A DNA stretch of 63,401 nucleotides, the filler included, from Hausera hauseri (lineage: Eukaryota): the NCBI GenBank assembly GCA_046269625.1. It is 9 parts of 9 records of this genome, joined end to end, with 100 filler letters (N's around TTAATTAATTAA, not from the genome) between each part and the next. Parts side by side here need not be neighbours in the genome. Positions count along the whole stretch, not along the records: positions 18,537 to 22,845 come from JBJURY010643663.1; 8 more parts are not named here. One strand, 5' to 3'. Numbering within the stretch: position 1 is the first letter of the stretch; each line of letters opens with the position of its first letter. This document shows, in pieces, positions 1 through 63,401 of this stretch. A program made the position numbers and the translations under genes. The notes under the pieces are model-generated. The model was not told the origin of the DNA and did no database searches. It saw nothing but the letters and a program-made list of their open reading frames with translations.

Positions 1-1080
1 GCATCCTGCCGGTCTCGCAGGGACGTCAATGCACGTTGATTTGGGTTGGGGCAGGGGGTGGTGAAATATCCGGGCTAAGGCATCGGCTGTTGTTTCCGTC
101 AACATCATCAGTCCCATCACGTTACCGGCACCATGAGCATCGGCATCCCACAGCGACTCCTGATAGCTGATTGCTGCCAGCAGCTTCCAGTCCAACCCGG
201 TCACCACACCTGCCTGCTGAAAGTATAGCCGATGCTGCGGCAATTTCTGCTGGACACGCAATACAAAAGTCGGCGCATCCAACGCATGCAGGCGATGTGC
301 ATACCCCCAATATCGCTCATGTATCTGCTGCAAACTGCCATTTTGTTGCGCCTGCTCAATAAACCTTTGTGCATGGCGATAGATTCCATCATCACGAAAG
401 GGGGGGAACCCCCATGCCACAGGCTGCGGTACTCCCACATCAAAAGCCACTGCCAGACCCGGATAGTATTGCTGCTCCAGCGCCACCAGCCGGGAATCTG
501 CAATCGTGGCATTCACCAGGCCTTCAGCAACCTGGGACAGCATATCCAGACTGCTGAATTCGGCATTTTCGATCCACGGCACCGAGGGCATGGCTCGTGC
601 CAGCCGCCGCCTGGTCTCTGGTGTCAGCACACCGGCACCCGCCATAAAAACCGACGAGTCATGACCCCAGTCCACAACACGCTGACGGTCATAGACCACC
701 TGCTGACGCACCTCCTGATATGGCTTACCCCACTGCACCCCGCCCCAGGGCGGCTGTGCCCCCACCACCAGCGCCGCTGCCGCCATATGTGCCTTGCCTG
801 CCAACAAAGTGGGAATCACATCCCGGGGGTGTGCAACCACCAAAAATCTGGCTCTGACCGTATGATGCAGCTGCTGGCTCAGATACGCGGCAAATAACTG
901 AACCGCGTCGTATTCAGGACCGGTCGGCTTGTCTTCACCATTGTAGTAATATGTCAAAGGACCGTTGTATGTGACCACAACCAGCTCACCGTGTGCCTCT
1001 ACCGCCAAAAGCTTCTGCGGCTCATAACGCCAACCCAGCAGCACGATCACGAGCAATAATCCTGAAGTCCAGGCACGCAT
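1..1080 (-). CDS. mltF: Membrane-bound lytic murein transglycosylase MltF, 3' end runs off the window
   Basis: Manual translation (not in the ORF track): MRAWTSGLLLVIVLLG...GELVVVTYNGPLTYYY...GPEYD (substrate-binding domain), then DWKLLAAISYQESLWDADA...GLMMLT (SLT catalytic motif). Confidence 0.9.
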   Translation of the reverse strand, partial: MRAWTSGLLLVIVLLGWRYEPQKLLAVEAHGELVVVTYNGPLTYYYNGEDKPTGPEYDAVQLFAAYLSQQLHHTVRARFLVVAHPRDVIPTLLAGKAHMAAAALVVGAQPPWGGVQWGKPYQEVRQQVVYDRQRVVDWGHDSSVFMAGAGVLTPETRRRLARAMPSVPWIENAEFSSLDMLSQVAEGLVNATIADSRLVALEQQYYPGLAVAFDVGVPQPVAWGFPPFRDDGIYRHAQRFIEQAQQNGSLQQIHERYWGYAHRLHALDAPTFVLRVQQKLPQHRLYFQQAGVVTGLDWKLLAAISYQESLWDADAHGAGNVMGLMMLTETTADALARIFHHPLPQPKSTCIDVPARPAGC

Positions 1081-1192
1081 GGGTCACATGGTTTCACAAA
1101 GCAGCACTTGTTGTCCACCATGTCCACCAGCAGATATGCCCCATCATTTCACTGGTTACCGATGGCCAGAAATGCTAGCATTGGCGGGATAA

Positions 1193-1282
1193 GGAAGAGT
1201 GCCAGAGTGGTCGAATGGGCCGGACTCGAAATCCGGTGTACTGCTTGCAGTACCGTGGGTTCGAATCCCACCTCTTCCGCCA
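1193..1282 (+). tRNA. tRNA-Ser(CGA)
   Basis: Acceptor stem GGAAGAG/CTCTTCC, anticodon arm CCGGA-CT-CGA-AA-TCCGG, long variable arm, GGTTCGAATCC T-loop, encoded CCA end. Confidence 0.97.
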
Positions 1283-1287
1283 AACTC

Positions 1288-1629
1288 TCAGCAATCTAAT
1301 AAGGCCAGGAGTCGACCAAGTGCCTCGTCGATGACTGCTTTTGGAACTCTCTCGATTTTCTTGGCGTTTCTGGCCGAAAGGTCGAGCATGCGAATTTTGT
1401 TTATCAATGCAACACCCTGTGTTCGGCACCCAGCATCCGTTAGGCTCACGGCGAATCCAGCATACCGCGAGAAATCTTCCCCCTGGGTGATCGGTGCCAC
1501 CAGCACATCCCCCAGCCTGTTGAACTCTTTTGTAGTGAGCACGAGCGAGGGCCGGGTGCCCCTTTGCTCTCGGCCAACGATTGGGTCAAGTGGCACGCTG
1601 ACCACATCACCGCGATCGAAACTTGGCAT
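1288..1629 (-). CDS. mazF: Type II TA toxin, PemK/MazF family endoribonuclease
   Basis: MPSFDRGDVVSVPLDPIVGREQRGTRPSLVL...VAPIT motifs. The likely true start ATG at 1629 overlaps the antitoxin stop (TAATG). Confidence 0.9.
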   Translation of the reverse strand: MPSFDRGDVVSVPLDPIVGREQRGTRPSLVLTTKEFNRLGDVLVAPITQGEDFSRYAGFAVSLTDAGCRTQGVALINKIRMLDLSARNAKKIERVPKAVIDEALGRLLALLDC

Positions 1630-1880
1630 TACCAAACCTCTCTCCCAACAGGGTTGGCGGCATCCCACAAAGCGAGGTCACTGGGTGGAGGTGCTTTGGG
1701 ATCGCAGGCCATAATCATTTCGCTGAGCGCGTATTTTCTTTTGCGCGCCAGAACGATCTCACCCTTTCCGGTTGTATTGAGCGCCATAACGTGACCTGCT
1801 GCCAGCCCAAGGTCGTTCAGGACGGCAGGGGGTAAAACTGCAACCGTGCTATTGCCGTATTTGCGCAAAATAATTTCCAT
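1629..1880 (-). CDS. mazE: Type II TA antitoxin, AbrB/MazE family
   Basis: LRKYGNSTVAVLP swapped-hairpin motif, C-terminal ...W...PVGREVW, AGGAG RBS, coupled to the toxin. Confidence 0.9.
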   Translation of the reverse strand: MEIILRKYGNSTVAVLPPAVLNDLGLAAGHVMALNTTGKGEIVLARKRKYALSEMIMACDPKAPPPSDLALWDAANPVGREVW

Positions 1881-2012
1881 CTAATGTCTCCTGTGTGAGG
1901 TACGCGTTAAGTGTACCCGTGGAAGACCCTGACGTAAAGCATTGTTGAACATTTGGACTGGCTCTCGGGTTTGGCTCACCTTCCGGACAGCCAATAAGCC
2001 AAAAGCCCAGGC

Positions 2013-2045
2013 AAAAAAAAACGGCACTGGTAAGTGCCGTTTTTA
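2013..2045 (-). terminator. Rho-independent terminator of the porin gene, probably bidirectional
   Basis: A-run, ACGGCACT-GGTA-AGTGCCGT stem, T-run; 28 nt past the porin stop. Confidence 0.85.
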
Positions 2046-2072
2046 TGTTGGTCTTGCTAAGACAGGTAAATC

Positions 2073-3386
2073 TTAGAAGAACAGTATGCCACCAAAACTG
2101 ACAATGGAGGACTTGTTCCGAGCACCCGCCTGATTCTTGGACTTGACATCAGAATACTCAGCCACCAGGTTCAGGTTGGAAGTGAGCGGATGGTAAGCCC
2201 CGATCGTCCACATTTCATTTTCCTTGACCAGTTCCTTGATAGTGGGATCAATGGCAGCGTTAGCTGTGTCGTTGCTGTTTGCATCCAGATTGGAGATACC
2301 CCAGCTTGCTGCAATTTTGGTGCCTGCACCCGGAATCTTGTAGGAACCCTGAACATAACCACCATTGCTGTCACGCTTTGTACCATTCAGGCTAAACCCA
2401 TCAGCCAACAACGCCGTGGTACCTACCCCTTCACCATCATAGTAATAGCCCACCACTTCAAAGCCACTCATGGCTGCCTTGCCACCCACAGCATAAGCCG
2501 TGGCCGTCTGAGAACCGGTTCCAGCGGGCGTTCTATTAGCGGGAGTAGCAGCAACGGCAGTGAATTTGCTTATCCCATCCACCTTCTGCGTCCAGAACTC
2601 AGCCCAGACCTTACCGGAAACATCACCCGTCCAGGAGTAGCTCGCTTTACCTTCAAACGCAGGCGACTTGTTGGCACCGCTGGAAGCGGCACTCCGGCCA
2701 CCACCGACGCCACCACTGGCAACAGCGCTAGGGCTACCACCCAGATTTACGGTATTCCAGGGCTGGGCAATCCCGGCCGTGAACTGGAAGCCATTCCAGT
2801 TGGGCGAGGTGTAGTTGATCTGGCCTTTAAAGTCGGCATACAGAAAACCAGCACCAATACGACCCAGCGTTGTGGTCGTGCCACCAGCCGCGCCGACAAT
2901 GCCTTGCGAACCCACACCCAACAGGGTTTGGTCATTCAGAATGGCATCGGAGGCAAACACGCCCAAATCCTTACCAATCTTGACCGTACCCCAGCTTGCA
3001 TCACCAAACGTCAGATTGGCTTGGCGCAGTTCAGCACCCCCACCACCTTGCAGAGAAGTTCTTGATGAAGCACCTTGTTGCACACTGAAGGTCCAACTGA
3101 TGTCCAGGTCATTCTCACGCTTTTTGCCGGTAACACCAAACCAGGAAGGCAACAAACCCGTGTTGATGCTGCTGGCCTTGCCGTTGGCCGAGGCAGACTT
3201 CGCGTTGGCTAAGCCACCGGCAACGGTGCTGGTACCTTTGTTGTTGGAATAAATGTAGAAAGCATTCACATTACCGTTGATGTCCAGCGTCCAGTCACCA
3301 GCGGGAATCACAATACCAGCACTAGCAGTGTTCGCGCCCAGCGCCAGCATTGCTGCAGAAATAGCCATGCTTAGTTTTTTGTTCAT
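2073..3386 (-). CDS. Outer-membrane porin
   Basis: Signal peptide (..ANTASA), alternating beta-strand pattern, C-terminal Phe (GGILFF). Confidence 0.9.
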   Translation of the reverse strand: MNKKLSMAISAAMLALGANTASAGIVIPAGDWTLDINGNVNAFYIYSNNKGTSTVAGGLANAKSASANGKASSINTGLLPSWFGVTGKKRENDLDISWTFSVQQGASSRTSLQGGGGAELRQANLTFGDASWGTVKIGKDLGVFASDAILNDQTLLGVGSQGIVGAAGGTTTTLGRIGAGFLYADFKGQINYTSPNWNGFQFTAGIAQPWNTVNLGGSPSAVASGGVGGGRSAASSGANKSPAFEGKASYSWTGDVSGKVWAEFWTQKVDGISKFTAVAATPANRTPAGTGSQTATAYAVGGKAAMSGFEVVGYYYDGEGVGTTALLADGFSLNGTKRDSNGGYVQGSYKIPGAGTKIAASWGISNLDANSNDTANAAIDPTIKELVKENEMWTIGAYHPLTSNLNLVAEYSDVKSKNQAGARNKSSIVSFGGILFF

Positions 3387-3614
3387 AGATCAATCTCCAT
3401 AATATTTTGATTTTAGTGCGGGGTCAGCTCACCCCTGTTAGCTCTTAAATTTTGCAGTGTTGGTTGTTAGACAACACTGCTACTCAATAAGAAAGTTCGC
3501 GAACTCTCTAATCAAACCAACTGATGAGAGTTAGTACATGTTACTGGCTAATAACAACCTTTAGCAAGTAGAAATCACGCGCAGCCACAAGATATGGTAT
3601 TTCCTGGCGCAGGG

Positions 3615-3634
3615 GTGTTGTATTTTTACAACAC
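3615..3634. promoter_or_regulatory. Palindromic putative operator upstream of the porin
   Basis: Perfect inverted repeat GTGTTGTA-N4-TACAACAC in the intergenic region. A second hairpin GCAGTGTTG/CAACACTGC lies at 3454-3480. Confidence 0.5.
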
Positions 3635-3662
3635 TTTTGAACAGTTCGTGTGGCTGCCCGGA

Positions 3663-5594
3663 TTAACTCAAGAAAAAATCCTTTACCTCCTGCAACGCTG
3701 TGCTGTGCCGCATAGCGGGCAAACTGTGCAAGATGGATTTACCGTACCCCTTCCCCAACAATCTCGGGTCGCAGATCATCAACACCCCCCGATCCGTCGT
3801 ATCCCGAATCAGGCGACCGACCCCCTGCTTGAGCACGATGGTGGCGTACGGGAGTTGATAATCCACAAAGGCATTCAGGCCTTCTGCCGTCATCTTGGCA
3901 ATGCGTGCGGCCAGCACCGGGTCATCCGGCGCTGCAAACGGCAATTTGTCTATAATCACCAGCGCCAGTGCATTACCCCTTACATCAACGCCTTCCCAAA
4001 AGCTGATGGAGGCCACCAATATCGCATTGCCCTGCTGACGGAACTGCTCCAGTAACTGATGTTGCGGAAGATCACCCTGACGCAATAACGGATACCTGAC
4101 CGAATGACTGTACAAATAGTCTGCCAGCAAGCGATGTATCACCTCCACCGCACGCAAACTGGTACACAACACAAAAGCCCTGCCCCGGCTGGCCTGGATA
4201 ACAGGCCAGATGCTCCGTGCAACGGCTTCTTGATAGTCGGCGCTATTGGGTTGCGGCATGCCGGGTGGCATAAACAGCATGGCCTGTTGCGCGTAATCAA
4301 AAGGACTATCCCAACGTGCCGTTTTCGCTTCCAGTAAACCCATTTGCTTCAGATAATGGCTAAAATCATCGCCCACCGCTAAAGTGGCTGAAGTGAATAT
4401 CCAGCTGCGCGGACGATCGCGCATTTGTTTGCCAAACATTTCCGCTACCGAAAGTGGCGTGGCATGCAACTGCACAGACTGCGGGGAAACCTCCAGCCAA
4501 TACACAAAGTCCGGATTGGGCTGTTCCAGCCATTGCGTAAACCGGGTATATATCTGCACCGCACGCAACCAGCAATGGTTCAATTCTGCGGTTCGCCCGG
4601 CCTGCGTCTCCAGCACGGTAATCAGGTTCATCAACTGATTGCATACCGCCGCATAATGTGGCTGGAAGGCGGCATGCTTTCCGGCGCCATGCGCTGACAT
4701 GCGCGCAGTTCCCAACCCGAATACCAAGCGAAAATCCCGCAGCAACTTTTCCAGTGATAAACAATGCGCCTGTAGTGACACACAATCTTTGGCCCCCGCC
4801 AAATATGCCGCACGGGTATCGCGCACCAGCTCAAGCAGCTGATAGGTAGAAACACTTTCGCCAAAAAACAGTCCGGCAATTTCTGGCAACTGGTGCGCCT
4901 CGTCAAAAATCACGGTATTGGCGGCAGGTAATAATTCGGCAACACCTTCATCTCTCAACATCACATCCGCAAAAAACAAATGGTGATTTACCACCACCAC
5001 ATCGGCTCGCAGTGCCTTTTTGCGTGCCTCCATGACAAAACACTGTTTGTAATACGCACATTCATTACCCAGGCAATTGTCCCGGGTAGAAGTCACTTTA
5101 GCCCAAATGCTCGCATTCACGGGCACCTCGGGCAGCTCGTTTTTGTCACCGCTTTCGCTATGTTCCCCAAAACGCCGGATCACCTGTATCTGCGCGGCCT
5201 CCTCACGACTGGCGAAACGCCCGTCTTGCACCGCACGTTGCAAGTGATGATGACAAAGATAATTGGCTCGCCCCTTCAACATAGCCACACCCACCGGCAC
5301 ACGCAATGCAGCACGCACCGTTGGCAGATCGCGGTTGTATAACTGATCCTGCAAGGTTTTGGTGCCCGTTGAGATAATGACTTTTCCGCCACACAGCAAA
5401 GCCGGTGCAAGATAGGCAAATGTTTTACCCGTACCCGTACCCGCCTCAACCACCAAAATGTCGTTGCGCTCTATGGTCTGAGCAATGGCCTGTGCCATTT
5501 CCACCTGTTGTGGACGGGTACGATAATGGTCAACCTGCGCTGCCAGCAGCCCGTCATGGGCAAAAAAATCACGAAGGTGGCTAATAACGCTCAT
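3663..5594 (-). CDS. yoaA: ATP-dependent DNA helicase, YoaA/DinG family
   Basis: EAGTGTGKT (Walker A), KGRANYLC Fe-S region, DEAH box, FWEGVDV, KQGVGRLIR. Confidence 0.93.
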   Translation of the reverse strand: MSVISHLRDFFAHDGLLAAQVDHYRTRPQQVEMAQAIAQTIERNDILVVEAGTGTGKTFAYLAPALLCGGKVIISTGTKTLQDQLYNRDLPTVRAALRVPVGVAMLKGRANYLCHHHLQRAVQDGRFASREEAAQIQVIRRFGEHSESGDKNELPEVPVNASIWAKVTSTRDNCLGNECAYYKQCFVMEARKKALRADVVVVNHHLFFADVMLRDEGVAELLPAANTVIFDEAHQLPEIAGLFFGESVSTYQLLELVRDTRAAYLAGAKDCVSLQAHCLSLEKLLRDFRLVFGLGTARMSAHGAGKHAAFQPHYAAVCNQLMNLITVLETQAGRTAELNHCWLRAVQIYTRFTQWLEQPNPDFVYWLEVSPQSVQLHATPLSVAEMFGKQMRDRPRSWIFTSATLAVGDDFSHYLKQMGLLEAKTARWDSPFDYAQQAMLFMPPGMPQPNSADYQEAVARSIWPVIQASRGRAFVLCTSLRAVEVIHRLLADYLYSHSVRYPLLRQGDLPQHQLLEQFRQQGNAILVASISFWEGVDVRGNALALVIIDKLPFAAPDDPVLAARIAKMTAEGLNAFVDYQLPYATIVLKQGVGRLIRDTTDRGVLMICDPRLLGKGYGKSILHSLPAMRHSTALQEVKDFFLS

Positions 5595-5680
5595 CAGGTG
5601 TAACCGGTATCGAAACTTGCAGCAGAAACTCCCCTGTACCCAACACCCCCCACAGAACGGACAGGGTATGGTTACCGCAT

Positions 5681-6262
5681 TTATTCACCTGGCTTGCTTT
5701 TTGCCATCTGCTCCAACCAGGCTTTCTGCATACTTTCAAATTGCGCCTGCATATTTTGCGCGGAAGGTGGAGAGCCGCTCGGCATCATACCGGGTGGTGG
5801 AAAAAACAGCTGGTTATACATACCCATGGGGTTCATCCAGTTCAAAAATGGCGCCATGCCCACCGGGCTGGACGCTGCCGGATCCACCGTGCCGCTGTTC
5901 GCTTGCAGTGTTGCGGCATCCGCATTGGAGACCCCTGCATTTTGCATAGGGTTGGCCAAATGCATCCAGGATAAAAAACTTTCCAGATAGTGGCTGACTG
6001 CCACACTAAATGGACTTTCATACAGCATAATCAGGCTGGTCAACGCCTGTGCCGTCACGACCTTGTGCTTGGATTCAGTGTCCTGTTTGTTGATAATCTG
6101 CAGCAGGATGCCGTTGGTGATGTCTTCCTGGGTTTTAACATCAATCACTTCAACGGCTATCAGGTTGAGTATGTCTTTCTTGATGTCATCCAGATTGACA
6201 TACTCTTTTTTCTCAACGTCGTAGAGTCTTCTGTTGGGGTATTTGCGAAATATTTTTTTCAT
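5681..6262 (-). CDS. phaR: PHA synthesis regulator PhaR
   Basis: N-terminal KYPNRRLYD...YVNL...D..T..DIT...LLQII DNA-binding motif; last gene of the pha cluster. Start MKKIF at 6262 is inferred. Confidence 0.85.
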   Translation of the reverse strand: MKKIFRKYPNRRLYDVEKKEYVNLDDIKKDILNLIAVEVIDVKTQEDITNGILLQIINKQDTESKHKVVTAQALTSLIMLYESPFSVAVSHYLESFLSWMHLANPMQNAGVSNADAATLQANSGTVDPAASSPVGMAPFLNWMNPMGMYNQLFFPPPGMMPSGSPPSAQNMQAQFESMQKAWLEQMAKSKPGE

Positions 6263-6302
6263 GGGAAATGTTTCATAAACGCCCCAACAGTTTATCTGCA
6301 AA

Positions 6303-7352
6303 CTAACCTTTTAACCAAGCCAATATTTTACCGGGAACCTCCTGCGCCTTGCCAGAAACATACATACCGATGTGGCCGGTACCAATTTCCATTTCACTGT
6401 ACTCGCGAGAACCCACCAGCTTACCCAATGCCCGGGAAGCTTCTGGCGGAACCAGATGGTCATAGGCACCATATACGTTCAACACCGGCATGGTAATGTT
6501 TTTGAGATCCACACGCCGTCCGCCGAGTTCCAGCGTGCCATTGACCAACTGGTTTTGCTGGTAAAACTTTTGTACGAATTCGCAGTAGGCTGCACCCGCT
6601 TGATCTGGTGAATCATTGATCCAGCTTTCCATATTCAAAAAGAAGCTGGCAAAGCGTGTATCTGACAGGCTGTCCACCGAATCGATCCACTTCTTCAGGT
6701 TCAGCGAAATCGGCTGCAACATGTTGAAGTTGGTGTTCAGGCTTTGACCAGAAATATTCCCGTAAGCTTTCACATACTTTGCAATATCCACATTTTGAAT
6801 CATGTGACTCAGGATGTCTTTTTCGGTCTTGAAGTTGATCGGGGTCACCATAGTGATCAAGCGGTTGATTTTTTCGGGATGTAACGCAGAATAAATCACC
6901 GAAAACGCACCACCCTGGCAAATACCCAACAAATTCAGCCGATCAATACCATGCTTCTTGAGTATGGCATCCACACAGAAATCCAGATAGAAATTGATGT
7001 AGTCATCCAGATCGGTATAACGATCTGCCGGGGTTGGATAGCCCCAATCCACAACATAGACCTCGGCTCCGCCTTCCAGCAGTTTTTGTACCAGAGATTT
7101 GCCTTCTTGCAAATCGGCAATGGTGAAACGGTTCACCAAAGCGTAACTGATCAAAATCGGCGTCTTGTGTACCGGCTTTACCCCGCTCTTGAACTTGAGC
7201 AGCTTCACCTGATCCACTTGCGCCACTACCTCAGTGGGCGTGACCCCAGGAGAAGCGGCCTTGAGATTTCTCAGATTTTCCAGAGACTGATAATACTTGC
7301 TCATCCAGTCCTGCACTCTCTGAGCATTCTTGAACATTTCTTGTGCAATCAT
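6303..7352 (-). CDS. phaC: Class III PHA synthase catalytic subunit PhaC
   Basis: About 350 aa, with YALVNR, LGICQGG lipase box (Cys), DHLVPP (Asp) and GHIG (His). Size and motifs match class III. Confidence 0.93.
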   Translation of the reverse strand: MIAQEMFKNAQRVQDWMSKYYQSLENLRNLKAASPGVTPTEVVAQVDQVKLLKFKSGVKPVHKTPILISYALVNRFTIADLQEGKSLVQKLLEGGAEVYVVDWGYPTPADRYTDLDDYINFYLDFCVDAILKKHGIDRLNLLGICQGGAFSVIYSALHPEKINRLITMVTPINFKTEKDILSHMIQNVDIAKYVKAYGNISGQSLNTNFNMLQPISLNLKKWIDSVDSLSDTRFASFFLNMESWINDSPDQAGAAYCEFVQKFYQQNQLVNGTLELGGRRVDLKNITMPVLNVYGAYDHLVPPEASRALGKLVGSREYSEMEIGTGHIGMYVSGKAQEVPGKILAWLKG

Positions 7353-7372
7353 CGGAGTTCCTTTCACCTACC

Positions 7373-8512
7373 TTAAGAAGATTTCGGTGTTCTGCGCGTT
7401 TTTGCTGCCGGGGCAGCTTCACTGGCATGCAGTTTTTGGGTGAGCGTAGCGATTTCCTGCCCCATGCTGTTCATGCTCTCGTCCAGCTTTTCAATATACG
7501 CATTGCTGGTTTTCAGCTCTTGTTGCAGGTCTTTTATCACGGAACCCAGCGACTGGATCGCATGCAACTCGGCTTGCAACTGATCCACCTTCTTATTCAG
7601 ATTGGCCTCACTGTCACTCACCTGATTACGCACTGCCTGCTCTACCTGGCTTTCTACCGTCTGTTGCAGCTTGTCCAGCCCCAGGCTCTGCGTTTGCAGT
7701 TCACGCAAACCTTTGTACACTTTCTGAAGTTTGGCGTGTACTGAATCCATTTCCCGGTTGGAGGGCAAGCCAAATCGCTCGACATTCCGGTCTATGATCT
7801 TTTGCAGAAAAGCCTTCACTTCTGCCATCTTCTGCACCACCAGGGCAAAACTGGCCTGGGTAGACTCGCCAAACGTGAATTCCCGGTAATACTCTTCAAA
7901 TATGCCGGACCAGATATTGAACAGCTCTGACATGTCCGACACGGTTATGTCATTACGCATGACCTTATCGATAAACCGCACCGATATTTTTTTGTCCATG
8001 CCCTCGAACGTTCTGATGTAATCAATAAAGTGTGCGAATAACTGATTCAGACTGATCATGTAGTCGCGCAATTCAACCGTTGCTTCATTCTGAAAATGTG
8101 AAAATTCGTTCTTTTCCAGAAACATCGCCACGGCATCTCTCTGCCAGGTCAACATATCAATATTTTTCAGAAACATAAAGTTGGCTCGATCACACCAAAA
8201 ATCTGAGATGTTTTTCAGAATTTCTCGCTGCTTTTCTGTGTCATTTTCAAAAACCGCCGCCTTGAGGTCGGCATAAAACGGATGCAGACCTATATCTTCC
8301 AACCGAACATTCGCCAGACTGAAGCTCTGAAAATTCTTGATCATGGCAAAAATATCCGTTGGGTTGGCAAACTGGTGAAACTGGCCAACAGGATTCATGA
8401 ACGACCCCATACTCATAAACGACCCAGGGTTAAAAACACCCAGATTACCCAAAGTGTTCTGGTACGAATCTTTCCAGTAATTCATCCAGTCGGTATAACT
8501 ACTTAACATCAT
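7373..8512 (-). CDS. phaE: Class III PHA synthase subunit PhaE
   Basis: Directly upstream of phaC; PhaE box GLPSNREMDSVH; C-terminal coiled coil; RBS before MMLSS at 8512. Confidence 0.8.
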   Translation of the reverse strand: MMLSSYTDWMNYWKDSYQNTLGNLGVFNPGSFMSMGSFMNPVGQFHQFANPTDIFAMIKNFQSFSLANVRLEDIGLHPFYADLKAAVFENDTEKQREILKNISDFWCDRANFMFLKNIDMLTWQRDAVAMFLEKNEFSHFQNEATVELRDYMISLNQLFAHFIDYIRTFEGMDKKISVRFIDKVMRNDITVSDMSELFNIWSGIFEEYYREFTFGESTQASFALVVQKMAEVKAFLQKIIDRNVERFGLPSNREMDSVHAKLQKVYKGLRELQTQSLGLDKLQQTVESQVEQAVRNQVSDSEANLNKKVDQLQAELHAIQSLGSVIKDLQQELKTSNAYIEKLDESMNSMGQEIATLTQKLHASEAAPAAKTRRTPKSS

Positions 8513-8544
8513 CTGTTCCCCCTTATGATAGTTTCTGCCTCTGG

Positions 8545-9270
8545 CTAGAAACTGGTAAATTGCACACCGTTGATCGGAATATTCGCGCCACTGATGAACT
8601 GTGCATCTTCCGAGCACAGATACGCCACAGCAGCGGCAATCTCTTCAGGCTTGGCAAGCCGCCCCATCGGAATCTGCGAGACAATGGAGTCCAGAATGTC
8701 AGACCTGATCGCGGTCACCATGGGCGTCGCCGTGTATCCGGGTGAAATAGTGTTCACCGTGACACCGGCACGTGCGGCCTCTTGAGCCAACGCCATGGTG
8801 AAACCGTGTAAACCGGCCTTGGAAGCACTGTAATTGGTTTGACCAAACTGGCCTTTCTGACCATTGACTGAGGCAATATTGATGATACGTCCCCATTTCT
8901 GGTCCAGCATGCCATTGATAAACTGCCGGGTGACGTTAAAAACACTGTTCAGATTGATATTGATCACCGTACTCCACTGTTCTAACGTCATTTTTTTAAG
9001 CTGGCAATCCCGCGTGACCCCGGCATTGTTGACCAGAACACTGATCACACCGTACTGCTCCTGAATCCGGGCAGCCAATGCCTCACAAGAGGCATAATCA
9101 GATACATCCACCGTTTCAACGACAATTCCCTGGTTCTGCGGGTCTTTGCTCCAGTTTGCGTCATGCTCTATGGCAGCTGCAATCACCTGAAAGCCTGCCT
9201 CTTTCAATCGCCGGGCGATTGGAGAGCCAATACCACCTGTTCCACCTGTTACCAATGCTACTCGTGCCAT
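8545..9270 (-). CDS. phaB: Acetoacetyl-CoA reductase
   Basis: VALVTGGTGGIG, NNAGVTRD, GQFGQTNYSASKAG; AAGGAG RBS before the ATG at 9270. Confidence 0.95.
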   Translation of the reverse strand: MARVALVTGGTGGIGSPIARRLKEAGFQVIAAAIEHDANWSKDPQNQGIVVETVDVSDYASCEALAARIQEQYGVISVLVNNAGVTRDCQLKKMTLEQWSTVININLNSVFNVTRQFINGMLDQKWGRIINIASVNGQKGQFGQTNYSASKAGLHGFTMALAQEAARAGVTVNTISPGYTATPMVTAIRSDILDSIVSQIPMGRLAKPEEIAAAVAYLCSEDAQFISGANIPINGVQFTSF

Positions 9271-9293
9271 GTTCAATCTCCTTGTAATATCTG

Positions 9294-10472
9294 TTATACC
9301 GCCTCGTAAGCGCTGGCGATGCCCTGACCACCACCGATACACATCGTGGCTAATCCACGTTTTTTACCGGTTCTGATCATTTCATAAATAAGGGTCGTGA
9401 CGATGCGGGCACCACTGGCACCAATCGGATGCCCTAGCGCTATGGCTCCACCATTCACATTAACCCTGGAAAGATCCCAACCTAATTCCTTGTTCACCGC
9501 AATTGACTGCGCGGCAAAAGCCTCATTGGATTCCACCACATCCAGATCATCCAGCGACCAACCAACCCGGGCTAGGCATTTCCGCGTTGCGGCAACCGGC
9601 CCTATCCCCATAATTGTAGGATCCACTCCAGCCACCCCAAAACCCACCACCCGAACCAGTGGTTTCAACCCCAGAGCCTTGGCCTTTTCGGCTGTCATCA
9701 ACAACAGTGCCGCAGCACCATCGTTAATGCCAGATGCATTAGCTGCCGTCACGGTGCCATCTTTCTTGAACGCAGGGTTGACCTTTTTCATGGAATCTTT
9801 GGATACATCATGCCGAATGAATTCATCCTTAACAAAACGAATGGGATCGCCTTTTCGTTGTGGGATTTCAATCGGAGTAATCTCTTCGGCAAATTTGCCA
9901 GCCTTGTCCGCCGCGCTGGCCCTCGATTGAGAAGCCAACGCAAAATCATCCTGCTCATCTCTGGAAATATTGTACTGAGCAGCCAGATTCTCAGCAGTAA
10001 TACCCATATGAATGCCGTTGCTGAGTGAACAGGTTAAACCATCTTTGAGCACCACATCTTCCAGTGCCCAGTTCCCCAACTTTATCCCGTTTCTGGAGTT
10101 CGGCAGAAAGTGTCCGGCAGCAGACATGTTTTCCATTCCGCCCGCAACCATGATGTCTGCATCGCCCGTTGCAATAGCCTGATAAGCATATTGAATCGCC
10201 TTCATGCCGCTACCGCATAATTTGTTGATCGCAATGGCCGGTGTTGTTTGGGGAATCCCGGCGCGTATAGCCGCCTGACGAGCTGGGTTCTGACCATTAC
10301 CAGCCTGTAGCACATGACCCAGCACCACATCATCCACGGTGCTTGCATCCAACCCTTCCAGAATATCCCGAATCACGGCTGCCCCCAACTGTGCAGCACT
10401 CAGCGACGACAATGTTCCGAGGAAACTACCGATAGCTGTTCTTTTGGCTCTGACGACGACAACTTCTTTCAT
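9294..10472 (-). CDS. phaA: Acetyl-CoA acetyltransferase (beta-ketothiolase)
   Basis: NKLCGSG, NEAFAAQ, GHPIGASG and CIGGGQG thiolase motifs. Confidence 0.95.
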   Translation of the reverse strand: MKEVVVVRAKRTAIGSFLGTLSSLSAAQLGAAVIRDILEGLDASTVDDVVLGHVLQAGNGQNPARQAAIRAGIPQTTPAIAINKLCGSGMKAIQYAYQAIATGDADIMVAGGMENMSAAGHFLPNSRNGIKLGNWALEDVVLKDGLTCSLSNGIHMGITAENLAAQYNISRDEQDDFALASQSRASAADKAGKFAEEITPIEIPQRKGDPIRFVKDEFIRHDVSKDSMKKVNPAFKKDGTVTAANASGINDGAAALLLMTAEKAKALGLKPLVRVVGFGVAGVDPTIMGIGPVAATRKCLARVGWSLDDLDVVESNEAFAAQSIAVNKELGWDLSRVNVNGGAIALGHPIGASGARIVTTLIYEMIRTGKKRGLATMCIGGGQGIASAYEAV

Positions 10473-10526
10473 AGTTTAGGCTCCCAATGCATGAGTTAAA
10501 ATTAAAGCGCTGCAAGTGACCGTATC

Positions 10527-10562
10527 AAAAATCAGGCGACACTGTAGTGCCGCCCAATTTTT
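10527..10562 (-). terminator. Putative terminator after the downstream phasin gene
   Basis: GGGCGGCACT-AC-AGTGTCGCCT stem on the minus strand followed by a T-run. Confidence 0.6.
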
Positions 10563-10629
10563 CTCAAACTACCCGAAAACCGCTAGCAGCATCATATGCT
10601 GAAAACATGATCCTGTCAGGCTCGACACG

Positions 10630-10980
10630 TTACTTGGAAGACGACTTTGCAGCTGATCCAGCCGCCTTGAGCGCATTGCTTAAAATACTATTCAGTTGCT
10701 CAACATAATTCTTGTAGGCATCCAGCATTCTGTTGGTATTGTTCACCGCCATGGTTTCCACTTGCTTAGTCACATCGACCATGTAATTTTCCAGATCTTT
10801 GGGAGATTTGATTGTCGAAGCACGTGAAAGACTGTTGGTTGCAAACTGAACCCCTTCGGTAATCAATTCATTTTGAATGGCAACATTTTTCTGCAAAGAT
10901 TCTACGTACAGGCCACATACCTTGGTAAGGTTCTCCAGATTTGACTCATATGCGCTATTGATTCCATTCAGATTAATCAT
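10630..10980 (-). CDS. phaP: Phasin (PHA granule protein), copy 2
   Basis: 116 aa amphipathic helical protein with a IKSPKDL motif, inside the pha cluster; paralog of 11422-11772. Confidence 0.8.
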   Translation of the reverse strand: MINLNGINSAYESNLENLTKVCGLYVESLQKNVAIQNELITEGVQFATNSLSRASTIKSPKDLENYMVDVTKQVETMAVNNTNRMLDAYKNYVEQLNSILSNALKAAGSAAKSSSK

Positions 10981-11007
10981 TTTTAATCTCCTTGACTTTG
11001 TAATTTG

Positions 11008-11087
11008 GCAAATATGTTGTGATGCAACATATTTGCAGTGTAGAGCACCCCAAACGCCCTGTCAAGCAATTTTGTTGCGTTGCAGCA
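11008..11087 (-). promoter_or_regulatory. Sigma70 promoter flanked by PhaR-type operators (phasin 2)
   Basis: TTGACA (11065-11060), 17-nt spacer, TACACT (11042-11037). Palindrome GCAAATATGTTG-N5-CAACATATTTGC and a TGTTGCGTTGCAGCA box. Confidence 0.8.
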
Positions 11088-11336
11088 TAAAATTTTTATG
11101 CGTCGAAATAATTCATTGGACTCATAACTATATCTTCCATTTCACCCTTGGCTTCCTGGTCGCCACAGAACAAGGTCAAGATTGAATTCCACGAAACCAC
11201 GACAACACGGCATAGAAGTACTACACCTGCAAAAACAGTATCTGAACCAGTCGTAGGGTAAGCGAGATACTCCATATTCACCATAGAATGGTACGGGAGT
11301 AAACAACACCAGAAGGCACCGGATTAACCAGCCTTG

Positions 11337-11373
11337 AAAAAACCAAGCGGCACATGAGCAACGTGCCGCTTGG
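11337..11373 (-). terminator. Rho-independent terminator after phasin 1
   Basis: 11-bp stem CCAAGCGGCAC/GTGCCGCTTGG followed by TTTTTT on the minus strand. Confidence 0.8.
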
Positions 11374-11421
11374 CCAACTACGGAGGAGTTTGAACGGGAC
11401 AGACCCGTCAGAATTGCTACT

Positions 11422-11772
11422 TTACTTGGCAGCCGGTTTTACAGCGGTGCTAGTAACTTTGAACGTGCTGGTGAAAATACCATTCAATTGCTCAACATAG
11501 CTCTTGTAAGCATCTAGCAGCTTGTTGGTGTTATTGACCGTCATCGTTTCTACTTGCTTGGTTACGTCAACGACATAGCTTTCCAAATCCTTGGGGGACT
11601 TGATCGTCGAAGCGCGCGAAAGATTGTTCGTCGCAAACTGAACCCCTTCAGTAATCAGTTCATTTTGCATAGCAACGCCTTTTTGCAACGATTCCACATT
11701 CAAACCGCATACCTTGGTAAAACTTTCCAGATTGGATTCGTAAGCCTTATTGATTTCATTCATGTTAATCAT
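11422..11772 (-). CDS. phaP: Phasin (PHA granule protein), copy 1
   Basis: 116 aa, collinear paralog of 10630-10980. Confidence 0.8.
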   Translation of the reverse strand: MINMNEINKAYESNLESFTKVCGLNVESLQKGVAMQNELITEGVQFATNNLSRASTIKSPKDLESYVVDVTKQVETMTVNNTNKLLDAYKSYVEQLNGIFTSTFKVTSTAVKPAAK

Positions 11773-11795
11773 TTATCTCTCCTTTAGGTTTAATG

Positions 11796-11879
11796 ACTGC
11801 ATATATGTTGTGATGCAACATATATGCAGTGTAAGTCACGAAAAATGCTCTGTCAAGCATTTTTTGTTGCATCGCAGCA
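11796..11879 (-). promoter_or_regulatory. Sigma70 promoter flanked by PhaR-type operators (phasin 1)
   Basis: TTGACA (11856-11851), 17-nt spacer, TACACT (11833-11828). 15-bp-arm palindrome ACTGCATATATGTTG-N5-CAACATATATGCAGT and a TGTTGCATCGCAGCA box. Confidence 0.8.
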
Positions 11880-12524
11880 AAAACGGGATGTTTTTTGACA
11901 ATCATGTTATCTTTCAATTGATTAATGGCGTTTAAATACACCAGAAACACCCAGGAGCTAATAGTCTGGCGCGCTGCAGCATCGTTTAACTGGCTCGCTT
12001 TGCGCGGTGCCTATACAACACTGCTATAACGCCAGTCAGCTTGAGAAGGCAAGAATCAATAGATTCATCTATGATGAGTCTCGCATTAACGTTTCCCCAT
12101 ACATCTTTTCGTTGCAACCCTGAACCCTTTAGGCTATCAGAGGGGTATCTTGTATGTGCCAGTATGCAGCACCTGGAATATGCAAGCTTGCAACACTTTA
12201 TTCCCAACGTATTTTCCAAACCTATCAGGCTCGTATTTGCTATTTCCATGACACACTCATGGGGTATCAAAATCACGAATATCGCTGGGGCCACCAGCAA
12301 GAGGCATCACACTGTTAGGCCAGCACACTGCATTTGCCGAACAATATCTGGACTCGCCCATATTTTTCACCACGGCACAGACTACTCATGCAATACAACA
12401 AAGTGGCGCAATCAGCCTGTTATGCTCACAGGCCGACCAAGCTTCTGCCTTAGGGACACGCTGATTTATTCGGAGATCGGCCGGTCATGATGATTGATGA
12501 TATGCGAGAATCAGCACATGGATG

Positions 12525-12624
12525 NNNNNNNNNNNNNNNNNNNNNNNNNNNNNNNNNNNNNNNNNNNNTTAATTAATTAANNNNNNNNNNNNNNNNNNNN
12601 NNNNNNNNNNNNNNNNNNNNNNNN
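12525..12624. other. Artificial contig spacer. Also at 18437-18536, 22846-22945, 27045-27144, 33940-34039, 40714-40813, 45195-45294 and 54694-54793
   Basis: Identical N44-TTAATTAATTAA-N44 six-frame-stop linkers. Confidence 0.99.
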
Positions 12625-12691
12625 AGATCAGTAACGACATTGTTTACTTTGTTTCAACAATTATTAGCAATGTTTATTTTTCATTGCTGAG

Positions 12692-13760
12692 TTATTGTAC
12701 AAAACATTCCTTTATACATTCACATTGATTCTGTAATCGAGTTTTCACCAAATCGATGGCATAAACACAATTCACGCCGACAATACCGGCAATTCCACCG
12801 TTCAGGATTTGCGGTAGAAAATTTATTCCAGGAGAATGCACGGACCATCCAAAATCTACCAATTTCAGATTGTAATCATAATCGATGACCAAATTTTCAG
12901 GCTTTATGTCGCGATGTATAACGCCATTTGAATGACAATACACGAGTGCTTCACATAGAGTAGCCCATCTGCAATCATTAAATCTAGCCCTTCTTTCGCA
13001 AAATACTATACATCTGATCGTACCACGCATACACAAGAACCAGATAAACTCGAATATAATCATCAAACCAAGTGTATAATTGTAAAATATTCTGATGGGA
13101 TAATTTAGTGATAATATTCACTTCACAGAAGAAATTAATAGAATTATTTTCATACAATGATTTTTGAACATAACTTTCAGTGCACAGAGGAATCCTTCTT
13201 TTTTCGTCTTAGCTAAAAAAACACGACCAAATTTCCCAGTACCCAACAAACTTCCAACATCAAAATCATCTAATTTACTTTTTGCAATTTCTTTATCAAC
13301 ATGATAACGTAACAATTTTCCAACATCGAATTTATCAAAACTGTTGCTTGGACTTAAATTCTCCGTAACTGGCGGTTGAAAAATATCAACATACAAATTC
13401 ATCCGAATTATATAGTAAAAAAATTACGTAGCAAAATAATCAAATACGAATCAGTCAGTAAAAAATTTATTATTAAAACAAACCATCACAAAATCTACAA
13501 GGCCAATCAATCCGTAAAAATTTTTTTGCATTCATTCGAGATTTTACAGACTTCTGCGATAATTTCAAGTTTCGATCAAACGATATTTCTTTCGACACAT
13601 CTGTTATGATACGACAATGATTTTCATCTTCAAATTCTTTTGCAGGCATTAAACTTAGTCTTGATTGTGTTAATCGTTTTCCTGAATTCGGATATGAATC
13701 ATTTGAAGTTATTCGATTAGTATCCAACGATTGTAAGCGAACGCGATCAAAGCTTGTCAT
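12692..13760 (-). pseudogene. Aurora-kinase-like pseudogene, 3'-fused to an SLC25 mitochondrial carrier fragment
   Basis: [37 protein letters not shown] and DFGWSVH, with frameshifts and stops; then [26 protein letters not shown]. Confidence 0.8.
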
Positions 13761-15674
13761 TTAATTTTTTCAACAAAAATATTGCTTAATTCAGCTTTCT
13801 TTGCCACTTGTACAGAAACAAAACAAATTATTTACAAAGTTAGATAACCACTTCTCAAAATTACACGGATTTTATGACTTCAATTACTGCCTACTTTATA
13901 AAATATAGATGGATGACTTGAAATTTCCAAATAAACCATATATCAGTATTTGGTAGTAAAATTTGAAAATCTGATTTAAGGAACAATAAGACTTTTACAA
14001 AAAATTCGGCGAAGAGAGAAAATTGACGTACTACTTCGATTTTATCGATAAGTTAAAAACTACAGTGACAAAACAAAAAGCTGCCGAGTGTACGGGTCAA
14101 CGTACAACAACTGCGGAGCAAACAGACACACACTGCCTTGAAAAAGTTTTTTTCAGACGTTTGTCGATAAATGTCCGGAATATTTTATTCCATGCGACAG
14201 ATATGTCTTTTCGGTTTTATGTATTGTCCTTTAAATCGTAAGGTGATTCGGAAATGTCTGTTTGCGATTCCGACCGAAAATATCACAGATGGAGAGTATT
14301 GTTTCACGATGTCGAGTTGAGAAGCGAGATCCTGAAGTCTCTTGTTTACTTCTTCGTAGCAACATAAAGATCCTTAGTGTCGTATTCAGTTACCGAATTT
14401 TTACTTTCTTGAAATCGAAAGATAAGCTGAAACGTGAAACCCAAAAAAATAAACTTCAAATTGAAATTTAAAAGGTTGAACTGTTATCAAATTACTGTTA
14501 AGAAAATCCGAAATAGAAATTGAAACTACCAGATTCTTTTATTTATTGTTTTTTTCACTCAAACAAAAAAACTTTACAAAAGTTCATATGCACATGTATG
14601 ATCCGTATATCGTGCAAATCTCACACGAGACAGTAACACACAGACTCGTTGTAAAACACAATTTCAATTGATATCACTTTTCTTAACAAAAAAGTATGAG
14701 AAATTCAATTATACCGCAGTCGTATCCCGATATGGCAACATGTACACATTAGTAACAGTTAGCAAAATAAAGTACGTCTTATCACTAAGAAACACCAGTG
14801 TATAAATTCGGAGATTTCAATTGAGGTTTCGAATTTCGTAACTTCAAGATGGGCTGTTGATGCTCGCATGTCATGTTTGTTAGAACTGGAAGAATGTAAA
14901 GAATACCATTAATTTCATTTTGGCTACTGTTGATTTCAGTCATATAGATGTTCAATGCATTAATAGCATAATCACTCATCTGATTGACTTTATTCGAGTT
15001 TTGAAAAGATGTTGAATCTTCTTTAAACAGTTTAATGTAGCAAATGAGAGAGAATAATGTTTCGTCTGGTTCCTTCGGTTTTACTGATCGGCCAGACGTT
15101 TTATCATGATCAGCGACTTTATTAAATATGAAAATTTTAGCTAGACTAATCTATTTTTCTGAATTTGAAAAACTGGAGTAATTGTAGTTTTAGGTAATCA
15201 TGTGGAAATCTTCAGACAATTGAACGAGAGTTATGGGAGACATACGTTCTTGTACTTGATCATGCTGTTCGAACAAGATGCGAAGAAATTTGCATTTAGT
15301 TTGTTTATTCGAGGTATTGAAGATAGTTTCTCATAAATTTCCACCGAAAGTTCTGAATTTATCTGAAAGTACGGAGGAGGATTATGATTGAGTTTGGTAT
15401 TTGGATTCCTTGTTGTTGTAGATGAATGCTGTACAGAGGGTACTTTGATGAAACGTTGGATGAGTAGAAGTCTAAGCTTGGTAATGACGCTGTACTTTGC
15501 AAATATCGAGATTGGCTGCTGGGTAGGTTGAAATCGATGATCATTGATGATCAGTTATTTGGCGAATGGGCTGACGAAATCGACTGGCACTCAGTGTTGC
15601 TTGTATGCGACTGATTTCTTTGGCACACAAATGTGTGTGTTGACAACCAATAAAATTGTTTCTCAGAGGTCGGA

Positions 15675-15770
15675 AATTGGGCCCGACTATGGGTACTACG
15701 CGGCGGCAACGGACGCCGGACCGTGCCCAACCAAATGGGCTAAAGGACACCAGCCGCTGTGGGCAGCACA
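15675..15770 (-). repeat. GC-rich dispersed ~100-bp repeat, probably an LTR 5' terminus. Copies at 16511-16606 and 36024-36121
   Basis: Shared core GTGCCC(A/G)ACCAAATGGGC(C/T)AAAG; homology starts abruptly at TGTG(G/C)TG. Confidence 0.65.
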
Positions 15771-15779
15771 GAGAGCATC

Positions 15780-16450
15780 ATGACAGTTTGATTATTGAAA
15801 GATGTTATGTGTTTTCTGGCTAAGGAACCCATAAAACGTGGGGGTTTCCCTTCGAGAACAATGCATCTGTCATCGAACAGATAAATGTTTCGACAATGTC
15901 TGAATGTTACAATATCAATGAGGTTTCTGACATATTGTTTTTCTTGTTCTGTCGGATTTGGTAGATTCTTCTGCAAGGCTTTCAAATCTGGACATTGGTT
16001 TATAAATTTCGTTAGCCACGATTCACTGGCAATAGCTGATGACGACATATTTTTGCAGTAAATAACGTTAAGCATAATGCTAACCATTGATAGAAGGTCC
16101 ACTTGTTTAAATCCATAACCGATGGAGTGTAATCGAAGCGGCAGATCTTTAAAAATGATCTCGTGGTCTTCCAACACTGGAAATACCGGTTTGTTCTTTT
16201 TCGTTTGAATTTTTCTTGGACCATTTTTTTCGTTTGGGTTCTCTGTTGAGACTTTTTGGTTCATCTTTATTACTGTTTTTTTTTCTTCAAAATATCACCG
16301 TCTTGTTGTAATTTTTGGACCGTGTTCTGTACTTCCTAATACGGCAGTCCGCGAGTTGTACAAATGGACGTCATGGCTTTCTTACTGTAGACGATTACTT
16401 CGACGGCTTTTACAACTTCAAAAATTTTGAAGTGCATTTGTAATCCTTCT
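15780..16450 (-). mobile_element. Pogo/Tigger-like (psq-HTH, CENP-B-like) transposase remnant
   Basis: AVEVIV...TRGLPY HTH-like segment and ASESWLTKFINQCPDL (S..WL..F...P.L motif); disrupted. Confidence 0.4.
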
Positions 16451-17614
16451 CTCTTAGTTCTGGGATTATCATAAAACTTTTCAGACTTAGAAAATATCCT
16501 CAACAAGGGGAATCGGACCCGTCTAAGTATCCGACGCAACGAAAACGGAGGCCCGGCCGTGCCCAACCAAATGGGCCAAAGAGCACCGGCCGCTGTGGAC
16601 ACCACAGCAAGGTAAGCGAAAATTCATAAATTCTTCAGAAAAACATTCATATAAGAAAATTTCAAAACCATGATTAAAAACTGATACAATTCTAAGCACA
16701 ATATCTTACAAATAAATTATCTCTGTCATGAGAATCTGACGAGAAAGATAATGTCATCAGGATTTTGTATCCTTCACAAACAGACAAAATGACCGCATCC
16801 TATATCCTAGTGTTAGGTATTTTTCTGTTGTAACATATAAAAACGTTAGAGTCGGACTGTTCATTCATTTTTTCCTTTCTTGCATTTATCTTTCCGAACA
16901 ATTTATTCAATCATTTTCTTTTAGCGTCTCTGACTTTTGTCTTTATCTTCTGATTGTGGGTTCGTGTACGGTATAACAACAAAATTGCCTCCGCACGAAT
17001 TTCTTTTAAACTTAAGTCATCATTACACTTAAACGATAGATGTAGGGAAATTAGTCATTTATGTAATGAAAATTTATTTCACAAAATATTTATAACGATT
17101 CATGTGGCCTTGATTAAACTATATTAATCAATCAATTTATATATGCAACAATTTTATTTAATTACCGACGTTATTTTCTTCCATAAAATTTGCTCTGGAA
17201 AGATTAACTCGGTTGTCCATATCAGTTCTTAGCTGGATTGAATGACAAAAGATTTCAGTAAATTTTTTTCGTCGTTCTTTTTGTTATGGTAGTGACCATT
17301 TACTGAAGGAAGGAATCAACTTTGTTTCAAATAATTACGTAACACGAGAATTTCTATTGTAGACTGGAGTAATAAAAATGGATATACTATACCGTAAAGT
17401 TTTCGTATGATTCGGGATTAAGCATTTACGATGTAGCATTTATTGTTTAAAATGCCAATCTCAAACTAATAAAAATAACAATTGTCTTGCAACCAAGTAA
17501 AATATCTACGACAATTGATGCTGAAGTTCTGAGAAATTTCACGTATATATTCGTGTCGTAATTTAGGTTGAAGCAATAATGGTTACTGTATTTACTTGGT
17601 GGTAGTTTATATAC

Positions 17615-18436
17615 TACGAGGGTGTTTAAATATAAAATGGATTTCTTAAATTCAGGATAGATGTAAAGTGCATAAAAAGGCAGACTATTAATAACGATAA
17701 AATATGTTGATGTTTATTTAACCTTGAAAAAAAATTTAAATTTGTTAGTTGCTATGTGAAATAATGTGATTGAATGTTAGTAGCTACGTTAGTTTTAATG
17801 CGTAGTTTTGTCATTATTTATTTTTCTACTTCTGCAATGAGTGAACAGGTTATCTCTTCACCTGTTATACAACGAGTTATTATTAAATTTCCTAGGAATG
17901 AAAATGTGAAACCTGTAGAAATTTTTACAAGGATCCGAGCACAATATGACTATGAAACGCTCTCAAGAACTCGGGAATATAAATGATGTAAGTCTTTTAA
18001 GGAAGGCCGAACAACATTTGAAAACATTATCCATGCTGGAAGACCAAAGACATCTATTACTGAAATGAATCTTGCAGAAATCGACTGTCTCGTACGCCAC
18101 AATCGTCGTATCACAATTTCTGAATTAGCTGAAATGGTTGAAATAAGTGTTAAAATAATAATTCACAATCATCTGAACTACAGCAAAGTCAATGCGCGGT
18201 GGGTACCAAAGCTGCTGTCAAATGAACAACAACAAGCACAAGTTGAAATTTTAACTCAGTTGTTGGATCTTTATGAAAGAGAAGATTATCCAGTCAAGAG
18301 GACACCCCTTTAGGAAAAATAATAAAAAGTATTTTCTGGGATTTTCTCGATGTCATTTTCGTTCATTTTTTATCGCCAAGCGACTTTCATTCATTTGGTC
18401 CACTTATGGAAGCGTTAGGAAAAAAAGAATTAAAAC
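17615..18436 (+). mobile_element. Mariner (Tc1/mariner) DNA transposon, decayed and partial
   Basis: TA+CGAGGG TIR start; QRVIIKF, GRP, NRRITISELAE and ARWVPKLL motifs, with stops. Confidence 0.88.
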
Positions 18437-18957
18437 NNNNNNNNNNNNNNNNNNNNNNNNNNNNNNNNNNNNNNNNNNNNTTAATTAATTAANNNNNNNN
18501 NNNNNNNNNNNNNNNNNNNNNNNNNNNNNNNNNNNNTAATAGTATGCATTGTGGATTGTGGTGGATTGTGATGGTGCCCGAATCCGCGGCACCACACTCG
18601 TCACTGCTTAACTAATAATAATATTTACAATTTGTCCTTTTCTCATTTACTATACCAATATACTGATAATAATATTTACAATTATTTTGCAGTGTGTCCT
18701 TTTACCATTTAATTCTCAACATTCTGCGTGGTTCACAACATTTTACCTCCCTGAGATGCATCCTCGGATGTGCATATTGCGTCAGGAAAGATGAAGTCCT
18801 TGTCTGGTCGCCTGAGGAGATCTAGTCTACGCCGGAGGTCTCTCACTTTCTGTATCATACAAGATTTCATTCTGTATTTCCTGACTAGTGGTGGGTTGAA
18901 TTTGAATCCTTCTGTTGTAAGTACCGTCCGAATAATACATAAGTCCGGCGGCTTCTG

Positions 18958-19100
18958 CACGACATAGAGGACACTTGATCTTTCCATTCTCTAGTGTCCA
19001 AATTTCAAGGCATCCGCGGCATTATTTGTGTCTGCATCCTTTGTTATCTAATTTGACGTGGCCTTTCTTAATATTATTTCTACATACAGGGCAAATACAC
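18958..19100 (-). pseudogene. C3HC4 RING finger remnant
   Basis: Manual translation CPVCRNNIKKGHVKLDNKGCRHK*CRGCLEIWTLENGKIKCPLCR, with one in-frame stop. Confidence 0.7.
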
Positions 19101-19622
19101 TCTTCTTCACCGATATTGTCTCAATCTAGATCTATTCTCGGAAAATTTGTATTTGTTCAAACACTAGTCCATGCTGGTCTTGATACAAATAGCCGTGGAT
19201 CATTTTCTGTTTTGTATCAATTAAACGTTTGCGGGAATCGTAGTTCACTGGCACTAACGTCCAATCTACGATGGTTTCTTGATGAAAACCTGGGATTTTG
19301 ACCTCTTTTTCGTATTTCACATGCTGTTTTCTCAGCATTACTCTGATTTGTGTATGCACGGGTACGGACAATTTTCCTGTCCTTTTTGATTTAAATATTG
19401 GAACTAAATAGTGCCCGATCTTGGGTCGTCCGGCAACAAACCTCAAGTTTTTATTTGGATATATTCCATTTTCTTGTTACTAGAAATTCCGAATATGTTT
19501 TCGTCTAGTATTCGTTTAAGTGGGTCGGTTGACTGGATTGCCTCACCCAACTTTACTTTAAAATATCGATCTATTGAAGGTGTATCTAATTGAGATTGTG
19601 GGTCTACTTCGACGTATACCTA

Positions 19623-21450
19623 TGTTAATTCCGGAAGGTACAATCGATAAGTAGGAATGTAGGTTTAAAAGTTATTGCTTTATTAGAGGCCCTAACTCTA
19701 TTGCAAAGCACCGTAATCGAAAAACAATAACATAAAATGAACGTAAAAAACGATAGAATAAGACCTTATAAAGCCACAACGTTTATTTACATTAAAATCG
19801 CCATCTGCTGAGGAGTGCGACTCTTCCGTTGAGGAGAGAGATGGTCCGGGCCTGTAAAGTCGGCGAGGAGGGATTGGTTGGTCGTTCGTACTGGAGCTGG
19901 ACGTCCTCGTACGACGTGTTTGGGAGATTCGATGGCCCGGAATCAACTGACTGTCAAATGGAACCAGTAAATCGAAAAGCCGGTCTGTAGTCGCCATCAG
20001 TCTTATGAAGACTGGTGGGAAAACGGAGGAGTTGAATAATCGCCGGCTGCCTCCATCGGCGTAGAATTTTTGAAGATGCCCTGTTGGAAGGCAGTACTGA
20101 TCGTACTCCGGCAGTCTGCTTAGGTGCCGCACAAAACGGCTCCCCTGCAGCAACTCGCGCACTGTCTGACAGTCAGAATAAGAACGGCACGGAGCTTGAC
20201 AGTCTCAAATGCAACGTCGTTTCCTGGGAGCGTCAGCATTTTCCCGTCTCGATTTCGGATCGTTTTGTCCTCCGTGATGTGCATAGTCACTCACCAACGG
20301 CTGCTTGTATAGCTTACTGTGGGATGGCGGAACATTTTCTCTAGCTCGGACTGGTCGAGGTATCTTCGGGATTCGATACCCCGGAGTTGTTGCCTTGGAT
20401 TCTCCGGTGCCACGACCATCTTGTTGTGAGTTGTCGATAGTCTTGCCCATCCATACATGACTTGCTAATTTTTCCACACATGTTGCCTGAGCCACTTCCG
20501 GGCCTTTGTACCCCGAAGCCATATCTATGGTTTCATCCAAATCGACGGGAACGTGGGGTTGAGCGGGTTTCGCTCTCCGTTAAGTTTCCGTGGTACGAAT
20601 TAGCGCGGTCTCCCTTTCGTTTCTCCGGACTATCTGTTGACCGGGTTTTGCTGCGTATGCTTTGGTTCTCTGATCACTGGTGGCTGTAGTTTGGTCCATG
20701 GTTTTCATCGATTCGGACATTTGTAGTTTTTATTTCTTTTCTTGAATAACACTGGTTTTCCTTAAACTGTGGATTCAAACAAATGGATTTGAATCCACAG
20801 ATTTTGATTGTTAATTTTTATTTATTACAAGTGCTGGCCACTTCGGCACTTGTAACCCCGATATTTAATTTTTATACTTTGTATTTTTGTGTTGGCGTAT
20901 TCCTAAGGAAATTTGGATTTTCATGTTTAATTAGGATGAATTCGTGAAGTTAAATTGTATTGGGTTTAAGTAGGTAGTAATGGTTTTACAGAAGATATGA
21001 ATTCATGTGTATATTGTATTTTAAAACCTGAAATCTATGCAGTATGATAATATGCATTTTCTACTGATTAATTTTGAAAATATTGAACTGAAATTATGAC
21101 TTTGGCAATGTATTCTATCGAATTCTCACAATTTTTCTGTAATGTCGAAATTAAATAATATTGACGTTAAATCAATCAGTATTTGCTTAGCTTTCACGGT
21201 TATTTCTCTTTGAATTAGTGTAATGGATTAAGGTCGTTAAATATTCTGATCAACCTGTTGAAATTTAATCCTTCTAAAGTTACGCCATGCCTAGTGACTT
21301 AAAATGGATTTTGTTAATAATTATAGTTAACACATTAAGATTAACCATAATCAGTTTTTCTGTTTTGTGAAAGCTATATATTTCCGAAAGTGTGTTTTTG
21401 TAATTCATTAAATACAAAATTTAATATTTTTTGTAAGTTGGAACCTTACA
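19623..21450 (-). repeat. LTR-like repeat, copy A, containing a conserved unknown ORF
   Basis: Starts TGTAAGGTTCC, ends ...AACA, AATAAA near the 3' end; homologous to 21451-22774. Confidence 0.6.
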
Positions 21451-22774
21451 AGGGTATTTAGGCGTTTCTTCCTTACGGATCGACCTTCTAAACAAAACCG
21501 GGAGCCAATTTATTAAAGCAGTCGAATAAAACGACTGACATACGAAACATAAAAAGAACGAACAAATAAGATAAACACTTTTTATTCACATCGTCAACCG
21601 CATCCGCCGAGGCGTATAATTCATTCGTCGATGAGAGTGCCGGATCAGTTCGGAGATTTCGGCTTGTACAAGTCGGAGCGTCTTCCGAACTTAAATTCAA
21701 CTGTGCGGGTTTTTGTCGTGCCGGATATAAACGGCGTCTGCGACACAGGTTTGGTATATCGTCGGAGCTCGACATCCTTGCATGCCGCTGTTCAGTGATT
21801 CGCGGTACTGGAATCAACTGGCTGTCCGAGGGAGCCAGTTATTCGTAAAGGCGGTCGGCTGCCGCTAACAGTCTCAGAAAAACCGACGAGTCAAAGAGTC
21901 GTCGATTTTTCCCGCCGTCGTAGAACCGGTGGCGCGTTCCCGCAGGTAAGCAATAGGGATCGTCTCGTCTCAACCTGGAAAGGTGCCACACGAAACGGCT
22001 CCGTTTCAACGGCTCCCGTACCGTCAGGAAATCCGAATAGGACAGGTACGGGGCTCGATTGTCGGGGTCGCGGTGTCCGTGTCCGAGGGAGGTAGTGTCT
22101 CTCCGGGCTGCCTTCTGGACGTTTCGACCGGCAGGATGTAGCCCGCTGCTTGCCACCTGCTAGTCGGGTGATCCATTACTAGGTGCTTGTGTTTTGTCTC
22201 AAGCGTGGGCTAGTCGGGAAATCTTTGGAATTCGATATCCCGGATTGATACTGTTCTTTCCCTGGCGATTGTTTCACCGGTGCAGACCCCGTGCTTTATG
22301 ATCGGCTCGCCGGGTCTGGCCGTATGCGTGTTCACTCCATTTATGCTGCTAGCGATATAGATCTGTATGTTTTTCGCACCTTCTTTGGTGTTGGATTCAC
22401 CGTATTTTGATAACCTGGTTACGGTCATCTGGCCCTTTCCGACTGTATTCAACATTTCTGGCATGTTCTTCATTGTTCGCGTTTCCAGACTCTGTGTATA
22501 TATTTTTTGAATGAAATCAATTTTTCTTAAACTGTGGATTGAAACAAACGAGTTTAAGTCCACAGATTTTGCTTAATAATTTTTTGTTTGCTACAAGTGC
22601 TGGTTGCCTCAGCACTTGCGATTCGCATTTTCGCTTTTATTTTTTGTTATTTTGTATGTAAGAAAATTTGATTTTCGTATATTTTATTTGACCGAATCCG
22701 TGATGTTGAAGTATTATATTTAATCATTTATGTGTGATTTTAAACTTTATGTTATTGTAAGATGGAACCTTACA
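21451..22774 (-). repeat. LTR-like repeat, copy B (3' truncated), containing a conserved unknown ORF
   Basis: Starts TGTAAGGTTCC after a PPT-like TTAAAGTGGCCTGGATAC; same two hairpins and ORF as copy A. Confidence 0.6.
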
Positions 22775-23499
22775 GTATCCAGGCCACTTTAAGAGAAACT
22801 GTTTATCCTTATTATTGCCTTTTCTCCTGAGATTAGATTGAATCCNNNNNNNNNNNNNNNNNNNNNNNNNNNNNNNNNNNNNNNNNNNNTTAATTAATTA
22901 ANNNNNNNNNNNNNNNNNNNNNNNNNNNNNNNNNNNNNNNNNNNNTGGGTTCGTGTACCCTATATACATTGTTGGACCATTATATCTCAGAATATTTCGA
23001 ACAATTCCGTATTCTTTACGAATTAATCGGTATTGTATGGAGCATATTTCCTCTAGTCACGTTACAGAATGTCTGTAATAATTCGTGGGTTACTTCGCAT
23101 TTTACTGGAACTGTTTGATTACTTTTAGCGTCTATTATGCGTATTTTTATCCACTGATTATATTCTAATTCTAACCTGCTTGTTACTCAAATTCAACGTC
23201 TACCACTTGAATCCAATTGATCTTGCAATTATTCGATTATTATCACATCTAGCTGCGTCTCATTCATTCTATGTCAGTTAGATTTGTATATAAATTTCAC
23301 TCTTTGTATGCTGGCTTCGTTAATACCCGCCTTGCTTTTTAATTAATATATAATATCTTCCATGTGTTCCCGAATCTTCAACTAAGCATTCGGTTTGTTT
23401 TCCGATGATTTAATATGCAACCATAGTTTCGTTCGTTAGGATTTCTTATGTCCCCTTCCCGTGAATTACGTGGATTGCCACCATATATTGGATTGACAC

Positions 23500-26400
23500 T
23501 TAAATTATGACATAGAAATTTACGCATCTCTTGCATTTACTGGAGTATTTTATTCGATATTGTATTTTATTCAATAGTAAATCTTCAGATATCACTGTTG
23601 GATATTGTATTTTTGTACGATTTCTTGTTCTGTCATCTGTTATAATACATGGCATTAGCATGAGAATTAGAAACGAGAAACATTTGTTCATTTCGAATTT
23701 TTTATGAACTGGTTTTTCATCCATTATTTTCACACTAACGGCTCTGACAAATTCATATTCACCTTTGAGTTTGCTTTTTTTAACAGCTGGTTTGCATATA
23801 TTCACATGGATTTTGAGTATAGAATTATTTTTACGACAGATGTTAGGTAAATCTACCTTTTCTACTTCATACGGTCCTTTATAAGGCATATCTAACTTAG
23901 ACGTTTTACCGTTTTTAATTGCCGTTGAATACAGCATTACTTGGTCACCTATACTAATTTTTGGCTGTTTGGTCTTTTGGTCGTAATACTTTTTACATCT
24001 TACTTTATAATCTTTCTGATTTTCACCAATCATTTTATATGCTAACTGTAGGTGTTCCTGCATTAACTGCTTATAATCTTCTACTTCCATTAGGTGTGAA
24101 ATGAGTTTCACATTAAAATCTAGATCGATTGGTAATCTTGCGTCCCGTAGATACATTAAATAAAAGGGTATCTCTTTAGTAGCTTCATGAACCGATGTCC
24201 GATTTACGAAAACACATGCATTGATATATTCGTCCCAGTTGTCTTGTCTAGTATTTACTGCCATTTGTAATTTGCCTTTTAAATCTCCAATGTACCTCTC
24301 GACCATTCCATTATTCTCCGTGTTTCGTGGCGTGGATGGTAGTTTTAATATCTTCAGAATGTCGTACATGGATTGCATTACCGTTCCGGTTAAATTTGAC
24401 GCTTGGTAAGTTAAGAAGTTTCTTGGGGCTCCATAATTAAATATTATATTCTTTACGAATTTTTTAGCGATTGTGTCCGCCTTCATATCCGCCATTGGTA
24501 GGGCAACAACCCATCTGGTGAAATTGTCAGCGAAAACTAAAATAAATCTGTCTTCATTTTGTGTCAGCGGTAATGACCACGTTATATCCATTGCGGTAAA
24601 CTCGAATGGCGCTGGGGGGTTGTCCCATACTTTTAGTGGTGCTTTGAATTTTGATCCCGTGTTTTTTCGGGTAGCACAAAGTTTACAACTATCGCACCAT
24701 TCCTGTACATTTTTCATTATCGTTGGCCAGAAGTATTTCCGTTTTAATTTATTAAGAGTCTTACTGGCTGATTGGTGACCACCTAGCAGTTTATCGTGAT
24801 ATTGAGTCAATAAAACTGCTCTATTTTCTTGGGAATTACTAAGGCAGGTCCGTTTTGATGAATAAAGTATAAAAATCCTTCTTTTTCTTCGTAAGCTTCA
24901 CTGAATCGGGCCAGGTGGCGGATTAACTCTCTGTCAGCTGGTATGGCTTTGTCTTTTATATATTTCTTAATGGCCCTTATTTCAGCATCCTCATTTTGGT
25001 TTACCTTAATTCTTTCTACGGACCCATCCATACTCCATACAGCTGCAACGACAGCTTTTTCTGTTTCTGATTTATGGGGTATTCTATATAAATAATCCGC
25101 GTTTGCGTTTCGCGATCCGGGTTTATATTGGAAATTCAGTGTAAAAGGCTGTAACTTTAGAGCCCATCGTAGGAGTCTGCTATTTGGATTCTCATGCTGC
25201 TTTAGCCATTGAAGTGGTCGGTGATCGGTGTAAATTAAGAGAGGTTTATTCTCACTGATATACAACGAAAATATTTCTAGGGCAAATATTACTGCTAATA
25301 GTTCTTTCTCTATCACCGCGTACTTCCTCTGGTGTTTATTGAGTTTTCGTGAAGCGTAAGCTACTGGATGTTCCTTACCGTCTTCACCTTTTTGTGACAA
25401 CACTGCTCCTACTCCGTAATCATTTGCGTCCGTTGCTAAGATAAATGGTTTGGTCATGTCAGGATAGATTAGTACAGAAGCAGTTAACAGTCTATCTTTT
25501 AAATATTCAAAAGCTTGTTGGCATTCGTTCGTCCAAATAACCTTGTCTAGTTCTTCACGTAATAGTTTATATAGAGGTTTCGAAAGTTTGCTAAAATCCT
25601 TTATAAATCTTCGATAATAGTTTGCCAAACCTAAGAATTGACGTAATTCTTTAACCGTACCTGGCTTCGGAAAGTCTCTTATTTTTCCTAAAAGCTTGTC
25701 TTGCAGTTTCACACCATATCTATCTACTCTATGTCCGAGGAAATCTACTTCCGTTTGAGCAAATGAACATTTCTTTGGGTTTATTTTTAGGTCCCTTATT
25801 TCACATCTATCGAAGAGATCCTGTAGATCCCTTATATGTTATTGAAAATTTGGTGATGCTATTATTACGTCATCAATATATACAATGGCATGTGGGGCGT
25901 CTAATAGCAGGAGTTTTGTCCCTCTCTGGAATGTTAGCGGTCTATTTTTTAACCCAAATGGCATCCTATTAAACTCCCATAGCCCTTCTCCGATTAAGAA
26001 CGCTGTCTTTGATTTGTCTTCTTCTTTCACCTCTACTTGCCAATAACCCTTTTGCAAATCAATCGTTGAGAATATTGTTAATCAATGTAGTCTATCTAAT
26101 ATTTCGTCAATCTTTGGTAACGGGTGTGTATCCGTCTCCGTTATTTTGTTTAACGCTCTACAGTCCATACAAAATCTCATATTTCCGTCCTTTTTTGACC
26201 ATCACCATTGGCGCTGTCCATGGGGAACAACTTTGTCAAATTATCTCGTTTTCTCTCATTTTTTTATTATTTTGCATGCTTCCTGTTTTTTATCGTATGC
26301 TAATCGATATGGTCTTTTCTTTTTCGGTTTATCTTATCCATCCTTTAACTTAATGGCAAGTTGTATTATATTCATTGTGCCTATATAGTAATCATTTTGT

Positions 26401-27044
26401 GCAAATCGATTGTTATTCTTCTCCAGCAATCCGATTAGCATCTTCTTCTCTTCCTTACTTAAGATTTTGCATTTCTGTAACCTCTCATTCTAATTGATAT
26501 TCGTGGTTTTATTTCTTCCTTTGTCGCCGTTTGATTCCCTTTCCAGTTTTTCTATCACTATCTTTTCTATTTTATCTACGTCTGAAATTATTGAGCAGAT
26601 TTCTTCTTTTATTATTTCTTCAGTGGTTGTTACTTTCCCAGTCTAGTATCCTTTCGTAATCGTTTTTCTTTCTTTATCGTATTACAAATTCGTAAGTGGA
26701 CTTTTCCATCTCTTACTTTGTCTACGTGAGGGGCGATTAGAACTTCATATTTTTCCATAACCTGTAGGAATGGTTTAAAATATATAACCACCGTACTTTC
26801 TATTTTTCCAGGAACCACTATCTCGGATCGTGGTGGAATCGTGATATCTTTTGTTAGAGAAACTGTTCCGTCGCTACTATCTTCATTGAACGTCTTAAGT
26901 TGGCATGTTTTCACATCTATATAAACATTTTCCAATTTATTTAGTATATCACATCCGATTAAAATTTCACTAGTCAAATTATCTGCTATCCTTATAGTAT
27001 GTTTCAAAATTTGTTTGCCTATCTTAACTTTGTCGTCTAAGACC
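23500..27044 (-). mobile_element. Ty3/Gypsy pol (PR end, RT, RNase H, integrase), frameshifted
   Basis: GYWQV..KTAF..MPFGL, YIDD, TDA..YGVGAVL, EKELLA, TDHRPL, H..GH..C..C and NGMVER. RT-RH-IN order. Confidence 0.92.
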
Positions 27045-27199
27045 NNNNNNNNNNNNNNNNNNNNNNNNNNNNNNNNNNNNNNNNNNNNTTAATTAATTAA
27101 NNNNNNNNNNNNNNNNNNNNNNNNNNNNNNNNNNNNNNNNNNNNATGGTGATGATGATGATGATGATGATGAAGTTGATAATTATAAAGTTGATGATGT

Positions 27200-28187
27200 T
27201 TATAAATTATGAAATGTGTCTTGGCTCTAAACAGGAATTTAATGGGTTTCGAATATTCGTCTACTATATGCACGGAAATACTGTGAACAACATTGTAAGA
27301 CAATGATAAATACATGGGCCTGATGATCTTTACATGAGCCGTTTCGCCCGGTGTTTTGTACATATCTAAATCCAGTCAAATGGAATCCAACAGTTGTTTA
27401 CGGTTTCAGCCAACGTATACAGGTTGGGTTAGATCCATTAATATATTTATTCGACGAAATGCTTCGTAGAGGCGTGGTTTGTGTTTAGCCACAATGGGCA
27501 GCGCCGCCGGTTTTTTCAAATTTTCGTTTCTTAAAATGCAGATTCCGTGCCAATAGTTTATCAAAGGCACAATATGTAACATTTTCATGTAGTTTAAACA
27601 AAATACGACCATCATAGTTTACTTCAAATGTCTTGAGAGCCAATTTAGCTACAACCTTGATGGTTGCGCACAATTCTGTTTTTATTTCTGTAAGAAAGCC
27701 AGTTCCTGTTGCATGAGAATAAAAGAATGATTCAGTCTTTTTCCAGTTAAGTGTATTATTGGTAATTTTCATGGTGTTTAATTTTTCACTAATCATACTA
27801 TGTCCACCGAGCTGTAGACCTTACGAGCGCACATTGACACATTGAAAACCCCATGCCTGAGCGTCGACTAGTGATTATAATTCAATTCAATTGGATATTT
27901 GTGTTTTCGCACCAATCTATTTTTAATTGAAAAATATAAACCGGGAAATATTTCCGCTTGTAATTGTAAACGTGAAATATTCCATTAGAGTCTCGGACTA
28001 ACTGTAAACGACTAGATGCAGGAGATTGTCTTAGTATAGTATAGTATATTCTACTGTTCTTACGTATTGTTAGTGGTGCAAATGTAAATGTGAATTTCGC
28101 CAAAGCCAGTTTTAGGCGCTCTGTCATAAGTCGAGCGGCTGGTCAAACGCCATGGTAAGCCGTTTAGCGGTATTGTTGTTGCTGTCA
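27200..28187 (-). pseudogene. Polinton minor capsid (penton)-like remnant
   Basis: INILMDLTQPVYVG and PMYLSL...ISVHIVDEYSKPIKF resemble Maverick minor-capsid motifs; fragmented. Confidence 0.5.
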
Positions 28188-28230
28188 TGTTCTGATAATT
28201 TGTTGCTATCAATCGACAAATAAATGATCA

Positions 28231-29267
28231 TTACTCAATCCGCGATGCAAATATCCAAATCAGTGTAATGTATCCGTGCCACTCGACGAGATATTGTTTA
28301 TTTGAACTGTTGTCACGTGAACGTGGAATTTCCGCAATATGATATACATCAGATTTTTCCGGTAGTACTTGCAGTTCCTGTTCGTAAAATTTGCCACGTA
28401 TTTCGTCACAATTTTCATCTTCTGAAACATACATAACAGGTGTTTGTTTTTTGCTGATTGATGAAATTCTAAAAACCTCATCGCTCCAGTTTTGACTGAA
28501 ACTCTTAATAAATGGTGTCGTACTGAGCTTTGAAATACATATATAATCACGGACTTTATGCATGGGATGTTTAACTGGTCGTCGTTGTGTTCGATTTTGG
28601 TAAAGCCACATGTCCAAATCATCGATTACATCCACCGGCCGTAATCCATTGATGTCACAATGTGTCAAATGATTGTATGCATGAATAATATCCTGCAGTA
28701 CATCTACGCAGCGTTTGTTGCCTTGCTTCGTAAAGAATTCGTTTAGGAGACCGCGCCATGTTCGATTAAATCTGTTCAACGAATTCAGCCTTGTAATGGA
28801 AAAAACCAAGTAGTGGTTTACGCCAAACCGTTTTAAGACCGCTGCAACGTAGAAATTGCAGAATTCCTTACTCAAATTCGTTTATAAATGCTTCAGTGGA
28901 TGTTGTTGATGTTGCATTCGTGTCTGAACAGCGTCGACAGTTTTTTTTACCGGATTTAGATTTCACGGCAATTTCACGTGCGAAATAAGTAAACAAATAA
29001 ATGCATGTCAACATGTACCGATACCCATCGTTGATGCTGGCGTACGGAATCATCTTTATTAGATTCATTTGCCATACGTTATTTACACCTGAAGCACGGT
29101 TTGCACGAGTTGGAAACCGCCTTCTTATCGATTTGTTTAGGCTGCATGCTAACTGTTTCCCGAGCCAACGTTGAGTCTATTGTCGAGTCTGTTTGACAGT
29201 CTTTTCAAGTTTGTCGACGCAAGTATACCCAACAGGATGACGTTGGTTGAACCACACGTCGTCCATC
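28231..29267 (-). pseudogene. Polinton retroviral-like integrase with C-terminal chromodomain
   Basis: NDGYRYMLTCI, NRFNRT, NWSDEVFRI, GKFYEQELQ and KQYLVEWHGY. Confidence 0.88.
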
Positions 29268-29410
29268 TTTGTCGTCGATGATGTCGTTTTTGTTGCATTG
29301 CAGCAACTTAAACAAAAACGTTAATGAAAGATTCAGTAAACTGGGATAAAATGATGAAATCCATGCACCCATATCGCTATATCATCATATACGTATCATC
29401 ATTCTTTATA

Positions 29411-29730
29411 CTAAACTGTTCTATCAATGAGTCCACCCAGTAATGACGTGACAATCGGTAGAATTGCATTAAAGAATCCGCCACCTTGCTGATACATGAC
29501 CTGCCGTTTCAGTCGTTTACTATGAGCGCTGGCAAGACCAATGAGTCGTTTTCGATATTTTAGTAAATTCCGCTTTCCACTACCAATGTCAACGTGACCC
29601 ACAACGATATTGTACAAAATTTCCATCAAATCGTCCATACAAATTGCGGGAATGACTGCAGCATGTTTCGCTTATGTTTCTTTGGTGCCTTGAGTAAAGC
29701 AATAAAGTACGGCTGTCTATGTTTGAATCG
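29411..29730 (-). CDS. Polinton small basic protein with QQGG|GF cleavage motif and amphipathic tail; 5' part disrupted
   Basis: KRLKRQVMYQQGGGFFNAILPIVTSLLGGLI, typical of the small Maverick core or membrane-lytic ORF. Confidence 0.6.
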
Positions 29731-29962
29731 CATTTTCTGGACGTATTGATGCTGAGACATAGTTGTTTATAACTGTTTCTGCTGTGACGGTAGTTTGAGT
29801 CTGGTTGCTGCTGCTGTTGTTCGAAGCACAGAATTGGTTAATCCCTTGACAGTAGTGGTTCGTTTTGATACACGTTTCTTGCCGGTCATCCGCTTGGTAG
29901 GTTTACGTTTACCAATTGTTTTCCGGAAATTCTTCATTTTATCACAATCATGTTGTCGATTT

Positions 29963-30591
29963 TCAAATTAGTTTATAGACATGTACACCTTTCTTATTGA
30001 ACATATCTGTTTGCACAGGCATATCATCGTGAAACTGTTGTGTAAGGTCAACAAACAAATATCCATGCGGTTTGTTCGTAGCATCATGATGTGCATCTAT
30101 CAAGTAGGCTCGGTTGTGAGGAAATGTTTGTCGTGCAACATAATCAATGATAGTCTGATCACAGGGATTTTTTAACAACGCCAAATAGTGTACGCTTAGA
30201 CTTCTTGTTCGATGCTGTCCTCCCTGATGGAACATGTTTTGCGTAATGACAATAATGGTCACGCACACGGTGCCGTGCAATCTTCATGAATAGGTTGTTG
30301 AAGTCAGATTGTTTCGTTGCCTCTTAAAATAAATCGTCAATGACAATAACGTCACCGTTGCGTAATCCCTTTGACCAATTCTTATCAAACCCCTCAATTA
30401 CCGTTATCGATTTCAGTTTACAAAATTCCCGACGTGTCAAACCGGACTCACCATCGTCACAACACCTTGATACCAGTATATGTGATTGTACCGCGGTTAA
30501 TGGAACATGTCACGGTAGTTCTGCAATAGTGCTTCTTGCCACTTCCACTGGGACTTAGAGTTTGGAGAATTGCATCATTCTGAAATTTCAT
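29963..30591 (-). pseudogene. Polinton genome-packaging ATPase (FtsK/A32-like)
   Basis: Walker A SPSGSGK near 30540, Walker B VIVIDDL near 30340, IIVITQNMF..RT.SL..HY...KNP.D and HGYLFVDL. Confidence 0.85.
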
Positions 30592-30690
30592 CTAAATAAC
30601 AATAATACAAACTTTCCTCATATGATTTGTTTATAATCGTGGTACACACACATATATATAAATAGCTATAATATAAACACTCTTTTTATA

Positions 30691-31111
30691 ATGTTAGCTA
30701 ATATAAACTATTGCGGACATGTTACCGTTTAATCAATGGATGCCGAGATAGTATGTTCTCAAGTGTCCACCGGATTTTAAATGCATCACATTTCAATAGG
30801 GAAAGTGTCGTATTATGGGTTGTCGCAAACTAATCACAGCTGAATATAACAATAAACTACTGCCTTTCGGAATTGTCATTGACAAAATCCAATCAATAAC
30901 GGTATCGACTCAGTTAGACTGTCCATCAATCAATCTGTACAAATTAGCAATGGCCACTGAATGTACGTATGAACTTGAACTGTTTCCTGCACTGGGACTG
31001 ATACTGTTTTGCCCACTTTGTGTCAATGTGTTTAGCAGTGGAAGAATTGTTATACTCGGTATTCGGCAGTGGACTATGAACCGATTATTAATCAAATTAA
31101 AAACCACATAA
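30691..31111 (+). pseudogene. TATA-binding-protein (TBP)-like gene
   Basis: ..F.*GKCRIMG (repeat 1) and IQSITVS..L..INLYKL..YELELFPAL..VNVFSSGRIVILG (repeat 2), compared with TBP YEPELFPGL..IF.SGK.V..G. Confidence 0.7.
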
Positions 31112-32011
31112 ATGTTTTATTGATTCAAAATAATGTACTCTGCGCAACAACAATAAACCATAAATACCATTTCCATGCTCATTCAAATATTACTGCCATG
31201 GAGGACGACGAAAAAATGATTCTACTTAATGATGATGATGGTGGTTGTGAGAATGATGAAAGTTCAGATTGGTCCTGGTTGTTTGGCTATAAAAAGGCCA
31301 ATTCTAATGTCAAATTTCTGGAAACGAAAACAGAACCTGTCCAACGATTAGAAAAACCTTGTAATGGCGATTGCCTACAGGGTGATTATTATGTCAATTG
31401 TCTGGAAACGAAAAAGGAACTTGCTCAGAAATCATCATCAGAAAAAACCGACGTTAAAAATAGCAAAATGCAATTATTGGAATACGTAGACAAAAATCAA
31501 AACCGTGGCTGCAAACATTGACATTTTTACCGAAAAGAATTTTTCGAAGGTATGAAATGCATTTTTTGCAAACGCCTGTACTGATTTCATTGAATGATCC
31601 AGCGTCTCGATGCGCACCCAAGTACAGCTGTCGTGTAGAACAGCTTTCGGGTGAAAATTTGGATAAACTTTCTGATGTCTGCATCAATTAAACGTGGATT
31701 TAAAGTAGAATGAAACGACCGTGCAACAGGAATCTGTCGATTTACCGGACCAGAAAACGAAATTGTTTGATTTTATCGGTCGGGAAATTTCAAATGTACC
31801 TAATGATGATTTAAAGTGTCGACTGAATATTGAATTGCAAGAATACAAGGAAAAAAACGATATAAAAAGCCCGATTTGGCGTGTATACTGAAGCACATTT
31901 TAATTATCAATAAATTTTGTTGTTTTGTTTTACCGTTCTTCTTCTTTAATTAACCCAATTATCGAATATAAATATACGTGTAATTTTAATATTGGTGTAG
32001 GAATAATGATA

Positions 32012-32657
32012 ATGAATAATGTAAAGATTATCTTAACAGACAAAAATGCCTTTATACCGAGACGTGTAACAGCAAACAGTGCCGGCTACGATGTGTTTTC
32101 CAATGTCAATATGAAAATTCCGGACAGCACAATCAAATGCATAAGGACTGGGATTCGATTTTTCGAATCCACCCGGTTACTACGCCAACTTTTATCGAAA
32201 AGCGGACTGGCAAAGCTCGGACTGTCGGTTGTGGGCGGCGGTGGTGTCACTGATTCAGACTTTTGTGGTGAAATTAAGGTAAAATAGGATTCTTTTGGAG
32301 CAACATATTAAGTTATAACCTTTATATACATGTATTTTTGAGTACTATGATGTTGCAGAATTTGTTTAACGTTCTTTATGTAACGTTACATAATGAACGT
32401 TAAACAAATTCTGCAACATTATTGTCCTCAAAAAGACATGTATATGAAATTAAGGTGTTGCTATAAAACCAATCCTGGAAACCGTATGCTTTTTTGAAAG
32501 GCAGTGCAATCACACAAATCATTTTTCTTCGCTGTGAAGAGGCGGAATTCAGTCTAATGTCACCGAAACAATGGGAACTGTTTTGCGTCAATGAATCGGC
32601 ACGAAATGAACGCAAACAATTTAACTTTGGTGACATGGGCAAAACCACCTATGTTTA
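32012..32657 (+). pseudogene. dUTPase interrupted by a palindromic insert
   Basis: SAGYDV, RTGI, KSGLA and VTDSDFCGEIKV before the insert; EIKVLL*N...GSAITQIIF and R..FNFG after it. Confidence 0.85.
32324..32445. repeat. 122-bp loopless palindrome (foldback/MITE-like)
   Basis: 61-bp arms with 5 mismatches by manual comparison, centred on TATGTAAC|GTTACATA. Confidence 0.9.
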
Positions 32658-32722
32658 GTTATTGTGATGATGAGAGTAATAATACTTAGTTGTTTTGCTT
32701 GTGATTTTGAACATGATAAGTA

Positions 32723-33214
32723 ATGACGATAGGATTTATAGATTTTGAAGCTTTGCAAAACGATAATGCCCGGTACATAATAAAGGAATTATGCATTATG
32801 GACGTCGGTAACATTTTCAAACCGACTGTGCACATATTCAAGCCCGGTTTTGAGTGGAATGACATGATGGAAAAGCCGAAATTTACAAACGGATTTCTAT
32901 TTTAACATCGTCATGGACTTCATTGGTATGAAGGCAATTCAATTTTTTGTGTGCCTTGTATTGTGGGAGAGATTTATGATCGTTTTGTCATTGAAAATAC
33001 AATAATTTACATTAAGGACCAAATTGACAGACAAAAGTTTACACAACTCCATTCACAATTTCCCGAGTTGCGAATGACGCCGTATTCAACATCGAACAGC
33101 TCGCTGGCGGTGGTACCTGACAATATTAGATGTCCGTATCGTGATCAAGACCGCATTGTGTTTACAAAAAACGTCTACGGTTTTTTACTAACTATATTTC
33201 ATACAAATAAATAA
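32723..33214 (+). pseudogene. DEDD-family exonuclease-like protein
   Basis: FIDFEA...YIIKEL and HGLHWYEG motifs, common in Maverick and viral DnaQ-like ORFs. Confidence 0.6.
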
Positions 33215-33237
33215 ATGTATTTTTCTGTTTCTTTCTT

Positions 33238-33360
33238 GATGCAGTATTCATAATGTGCGGTCATCTCGTTGTTTGCCAGATTTGTTCAACCAAAGTAACC
33301 AACCAATGTCCAAAATGTAAATGTGCTATAATGAAAATTGTACACATTTATTACGAATGA
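33238..33360 (+). pseudogene. IAP-type RING finger fragment
   Basis: AVFIMCGHLVVCQICSTKVTNQCPKCKCAI. Confidence 0.6.
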
Positions 33361-36300
33361 CTTCAATAACGGAACGGATCAATGACATGGAGGTAATTTG
33401 TATCATTCTGATGAGACAATACTCACAATGTAAATATCTATTGTTTACAATGAAAGCAAACCGGTATGAACAAATTTGATATAAATAGAGATGCAATTTT
33501 ATTTCACGTTTGTCTTCTTTAAACAGTGACTTTGGAGAACAATTCAGAAGGTGACAGTTCCGTGAGTCTCTCAGAAAAGCCAAGGTACAGCGAATATTCG
33601 CTCAAAAATTCCCGGCTGTATAATGGTTACAATTAACATTATCTGCGCAACGATATTCAATTGCCACTGACGCAAAATGTCAAAATCAAACCGGCGAAAT
33701 ATGGTCTATTAAGGAAAAAGATTAGCAACAATGATTTGAATACAATGGAAGACACAATTAGAAAAGCTGGCAGTGACTTGGTATTGACTAACGATATCCG
33801 AGACATGGTGGAGAAGCAACAGCAGCAGTTTTCCACCGGAAGGAGCTAAAGGCTACCTGACACTGAAACTCAAAGGATTTAAGGAAAGGAGCGGCATCAA
33901 ATCCCCAATATAAAAAATGTTGAAGTTTACTATGATTAANNNNNNNNNNNNNNNNNNNNNNNNNNNNNNNNNNNNNNNNNNNNTTAATTAATTAANNNNN
34001 NNNNNNNNNNNNNNNNNNNNNNNNNNNNNNNNNNNNNNNATATAGTAGCATAGCAAATGTACAGAATCACGTATAAAATAAAATGGCAACGAAAGTTTCA
34101 ATCATGGTGGTTTGTTTAGTCAATTAATCATAAACTAACAAAAATATCAATTATATCTACATATACATCAATTTATTCTTCTTACCCACAACGTCATCAT
34201 CTCCATTACGTGTTCCTGTTGTTGAACTAATTGGTAAATTCATATTCAGCGTTATGAGGAGAATTTATGATAAGTTAGACAATGAATTCTTTTGAGATTG
34301 GGAAAACTCGCCGTCGTACAATGAGTTCGATAATATCGGATATCGGTTGTATCGCTAGTTTCAAAATCACCCGTGATTTTTAATGGATCGGAATAAAATT
34401 AACATAATTTTCTAATATTTTCATACTCCTGATCGTAGAAAGTGCCGATTATGATCACACAATATCGTCAAGACTTTCCATGGCAAAATGGTTTCGAAGT
34501 AACAAATTGAAAACGTTATTAATTGTGTTTAGAATTTCCGACGGTATTTATACAGTCGGGAATTTTGTAATTACAATAATTAAAAATACACTGTCTTAGC
34601 TTCCATTTGTTAAATTGAAGATTTTGGACACTTTTTTCATCTGTATGTGCTTTATAATTAATATTAACTAACATTTTAAAATTTTACACACGCGCAGTCT
34701 ATTTATATTTTTTCAACCAATCAGAATGCCGCATGCTAATGAAATTTAGTATAAATACAGGTCGCCATTGGAAAGAAATCTTTTTTGTTCAAAAATGGAA
34801 TATAACGCCTGCTGTCTTCGATTAGATGTTGACAATAATAGTAAAGTCATAATTATCGATCCAAATGAAGAAAACAAAGCCATAATTACTGATGAAACTA
34901 TTGTGAATGGCTAAATAGCTGATTCAACTGAAGAATTTGATGAAAACAAAATAGCCGATGATGAAATTATTATAGATGAAACTGTTGCATATGAACAATT
35001 TAATGAAAACAGTATTAAAGTATCTGATGGTTTAATTATAATGGATGAAACTGATGCGGATGACGTAGCTGATTCAACTGAAGAAGAAGAATATGTTGAA
35101 AGTGAACCTGTGATAAGCGTATAATTTTATATTCAATATAATATATTTAATTATTTTAATGGGATTGTGAAAGTTAAGATGAAAGCAAAAGAACGTTTGA
35201 TGAATATGTCGATCAACTAACAATGATCTACCAGTATAATGCCTGTGCTACTGAAACTGTCACTTATGAAAAGGATTTCGATATTACCAATTTTCTTAAA
35301 CAATTAAGTGATACAATTGAAAGTAGTATATTTCACAAATCAAAAATTATTCCTGAAGCCAAATTACTAACTGCCGTACGAGAACATATTCAGTTATTTG
35401 CTTGATGCATGATGATTTACGATATTATAATGAAACTTGGTACAAAAGAAATGGAAGGAAGACAGGAAGAAAAAATTCCAACTTAATTAAAAGACTAACA
35501 ATCATCTTTGCATGTGTAATGTATTTATTAATAAACTGTATTTATTAATAAAACTGAATGTAGTTTAATGTTAAATAAATTTTTATGTGTTGCGTGTTCT
35601 TACTTTGACAGTTTTTACTCATGTTGTAGAAATAACAAGACACTGCATACAAAATAAAAAACAAGTCACTGAATACAAAATTTATTATATTACAAATGTA
35701 CAAAAATTCAATGTCCATATTTATTAAATTCAACAATCACATTGTTTAGTTCATTCTGACTGTTTTCCAATTCTTCTACCATTCTGATTATTTTATCAAT
35801 CATCGGACTAACATTAATCAGTCTACTTCGTATTACCTCCAACAGAATCTCAGGTGCTACATACACAAGATCATCTGACGTAGTAAACAAGTTCTGCACT
35901 TCATGTAATCCTTGATGAATTTCTTCTTGTTTCAACTTAATCACTGCTGAATAAACAGTCATTTTTGATTTAAATAAAGCCAACATATCTGAACTAATTG
36001 GTTGAGACATTTTCATAAGTGACTGTGGTGCCTGCGGCGGCCGGTGCCCTTTGGCCCATTTGGTCGGGCACTTCCGGGCCTCCGTTGCAGTCGCGTCGGA
36101 CCCATAGGCGGGTCCCGATCTTCTACCCCGAAATGTTTGGTTCTGAAATTCCTCCGAGTTTTGAAATCAACTTTCAATGAGACGAATACAATATCATTAG
36201 CTACACTGGATGCATTTTCTATGTAAAGAAAGAAAAAGTCTATTGAAAGTATTCATTCCGGTGTAACAAGAACAAAATTTTTACATTTCTTTAGGTCATT

Positions 36301-36599
36301 GTATGTTCCCAAACCTATCTCATTGTTAATGTAAATATTACCACTGCAAATAACAAAACATTTACGCTTTCTGTTTGTATATGTTATCCAAATTTTGGGC
36401 GCATTCTTATTTTCAGACTATTGTCAATATTGGAAGATAAATTAAAGGAGCTACCAAATAACGATCTGCCATCACTAGGTGTTACTACGTTACTTGATCC
36501 TAATTCAGACAGATGAAGAAACATAATTCACTAAACATGTTCTTATCTATCACTTAAGCTTCGTGATCATCAATCTTCATGCGACCACTTAAACGCAGG

Positions 36600-37476
36600 A
36601 CGACAGAGATATTTCAGCAACTACACCGCAAAAGTACAGTGTATGTTCAGCGACAAATCTACGAGTCGTGATCTGAATAACCGGTTTTTGATGAGTCCGT
36701 AAAAGAAATGTGGTGCTATCGATGTCAGTGTTATGGTTCTCAGCTCCAATTCATGGCCATGTAGTACACAGGAAAAGAGTGTTCTAAACCAAGAGCCAAT
36801 TACTTTTTATCAGTCATTCATCGAAATTTTCAGTACAGCTCATACCGGAAAAGAGCTTAGTTAATGCTTCAATGTAGGAAGAGGGGTCTACACATCAAAT
36901 AGCCATATTAGTCCTGTTTAACAAAAGTCTTTCTCATTCCGTTCAAGATATCATGTGTGCAACTCCATTAGATTTCAATATTGTCAGTCGGATTCTACAA
37001 GTATTTCTCCGAGGAAAGGTATTAATAATCAATAATTCCAAACATTCCCTCGAGTACACATCTAAAATGGAGGCACCTTTAAACTTAGAAACAGAAGAAG
37101 TTCCAGACATTAGTCAAGATACCGTCGTTTATTTATACACCGATTATGAAAACAAAAGAATTCTGGTCAATCTGGATTTACAGTTAAAAGGAGAAACAAG
37201 GCTAGAAGTGGAGAAAGTCGTATCGCGATTTGACATCGATTGTAAAATGGCAATTGAAGCATGTATCGTCCGAGTGATCAAAACGAGAAAAACGTTAAAA
37301 CATCAAGAATTGGTCGTGAAATGCTCGAACAACTTTCATACAAGTTCAGTCCTCGAGTCGCACTGATTAAGCGATGCATATCGAGTCACATTGAGAAAGA
37401 GTGTCTCAAACGAGACAGCAACTGCAGACACGCACCAAATTCTTGCCCAATTATTGAGTCAAAGTTCCTGAGATAA
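36600..37476 (+). pseudogene. Cullin (Cul1-like) C-terminal processed pseudogene
   Basis: MFSD, VLSSNSWP, HTGKEL, AIEACIVRVIKTRKTLKHQEL and IKRCI..IEKE.L.R; no visible introns; frameshifts. Confidence 0.85.
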
Positions 37477-38798
37477 GCTTTGTGGAAATTGTGTTTACAA
37501 CGCCAATAATCGTAAGTTAGACATACATACGTACCCCGTTCTATTCTGATTCTGATTTATTTGTGTGTAATTAACGCCCCTCAGTTATCTTTTTGAGTTG
37601 ACTTTGCCAGATTCATTGACTGTTTTGTAATTAATTGAGAATGTGAATAGGCGATATTGTTTTAAATGATTTAACATTTTGAAATAGTTGTTTTCTTTTG
37701 GAATTTCAATTTAAATCTTATTTTGATACTCCTGAAGGATTTGTCATTTCGTTATTTTGGATTCAATTTGGTCATATATTCTGCATAATTGAGTCAACGT
37801 TGCAGGTTACATTTTATAAAACGCTGAGCAAATTCTGAACGATAAACGAGTTTATGGACAAAACCCTTCGAAAATTTGTTGACGTTTTTGATTCAAACAC
37901 GGTCATTGCGTGGAACAAACTACGATGTATGATAGTCAGAAGTCTGGAGTTATGCATTAAATCATTGTGCAGCGCAACCTGCTCAGATTATCTTTTAGCA
38001 TGTGATGCAGGAAATTTCAGTGATCAATATTTATGTGCATCAATTGTTCATGAATATTTATGGGTACGCACTCGTTTGACAACTCACGATGGAGTTAAAC
38101 TATTTTCATTTCGATATAATGGCGCATTTTCGGAAGTTCAAGAGCTCTTGGACCATGCACAAAGGGAGTGGTTAGAAAGAAAATTCATGATCACCATCAA
38201 ACTCGGTGCACAAATCGTCGATGTCAACGAACTTGAAACTAATAGTGACACTTTCATATGGTTATTTATAGAATCTTTACAAAATTTAAACAAAGTGTGG
38301 TTGGAATAGTGAAACCATAATAAGGCCACAATGCTTTGTTCTCGGGGGTGGGAATAGTGAAACCCAGTTGGCATTAGAAAATGCTTTGTTCACAGCCAGA
38401 ATTTAAACAAAAAAAATTTTGGCACGTCAAAATCAAATTTTTAAACCACTTTCAATCCATACAGTACGCCTGCTTGTGTTTATTACTGTGTGCTTACCAT
38501 CTCTGCCCTATTAACCGTGCGTGTGTGTAGCATTTTCCCTACTCATGACTCATCCTGGAACCACTTCGTTTCTTTTCTTCCCTGGGGGAGGGATTGGTGC
38601 CATGCGCTCACTTCTATCTACTGAGGGCTTCTCTGTGATTTCGGTGTTGCATTCTTAGGTGATTGGTTCAACGGGTCTTGCAATGCGTCTGGTTCTTGCT
38701 GAGCTTTCGGGTTTCTTGATACCACTTGATAACTGATTTTGATATATTTTTGAATCCCTTCTTGTTAACTCCCTTTACTATTCAACACTTGACTATTT

Positions 38799-39815
38799 AT
38801 GGAAACCTTTATTGGAAAATACGAGAGATACTTTGACTTCATAAAGATGTCGGAGACGGACCGGGAAACTGCGATCCTGTGCCTATTTGTGGACGAGGCA
38901 TAGGAAAAATACCATTTAATGAGCCAGAAGGTAAAAGGTTACCAAAACCGGTTGACGAGGGCCTTTGAAAAACCCACAACGCTGTGTGGTGATCTGCGGG
39001 AAGCATTGAACTACAAAATGAATGGGTCAGAACCTGATGCCTACTTTAACAAAATCGAACAGCTGGTGAAGGGCATCCTCAGCCACAAAATAGCAGCGGA
39101 AGCTCTAACAGAGGAATTAATGATCCACTGTTGCGACATTCCAGAAATGAGAAAGGAAATCTACCGCAGTGACGAAAAAAGCGTCGAAGAAATCAAAGAG
39201 AAAATACGGAAAGTCGACGAAGTGACAACAAAGACGTAAGAAATAAACACAGTCAGAGAATACACTAGAGATAGTCGACAGAGTTACCGAGATGTGATGG
39301 TACATAAATTTGACAAACAAAGACAGAAAAGAAGGGATTTCATACTGCACAATACACAGGTAAAGAGTAAGATAAAATGCTGGTCATGCCAGAAAAAAGG
39401 GCATGCAAGTCGGACATGCAACCTCCAACAATTACCAAGATGTTTTGGTTGCGGAAAAGAAGGACATATTAATAGGAATTTCCCGGAAAGAAAACCCATA
39501 ATCTGGTATGGGTGCGGTCAGCAAGGACACATAGGACGAAAATGCATAAACATAAAATGCAATCAATGTCACAATAGAGGGCACAGGGAAGAAGAGTGTT
39601 ATACAAAATTGAACAAGAGCAGAAGGGAACAAAATAGGTATACCGACAATTTCAAACTTGCGGGATATGGTCAGAAAAGATATGGAGAAAGGGCGAACAT
39701 CAGGCATGCATGCGTTGCAAATAATGATGAGGACTATGAAGAATCCATCACAGAGTCGACAAACCCAAAAGGCAGAGCCTCGACAGAAGTGGAGCTAATC
39801 GGTGCATTACATTAG
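38799..39815 (+). mobile_element. LTR retrotransposon gag with tandem CCHC zinc knuckles, disrupted
   Basis: CWSCQKKGHASRTC, CFGCGKEGH, YGCGQQGHIGRKC and CNQCHNRGHREEEC. Confidence 0.85.
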
Positions 39816-39868
39816 ACAACTCCAAAGGCTCCCAAAATATTCAAAGGAAGGGACAAGGCATTGAAGAA

Positions 39869-40713
39869 GTGAAGGAAAGAACAGAAGAAAAGGTACGGAG
39901 GTTCATAAAAAAGGAAATTTTTGGGGACAGAAACAAAGAAATACCATTTACAGAAAGTGAAAACGAGAGTCTCCATGAAGAAAGGATTTTTTCCCTGCAA
40001 GGACTGTCGGAAAAGCAGATCACGTACAATAAACTACAAGGACGCCCAGGTATAAAAATAAAGGTATAAGATAGATGGGAAGACTGCCTATTGGACACAA
40101 GAGCACGGGTGAACGTGATGAGTAGGAAAATTTTTGAAAGATTGACAGATGTCTAGCTGCAGAAATCAGATATTATACTCCGTTGAGCAAATGGTAGCCA
40201 CTAGATTGCATGGCTGAACTGTTCGTAAATGTGGAATTCAAAGGTGTACAGAAGCACGTAACTTTCATAGTAGTGACAGACATATCACCAAAAATAATTA
40301 GAGGAATGGAACAATAAAAGTCTTTTGGAATCGAATTATGTTGGCGACAGAAAGATGAGGAAGAAGAAAAGTATAATATATGCAAATTAGTAGCAAAATT
40401 TGGGCGAAAAGTGACGAATGAAGAACGATTCAAAAGAGCGAAGAAGATTCTGCGGATAAACCAAAACTCAGCGGTATGGGACATAGTGCGGATGAACCAA
40501 GAAGTCTTCATTGCGGAAAAATGAGATATAGACTGTACAACATTGATCGAGCATAGAATAGACATAAAAGGCGCACCAGTTAACATAAAACCGCATAGAC
40601 AGTCAGTGAATCTAGGAAACAAAATAGATGAGTCTCTCCAAAACTTATGGGAAAACAATATCATCAAGAAATGTAATTCACCTTGGAATACTCCGATGAT
40701 CTGCGTCTGGAAG
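39869..40713 (+). mobile_element. Ty3/Gypsy pol start (protease, RT N-terminus), disrupted
   Basis: CLLDTRARVNV protease motif; IEHRID..P...II..CNSPWNTPMICV. Confidence 0.8.
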
Positions 40714-41358
40714 NNNNNNNNNNNNNNNNNNNNNNNNNNNNNNNNNNNNNNNNNNNNTTAATTAATTAANNNNNNNNNNNNNNNNNNNNNNNNNNNNNNN
40801 NNNNNNNNNNNNNAAATAGCATCTGAATTACAAAGCACAAAATAAATACAACGACGAGTACATACAAATGAAGTAAAATACGAGCAATCAATCACAGACC
40901 AGATGGAAATCAACAGTGAAATTCATTTTCCAAAATGCAGCAAAATCTTTACAAAAAAACGTCAATATAACTAAAAAATTTTGGTATAGAAATACACTAA
41001 CACAGAAATGTATATTTGATCAAAAACCCACTCAAGAAATCTTAAGTGTCAGGATGTGTGTAAAATAAAGAAAAATTGTAATCATTCATCGGTTTTGTGA
41101 ATTTATCACCAGAACTAATGATGCTCATGAACGAATATGTCATCGAGGTTTGTCAGAAGCAGATGAGTAAAGTGAATGAATATGTGGATCTGACTCACTG
41201 CGATTTGATTACGAGACCAAATCAAACTAGGTGCGAAAACAAGCGAGATTCTGCAGGGACATTCTATTGCATTTTTCACCACCCAATAACCCCCAAGCAA
41301 AACCCGAGGAAAAGGGAGGCGTTAGGTTCCGGACTTGCGCGCCGCCCGGGGAACAACA

Positions 41359-41712
41359 AACTCCCGATCTTGTCCGGCCAGGCGGACCAGGGACAAACCT
41401 TGTGGGCATCACAATTGGGTTTCGGAAAACCTGATTTGAAAATAATATTGAAAGTGTAGCGAATATGAAACTGAATAATGCATTTAATCAAATGTAAATC
41501 TATTCGAGTATAGTTGCGCCAATAATGGTAGGATCAGATCGAGTTTCTCTTTTAAAATGTGTTTGGGTAGATGGTTCACAATTCAAATGTAGTGATACAT
41601 TATACATTGCTCCGATTAATCAATTGTATTTGCCTGTTTCATCAACAAGCATAAGCAACTCTCGATCTTATCCAGCCAGGCGGGCCATAGGGCAAACCAT
41701 GTGAGCACCATA
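41359..41712 (-). repeat. Two diverged copies (41359-41413, 41657-41712) of a GC-rich motif related to the TGTGGTGCC family
   Basis: AACTC.CGATCTT.TCC.GCCAGGCGG.CCA...CAAACC.TGTG.GCA.CA is present twice. Confidence 0.55.
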
Positions 41713-42499
41713 TCACCTCCCGTGGCTAAATTAAAAAACTGTAAAGCACGACAAAAGGCGAAACAGAAGCGCGAAAAGATGAAAGTATATTTAAAGGTGG
41801 GCTGTTTCAAGGCGTTCAGTGCCCTGTTGCTATTTTACTCTGCAATATTTGTTGAATCTTACGGTTTTGCATGCTTGTATACGTGGTTTGTTTGTTTGAA
41901 GCTGATTTAGGTGTAAAACCGATGTTGGTTTTGGGATTGTGTTGGGTGAGGGTCGAAGTGAAGAAGTAAAAGGTGTCAAAGGAGGATGAGACGAAGGATA
42001 AGAGGGACTAGAGTTAGAGAGAGGCGGAAGTTGTCAAGTGGAAATGAGAGGAGTTGAAGATGGTATGTTAGGAAGACGGAGGAAAGAGAGCGCCTGAGAT
42101 GACGAAGGTATGTAAGAAGAAAGAGAGAGAGAGAGAGAGAGGGGACGCCGAAGAGGGGCAAGACGGAAGAGAATAAGAAAATGAAGAAGGTAAAGGAGAG
42201 GAGTTGGAAGGTGACATGCAAGAGGTTGGAATGATGAAAGGCTAGATGGGGAGATTGATGAAGTAGAAGTGGTGATTGGCGAAAAAGTCCCGTAGGTGTG
42301 GAAAGCAGGTTGTCACCAGTGGATGAAGGAGATGTTAAGAGGCTTGAAAGTTCAGAATCGGATGGGAAAAAGGGATGAACTGTCAGAAAAAGTGGAAGTA
42401 GAAGGATTGAGAGAAAAAGTAGGGAAAAGTGGATTAAAGGATTGAACAGAAATGGGGGGTGAATATTGAAATGCTGAGCATCGCGTAAAGATGTTGATG

Positions 42500-45000
42500 G
42501 AGAAATGGTCTCGATGAGGGACGTATCGTCAATGAAGAAGGCCGGCTTAGCGTTGTTGATGTGGACTGTCACTTTTTTGTCGTCATTAAGGATGATGACG
42601 TTGTGGGAGTGTAAAGACATTACTTTGTAAGGCCAACATACTGAGGTTGAAAACCACACGGCCTCTGATACTTTAGCCATTCGAACTTAGCAGTATATAA
42701 ATCGTCGGGTATGTAGGATTTATTGCCGTATAACAGTCTATAAAATAAGTCTTTGCTGATCGCAACAAAGTGTCTCTGAGCCGCTTGTATGGTTTTGTCT
42801 GTAGTAATATTATCCAGCTCAGCCAGCTCGAATAATGGTCTGATAAAAGTACCAAATAATGCTTCTGCAGGTGAACAACCTGTAGAAGTAGATTGTGTGT
42901 TCCACCAGTCAAGCAGAACGGAAGGAGTGTGGTCCAACTGCTATTGGACTCAGCAAGGATTTTAACAGACGCTTTCATCGTTCAGTGGAAGCGTTCGAGA
43001 AGGCCATTTGATTGAGGATGATAAGGTGACGTGTGAATATGGTTAATTCCCAATCGATTGACAAGAGCTTTAAACAGGTTGGATTCAAACTGTGGGCCTT
43101 GGTCATAGATGATGTGGCGAGGTGATCCAAACCTGCTGATCCAAGTGCGGATGAAAATATCTGAGATTGTATCTGTGTTGGTGCATCGAAGCGAGATAGC
43201 CTCTAGCCATCGCGAGGCACAGTCCATCATAGTGAGGATGAACTGATGGCCGTTGCCTATGGGTAGTGGGCCTACAAGGTCAATGTGAACAGATTCAAAA
43301 CGAGACATGAGGGGAAAATGATATAATGATGGCTTTAAATGCTTAGTAACTTTGTATTTTTGGCATGCCACATACTACCTAACCCATGCCTGTATGTCAG
43401 AGCGCATCGACGGCCATACTACTTGGTGTTGTAAGAGTCGAAAGGTGGCCTTGGCACCGGGATGAGGCAACGAATGGATGTTGTTGAATGTTTCTATTTA
43501 AAGAGATTCGGAAAGGATGATTTTAGGATTATTAGGTTTGGAGATATCAAAGGCCACACAGTCGATGGTTTTGCACGATTTAAAAGACTTAAGGATGTCA
43601 AGAAGTGGCTGGTTTTGTTGCAGTTTGGATTGAGGGAAAATTGGTGTAAAATCAATCGAGCTGACAGATCGGGACAAAAAGTTAGCTGCCAAATTGTCGA
43701 CTCCGTTTAAGTGCTTAATTTCAAAATTAAATGTTGACAAATACGATATGTGCCTCTCCTGACGTGGAGAAGGCGATTTCATGGTAAGAATTCGAAGCAA
43801 GGGCTTATGGTCCATTTGTATTGTAAAGGTTCGTGCGGTTAGCAGATGCTTAAAGTGTTTTACGGCAAGGACCATTACAAGCAGCTCTCTGTCAAAGGTG
43901 GAATATCTTTGCTCTTGTGCTGTGAATTTTTAAGAAAAGAATTCTAATGGCTCATGAGATCAATTTTTAAATTGAAGGTGGATAGCTCCTGCAGCTGTTG
44001 TAGATGCATCTGTGGTTAAGAAGAGTTCTTCATGGGAGTTGGGATAGACCAGGATTTCCACAGCTTTTAGATTGTCTTTGAGGTGATCGAAAGCGTTGAC
44101 TGGCTCGGCGGTCCATTAAATAGGCTGATTTTTCTTGCCAGAGCTTAGTGACGCAAATGGAGCGGCTAGAGTGGAGCAGTGTAGAATATACTTGTGATTA
44201 ATGTGCAAGGTTCCGAGGAAAAAACGCATCTTTGTTGATGTACATTGTAGCTGTATGTTTTTGAGCTGTGATGCGCTCTGGCTAAGGTGAATGTCCGGAA
44301 GAGCTAATAACATGTTCTAGGAAGTTGACCTTATGTTGAAAAAAGGAGCATTTGAAGAAATTAATTTGCAAATTGTTTTTGTGCAAACGCTGGAAGATTA
44401 AACGTAAGTGTTCGAGTGTTGTTTCGAGGAAGTTGATGCAATTATGATATCATCTATTTATGGGATAAGCAAAGTCTAAACCTGGGAGAACTGTATCAGT
44501 ATACCTTTGGAAGGTCTGGGAAGCGCTACGGAGTCCAAAAGACATGAAAAGATATTCAAAAAGGCCGAAAGGTGTAATGACAGCTGTTTTCGAAATGTCT
44601 GCTGGGGCTACCGGAATTTGTTGGTATGCTTTGTGCAAATCAATGGAAGAAAAATGGTGGAACAATGGAGCCTCTGAAAGATGTTGTTGATTAATGGCAG
44701 AGGGTAGGCATCCATTATTGTTATAGTGTTGAATTGGCGGTAATCATCGCATGGGCGAAAGGTACCATCTTTTTTGGAACCACATGTAGTAGTGAAAACC
44801 AAGGGGATTTGTATCTTCTGATTATTTCTGATTTTTCCAATTCGAGAAACTTAGCCTCCACTGCCTGTCTGCGGTGAGACGACAGTGGGCGGACCTTTTG
44901 ACGTATTGGTCTTTGATGTGCTGTTACTATGTGATGGAAGGTGGATTTAGGTAATACTAATAATTTGTTCTTTTGTGACAAACGAGTGCAGGAAGACGAA
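42500..45000 (-). mobile_element. Decayed Ty3/Gypsy pol (RT, RNase H, integrase)
   Basis: IDLHKAYQQI..KTAVITPFGLFE, DHKPL, VHIDLVGPLP, DQGPQFES and HPQSNGLLERFH. Confidence 0.9.
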
Positions 45001-45652
45001 ACATGTTGCTGTAAGTCAGAGGGCAAAGATGAAAAGTTTTTAAATGGTCTCGATGCATCGTGACTGGATGCAGTTGAAGTATGAGTTGTAGACAAGGTGT
45101 TGTGACAAGGTGGTATTAGGTGCAGGATGTTTGTGTTGAAGATAGTGTTGGCAGATGTACTATCAGTAATGGGTGCCACGCAGTTGGCAATATCNNNNNN
45201 NNNNNNNNNNNNNNNNNNNNNNNNNNNNNNNNNNNNNNTTAATTAATTAANNNNNNNNNNNNNNNNNNNNNNNNNNNNNNNNNNNNNNNNNNNNGTTTTT
45301 TTTTTTTCCTTTTCCAGAAGTGTTGGGGGGGGGGGACTTTTTTTTTTTTTTTTGCATAGGTCCTTCTATACTTTTATCTGATATAGCTTTGAAACTAATT
45401 ATTGTTCTCAAGAGATTTTAATACCTAAATCTGACTCAATTACTACAATAGCATTAATGATGATAATAACAATAATAATTATTTCATTTAAATATATCTA
45501 TGCTTCAATCTCTCCATAGCACCAAAATCCTCACATACACCATGGCAGTTTATTTTTAATCTTTAATTTGTAATATTTAGGTTTTATGATTGAAATTCTT
45601 TCCACTCAGATCATTCCAATTATTTATGCTCAGATATTCTTTTATTTTATTT

Positions 45653-48600
45653 TTACTGATTCTGACTGATATGTATTCGAAGGGGTTTTTGAAGGAAAAT
45701 GTCCTTTATATTTAATTTTTTTGTTATTGTTTTTCCTTCTTCCTCAAATTTCATTAAGTAATTGTTATTCCTGAATATTCTTATTATTTCCCAAGGTCCA
45801 TGATATTTTTTTTGAAATACTCCAGGGTTGTTAAATACTCTTATAAAAACTTTATCCCCAATTTTTAGAGAAGGTATATTTCTTCCTTTTAAGTGATTTT
45901 TCTGTGCAGCAAAATATTGATCCTCATTATAGGCTATTTCTTCTTTCTGTTTTTTTGATATATTTGAGATATTTTTTTGATACTCTTTGAAGGTTTCTAC
46001 ATATTTTGGTGACTCCCCTGAGTCCATAGGAATATTTAATTTTCTGCCAAAGAATATTTCAGCAGGGCTGAAACCTGTTACAGAGTGTTTCGCATTATTG
46101 TAATGGAGTTTAAAGACTAATAAGGTGTCTGACCACTCGAATGTTTTTTCTGCGATGGATGCAATGCTGTCCTTCATAATCTTGTGAACACGCTCAAGAA
46201 CCCCGTTTGATCTTGGGTGATAAACGGCTGTTTTTCTGTGTTGAATATTTAACTTTTTAAAGTATTGTTCAATTTCTTCTGAAGTAAAATTTGGACCGTT
46301 GTCTGAAAGTATAATTTTTGCAACGCCAAATTTTGAAAAATATTGATTTAACTGTTTTATTATTGTGGTAGAAGTTGTGTTTGCAAGAGGTATGGCTTCA
46401 AGATACCTGGAATAGTGGTCAATAATAGTTAAGATAAAGTGTTTTCCATCATGAGAGCGAGGAAGCTTTCCAACAATGTCAATGGCCACTAATTCCCCTG
46501 GAGCTAAGTCTTTCTTAGGAATCTGTTCTGGTATTGTTTTATTAGTTTTAGATTTATTTTCTAAGCATTTTGAGCAATTTTCACAGTAGTTTTTTATATC
46601 TAAATACATTCCTCTCCAAGAGTACTTCTTCTTTATGAAGTCATAGGTTTTTTTTGTGCCAAAGTGTGGCATATGAGCTAGGTCTAAACAAGACTTTATT
46701 AATGCTGAAGGAATGAGAATTCTATTCAAAATTATTTTCTTTTTTGATTTGTTTTTTGGGGGTTTAATTTTTTTCATGACTAGATTGGTGTCACTAGCTA
46801 CAAAGTATTGCTCCTCTATTATTTTATCCTTATCTTTTAATTTTTTTCTGATTATTTCAATTTTAGAGTCTTTTAACTGTTGGTCTAGTATAGTATTTGT
46901 ATCTAAAACATTGTCAGTAGCGAAGATATTTATATTGTTAATTTCTAAATCCTCTTTGGGCATCCTAGATAGATAGTCAGATGGATTTTTGAAACCTGGG
47001 ATGTGTTCTATGCTATAATCAAACTGCTGTAGGTAAATCAACCATCGAGCAACAATATCTGGCTGTTTGTCCATTTGTAAGTGATGCGTCAAAGGCTTCG
47101 CATCAGTGAGAAGTGTAAACCTTTTTCCATACAACTGCTCATAAAAATGTTTGCAAGAAGCATATATTGCAAAAAATTCTCTCCTTATTGAGGGATATCT
47201 AGACTCAGCAGGGCTTAACTGCTTTGAAAAGAATTCTATGGGATAGAACCTTCCCTCATGTTTTTGCATGAGAATCCCACAAATGGAGATTTTTGATGCA
47301 TCACAAACCAAATACATAGGTTTATTTTCATCTATATTTTTTAATGTTGGTCCATCTAGAATTAAATCTTGCAATCTCTCAAAAGCAGCCTGACAACTAT
47401 TACTCCAAAAGAAGGGAACATTTTTTTTTGTTAAGTTCACAATGGGACTTAAAATTTCTGCATAATTTGGAATCATATGGCGAAAATAATTTAGCATCCC
47501 TATGAAGGTTTGAGTTTGTTTAACATTTTTTGGAACTGGGAATTTGTTTACTTTGTTCATATTATCATTTGATGGTGAAAATCCATTTTTATCAATTTTA
47601 AATCCTAAATAAGTGATTTCTCTTTGACACAGCTGCAATTTTTTTGGATCAAGTGTGAGATTAAATTTTGCAAGCTTATCAAATACTTTTTGAAGCATGA
47701 TTTTCATCTCTGGGATTGAGTTGGCAGCAACTATGATGTCATCGACAAAGTACTGCACATTGGGACCTTTTAATTCACTAATACATTTTGTAATTAGTGT
47801 GTGAAAGTACGATGTGGAATTTTTTGCGCCAAAAAAAAGCCTGTTTGGATGAAAATTTCCAAACTGACAGCAGAAAGCAAGCTTATGTTTATCACATTCT
47901 CTCAGTTGGATTTGAAAAAAAGCTGATTTTAAGTCCAGTACACTGTAAAACGTTTTTCCAGCTATACTGTGTAAAATTTCTGAAATTTTGGGCAGGCATA
48001 TTTTAAATGGCTCAGTAATACTGTTTAGCAATCTGTAGTCTACCACCATTCTAAATTTTAGTTCTTTATCATTACTGTTAGGGAGGGGTTTCTTTTTGAC
48101 AAAAAGTATGGGGAAGTTGTAATTGGAAGTTGATTCTTCAATAATTCCAGCTTCTAATAACTGAGTTATCTCTTTATGTGCAAACTCTCTGGCTATTTTT
48201 GGAATTGGATATGGCTTTGTTTGGAGGGGAAAGTCGTGGAGTAATTTAAATTCAGGTTGTACAGCTCGCGTAGAACCAAGTGTCCGATATGATTTGGAGA
48301 ATACTCGAAAGTTTTTCATTAGCATTTCTATCATATCTTCTTTGTCTGTTTCATTTAGGTGTTCTAACTTGAAATCACTTTTTTCTAATTCATTTTTTCT
48401 TAATTGTTCTATTTCTGTTAAATTTATATTATTTATTTGAAGAAGCTCAGTTTGTTTGGGAGGAACATTTTCTATTTCATCCAAGATTTCAATTTTACCC
48501 ATTTTTGTATTTTTTCTAATTTTTATTTTTTCACTTGTGTTGTTTTCAATTATAGTATAGAAACTTGAGTTATCTGTTAGTAAATTAACTGATTGTGACA

Positions 48601-49459
48601 GGTCATATCCTAATTTTGTTACCTTGGGAGAAAACATAACTTGCTGTTTTTCTTTATTTTGATTTTCAGTTGAGACTTTTAGTTTTATTATTCTGAATGA
48701 ATTTGGTTCTAAAGTAATGCTGTTGCAAATCTTAACTATTTCAGATTTTTTATTTTTATTTTTTGGGTTTATTTCCTTTGCTATACAATTTGTAGTTTGT
48801 TCAGGGGCTGACTCCTCAAACTCAAAACAAAAATTTCCCATTATTAATTTTTTATTTGGTGTATCTATTAGTATTTTATTTCTCTGTAAGAAATCATATC
48901 CTAGGATTATTTTATACTGGGATCTCCAGTCAGATTGTGTAATGAAAAATTGGTTTTCAAACCATTTGGTCTTAATTTTAAATTTGATGTTTACTGCAGA
49001 CAAATATGGGATTGTGGATTGATTAAGTGTGTGTATCCTAACTGCTCTGCTTAAGTATTCGACTTTAGTTGTTTCTTTTATTTCCTCTATTACACTAGGC
49101 TGGACCAAACTGAGATTCGCCCCCGTGTCAAGTAAAGCGGCTACCTGTTTATTGCCAAATCTGATATTAATTATGGGAAGACTGTTATTAGAGTCATTAC
49201 ATGACATTACATATAAAGGTGTAATTTCTTTTTCTACATTTTGTTTATTTATTAATTTTGAACTATTATTTTCTTTCTGAAAGTTAGGTTGAATTATATT
49301 TTCTTTTTTTTGTTGTCTATTCACCTTTTCATACCTCTCAGAGTTATATTTTCTAGTTTGACTTTGGTTTCTGTTTTTATAATTCCAATTTTGTTTTTTA
49401 TATTGGTAATGGGTTCTTACATTTCTATTGGAATTCCTATACATTCTGTAAGAACCCAT
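45653..49459 (-). CDS. pol: Ty3/Gypsy Pol polyprotein (PR-RT-RH-IN), open reading frame intact
   Basis: LLDTGA, LDLKSAF, FVDD, CDAS, H..H..C..C, DIVG...SDNG...ER; 1268 aa without interruption. Confidence 0.96.
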   Translation of the reverse strand: MGSYRMYRNSNRNVRTHYQYKKQNWNYKNRNQSQTRKYNSERYEKVNRQQKKENIIQPNFQKENNSSKLINKQNVEKEITPLYVMSCNDSNNSLPIINIRFGNKQVAALLDTGANLSLVQPSVIEEIKETTKVEYLSRAVRIHTLNQSTIPYLSAVNIKFKIKTKWFENQFFITQSDWRSQYKIILGYDFLQRNKILIDTPNKKLIMGNFCFEFEESAPEQTTNCIAKEINPKNKNKKSEIVKICNSITLEPNSFRIIKLKVSTENQNKEKQQVMFSPKVTKLGYDLSQSVNLLTDNSSFYTIIENNTSEKIKIRKNTKMGKIEILDEIENVPPKQTELLQINNINLTEIEQLRKNELEKSDFKLEHLNETDKEDMIEMLMKNFRVFSKSYRTLGSTRAVQPEFKLLHDFPLQTKPYPIPKIAREFAHKEITQLLEAGIIEESTSNYNFPILFVKKKPLPNSNDKELKFRMVVDYRLLNSITEPFKICLPKISEILHSIAGKTFYSVLDLKSAFFQIQLRECDKHKLAFCCQFGNFHPNRLFFGAKNSTSYFHTLITKCISELKGPNVQYFVDDIIVAANSIPEMKIMLQKVFDKLAKFNLTLDPKKLQLCQREITYLGFKIDKNGFSPSNDNMNKVNKFPVPKNVKQTQTFIGMLNYFRHMIPNYAEILSPIVNLTKKNVPFFWSNSCQAAFERLQDLILDGPTLKNIDENKPMYLVCDASKISICGILMQKHEGRFYPIEFFSKQLSPAESRYPSIRREFFAIYASCKHFYEQLYGKRFTLLTDAKPLTHHLQMDKQPDIVARWLIYLQQFDYSIEHIPGFKNPSDYLSRMPKEDLEINNINIFATDNVLDTNTILDQQLKDSKIEIIRKKLKDKDKIIEEQYFVASDTNLVMKKIKPPKNKSKKKIILNRILIPSALIKSCLDLAHMPHFGTKKTYDFIKKKYSWRGMYLDIKNYCENCSKCLENKSKTNKTIPEQIPKKDLAPGELVAIDIVGKLPRSHDGKHFILTIIDHYSRYLEAIPLANTTSTTIIKQLNQYFSKFGVAKIILSDNGPNFTSEEIEQYFKKLNIQHRKTAVYHPRSNGVLERVHKIMKDSIASIAEKTFEWSDTLLVFKLHYNNAKHSVTGFSPAEIFFGRKLNIPMDSGESPKYVETFKEYQKNISNISKKQKEEIAYNEDQYFAAQKNHLKGRNIPSLKIGDKVFIRVFNNPGVFQKKYHGPWEIIRIFRNNNYLMKFEEEGKTITKKLNIKDIFLQKPLRIHISQNQ

Positions 49460-49471
49460 TTCTAGTTTAAA
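49408..49471 (-). promoter_or_regulatory. Programmed -1 ribosomal frameshift signal between gag and pol
   Basis: T TTA AAC heptamer (49471-49465) directly before the gag TAG; the -1 frame is the pol frame; 14-bp perfect stem 4 nt downstream. Confidence 0.88.
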
Positions 49472-50472
49472 GAATTCTTTCTTTCAGTTTTATAATAAGG
49501 ATGTTGCCTCCTAAAATTGCTTCTGGACCTTTGAGAGTTATATCTATCATTATGCCTGAAATTTTGTCTGAAATTGTTTCTAAAATTTGGTCGATAACTT
49601 TGACTGAATGGCCTCTGCCTTGAATTATTTTGTCGACCATGTTGGAAATTGTCAAAGCTGCCTGGAAAGTACCAACAGTCTTTCATTAAATGCTTTTTCC
49701 CACAGATTAAACATTTTATGTTTTCTGAAGGTTGATTATTTTGCTGAGAATTTTGACTATGTGCTACCATATGATTTACATTTTTGCTTTCTTGCATTTG
49801 TTCAAGTTTTTTTGTTAAATTCATTATTTGTTTATTCGCTTCCACCTGACTATGTAATAATGTAGTTAGTTCAGTAGAGCCGATAATGGAGTTTGTCTGA
49901 TAAGCAGGATCAGAATGTGCCTCCTCTATGTCTATAGCTTTTTGTATGGCCTCCTCAAAACTTTTCGGGCTTAATTTTTTTAACTCTATTCTGATATCAC
50001 CCCTTAATGCTTCATAAAACTTATTAAACTTGGTTTTCTCACCCAATTCTTTTATCTGACTGTCTGAATTATCATTAATATTCAAATAAGCATTGGCAGA
50101 GTTTTCAATGCATTTTGCTAAGTCTCTTACAGACTGAGTGGGTGTTTGAACAATTTTTGAAAATTCTTGTTGCAGTTCAGAAAAAGTTTTAGCTTTAATA
50201 AATTTTTTCTTTAGTAAATTTTGTAACTCCTCAAAATCATTTGTTGAGCTTGCTATTGGGTCATTACTTATGAATTCCAGTGCTTTTCCTTGACAATTCA
50301 ATTTCAGAATGAAAAGTTTTTTTTGTGCTGGCCATTGCTCTAATTCTGCAACAGAGTTTATCTGATTTAGAAAGAATTTCACATTTTCTCCTTCATTGCC
50401 ACAGAATGTAGGTAAGGAACTGGCTAAGCTAGTTTCAACTAATTGTGGTTTAGGCATTTTCTTAGTTTTCAT
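49462..50472 (-). CDS. gag: Ty3/Gypsy Gag
   Basis: LPTFCG CA-like N-terminus and CLICGKKHLMKDC zinc knuckle, directly upstream of pol. Confidence 0.9.
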   Translation of the reverse strand: MKTKKMPKPQLVETSLASSLPTFCGNEGENVKFFLNQINSVAELEQWPAQKKLFILKLNCQGKALEFISNDPIASSTNDFEELQNLLKKKFIKAKTFSELQQEFSKIVQTPTQSVRDLAKCIENSANAYLNINDNSDSQIKELGEKTKFNKFYEALRGDIRIELKKLSPKSFEEAIQKAIDIEEAHSDPAYQTNSIIGSTELTTLLHSQVEANKQIMNLTKKLEQMQESKNVNHMVAHSQNSQQNNQPSENIKCLICGKKHLMKDCWYFPGSFDNFQHGRQNNSRQRPFSQSYRPNFRNNFRQNFRHNDRYNSQRSRSNFRRQHPYYKTERKNSLN

Positions 50473-51508
50473 TTAAATTTAACTGGCAAATTTGAATTTA
50501 TGGTTTTAAATCTATTCGACTACTTTCTCATATACATAAATTGCAATATTTTTTCCTACATATAATGAACAATAATTATTTCAATGTTTTTCACTGATAC
50601 ATTTATCACAGGCTGAATAGGTATATCTTATACTTTATACTACATATAATGATAATAATAATTACCTGTAATGTTATGCATTATACATTGTAATATAAAT
50701 CATTTACTATTTTTAATTGTCCATATTTCATTACTTGGATCATTTTATATGATTCACATTATCTATTCTCAGACACTTCAAATTATTTCATGCTTAGATT
50801 TTACTTGGGGGGGGGGGGCTGAGACTCTGGCATAGGCATTCTTTGATTAGAATTTAAATTTGCAATATTATTTTATTTTACTTTTTTTTACAGAATATTA
50901 ATTCTCTTATGCCTTAAGTTTGCATTATTTCTTTTAAAATATGATCTACAATAATAATTATTCTCAATGCTTTTAGCTGATGCTTCATACTAGAACATAT
51001 CTTAAAACTGCCTATTATGGTAATAATTATATTACATTTTATACATTATACACTGTAATACACTGCACTCTGTATATTTTTCATATTTATTTACTTCACT
51101 GCATTCTATGATACTAAGTGTGTTCAGAACTGTATATTCCATACAGTATTTTTTTTTTTTTTTTTTTATATCATCATCACACTCATTCTTATATTTTAAT
51201 GGAAATTATAACTTTTTATGTCAATTTCTTGCATACCATACACTTTTCATACATATTATTAATGAGTTCATTTACTTTAGACACATTTATAGTTATAATT
51301 TTATCACATTTCTGCATATATTAGTGCATATATATTATATTAGCATTGTTTAACATATATTATATCATACTTCGACATATATTACATTAGCATATTGGCA
51401 GTGCTCAATGGTTTTGAATAACCCAGAAAACGAGACCCGTGTGAATCCAATTTTTCTCTGAGATTAAATTTTGAGGAACTTTGGATATTTATTTTTTTTT
51501 TTTTTTTT

Positions 51509-51520
51509 GTTACGGCACCA
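51509..51520 (-). other. Primer-binding site, tRNA-His-like
   Basis: TGGTGCCGTAAC, 3 nt after the LTR end ...TAACA. Confidence 0.7.
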
Positions 51521-51523
51521 TTA

Positions 51524-52798
51524 TGTTAGGAAACATTTCCTGAGATCAAAGACATTTACTGTCTTCAAGAGACTTGAGTTGAAACTCAAATTATATTAGT
51601 ACATTGCATTGTTTAAGGAAGTAATTTAGACCAGATTAATTAATAAAATAATAAGCCGGAATGCCCTAAAATATTAAATTATCAAATTAACATGGTGGTA
51701 TTTTATACCAACACTCCAGGACTGAAAATGTTAAATTTAAGAATTTGAGTCCATTTTTATTACCAAGAGATTGTATGTCCGAAAGAACAGCCAAATGAAA
51801 CTTATTAATAAGAAATAACACTTTAATTGAATGAGCAGCGAATTTAAAAACAATTTCTCTAGATTACACACATATATGGACAAGCATTATATAGAACCTC
51901 ACTTAATTTATACAGAGATACAAATTTTATACAGTTTCACTCAAAACACACTTCAATTTTAAAACGCACAATGCACAGCCAAATGGAACTAGCGTGTGAT
52001 TAAATTGAGTTTCTTACACCTCTAGGTGTTCTTTATAGAAGTTCAAGGAAGCATGAGGTGATGATACTTTTATGGGTTCAACGCAAGCAAATAAGTTTGT
52101 TATATTTAAAGTTATTTTTACTTCAGTCACAAATAAATGTCTTAAGGAAAGCTTACCCACTCTTCTAGGCGATGAACTCTATCTGGACACGTGTCTAGCT
52201 GGCTGCATTTCACTTTCATCGATAAGCACCTTAATTTTTGGGAATTCGTCGATATATATTCTGATTTTGGGTCTTGATGTTCAGTTCTTTCTAGTTCTTA
52301 GGAGGTCTAATGGCATTTTCGTAGAATCTTCATGGATGCACTCGGATTGAGGATCCACCACGTGCTAGGCCATTTTCAAAGAGACATCGTGCGCATCTCA
52401 CTTCTTCAGAATTGAGAAAAGAATAAGTTTAATATGATGTTAATTTTTCTATTTACTCGTTATAGACAACATTTCAAATTTTCTTCCTTAAATACTACGG
52501 AGTCACACACATCCAACATCATTTAGGTTGACTGCCTACAAAAACAGGGGAGGTGGCCGTTTTCGAGACTCGTTCACGCTACTCGCAAAAGAATACTCTC
52601 GAGCCCAGATTTTAGGTGTGCAGGGAGCATGCGCCAGTCAAAGGTCTAGCTACACACTTGACGTCACTATACTACGGGTTCTTTGCGTAGCGACCACAGT
52701 GTTTGTAAACAACGTATTGCAGATGGAAGGCGAAACTAGATGCAGTCCTTGAGAATGTCTATTTTTGATTTACGAATAATGTGGTTTTCATTACCACA
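51524..52798 (-). repeat. LTR, about 1.27 kb
   Basis: TGT...ACA termini; preceded by PPT GGGGGAGG (52808-52801) and followed by the PBS. Confidence 0.75.
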
Positions 52799-54608
52799 TA
52801 CCTCCCCCGAAACAGAAAAATTTAGAGCCGTCCATCCGTCTAGAATTATTGTTAGGAAGACTCTAGAAATATTTTGAGGAAACTGTATCCTTAGTTGGCC
52901 ACTATGGTACATTTCATTACATTCACATACACATGTTATACACTATATTATTAATTATATAATATACACACAACTTTCACATGATTTGCATACATATATA
53001 TTATTACTTCTAATACGATTTCTGTTATATTAATTATTTTTCATATTTTTTTTTCATCATTACACAGTTATTACATTTGTTATCTTGATTAAGTATTAAT
53101 TAATATTGTCCTGATTACATATTATACTATTACTATTACATTAATTATTTTGCATACATTTTTTTCATTACACAGTTATTACATTTATTATCATGATTAC
53201 ATATTAATTAATATGTGCCCTGATTACATACTTTAATATTTCTATTATCTCTTGGTAAATACTGACCATTGAACACTTTCAATATAGTTGCTATTATAAT
53301 TTAAAGATTTGATTTCCAAAAATTTTCTTCTAATATTTTACACAGTAATTCAGTACAGTAATTTTATTAACAGACCTACATGCATGTGCTATAAAGGTAT
53401 CAGTTTTAAGAAGATCTTGATTTGCATGAAAGATTCTTCTAGACATTCTTTGTTTCAAGAAATAAGAATCATATGTGCAAACTCTGAGATTTGTCTCAGT
53501 TAATTTTTTATATATCTTTCAAACTGGTAAGGTATTTATAGCTGATTTGTTGGTTGCCAATTTATTTTTAATGACTGACTGAATGTTTGGCCTGAAATAT
53601 ATTTGCAAGAGTACTTCATTATTGATGTTTAGTTTTTTATTTGCCCTTTCCATAAATGTTGGCGGGGGGGGGAATACTTTTTTTTTTTGATTAACCCTAT
53701 CTTTACAATTTTAGTGAAGCTTCATTCTTAATAATGTCTCTGTCCTTTTTGCTACAATTTTTTCTTTCTAGTTATATCTATTCGTTATTTGCTATTTCAG
53801 AGTCTTATTTTTAGTATTTGTTATTATTACCTATTGATAAATACTTATCGCCCATCCATTTTGCATTTCTTGTAGAGTTGTTTTAAAATTTTCCTAGAAA
53901 ATTTTCCCTTGACTTTTGCCCACCGAAATCATTCAATACATTATATTGACAAATTGCATCTGTGGTCGCTATAAAGGTACTAGTTATAAGAAGATTTTCT
54001 GGTTTGCAATATGTTTTTTTTGTCATAAAAAAAAACCGGGGAAAAAAAATGTGCAAACTATTTCTCCCATAAACTAATAAGGTATTTATAGACGTTGAGT
54101 TGCCTGTCAATCTATTTTTTAATGATTCTGATCTCAATGAGAAGGTTAATTATTTTTTTTTTTTTTTTTTTTTTCCTCCAAGACATCCCATGAAGAGGGA
54201 TGATATTGCTAGTTTCCTTTTTCTTTTCATTTTTATCATTAAATTTTGAATTTTTATATTTTTTGCTGCTAAATCCTTCACTGATTGTTTTGGCGTTTGT
54301 ACAATATTGGAAAATTGCTGGGATAATTGAGAAAAGTTTTTAGTGATTGAGAATTTCTCTCTTAACTTCTTTTGTAACTCCTCTGGGTCATTGGTAATGC
54401 TGGCGACTGGATCATTGCTGATGAATTCCAGTGCCTTACCTTGACAATTGAGTCTCAAAATTAAAACTTTTTTCTGATCCACCCAATCCTCCAATTTTGC
54501 TACTGCATCTAACTGATCGAGGAAGAATTTTACATTTTCCCCTTCATTACCACTAAACGTTGGGAGCGAGCTTGCCAAACTTGTTTCTATCAGCTGCGTT
54601 CTAGGCAT
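52799..54608 (-). mobile_element. Internally deleted non-autonomous relative: truncated gag, no pol, PPT
   Basis: 54150-54608 aligns with the N-terminal half of Gag 49462-50472; 53630-53700 matches 45295-45360. Confidence 0.75.
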
Positions 54609-54793
54609 TTTTTCTAATTTCTTTTAAATTATATTTCTAACAATTAATCTACTATTATTCCTATACACACAAATTATTACTTAAAACAATATCNNNNNNN
54701 NNNNNNNNNNNNNNNNNNNNNNNNNNNNNNNNNNNNNTTAATTAATTAANNNNNNNNNNNNNNNNNNNNNNNNNNNNNNNNNNNNNNNNNNNN

Positions 54794-57700
54794 GCAGTTT
54801 ATAGCGTTTGTTTGGTCTTATTTCCGTTTTAGCTACTCTCTGAATTGATATGACCTCCTGCTTGACGTTTTTATTTATATAAACTGTGGTTGGTATAGTT
54901 TTGGTAACTTCATAAGGTCCTCTGCTTGTTCTGGTAAGTTTAAGAGATGTGCCTTTCTTTGCTACTGGGTAGTGTAAGTAAACCCAATTTTCTGGTTCTA
55001 GGTCGTGTGGTTTAGACTTCTTGTCATATTGCTTTTTATATTGTTCGTGGTATTCTCTGGATAATTCCTTGGCCTTTCCCAGCACTTGTGTAATCTCAAT
55101 TGCAATACCTTGACAAAATTTTGCTCTAAGTCTTCCGTTCTGGTTGTATACGGAATCAGTCCTAAATCTGAAGCAGTACAGCTTCTCTACCGTACATCAT
55201 GAAAAACGGGGTGAATCCTGTTGCAGGATATGGGATAGTATTAATGGCTAACTGTGTCCCTTCCAAGAGATCATCCCAATCTTTCTGGTCTTTCGTGACT
55301 ACTGTCTATAAGATTTTTATAACTGTCGCGTTCATCCGTTTAACCATTTTATTACATTGGAGATGATAAGCTGTAGTAGTTAGTCGTTCAATTTCGAAAA
55401 TTTTGGTAATTTTTTCCAAAAATTTGCTTGTAAAGTTCCTCCCTCAGTCTGTCAAAATTTGTTCAGGTGGGCCATATCTGCAAATAATCTTCCGGACAAA
55501 TAATTCTGCTAAAGTCTGGGCCTTTTGGTCTACTAGCGCTATAAGCTCGACGAAATAAGTCAATCGGTCTACATATGTCAAAATATATTTATTTCTTTTG
55601 TGAGTGGTAGGTAACGGTCCTACAATATCCATGGACATTACTTGCATTTGTCTGTCGGGCTTATTGATGGTTTTAAGCTCCGCGACGTAGTTTTTCACTT
55701 TTCTCTGTTTGGTTGCGCATACTTCATAATAATTCACCCAATTCCTCACGTCAATGTAAATGCTCGGCCAGTAATATTTATTTAGTATTCTTTCCAAAGA
55801 CTTCTTCCACGATATGTGTCTGACTAGATATGAGTTGTGTGCGGCCATTAGCACTTCTGCACGTAATCCTTTTGGTATGACGACTAATTTTCGTCCCTTT
55901 CTTTTGTAGTACAACACATTTTCGTGGTTGCAATCTCCTTCGACGCAGTATTTGTGTCCATGTCGTCGTAGGTGTTCCCGTAACTGATGACCCTTTTGTA
56001 GTTTGTTGGTACCAACGAACTCGATAATTTGTTGTATAACTTTGTCGTTTCTCTGTTCGATAGAAATCTTCGATGCCTTCTCCAGTATGAGAGTCCGTTG
56101 TCTCTCTACTAAGTTTTCGAGGTGGGCTTTCCTCATTACCGCAACTGCGTTTGTTTTAGTTTTAAGTCTCGAGAGTGCATCGGCATCGGCACGTTTATTT
56201 TCGGGTTTGTATTGGAATTCGGTATTATACCGTGAGATCTCCTCGATCCATCTATGGAGTTCACAGGTCGGATTATTTGCCCTACCTTTTAAGGTCGTAA
56301 CTGCTTTGTGATCGGTAACGATTAAAATCTTTTGTCCATAGACGTACACGTAAAAATGTAGCAGTGCTTCTTCCTCTGCTAACGTCTCTAACTCCGTAAC
56401 AGAATAGTTTTTCTCGGCTTTCTTTAGAGACGGACCTCCGTATGCGATCGAGTGTCCTAGCTCCTTTTCTTCTCGTTTCTGAGATAATTAGTATCCCATG
56501 CCTTCCTTACTGGTGTCTGTTTTGATTATGAACGGTAGGTTTAAGTCGGGATATCTTAAAACAGGTTCACTGCTTAAAATCTTCATCATTTCATCGAAAG
56601 CTTTTTGTTCGACAGGGGTACAAATGTGCGTTTATCTTTGAATTATCTGGCACATAGGTAGCATAATACTCACATAATCCCAACAGTGTCTTAGTTCCTT
56701 TTGATTCTGGGATTCTATGTAGTTCGATATTTTATTTAGCAGTAATTTATCCGGCTTTGATCCTCCTTCTCCGACTATGTGTTCAAGATAAGACACAGCA
56801 TTTTGAACCCATTTGCATTTCTTATGGTTTAGTATCAATCCAGCTTTCTCCAATCTCATGAGTGTACCTTCAGTGTCCTTAAAATGACCGTCTTCCGTTT
56901 TTGACGCAATCATTACGTCATCTATGTAGGCGAATGCGTGTTCTAGTACCATTAGCATCTTGTTCATCATGCAAGTAAAGATGGCTGGTCCGGTAGTTAT
57001 TCCAAATGGCATGACATTAAATTCATATATACCGTCGTGTGTCTTAAACGCGGTTTTGTAACGATCGTCTTTCTCTATTTCTACTTGCCACTATTCGGAC
57101 TGCAAATCAAGTGTGGTGAACCATTCAGCTCCAGAAAGCCTATCCAAAGCTTCCTTTACCGGTGGTAATGGGAAAGATTCCTTCATTATAAGCGTATTTA
57201 ACGCTCCATAGTCGATACAAAATCCGTGCTTAGTGATATTTTTCTTCTTAACCATGAGGATAGTTAAATACCAAGATCTATAGCTTGGTCTGATTATGTC
57301 GGTCTTTAACATTCGTTCAACCTCCTTGGTTATCTCTGGCCTTAAAAAGTGTGGAGTGGGTACAATTTCTGCATCTTTTGATCTTCTAAATCTATTTTAT
57401 CGTTAGATCCAGGCTTTTTCTTAAGTGGGATCGTGAGTCTTAAGGTTATGACTCGGCCAATATCTTCTTCATCTTTCGCGATAATCGAACGATAACGACA
57501 AAGTAATTCGTAAAATCGACAATATGATTCCGGTGAAACTTTACTCTTAAATTGGGGTGGAAATTTGGTACATTTATAAGGTTTATCTTCAATGGTGACT
57601 TATGATACTCTATACGTGTGTCCCAAAGTGGTATTGTCATATAGTTTGATCGGAGAGAGTGCATTATTCGCTATTCTGATCGGTACGCGCCCTATTCATA

Positions 57701-58200
57701 CTTTCGTTAAAACATTACTGAGTATGATGTTTCGATTAAGCGATTCCTTAGGTTCAAAATATACTGGCTGATCGTCATCTTGACGTATCTGTGCATATAT
57801 TAATATTTCGGTCCTGGGCAGTATGTTTTAATCCAAGGGAATTCACACCTCTCCGAATTTTCTGTCTTTAGTGGTTTAACTCCTTTTATTGGGCCAAGTT
57901 ATATTAATTTCCATGCATTAAAATCTATTGCTATGTTGGATAGTTGTCTCAATAGATCGCACCCCAATGCTACATCATCCGTTAATTTTTCCATTATTGA
58001 AAATTTATGATGAAAAGATTGTACCATTATACAAATTTCTGGTCTCCATCGGAATTTGCTTTTAGACAATTGACCGAAGGCTCTGACACTTCCTGAGTCT
58101 GTTGTGTGAGGTAGATATAATTGTTTTCGTAGGAATTGCGGTATTGAATCATACTTTTCCAATGATATTTTGGATCCTGTATTTATCACTGCGTAAACTT
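54794..58200 (-). mobile_element. Decayed Ty3/Gypsy pol (PR-RT-RH-IN)
   Basis: VINTGS, CIDY..LN, TLDL, MPFG, YIDD, TDHK, MDIVGPLP and ILTD; many stops and frameshifts. Confidence 0.92.
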
Positions 58201-58890
58201 ACCAATCTTCTAATTGAATTTTTGCAAAGAGCCTATCTTCGATTACCGTACCGTAATAACTTGGTGCTATTTGGGGGTGTCGTATCGCGGACACCTTATA
58301 TCCGTTGGTGGTAACTTCAGTGGTTCCAACTGGTTGATCGATTAATTGTCTTAACTCTCCAATTGGGTATAGTTTGTTATTCGTGTCATTTGCATTTTCT
58401 ATTCCCTGGTTTCGTACTGGCGGCTGGATTTCTTGTTTCCGGAGATTGTGTGTGTCGCAGCTTCTGGTAAATGTCGACTACACTTCGTTTGGTCTAGGTA
58501 TTTTAGGTGAATAAATTATACCGTGATCGTCGACTGCCGAGCAACGATGTGGGGCAGACGTTCTTTCCGTTTCGTGGGTCTTACGCAATATCTTGTAGTG
58601 TTTTGTTCCTTCGTAGGGATCCTCTAGACTAAACGGCGTCCGATAGATGCTTGTCTGGCACGAACTCATAGATTGTTTCTCACAGTCTTCATATATAGGT
58701 GCCGTTGGCGGCAGTATAGGTAATGGTAGTTTCATAACATAGTAGTTTTTGTGCCTGTTCAACTTGGAGTTAATGTCTCCTCCCTTAAGCTCGTTATCGT
58801 CAGAGTTATTTCTTCGTGTACTAATATCTATGAATTTTTCCTGTAATCGAACATGTGTCTTTTATGTTTTCGATTATGGTATCTAACATG

Positions 58891-60760
58891 TCACTCAACG
58901 TCTGCTTTCCATCTATTCTCTTCATAAGCCTTTAAGAATTTACCGATAAGTGTTATAATAGCTGCTAGAATCTTACACAAGAATCCTGTCAAAATGAATA
59001 TTTCGTATACATTTGTAATCGCTTGAATTATTGCTTTGACTAGTTGAATCAAGAAATCAATTGCTAGGAATCCTAAGGCGGCTTCTCCAAATATCAGGAA
59101 TCTCCACCAAATTTTGTACAATAATTCCGTAGTTACTCTTCGGTAGTAGTTGACATTGAGCAATGATTCCAACTTGGCTTGATAACGCGAGTCCTCTAGT
59201 ATTGTATGCATAGCTCTGTTTAATTCATGTGTGCGCTGACGGAGGAAAGCGAGAAATTGTCTCAGCGCCTCTACTTCTTTCGATCGGTAAATCCCTTTTG
59301 CGGCGGTGTCTTGAAATTTATCATCGGTTATTCCTTTTATTAAATTTGTTCCGGTTAATTTGGTAGGTGGCGTAATTATGCCGCCATTTGGTAAACTTAC
59401 ATAATCGGTTTCAATACGTCTGAACATTAGTTCGCCTAGACTAGTCTTGCCGTCTCTCAGAATTGTAGGCTGAGTAGAGTTTCCCAATAATACTCTAGTA
59501 ATTGGTGTTACTAACCTTGGTACGTCTTGGTATATTACTGGAAGTTCCTGTATACACCTCTTCTCTTCAACATTAATAGGCACATCTTTCTTTTCACATT
59601 CATAGGTTAGTATGACTTTTCCGGTTACCCGTCCAAAAACGCCTTCTTTCATCAGAATTATTGGTGATACTAATTCAGTATTAGCATATATTAAAGATAG
59701 TTTAGTCCACATGACATTCAGGTCCAATTTGCAATCATTTGTTATCATTTTGTGATATAACTCGGCTATTCCAGCTTGTCCTTTATAGAAGAAATAGTCG
59801 TCTCTGTTTCTCAAATAATTCCCAATTCGAATATCTTGAGTCTCGAGCTTAAACATCCTGGCGTTTATCTTCGTCTCAGCAACAAAGAATGCATCATAAT
59901 TGGTGGCGTAAATTATGACATCGCATCTTGTGAGTACATTTTTCTTCACAAATGTCAATCCATAAGGATCAGAAATCAGTATAATAGGTGTGGACTGTTC
60001 GGCCACATCTCGCGTTTTAGAGTAAGTTTCCGTGCTAATTGTGTATCGTTTCCCTGTCATCTCATTAAATGTAAGTTCTTTAATTATGATAAAATTGCAA
60101 TCGGTCTTGGCTGGGGGTTCCCAAATTACCACGTAGCTTCTAAAAGAGCAAGTACCTTCCTGAATGTGGCACTTCTAGTTTTCCGTGTAAAGTTTAGTAA
60201 CGCTATGGAACATTACCTTTTGTAGGCGTATCTCGGTTTCGTAAATATCTACCACTAAGATGTTCGACTCCAGTACCTTTCCAGCATCGTACTCCGTGCC
60301 ACGACAATGTACGGTATGCATATCTAGTCTCCCTGCTGCCACTTTGTATATTCTGATTATCTTTCCTTGTTGCATTTCCAATTCCATGCCATCCCATTTT
60401 AATCTTCCAGCCTCTCTAGCTTGCTTAGAGTGCTGACGTTCTAAGTTCATCGGAATTGGTGATGTTGTGGCGTTATTATCGATGAATGTCCATGTACCAA
60501 TCCACAATGGAAAATGCTGCGAGATCGTCGCAACGTACATTCTATTTCGTGTAATGTAACTAGTTTGCGTTGTTGATACATCACGTAATTTTCTCTTTTC
60601 TTTCTAATTTATGTGGTCTCGCGCCTTTACACATTTCTAAGTTCATTAATGAGTATTTTGGCCCAGTTTAAATTTGTCGCAGTCGTACACTGTAATAGCA
60701 CCCATTTGTCTTATTAACACATCACGGTTAAGAAGTTAATTAACCAGTTTGGTTCGTTTC
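58891..60760 (-). pseudogene. Chuvirus/Jingchuvirales-like class III (gB-type) envelope glycoprotein
   Basis: Across frames: VYDC; ECTLRRSRSIFHCGLVHGHS; AG...CRGTEY; C...GTC...VIWEP...CNF; GVFGRVTGKVILTYEC; CIQELPV...TPITRVL; GIY; C-terminal WWRFLIFG..TM helices. Confidence 0.8.
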
Positions 60761-60869
60761 CTCTATTATTTCCCGTTACGCTTCGTAACAAGTCTTCAAA
60801 TCTATTATTGCCAAGGAAGGGCCTATTTTGACGTTCTTTTTTTTCAAATAACTTCAACCAGTTTACTTC

Positions 60870-63368
60870 TCAAGGCAGTTTCTTGGCAGCCTTCCTTGCC
60901 AAGCTAGTGGTCTTATTAAATTCGTTTTTTCGGACAGGATTGTTTTTAACGGCAAAATATAGTAACACTTTTCTTAACTCCTCCACGGTGTTTTCTACCA
61001 TAATTTTCTCGATTACCACTTCATCGCTTAAGGTGCTTTGGGATAATTTACACCGAAAATTTTTCATGGCTTTGGCTGCATTAAATATAGCTTTTCCTTT
61101 CTCGTCTAGTATATCGCCACTGAGACTAGAGTGGTTTACTATACCTATCAATTTTTTCATGAGTTCATTCAGTTCTTTGTCATCTGCACTGAAGGTCGGT
61201 ACGGACATTTGTCTCAATTCTCTAATTAAGTCCCCATTATAATCGATTTCTTGTATATTTCGCAGCCTACCGACAGGATGCTTCTGTTTTGTTACAGTCG
61301 GTGCGGTATCACTGGTTGGTACTAGATTCTTATTACATTGTTCCTTGTCTTCATCCGTTTTCAAGTATTCGAAGTACATTGCTACATCTCAAATTCCTAC
61401 AATTCGTCCTACCCACTGTTCAGTCTTCGCCTTTCTGGTGGCCACATTTTTTGTTTCGTCGGTGGGAATTGTTACTACTATCCGGTTTGTTTCATCTGGA
61501 ATAATTACAACTTCTATTAGTAGTTACAGTTCGTCTAATATTCTTCCTCTAAAATAAAGTCTACAGTTTAGCTCATTTGTATGACCATTACTCCTTAACC
61601 GCAGTGCTACATCCTTCACAAAGGACCGCTTAGTAAACTCGTGCTCCTTCTCGTCCATCCAGCCAGACGTTTTTCTTACTTTAATCGTCTCTTCGGGCCT
61701 TGTCTTTAAGAATTGAGCATATTCTTTGATTAAAAGTTTTCGTGCAGAAATGTAAATCGTACCTCCGCTGGCTAATTTAGTTAGGGTGGGAACTAACTGT
61801 CTTAACTGATTTTCGGTAAGGTTTACCTAGGGTAACTTAATTAGTTTCCTTTCAGTTTGTGCCGAGCTGAGAAGCATCTCCACACTGAATCTCTGATCTG
61901 GTGGACACGTCTCTGTTTCATACAAGAACACTGGAGTTTTCGGGTTTTCGGTGACTATTGCATTTACATACGCGTCCCATTCGTTTTCGTTTTTGGGTAG
62001 TCCGAAATTAATCTCCGGAGTTTCTAACGGCCAGACTAAGTTCAAATCCTTTACTGATTCGCTTAGTTCCCGTAGTTTTTATTGCATTATAATTATTTTT
62101 GTGGTTCGGAAACAACGTCCGTTTCCGAACGTTTGGCGTAATACTGTTAGCAGCTGACATAATTCTTCGGCTGATATAAATCCTAGTTCTTGATAATTAG
62201 TTAGCTCAAAGGCTACGTCTCTTTGCCATCTTTGCACAAATTGTAACTTGTCAGCATTTTCTGCTTCTGTAAGAGCATACTTAATTTTATAGATTTCGAG
62301 TTCTTTAGTTAGTTCGTCTAATCTTACCGCTCTCTGTTTGGTTTTAATGCAAGTTTCTTCAACTTGTCGTATCTGTGGCAACAATTGTCTTATTTTCTCG
62401 TCACTAATTTCTGCCATTTTCACCATAAGCAATGCTAATTCAATCATCTCATTAATAATTTTTGAGTCTGGGTCTATCTCATAATGCAACTTTTTTACAA
62501 ACTTCGCCACCCATCCTTTCTTGTGGGTGGTGTAAGAACATCACTGCTTCTTCGAGGGCCGACTGATATTTTGGGAAAATATCTAAAGTTCTGAGATCTC
62601 AAACCGTTATCTCGTAGATATGTTTGGCCGTTAGATGTTGCATTTTTTCTAGGCGGCTTTTCTTAATCTTGGATAAAGTCACAAGTCAAATTCCGTTTTT
62701 GTATAAAATTTGTTTCTTCTATCATTTTATATATCTTAGAGTATTGTCATTTCTTGTTTCTTCTTCATAAAGGTTAATTTGCGCAATGCCTCAAATTGGG
62801 CCCGGATGTCAATCTCCCCCTTCATCGTATCTAAATTTCGTGCGTCTTCTTCTAAGTGTTTCTTTACTGTAGGCTCGCTCTCTGAAAATTATTTCCTGCG
62901 ACTTTCCACCAGTTTACTCAACCTCGTTATTACTCTGGACCTCTCATTCAATTGGTTAACTATTTCTGGTTTTGCCCATATTGCTTGGTCTAACGTTTTG
63001 TGAGCGTCTTCTAGTTCATCATATGGACCTTTAATAAAATCAATGATCTGACGGGCGTAGTTGAGCTCATCTTTATACTCATCAAGCTCGAGGATACAGG
63101 TCGTAATTATTTTCTGTGTTTCGTCATTATTCGTTTGCATAAATCTATTTCTCAGACTGCATATTCGCGATTTTTTTTCGGTTTCAATTTTAATCCGATT
63201 TTCCAGGCTTGTATATTGTTTTGTTGCGGTAGAAGCGATTTTTCTTATTTCCATTAAGGGTGGAATATCTATTGAGTCTATGCCTAACATCTCTAGATAA
63301 ATTTTATTTCGTTCTTTTACCGGCTTTTCCTTGAGTCGTTCGACTATGGCAAATCTAATTTCATTCAT
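60870..63368 (-). CDS. Series of unknown helical/coiled-coil ORFs (60870-61379, 61827-62045, 62079-62510, 62889-63368), possibly one decayed polyprotein
   Basis: All on the same strand as G and pol with similar composition; no family recognised. Confidence 0.45.
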
Positions 63369-63401
63369 GATGCGCTCTAAGTTACACGTTTTCTTTTTAA
63401 T

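Follow-up and report, generated by a model that had tools for sequence, protein, structure and literature searches.

The window analysed here is a stretch of 63,401 nucleotides (1-63401) composed of nine unrelated contigs joined by N-linkers, namely one bacterial contig and eight AT-rich eukaryotic contigs that are rich in mobile elements. Judging from translations, the genes of the bacterial contig are presumably those of polyhydroxyalkanoate synthesis, a porin and a helicase. One AT-rich contig of 4,309 bases (18537-22845) carries two related copies, both on the minus strand. Copy B (21458-22774, 1,317 bp) starts with TG, ends with TAA and is bounded by a 4-bp direct repeat; it is likely a solo LTR. 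Copy A (19623-21450, about 1,828 bp, with an inferred 3' end) is likely an LTR of a diverged subfamily.

Both copies open with TGTAAG. The 5' terminal motif of B (22756-22774, minus strand) is itself a 6-7-6 inverted repeat, and the corresponding motif of A (21432-21450, minus strand) is identical to it in 18 of 19 bases. Allowing up to five mismatches, this 19-base motif occurs exactly twice in the window, at 22774 and 21450, where it stands in direct orientation with 21 of 23 bases alike. The likeness between the starts extends over about 70 bases, with a score reached by 2 of 300 shuffles, and A does start at 21450, which bears out an earlier reading of the sequence alone (hereafter the sequence-only reading) that A and B share their starts. 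Another start of A near 21031 was rejected, as its score was reached by 128 of 300 shuffles. Seven bases separate the end of B at 21458 from the start of A, and the 5' part of A is about 500 bases longer than that of B.

Both flanks lie outside the element. The flank broken by B (22779-22845, minus strand) encodes the tail of an integrase-type gene, which we take to be chromodomain-like. It matches the tail of an integrase-like ORF on another part of the window (28231-28881, minus strand) with a score of 54 that was reached by none of 1,000 shuffles, and it has no Pfam hit at its length of 23 aa. The integrase-like ORF with its chromodomain-like tail has no Pfam hit either and is presumably of Polinton type. 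The other flank (18824-19622, minus strand) is a decayed gene with a C3HC4 RING finger (Pfam zf-C3HC4, E 2e-5, 24.7 bits against a cut-off of 21), and this coding relic reaches the 3' end of A. No homolog was found for the 114-aa piece before the RING finger, and searches with the ORF on this downstream side yielded none of 26 candidates against longer proteins and no ESM Atlas match.

Several other features were observed in the window. A Gypsy-type gag (336 aa) and pol (1,276 aa, with protease, RT and RNase H as well as integrase) lie at 45653-50472 (minus strand) and are apparently unbroken, and another gag-like start, located at 54150-54623, shows 71% likeness. A fusion glycoprotein of Monjiviricetes type (Pfam PF24664, E 1e-35) is encoded at 58891-60174 (minus strand). 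Its contig also contains pieces of a Gypsy-like pol, which marks this as an env-bearing element. A GC-rich 100-bp repeat is present at 15672-15771, 16508-16607 and 36023-36115 on two contigs (78-83% alike), and CPTKWAK..H.P can be read in one frame in all three copies. At 12692-13117 (minus strand), one frame reads from a piece of a protein kinase into a piece of a mitochondrial carrier, likely relics of adjacent genes. Finally, a near-perfect palindrome of 128 bp (91%) occupies 32321-32448.

Anatomy and coding capacity of the copies

The 5' part of each copy is AT-rich (GC 0.28-0.29) and measures 742 bases in A and 301 in B. The ORF that follows is GC-rich, with a GC content of 0.52, and the short 3' part is again AT-rich. 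Two conserved inverted repeats lie just before the ATG on the minus strand, at 20764-20855 in A (folding z -5.6) and 22529-22619 in B (z -3.7), in both cases with values reached by none of 200 shuffles. What is kept between A and B is the sequence of these repeats itself, with no clear compensatory changes, and they could act as RNA hairpins or as palindromic DNA sites for a dimer. The 3' part contains an AATAAA, a T-rich tract and a second AATAAA, again on the minus strand (19679-19787 in A, 21509-21586 in B). The two signals stand at matching places in both copies: the first lies where coding conservation ends, and the second is 57-62 bases from the copy end (57 in B, 62 in A, whose inferred end is CA). 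A TATA box common to A and B was not found.

The ORF of A (19698-20708, minus strand) comprises 336 codons from the aligned ATG and has two internal stops, while that of B (21488-22473, minus strand) carries a frameshift near 22250 followed by three internal stops. All motifs that the sequence-only reading had placed in one minus-strand ORF of both copies are present, and its remark that both copies carry stops was correct. The ORF that it described is real and starts much further up than it had assumed, at 20708 in A and 22473 in B. Within the ORF, a conserved core domain that is predicted to be helical covers 86 codons in A (19938-20195, minus strand) and 82 codons with one stop in B (21809-22054, minus strand). 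A separate motif, PGYRIPKI (20361-20384 in A, 22220-22243 in B, minus strand), is invariant in A, B and the intact relative described below.

Across 81 codon pairs of the core, the comparison of A and B gave a pS of 0.74 and a pN of 0.23, and thus a pN/pS of 0.31 (bootstrap 0.22-0.43; Fisher p 5e-12). The Jukes-Cantor dN/dS was 0.09, with dS near saturation. Differences in the core are distributed over the three codon positions as 21/19/46, or as 20/20/45 with a DNA-guided alignment. As a control, the ratio was 1.2-1.6 in four of the five other frames and 0.44 in the antisense frame that shares third positions. The synonymous codon examples of the sequence-only reading (LSRL and a Leu pair) are correct in the DNA, and its proposal of a real protein under purifying selection is upheld by the pN/pS of the core and the excess of third-position differences. 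Outside the core of about 85 residues the ORF is weakly constrained, with a pN/pS of 0.57 in the tail and 0.79 in the linker. Among 40 listed of 692 differences between the window and other contigs, 16 inside the ORF were classified, and 13 of these change a residue, as neutral decay after insertion predicts. Such a combination, in which selection is seen between subfamilies and changes in individual copies are unselected, is common for genes of mobile elements.

Relatives and predicted structure of the protein

One intact relative, P0006, was identified on a contig of 1,788 bases. It is 213 aa long, contains both PGYRIPKI and the core, and matches with 63% identity over 56% of the query (E 7.5e-29). 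It was the only true match in three protein searches, emerging as one from 69 word-search candidates and as one from 8,000 profile-scored sequences. A full phmmer search over 1.84 billion proteins without length limit returned three matches, of which P0007 and P0008 were dropped as spurious tandem-repeat proteins. No longer protein containing the domain was found among these 1.84 billion proteins.

Known domains were not recognised in the protein. Pfam searches at E up to 1 assigned no family to P0001, P0002, P0003 or P0006, PHROGs and PDB sequences gave no match, and the best ESM Atlas score of 0.78 was below the usable level. Two structure models based on three-sequence alignments predict four to five helices within about 70 residues and disorder in the rest, with mean pLDDT values of 64 and 58 and core values of 70-88 in both runs. 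Foldseek found no match at E up to 0.001 among PDB and viral structures, and the best results of VIA-align (Z 6.9, rmsd 3.4, 68 residues aligned; Z 5.4, rmsd 3.1, 62 aligned) fall within the values usual for common arrangements of helices. The linker has a basic composition (K+R 10-14 compared with D+E 3-6). The conserved part has no membrane segment, with a maximal 19-residue hydropathy of 1.35 in P0006. A hydrophobic C-terminal tail was considered as a membrane anchor and rejected, since it stems from the T-rich tract after the AATAAA, differs between A and B by frame-breaking gaps and is missing in P0006. Such a layout, in which a small helical domain is joined to a basic arm and one invariant motif stands apart, suggests a factor that lacks enzymatic activity and docks onto a partner. 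Tentatively, and with somewhat less than even odds, the protein is read as a nuclear factor that would regulate expression of the element itself.

Copy ends and family members

The 4-bp target-site duplication of B, ATAC, is found directly before the start (22775-22778, minus strand) and directly after the end (21454-21457, minus strand); A starts three bases past the second ATAC. This 4-mer has its sole match within 21430-21499 there, and the chance of finding it within three bases of an independent boundary is about 0.04. The flank on the B side ends with W-P-G-Y and a Pro codon follows the second ATAC, which fits the prediction of a clean insertion.

Among the 17 contigs placed on 21390-21530, one B-like contig of 269 nt runs to 21457 and then continues with TGGTGGCAG, two bases past the inferred end; this primer-site-like evidence comes from that one contig, with six of the eight loose ends listed. 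TGGTGGCAG is a nine-base match to a published tRNA-Leu primer site, with a rough chance of 3e-4, the site used for comparison being that of the tapeworm ta-TRIM rather than that of a tRNA of the host. In passages of the description of ta-TRIM (PMC4558846), its primer site is given as nine bases of tRNA-Leu and its duplications as 4 bp, and the nine bases of TGGTGGCAG also stand at the start of a primer to the inner region; we infer that this primer covers the primer-binding site.

Other features that are typical of LTR elements were sought at the copies. Integrase needs CA at the 3' end of an LTR. B, the sole copy with a fixed end, ends with TAA and has no 3' CA, which may reflect decay of a former CA; for this reason the membership of the copies among LTRs is kept at likely. 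A has no target duplication within 19540-19719 and no primer site after its inferred 3' end, where the coding relic with the RING finger is found instead. The junction of A at 19623 is spanned by a 412-nt contig of run X1 without any difference, and as a guess, the original flank of A was lost by recombination between two A-type LTRs. Neither window copy has a polypurine tract, no gag-pol or LTR pair linked to any copy was seen, and the Gypsy-type pol genes on other contigs of the window show no likeness to A or B. Pattern searches for related loci gave 127 matches in JGI contigs and 46 in viral contigs, none of which was confirmed; the terminal motif at two JGI-contig loci was taken as chance, with no likeness beyond the motif. 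Since hammerhead ribozymes would mark a retrozyme or Penelope-like element, 18537-22845 was searched against Rfam, with no match at E up to 1. The sequence-only reading of LTR-like repeats has thus gained the duplication around B and one primer-site-like contig, and it has against it the missing CA of B, the missing duplication and primer site of A, the missing link to gag-pol and the junction of B and A (21453-21457), which no contig bridges among the 8 of 17 pieces listed. From the sequence, A and B are likely LTRs.

Run X1, with a share of 0.49 of the stretch, provided all evidence on copies and is possibly the window's own source. In this run 1,531 contigs align to the 4,309-base contig, 787 of them with less than 90% likeness. 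The summed depth, which is used as a contrast only and does not equal copy number, ranges from 120 to 4,800 in the parts that carry the ORF, from 8 to 31 in 20985-21416 and from 10 to 94 in the RING flank. The family to which A and B belong is dispersed and has numerous diverged members in this run. Depths of about 5,000-7,000 at 18681-18824 and 22780-22845 belong to other abundant repeats.

Discussion

We consider it likely that A and B are solo LTRs that represent two diverged subfamilies of one retrotransposon from an invertebrate, each with a broken copy of a selected gene for a putative helical nuclear regulator. The source element is probably of Ty3/gypsy type, and that its host is an invertebrate is judged from the other elements nearby. 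The analysis draws on three sequences of the protein and on one run.

The different parts of the copies could work together as follows. With the gene wholly inside the LTR, reverse transcription would copy it to both ends of the element, and recombination between LTRs would leave it in every solo LTR. Transcription would start from the AT-rich 5' part, pass through the two inverted repeats and end at the poly(A) signal that the LTR itself provides. Selection would be confined to lineages that transpose, with decay of every copy once it has inserted. The protein itself would consist of a basic disordered arm, the PGYRIPKI motif and a core of four to five helices, with no membrane segment and no catalytic signature. 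It may bind a host nuclear partner or the inverted repeats of the LTR and thereby raise or protect transcription of the element, a step that we put forward as possible without favouring it. The sequence-only reading had spoken of an LTR-encoded accessory protein, and this label would fit the anatomy of the copies.

The ORF could also serve as the opening exon of a longer protein of the element, whether gag-like or of another kind, being spliced from within the 5' LTR to the inner region; we regard this as improbable. In both copies, coding conservation stops at a donor-like site (GT-R-AAT) in phase 0, and the in-frame tails past this site differ by frame-breaking gaps. However, the site lacks the G at +5 and at -1, and its overlap with the first AATAAA accounts for four of its six letters. 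P0006 is moreover recorded as a 213-aa product, and the search of 1.84 billion proteins, which revealed no longer protein with the domain, argues in the same direction. Similarly doubtful is the possibility that A and B are whole non-autonomous elements, such as TRIM/LARD-like ends or a TG-started DNA transposon, with the gene as their cargo and without a gag-pol that belongs to them. In line with such elements, an autonomous partner was not seen, B has no 3' CA and the published primer-site match comes from a non-autonomous TRIM. Nevertheless, no terminal inverted repeat joins the ends of B with the end at 21458, a primer site behind the repeat calls for an element that is reverse-transcribed, and selection on the ORF would be harder to keep if the elements were mobilised purely in trans.

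Two further explanations concern the arrangement of the copies. Tandem duplicates of a host or Polinton/virus gene with promoters and poly(A) signals could account for flanks with an integrase-like tail and a RING-finger gene, and for the resemblance of each copy to a full transcription unit. This very improbable explanation is largely refuted: B breaks up its flank and is bounded by a target duplication, the depth between and beside the copies is at the single-contig level compared with hundreds of diverged contigs on the ORF, and both copies are broken. Least probable of all, and hardly to be expected, is that B is a Crypton-like tyrosine-recombinase element between direct palindromic sites at 22774 and 21450. 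In elements of this type, a single unit has recombination sites in direct repeat at either end, and the directly repeated 6-7-6 motif resembles such sites. However, the motif at 21450 forms its own depth block (21425-21452, about 350) and is tied in other contigs to the sequence that follows it at lower coordinates and not to the body of B, while the depth between it and this body drops to 7-12 among the contigs placed on 21390-21530. The 4-bp duplication of B itself falls within this gap, and the second motif is that of the next element. The motif at 21450 as the far end of B, with recombinase sites at both ends, was therefore refuted by contig placement.

If A and B are solo LTRs with a gene of their own, a more far-reaching model can be outlined. 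The LTR would be a complete expression cassette, made up of a structured leader, the gene and a poly(A) signal, and would encode a regulator whose small helical domain is new. Each fresh solo LTR would be a dispersed working gene that drives or shields the family in trans. In foamy viruses, according to PMC3694450, binding of U1 at such a donor blocks 5' polyadenylation, and the donor-like site could in a comparable manner switch between a short mRNA and the full-length genome. This model is speculative and, as a whole, rather unlikely.

Genes in or near LTRs are known from other systems. The LTR of MMTV is longer than 1 kb, and lentiviral nef as well as foamy-virus tas/bet, both regulatory, lie at the 3' end and overlap with U3. 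Nef and tas/bet begin outside the LTR, whereas here the start, the core and the end all lie inside. The arrangement resembles that of MMTV, where, in the sections of PMC9412291 that treat it, U3 holds an ORF for Sag and Naf that is driven by promoter P2, with Naf as a transcriptional repressor. Both cases share an entire protein gene within a long LTR, in MMTV with its own upstream LTR promoter. They differ in that the protein found here has no sequence likeness to Sag (no Pfam family at E up to 1), that its conserved part has no membrane segment and that the host is invertebrate-like and presumably has no T cells.

The tapeworm elements ta-TRIM and lennie, as described in passages of Koziol et al. 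2015 (PMC4558846), share the TG start, the 4-bp duplication and a nine-base tRNA-Leu primer site near the LTR, which lies four bases from the LTR compared with two here. Their LTRs are given there as about 198 bp in length with a CA end and no ORF, in contrast to A and B. Extra ORFs in LTR elements of plants, rotifers and planarians are likewise conserved, of unassigned origin and taken as aiding the element, but in the passages that describe them they are placed in the inner region and not in the LTR, in most cases between pol and the 3' LTR, or else ahead of gag (PMC7264820, PMC5408684, PMC6431247). Parts of three other papers (PMC10968565, PMC6692512, PMC10787394) served as general background only. 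No described case of an LTR-resident gene in an invertebrate retrotransposon was found in the literature covered, with subscription papers, Repbase and supplements outside this scope. A selected gene wholly inside an LTR is known from MMTV, and the gene described here, with its unclassified domain, is likely another, probably of a Ty3/gypsy-type element.

Solo LTRs are usually treated as non-coding promoters. If the explanation given here is true, the commonest remnants of an element can go on making protein. The product of the gene, whose domain is unclassified, would be a candidate for a transactivator or for a factor against silencing, and with P0006 an intact natural version is available that makes this role testable.

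Follow-up and report, generated by a model that had tools for sequence, protein, structure and literature searches.

A decayed Ty3/gypsy-type element of Hausera hauseri with a chuvirus-type fusion glycoprotein gene upstream of pol

Gene content of the element

The window, i.e. the whole 63,401-nucleotide stretch of joined Hausera hauseri contigs that was analysed, contains an 8.6-kb contig (54794-63401) with its gene content wholly on the minus strand. Along that strand the order was ORF1, a chuvirus-type glycoprotein (G), a stretch of about 220 codons, protease, reverse transcriptase (RT), RNase H and integrase, and every one of these genes was broken. Frame and domain maps confirmed the order and strand proposed in a first-pass annotation of this DNA. 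The contig edges fell inside the integrase at one end and inside ORF1 at the other, with the LTRs beyond the contig; the 3' LTR is out of view because the element is cut at the separator. The following features were identified:

54694..54793, no strand, separator between joined contigs (N44, 12 bases, N44; N-run map)
54794..55878, minus strand, integrase, truncated at the contig edge (PF17921, E 2.3e-13; rve, E 4.9e-7)
56227..56487, minus strand, RNase H, RT-associated (PF17917, E 5e-17)
56404..57339, minus strand, RT and connection region of Ty3/gypsy type, with internal stops (RVT_1, E 3e-21)
57902..58228, minus strand, retroviral-type aspartic protease, degenerate (profile of 13 gypsy proteases, E 7.9e-5)
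58229..58861, minus strand, coding stretch of about 220 codons in frame with the protease (shared frame)
58891..60705, start approximate, minus strand, envelope: chuvirus-type (Monjiviricetes, gB-like class III) fusion glycoprotein of about 605 codons (PF24664)
58945..59082, minus strand, two hydrophobic segments at the C-terminus of G (Kyte-Doolittle 19-mer peaks of 2.05 and 2.54)
60720..63401, minus strand, ORF1, a single long but decayed frame standing where Gag would be expected (few stops in one frame)

The gypsy domain order of protease, RT, RNase H and integrase was present (RVT_1, RT_RNaseH, Integrase_H2C2, rve), with the protease missed by Pfam alone and found by the local 13-protease gypsy profile. 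The integrase comprised an H2C2 zinc domain (55878-55705), a core from 55656 and a frame-shifted C-terminal part, where tblastn of gypsy Pol proteins reached 55097-54870. The best PDB matches of the RT were the Ty3 RT (4ol8, E 1.2e-43) and the Ty3-G Gag-Pol (7q5b, E 1.2e-42), while the next non-Ty3 entry stood at 1.2e-29 and retroviral entries at 6.6e-12 or weaker. No BEL/Pao Pfam family was found in pol, and its Pol was not of BEL/Pao type. Judged by these matches, pol is of Ty3/gypsy (Metaviridae) type, with an RT nearer to that group than to BEL/Pao, copia or retroviruses. The RT shared no more than 37% identity with the gypsy Pol proteins compared; no close relative of pol was found, nor any RT loci in viral contigs. 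An RT tree of 46 rows, with no known BEL/Pao reference and with 12 matches under 300 aligned columns left out, put the element on a long branch whose position was not settled.

The first-pass annotation had proposed a glycoprotein of about 620 codons, which was borne out at about 605 codons. The 427-codon open frame at 58891-60174 matched PF24664 (Monjiviricetes_fusion) with E 1.3e-35, and when G was read through its stops with X the match extended over residues 92-608 (E 1.5e-36, score 126 against a cut-off of 27 bits), placing the envelope in the HSV/gB-type class (chuvirus-related class III). Five internal stops were counted over about 60705-58891 (P 1.6e-13 for 5 in 604 codons). From their sequence, the two C-terminal hydrophobic segments are likely the membrane-proximal region and the transmembrane anchor. 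Word-based searches, whose silence is weak evidence of absence, found no relatives of G in 3,175 candidates of near length or in 5,098 longer ones, and none in viral or metagenome contigs, phages or PDB sequences.

What had been described as a short linker between G and the protease kept its position but proved to be more than a linker: it is a coding stretch that shares the protease frame, as judged from stop depletion (2 stops in 320 codons; P about 2.5e-8). It carried a PTAP motif at 58708-58697, noticed post hoc and present in 0.6% of 20,000 shuffles. No gag profile, Pfam or ESM Atlas match and no CCHC motif was found in this stretch, which is likely either the cytoplasmic tail of the envelope or an N-terminal spacer of Pol.

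ORF1 spans at least 890 codons, with its 5' end off the end of the window. Its stops numbered 1 in 220 codons and 5 in 607 codons, against a chance expectation of about 7 per 100 codons; for the 607-codon part P is about the same as for G. A frame-shifted patch lay near 62800-62500. The upstream ORFs of the first-pass annotation were thus present by stop depletion, but as one decayed frame and not as several genes. Their "helical" character comes only from single-sequence folds at pLDDT 34-38, and the coiled-coil (heptad) score of ORF1 did not beat shuffles. AlphaFold2 single-sequence folds of its parts were of low confidence (pLDDT 34.3 and 37.7), and Foldseek returned 0 matches at E 0.001 with these folds, which are too poor to decide. 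Among 1.84 billion proteins there was one relative, P0063 (36% identity at residues 325-454), for which the ESM Atlas gave no usable match; no ORF1 relatives with DNA context were found. ORF1 had no family match in Pfam, PHROGs, NCBIfam or PDB sequences, and no Pfam match to a viral nucleoprotein or matrix family. With three local gag profiles, 101, 117 and 4 of 300 shuffles scored at least as high as the real sequence, the third profile matching on a weak N-terminal stretch of ORF1. A capsid-like look at 61250-60720 and a ubiquitin-like look at about 61700-61480, both judged by eye, were unsupported by Pfam, PDB and local profiles and were set aside.

Junctions and copies of the element

Frames abutted throughout the element, with junctions within about 30 nt and all on one strand. 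The distance from the G stop to the pol frame was 30 nt, so env immediately precedes pol in the same element (less than 2 kb away). An LTR boundary between G and the protease would have spoken against a single element; repeat and frame checks gave neither an LTR-like repeat nor a non-coding gap there, and internal direct repeats above 22 nt were absent within the element. Base composition was alike across the element (A-rich, A 0.36-0.39). As the first-pass annotation had stated, no CCHC gag lay between G and the protease: the scan of all six frames of 54794-63401 gave 0 CCHC motifs, whereas it returned 5 from other parts of the window.

In one public run (X1), possibly the window's own source sample, 14,754 contigs at 80% identity or more covered 30 of 30 bins of the element, a contig depth that is not a copy number. 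By identity, 442 of these were at 99% or more, 1,456 at 95-99%, 5,054 at 90-95% and 7,802 under 90%. Among the runs listed as containing the element there was none of RNA. Only a 0.02 share of the aligned material continued into dissimilar sequence. The G end was crossed by a diverged contig of 345 nt with 58 differences, and a second one, with 78, spanned 58252-58759; among the 8 pieces listed, out of a set with 14,910 others, none bridged G and the protease or ORF1 and G. Because contigs mostly under 95% identity fill all bins and a copy crosses the G end, these data argue for a multicopy family rather than chance nesting. The proposal that a chuvirus-type fusogen lies 5' of pol within one and the same Ty3/gypsy-type element was supported by the junction, free of LTR-like repeats and gaps, and by the diverged copy across the G end.

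Comparison with known elements and alternative readings

The inverted env-pol layout of the first-pass annotation is not a novelty: Ty3/gypsy elements in GAG-ENV-POL order with a gB-type envelope are described in the available sections of PMC13524379 (Chary and Hayashi, eLife 2026) from three phyla, Nematoda, Bryozoa and Platyhelminthes, the nematode elements being those of Sacco et al. 2022 as cited there. Like these errantiviruses, the element has a Ty3/gypsy pol, a gB-like env 5' of pol and multiple copies in its host, and its coding span of at least 8.6 kb is similar to the bryozoan and flatworm elements listed (regions of 12-18 kb including flanks). It differs in being decayed in every gene, whereas the elements reported there were selected as intact. 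HHpred also confirmed a Gag in those elements, and ORF1 here exceeds 890 codons without a detectable Gag domain. Its kinship to the published clades is one of layout, not of tree. The Anakin-type BEL/Pao elements, as far as Dezordi et al. are available, are likewise LTR retroelements that captured a class III glycoprotein related to Jingchuvirales, but the present element differs from them in having a pol of Ty3/gypsy type. Tor elements were dropped as a comparison, their env lying after pol in the portion of PMC4402516 at hand.

We consider it probable that the locus holds one dead representative of a repeated Ty3/gypsy family in GAG-ENV-POL order, with the chuvirus-type fusion gene between a likely divergent Gag and pol. 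It is likely a new, dead example of the published layout with an oversized ORF1. Reading ORF1 as a very divergent Gag, which we regard as likely, is favoured because it forms a single frame in the Gag position. A precedent is Cer1 of C. elegans, whose 690-aa gypsy Gag has no sequence similarity to CA and was recognised only by folding (PMC10309623); ORF1 is longer still, and the Cer1 Gag is likewise oversized. Cer1 differs in having three CCHC fingers in Gag, no fusogen and an extra ORF 3' of pol (PMC10309623), whereas our element has no CCHC and carries its fusogen 5' of pol.

Large accessory genes other than env occur in gypsy elements, CERV of Cer1 being one (PMC10309623), and ORF1 might instead be a captured viral structural or regulatory gene travelling with env, with the true gag upstream beyond the window end. 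The absence of Gag signal in every test run (Pfam, PDB, local profiles, CCHC) and a length above 890 codons with the 5' end cut off fit such an extra gene. We nevertheless hold it to be unlikely, given one frame in place of a multi-gene cassette, the lack of a Pfam nucleoprotein or matrix match, and a location where gag stands in the published layout. Oribatid mite ENV-GAG-POL elements, reported from two mites in the available part of PMC13524379, resemble ours in having env upstream of pol with a short stretch between. On that model the 220-codon stretch, coding, in the protease frame and bearing PTAP, would be a short degenerate Gag and ORF1 an accessory gene. The mite elements combine an F-type env with a short gag between env and pol, a combination absent here: the envelope is a PF24664 type, no gag was detected in the stretch by gag profile, Pfam, Atlas or CCHC search, and the mite elements listed (n=6) all have F-type and never gB-type envelopes. 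This arrangement is accordingly quite improbable.

Least probable, and very much so, is the chance placement of a chuvirus-derived endogenous glycoprotein gene beside an unrelated env-less gypsy fragment. Jingchuvirales glycoprotein EVEs do mostly adjoin fragmentary LTR elements, according to the accessible part of PMC10084718, and no LTRs enclose both G and pol within the contig; against this stand a G-pol junction free of repeat or gap, the uniform composition, and the diverged contigs of run X1, with their full bin coverage, a copy across the G end and hardly any continuation into unlike sequence.

Possible expression and spread

For the preferred GAG-ENV-POL element, translation of a single LTR-driven RNA would pass through the abutting ORF1, env and pol frames, either as one polyprotein or with ribosomal shifts. 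The ectodomain of the envelope would be directed into the secretory pathway, and the C-terminal anchor would bring the chain back to the cytosol, so that the tail with its PTAP motif, the protease, RT, RNase H and integrase would stay on the cytosolic side. The ORF1 product would package the RNA, particles would fuse by means of the class III fusogen with cells nearby, probably of the germline, and RT and integrase would make new insertions in recipient cells. From its fusogen class, we infer that the element may once have been infectious.

A bolder proposal, which we think has a small chance of being right, is that the family represents a GAG-ENV-POL lineage in a host group without reports (e.g. 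arthropod), expressed as a giant ORF1-Env-Pol polyprotein. Its ORF1 of 890 or more codons would then encode a novel Gag of several domains that lacks a zinc knuckle and may include a ubiquitin-like module, and budding would proceed via PTAP in the envelope tail instead of Gag.

A lone dead, truncated copy leaves the overall picture unchanged. It does add a divergent lineage to the few gypsy elements published with the envelope before the polymerase, as seen in the low RT identity and the lack of a close envelope relative in our searches. How a secreted fusogen is expressed between two cytosolic proteins, and the nature of Gag, are not settled for such elements in the literature sections consulted, and a high-copy family with an oversized ORF1 provides a usable case for both.

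The element and its coding regions

The window was composed of nine contigs with eight N separators between them. Contig 1 was bacterial, and the remaining contigs were AT-richer with abundant transposon remnants; from the kinds of elements present we infer an animal host. The first-pass annotation was right in its observation of a gypsy-type element with a chuvirus-like fusogen upstream of pol. The element is real, and every long frame of its contig was found on the minus strand, as had been claimed. The inverted env-pol layout is likewise real, but not a novelty: it has already been published (available text of PMC13524379), which most likely makes the element a new member, in decayed form, of that envelope-before-pol kind.

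54794-63401 (last contig), minus strand: the element, one contig end inside integrase, the other inside ORF1
~60705-58891, minus strand: G, chuvirus-type fusion glycoprotein (PF24664 Monjiviricetes_fusion)
First domain of the element's pol, minus strand: protease, degenerate (E 7.9e-5 with a profile built locally from 13 sequences)

The PF24664 match to G had an E of 1.3e-35 over the open part and 1.5e-36 with X read-through. G contained five internal stops, 11 cysteines and two hydrophobic segments at its C-terminal end. A short linker had been described between G and pol; the stretch is present, but it is coding and in the protease frame, with 2 stops per 320 codons for both together (vs ~7 per 100 expected). 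A PTAP motif in this stretch, the putative env tail, was picked out post hoc and occurred in 0.6% of 20,000 shuffles; it would be consistent with ESCRT-type budding. G and tail occupy different reading frames in the 54794-63401 copy, and the change may reflect decay or a programmed shift, a single copy being compatible with both.

The protease was followed by RVT_1, RT_RNaseH, Integrase_H2C2 and rve, in that order, and the closest solved relatives of the RT were Ty3 RT (E 1.2e-43) and Ty3-G Gag-Pol (E 1.2e-42). The RNase H-to-integrase spacing of ~117 residues (113 in comparison protein P0003, ~400 in P0010 and P0034) agrees weakly with the short-bridge 'ancient' type. In a 46-row RT tree the element sat on a long branch and was not placed.

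One element or chance neighbours

Chance proximity of G and pol was weighed against a single element. The frames adjoin within ~30 nt, composition is alike from ORF1 through integrase (A 0.36-0.39, coding strand), and self-comparison gave no direct repeat >22 nt, in keeping with the proposed layout as one element. One public run contained 0.39 of the sampled words. At 80% likeness, 14,754 of its 15,501,002 contigs fitted the element and covered 30 of 30 bins, with a summed depth of 1,155-26,177 that is not a copy number. The run may be the window's own sample. Identity was >=99% for 442 of these contigs, 95-99% for 1,456, 90-95% for 5,054 and <90% for 7,802; a fraction of 0.02 of the placed material continued into unlike sequence. 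Among the eight matches listed (14,910 further pieces), one diverged contig lay over the G end (58595-58933, 58 differences) and another (58252-58759, 78 differences) ended just before the protease match, while no single contig joined G to protease or crossed the ORF1/G junction. The diverged contigs are other copies of the element and cover all bins, so the ORF1-G-pol layout looks like a family trait. The 54794-63401 copy is itself old and dead.

Beyond the observed gene order, env and pol identities, decay and repetition, the way LTR elements and class III fusogens generally work suggests a mechanism. A single LTR transcript would carry the whole element, with ORF1, env and pol translated as adjoining frames; the env ectodomain would be secreted and anchored, the tail and Pol would stay cytosolic, and particles could fuse into neighbouring cells. 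According to the eLife authors (available text of PMC13524379), it is not known how gB-type errantiviruses enter cells.

ORF1 and published comparisons

Several ORFs had been placed upstream of G; the long coding region stands, but as a single decayed frame, 890 codons or longer (stops 1/220 and 5/607 codons vs ~7 per 100 expected). The reported lack of a CCHC gag between G and protease holds, and no frame of contig 54794-63401 contained a CCHC motif. Searches of Pfam, PHROGs, NCBIfam and PDB returned no significant match to ORF1, and among 1.84 billion representatives its one relative was a nameless 150-aa protein (36% identity, residues 325-454). Three gag profiles, each from 8-10 gypsy Gag regions, detected no capsid; their scores were equalled by 101, 117 and 4 of 300 shuffles, the last for a weak N-terminal stretch. 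Two single-sequence folds gave no usable structure. To the eye, segment 61480-61700 (minus strand) has a ubiquitin-like look; Pfam and PDB searches of it gave no ubiquitin-like match. We infer that ORF1 is Gag because its position favours this and Cer1 provides a precedent, its gypsy Gag (690 aa) lacking sequence similarity to CA in the available part of PMC10309623. Cer1 Gag, though, retains CCHC fingers (same part). A long ORF1 without a detectable Gag feature and the absence of close relatives remain strange.

A literature search on gag-env-pol retrotransposons with a glycoprotein matched PMC13524379 only. As far as its available text goes, 114 arthropod elements carry a chuvirus-like glycoprotein next to gypsy pol, and two mites have an ENV-GAG-POL order; the 6 elements listed for these mites are F-type. 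For the GAG-ENV-POL order in nematodes it cites Sacco et al. 2022. Jingchuvirales glycoproteins mainly adjoin fragmentary gypsy and BEL/Pao copies in the accessible portion of Dezordi et al. 2023 (PMC10084718).

Other elements in the window

A second gypsy element (45653-50472, minus strand) had an open gag of 336 aa (Retrotrans_gag, one CCHC-type motif) overlapping a 1,276-codon PR-RT-RH-IN pol frame, with no env seen; its pol was only ~24% identical to that of the element on the last contig, and decayed copies of its gag lay at ~54000-54620. In a third, decayed gypsy pol (22946-27044, minus strand), the integrase frame runs on near 23690 through hydrophobic sequence that resembles a signal peptide, where a downstream env may begin; Pfam gave no match in the three frames that follow. 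The bacterial contig (1-12524) was ordinary, with tRNA-Ser, a YoaA helicase and a polyhydroxyalkanoate cluster (PhaR-like, class III PhaC, acetoacetyl-CoA reductase, thiolase). A cullin fragment at 36878-37366 (plus strand; Cullin_Nedd8 E 1.4e-8), possibly a pseudogene or captured piece, lay amid transposon remnants, and a short frame at 39240-39815 (plus strand) with several CCHC-type zinc knuckles is probably the gag end of a further retroelement.
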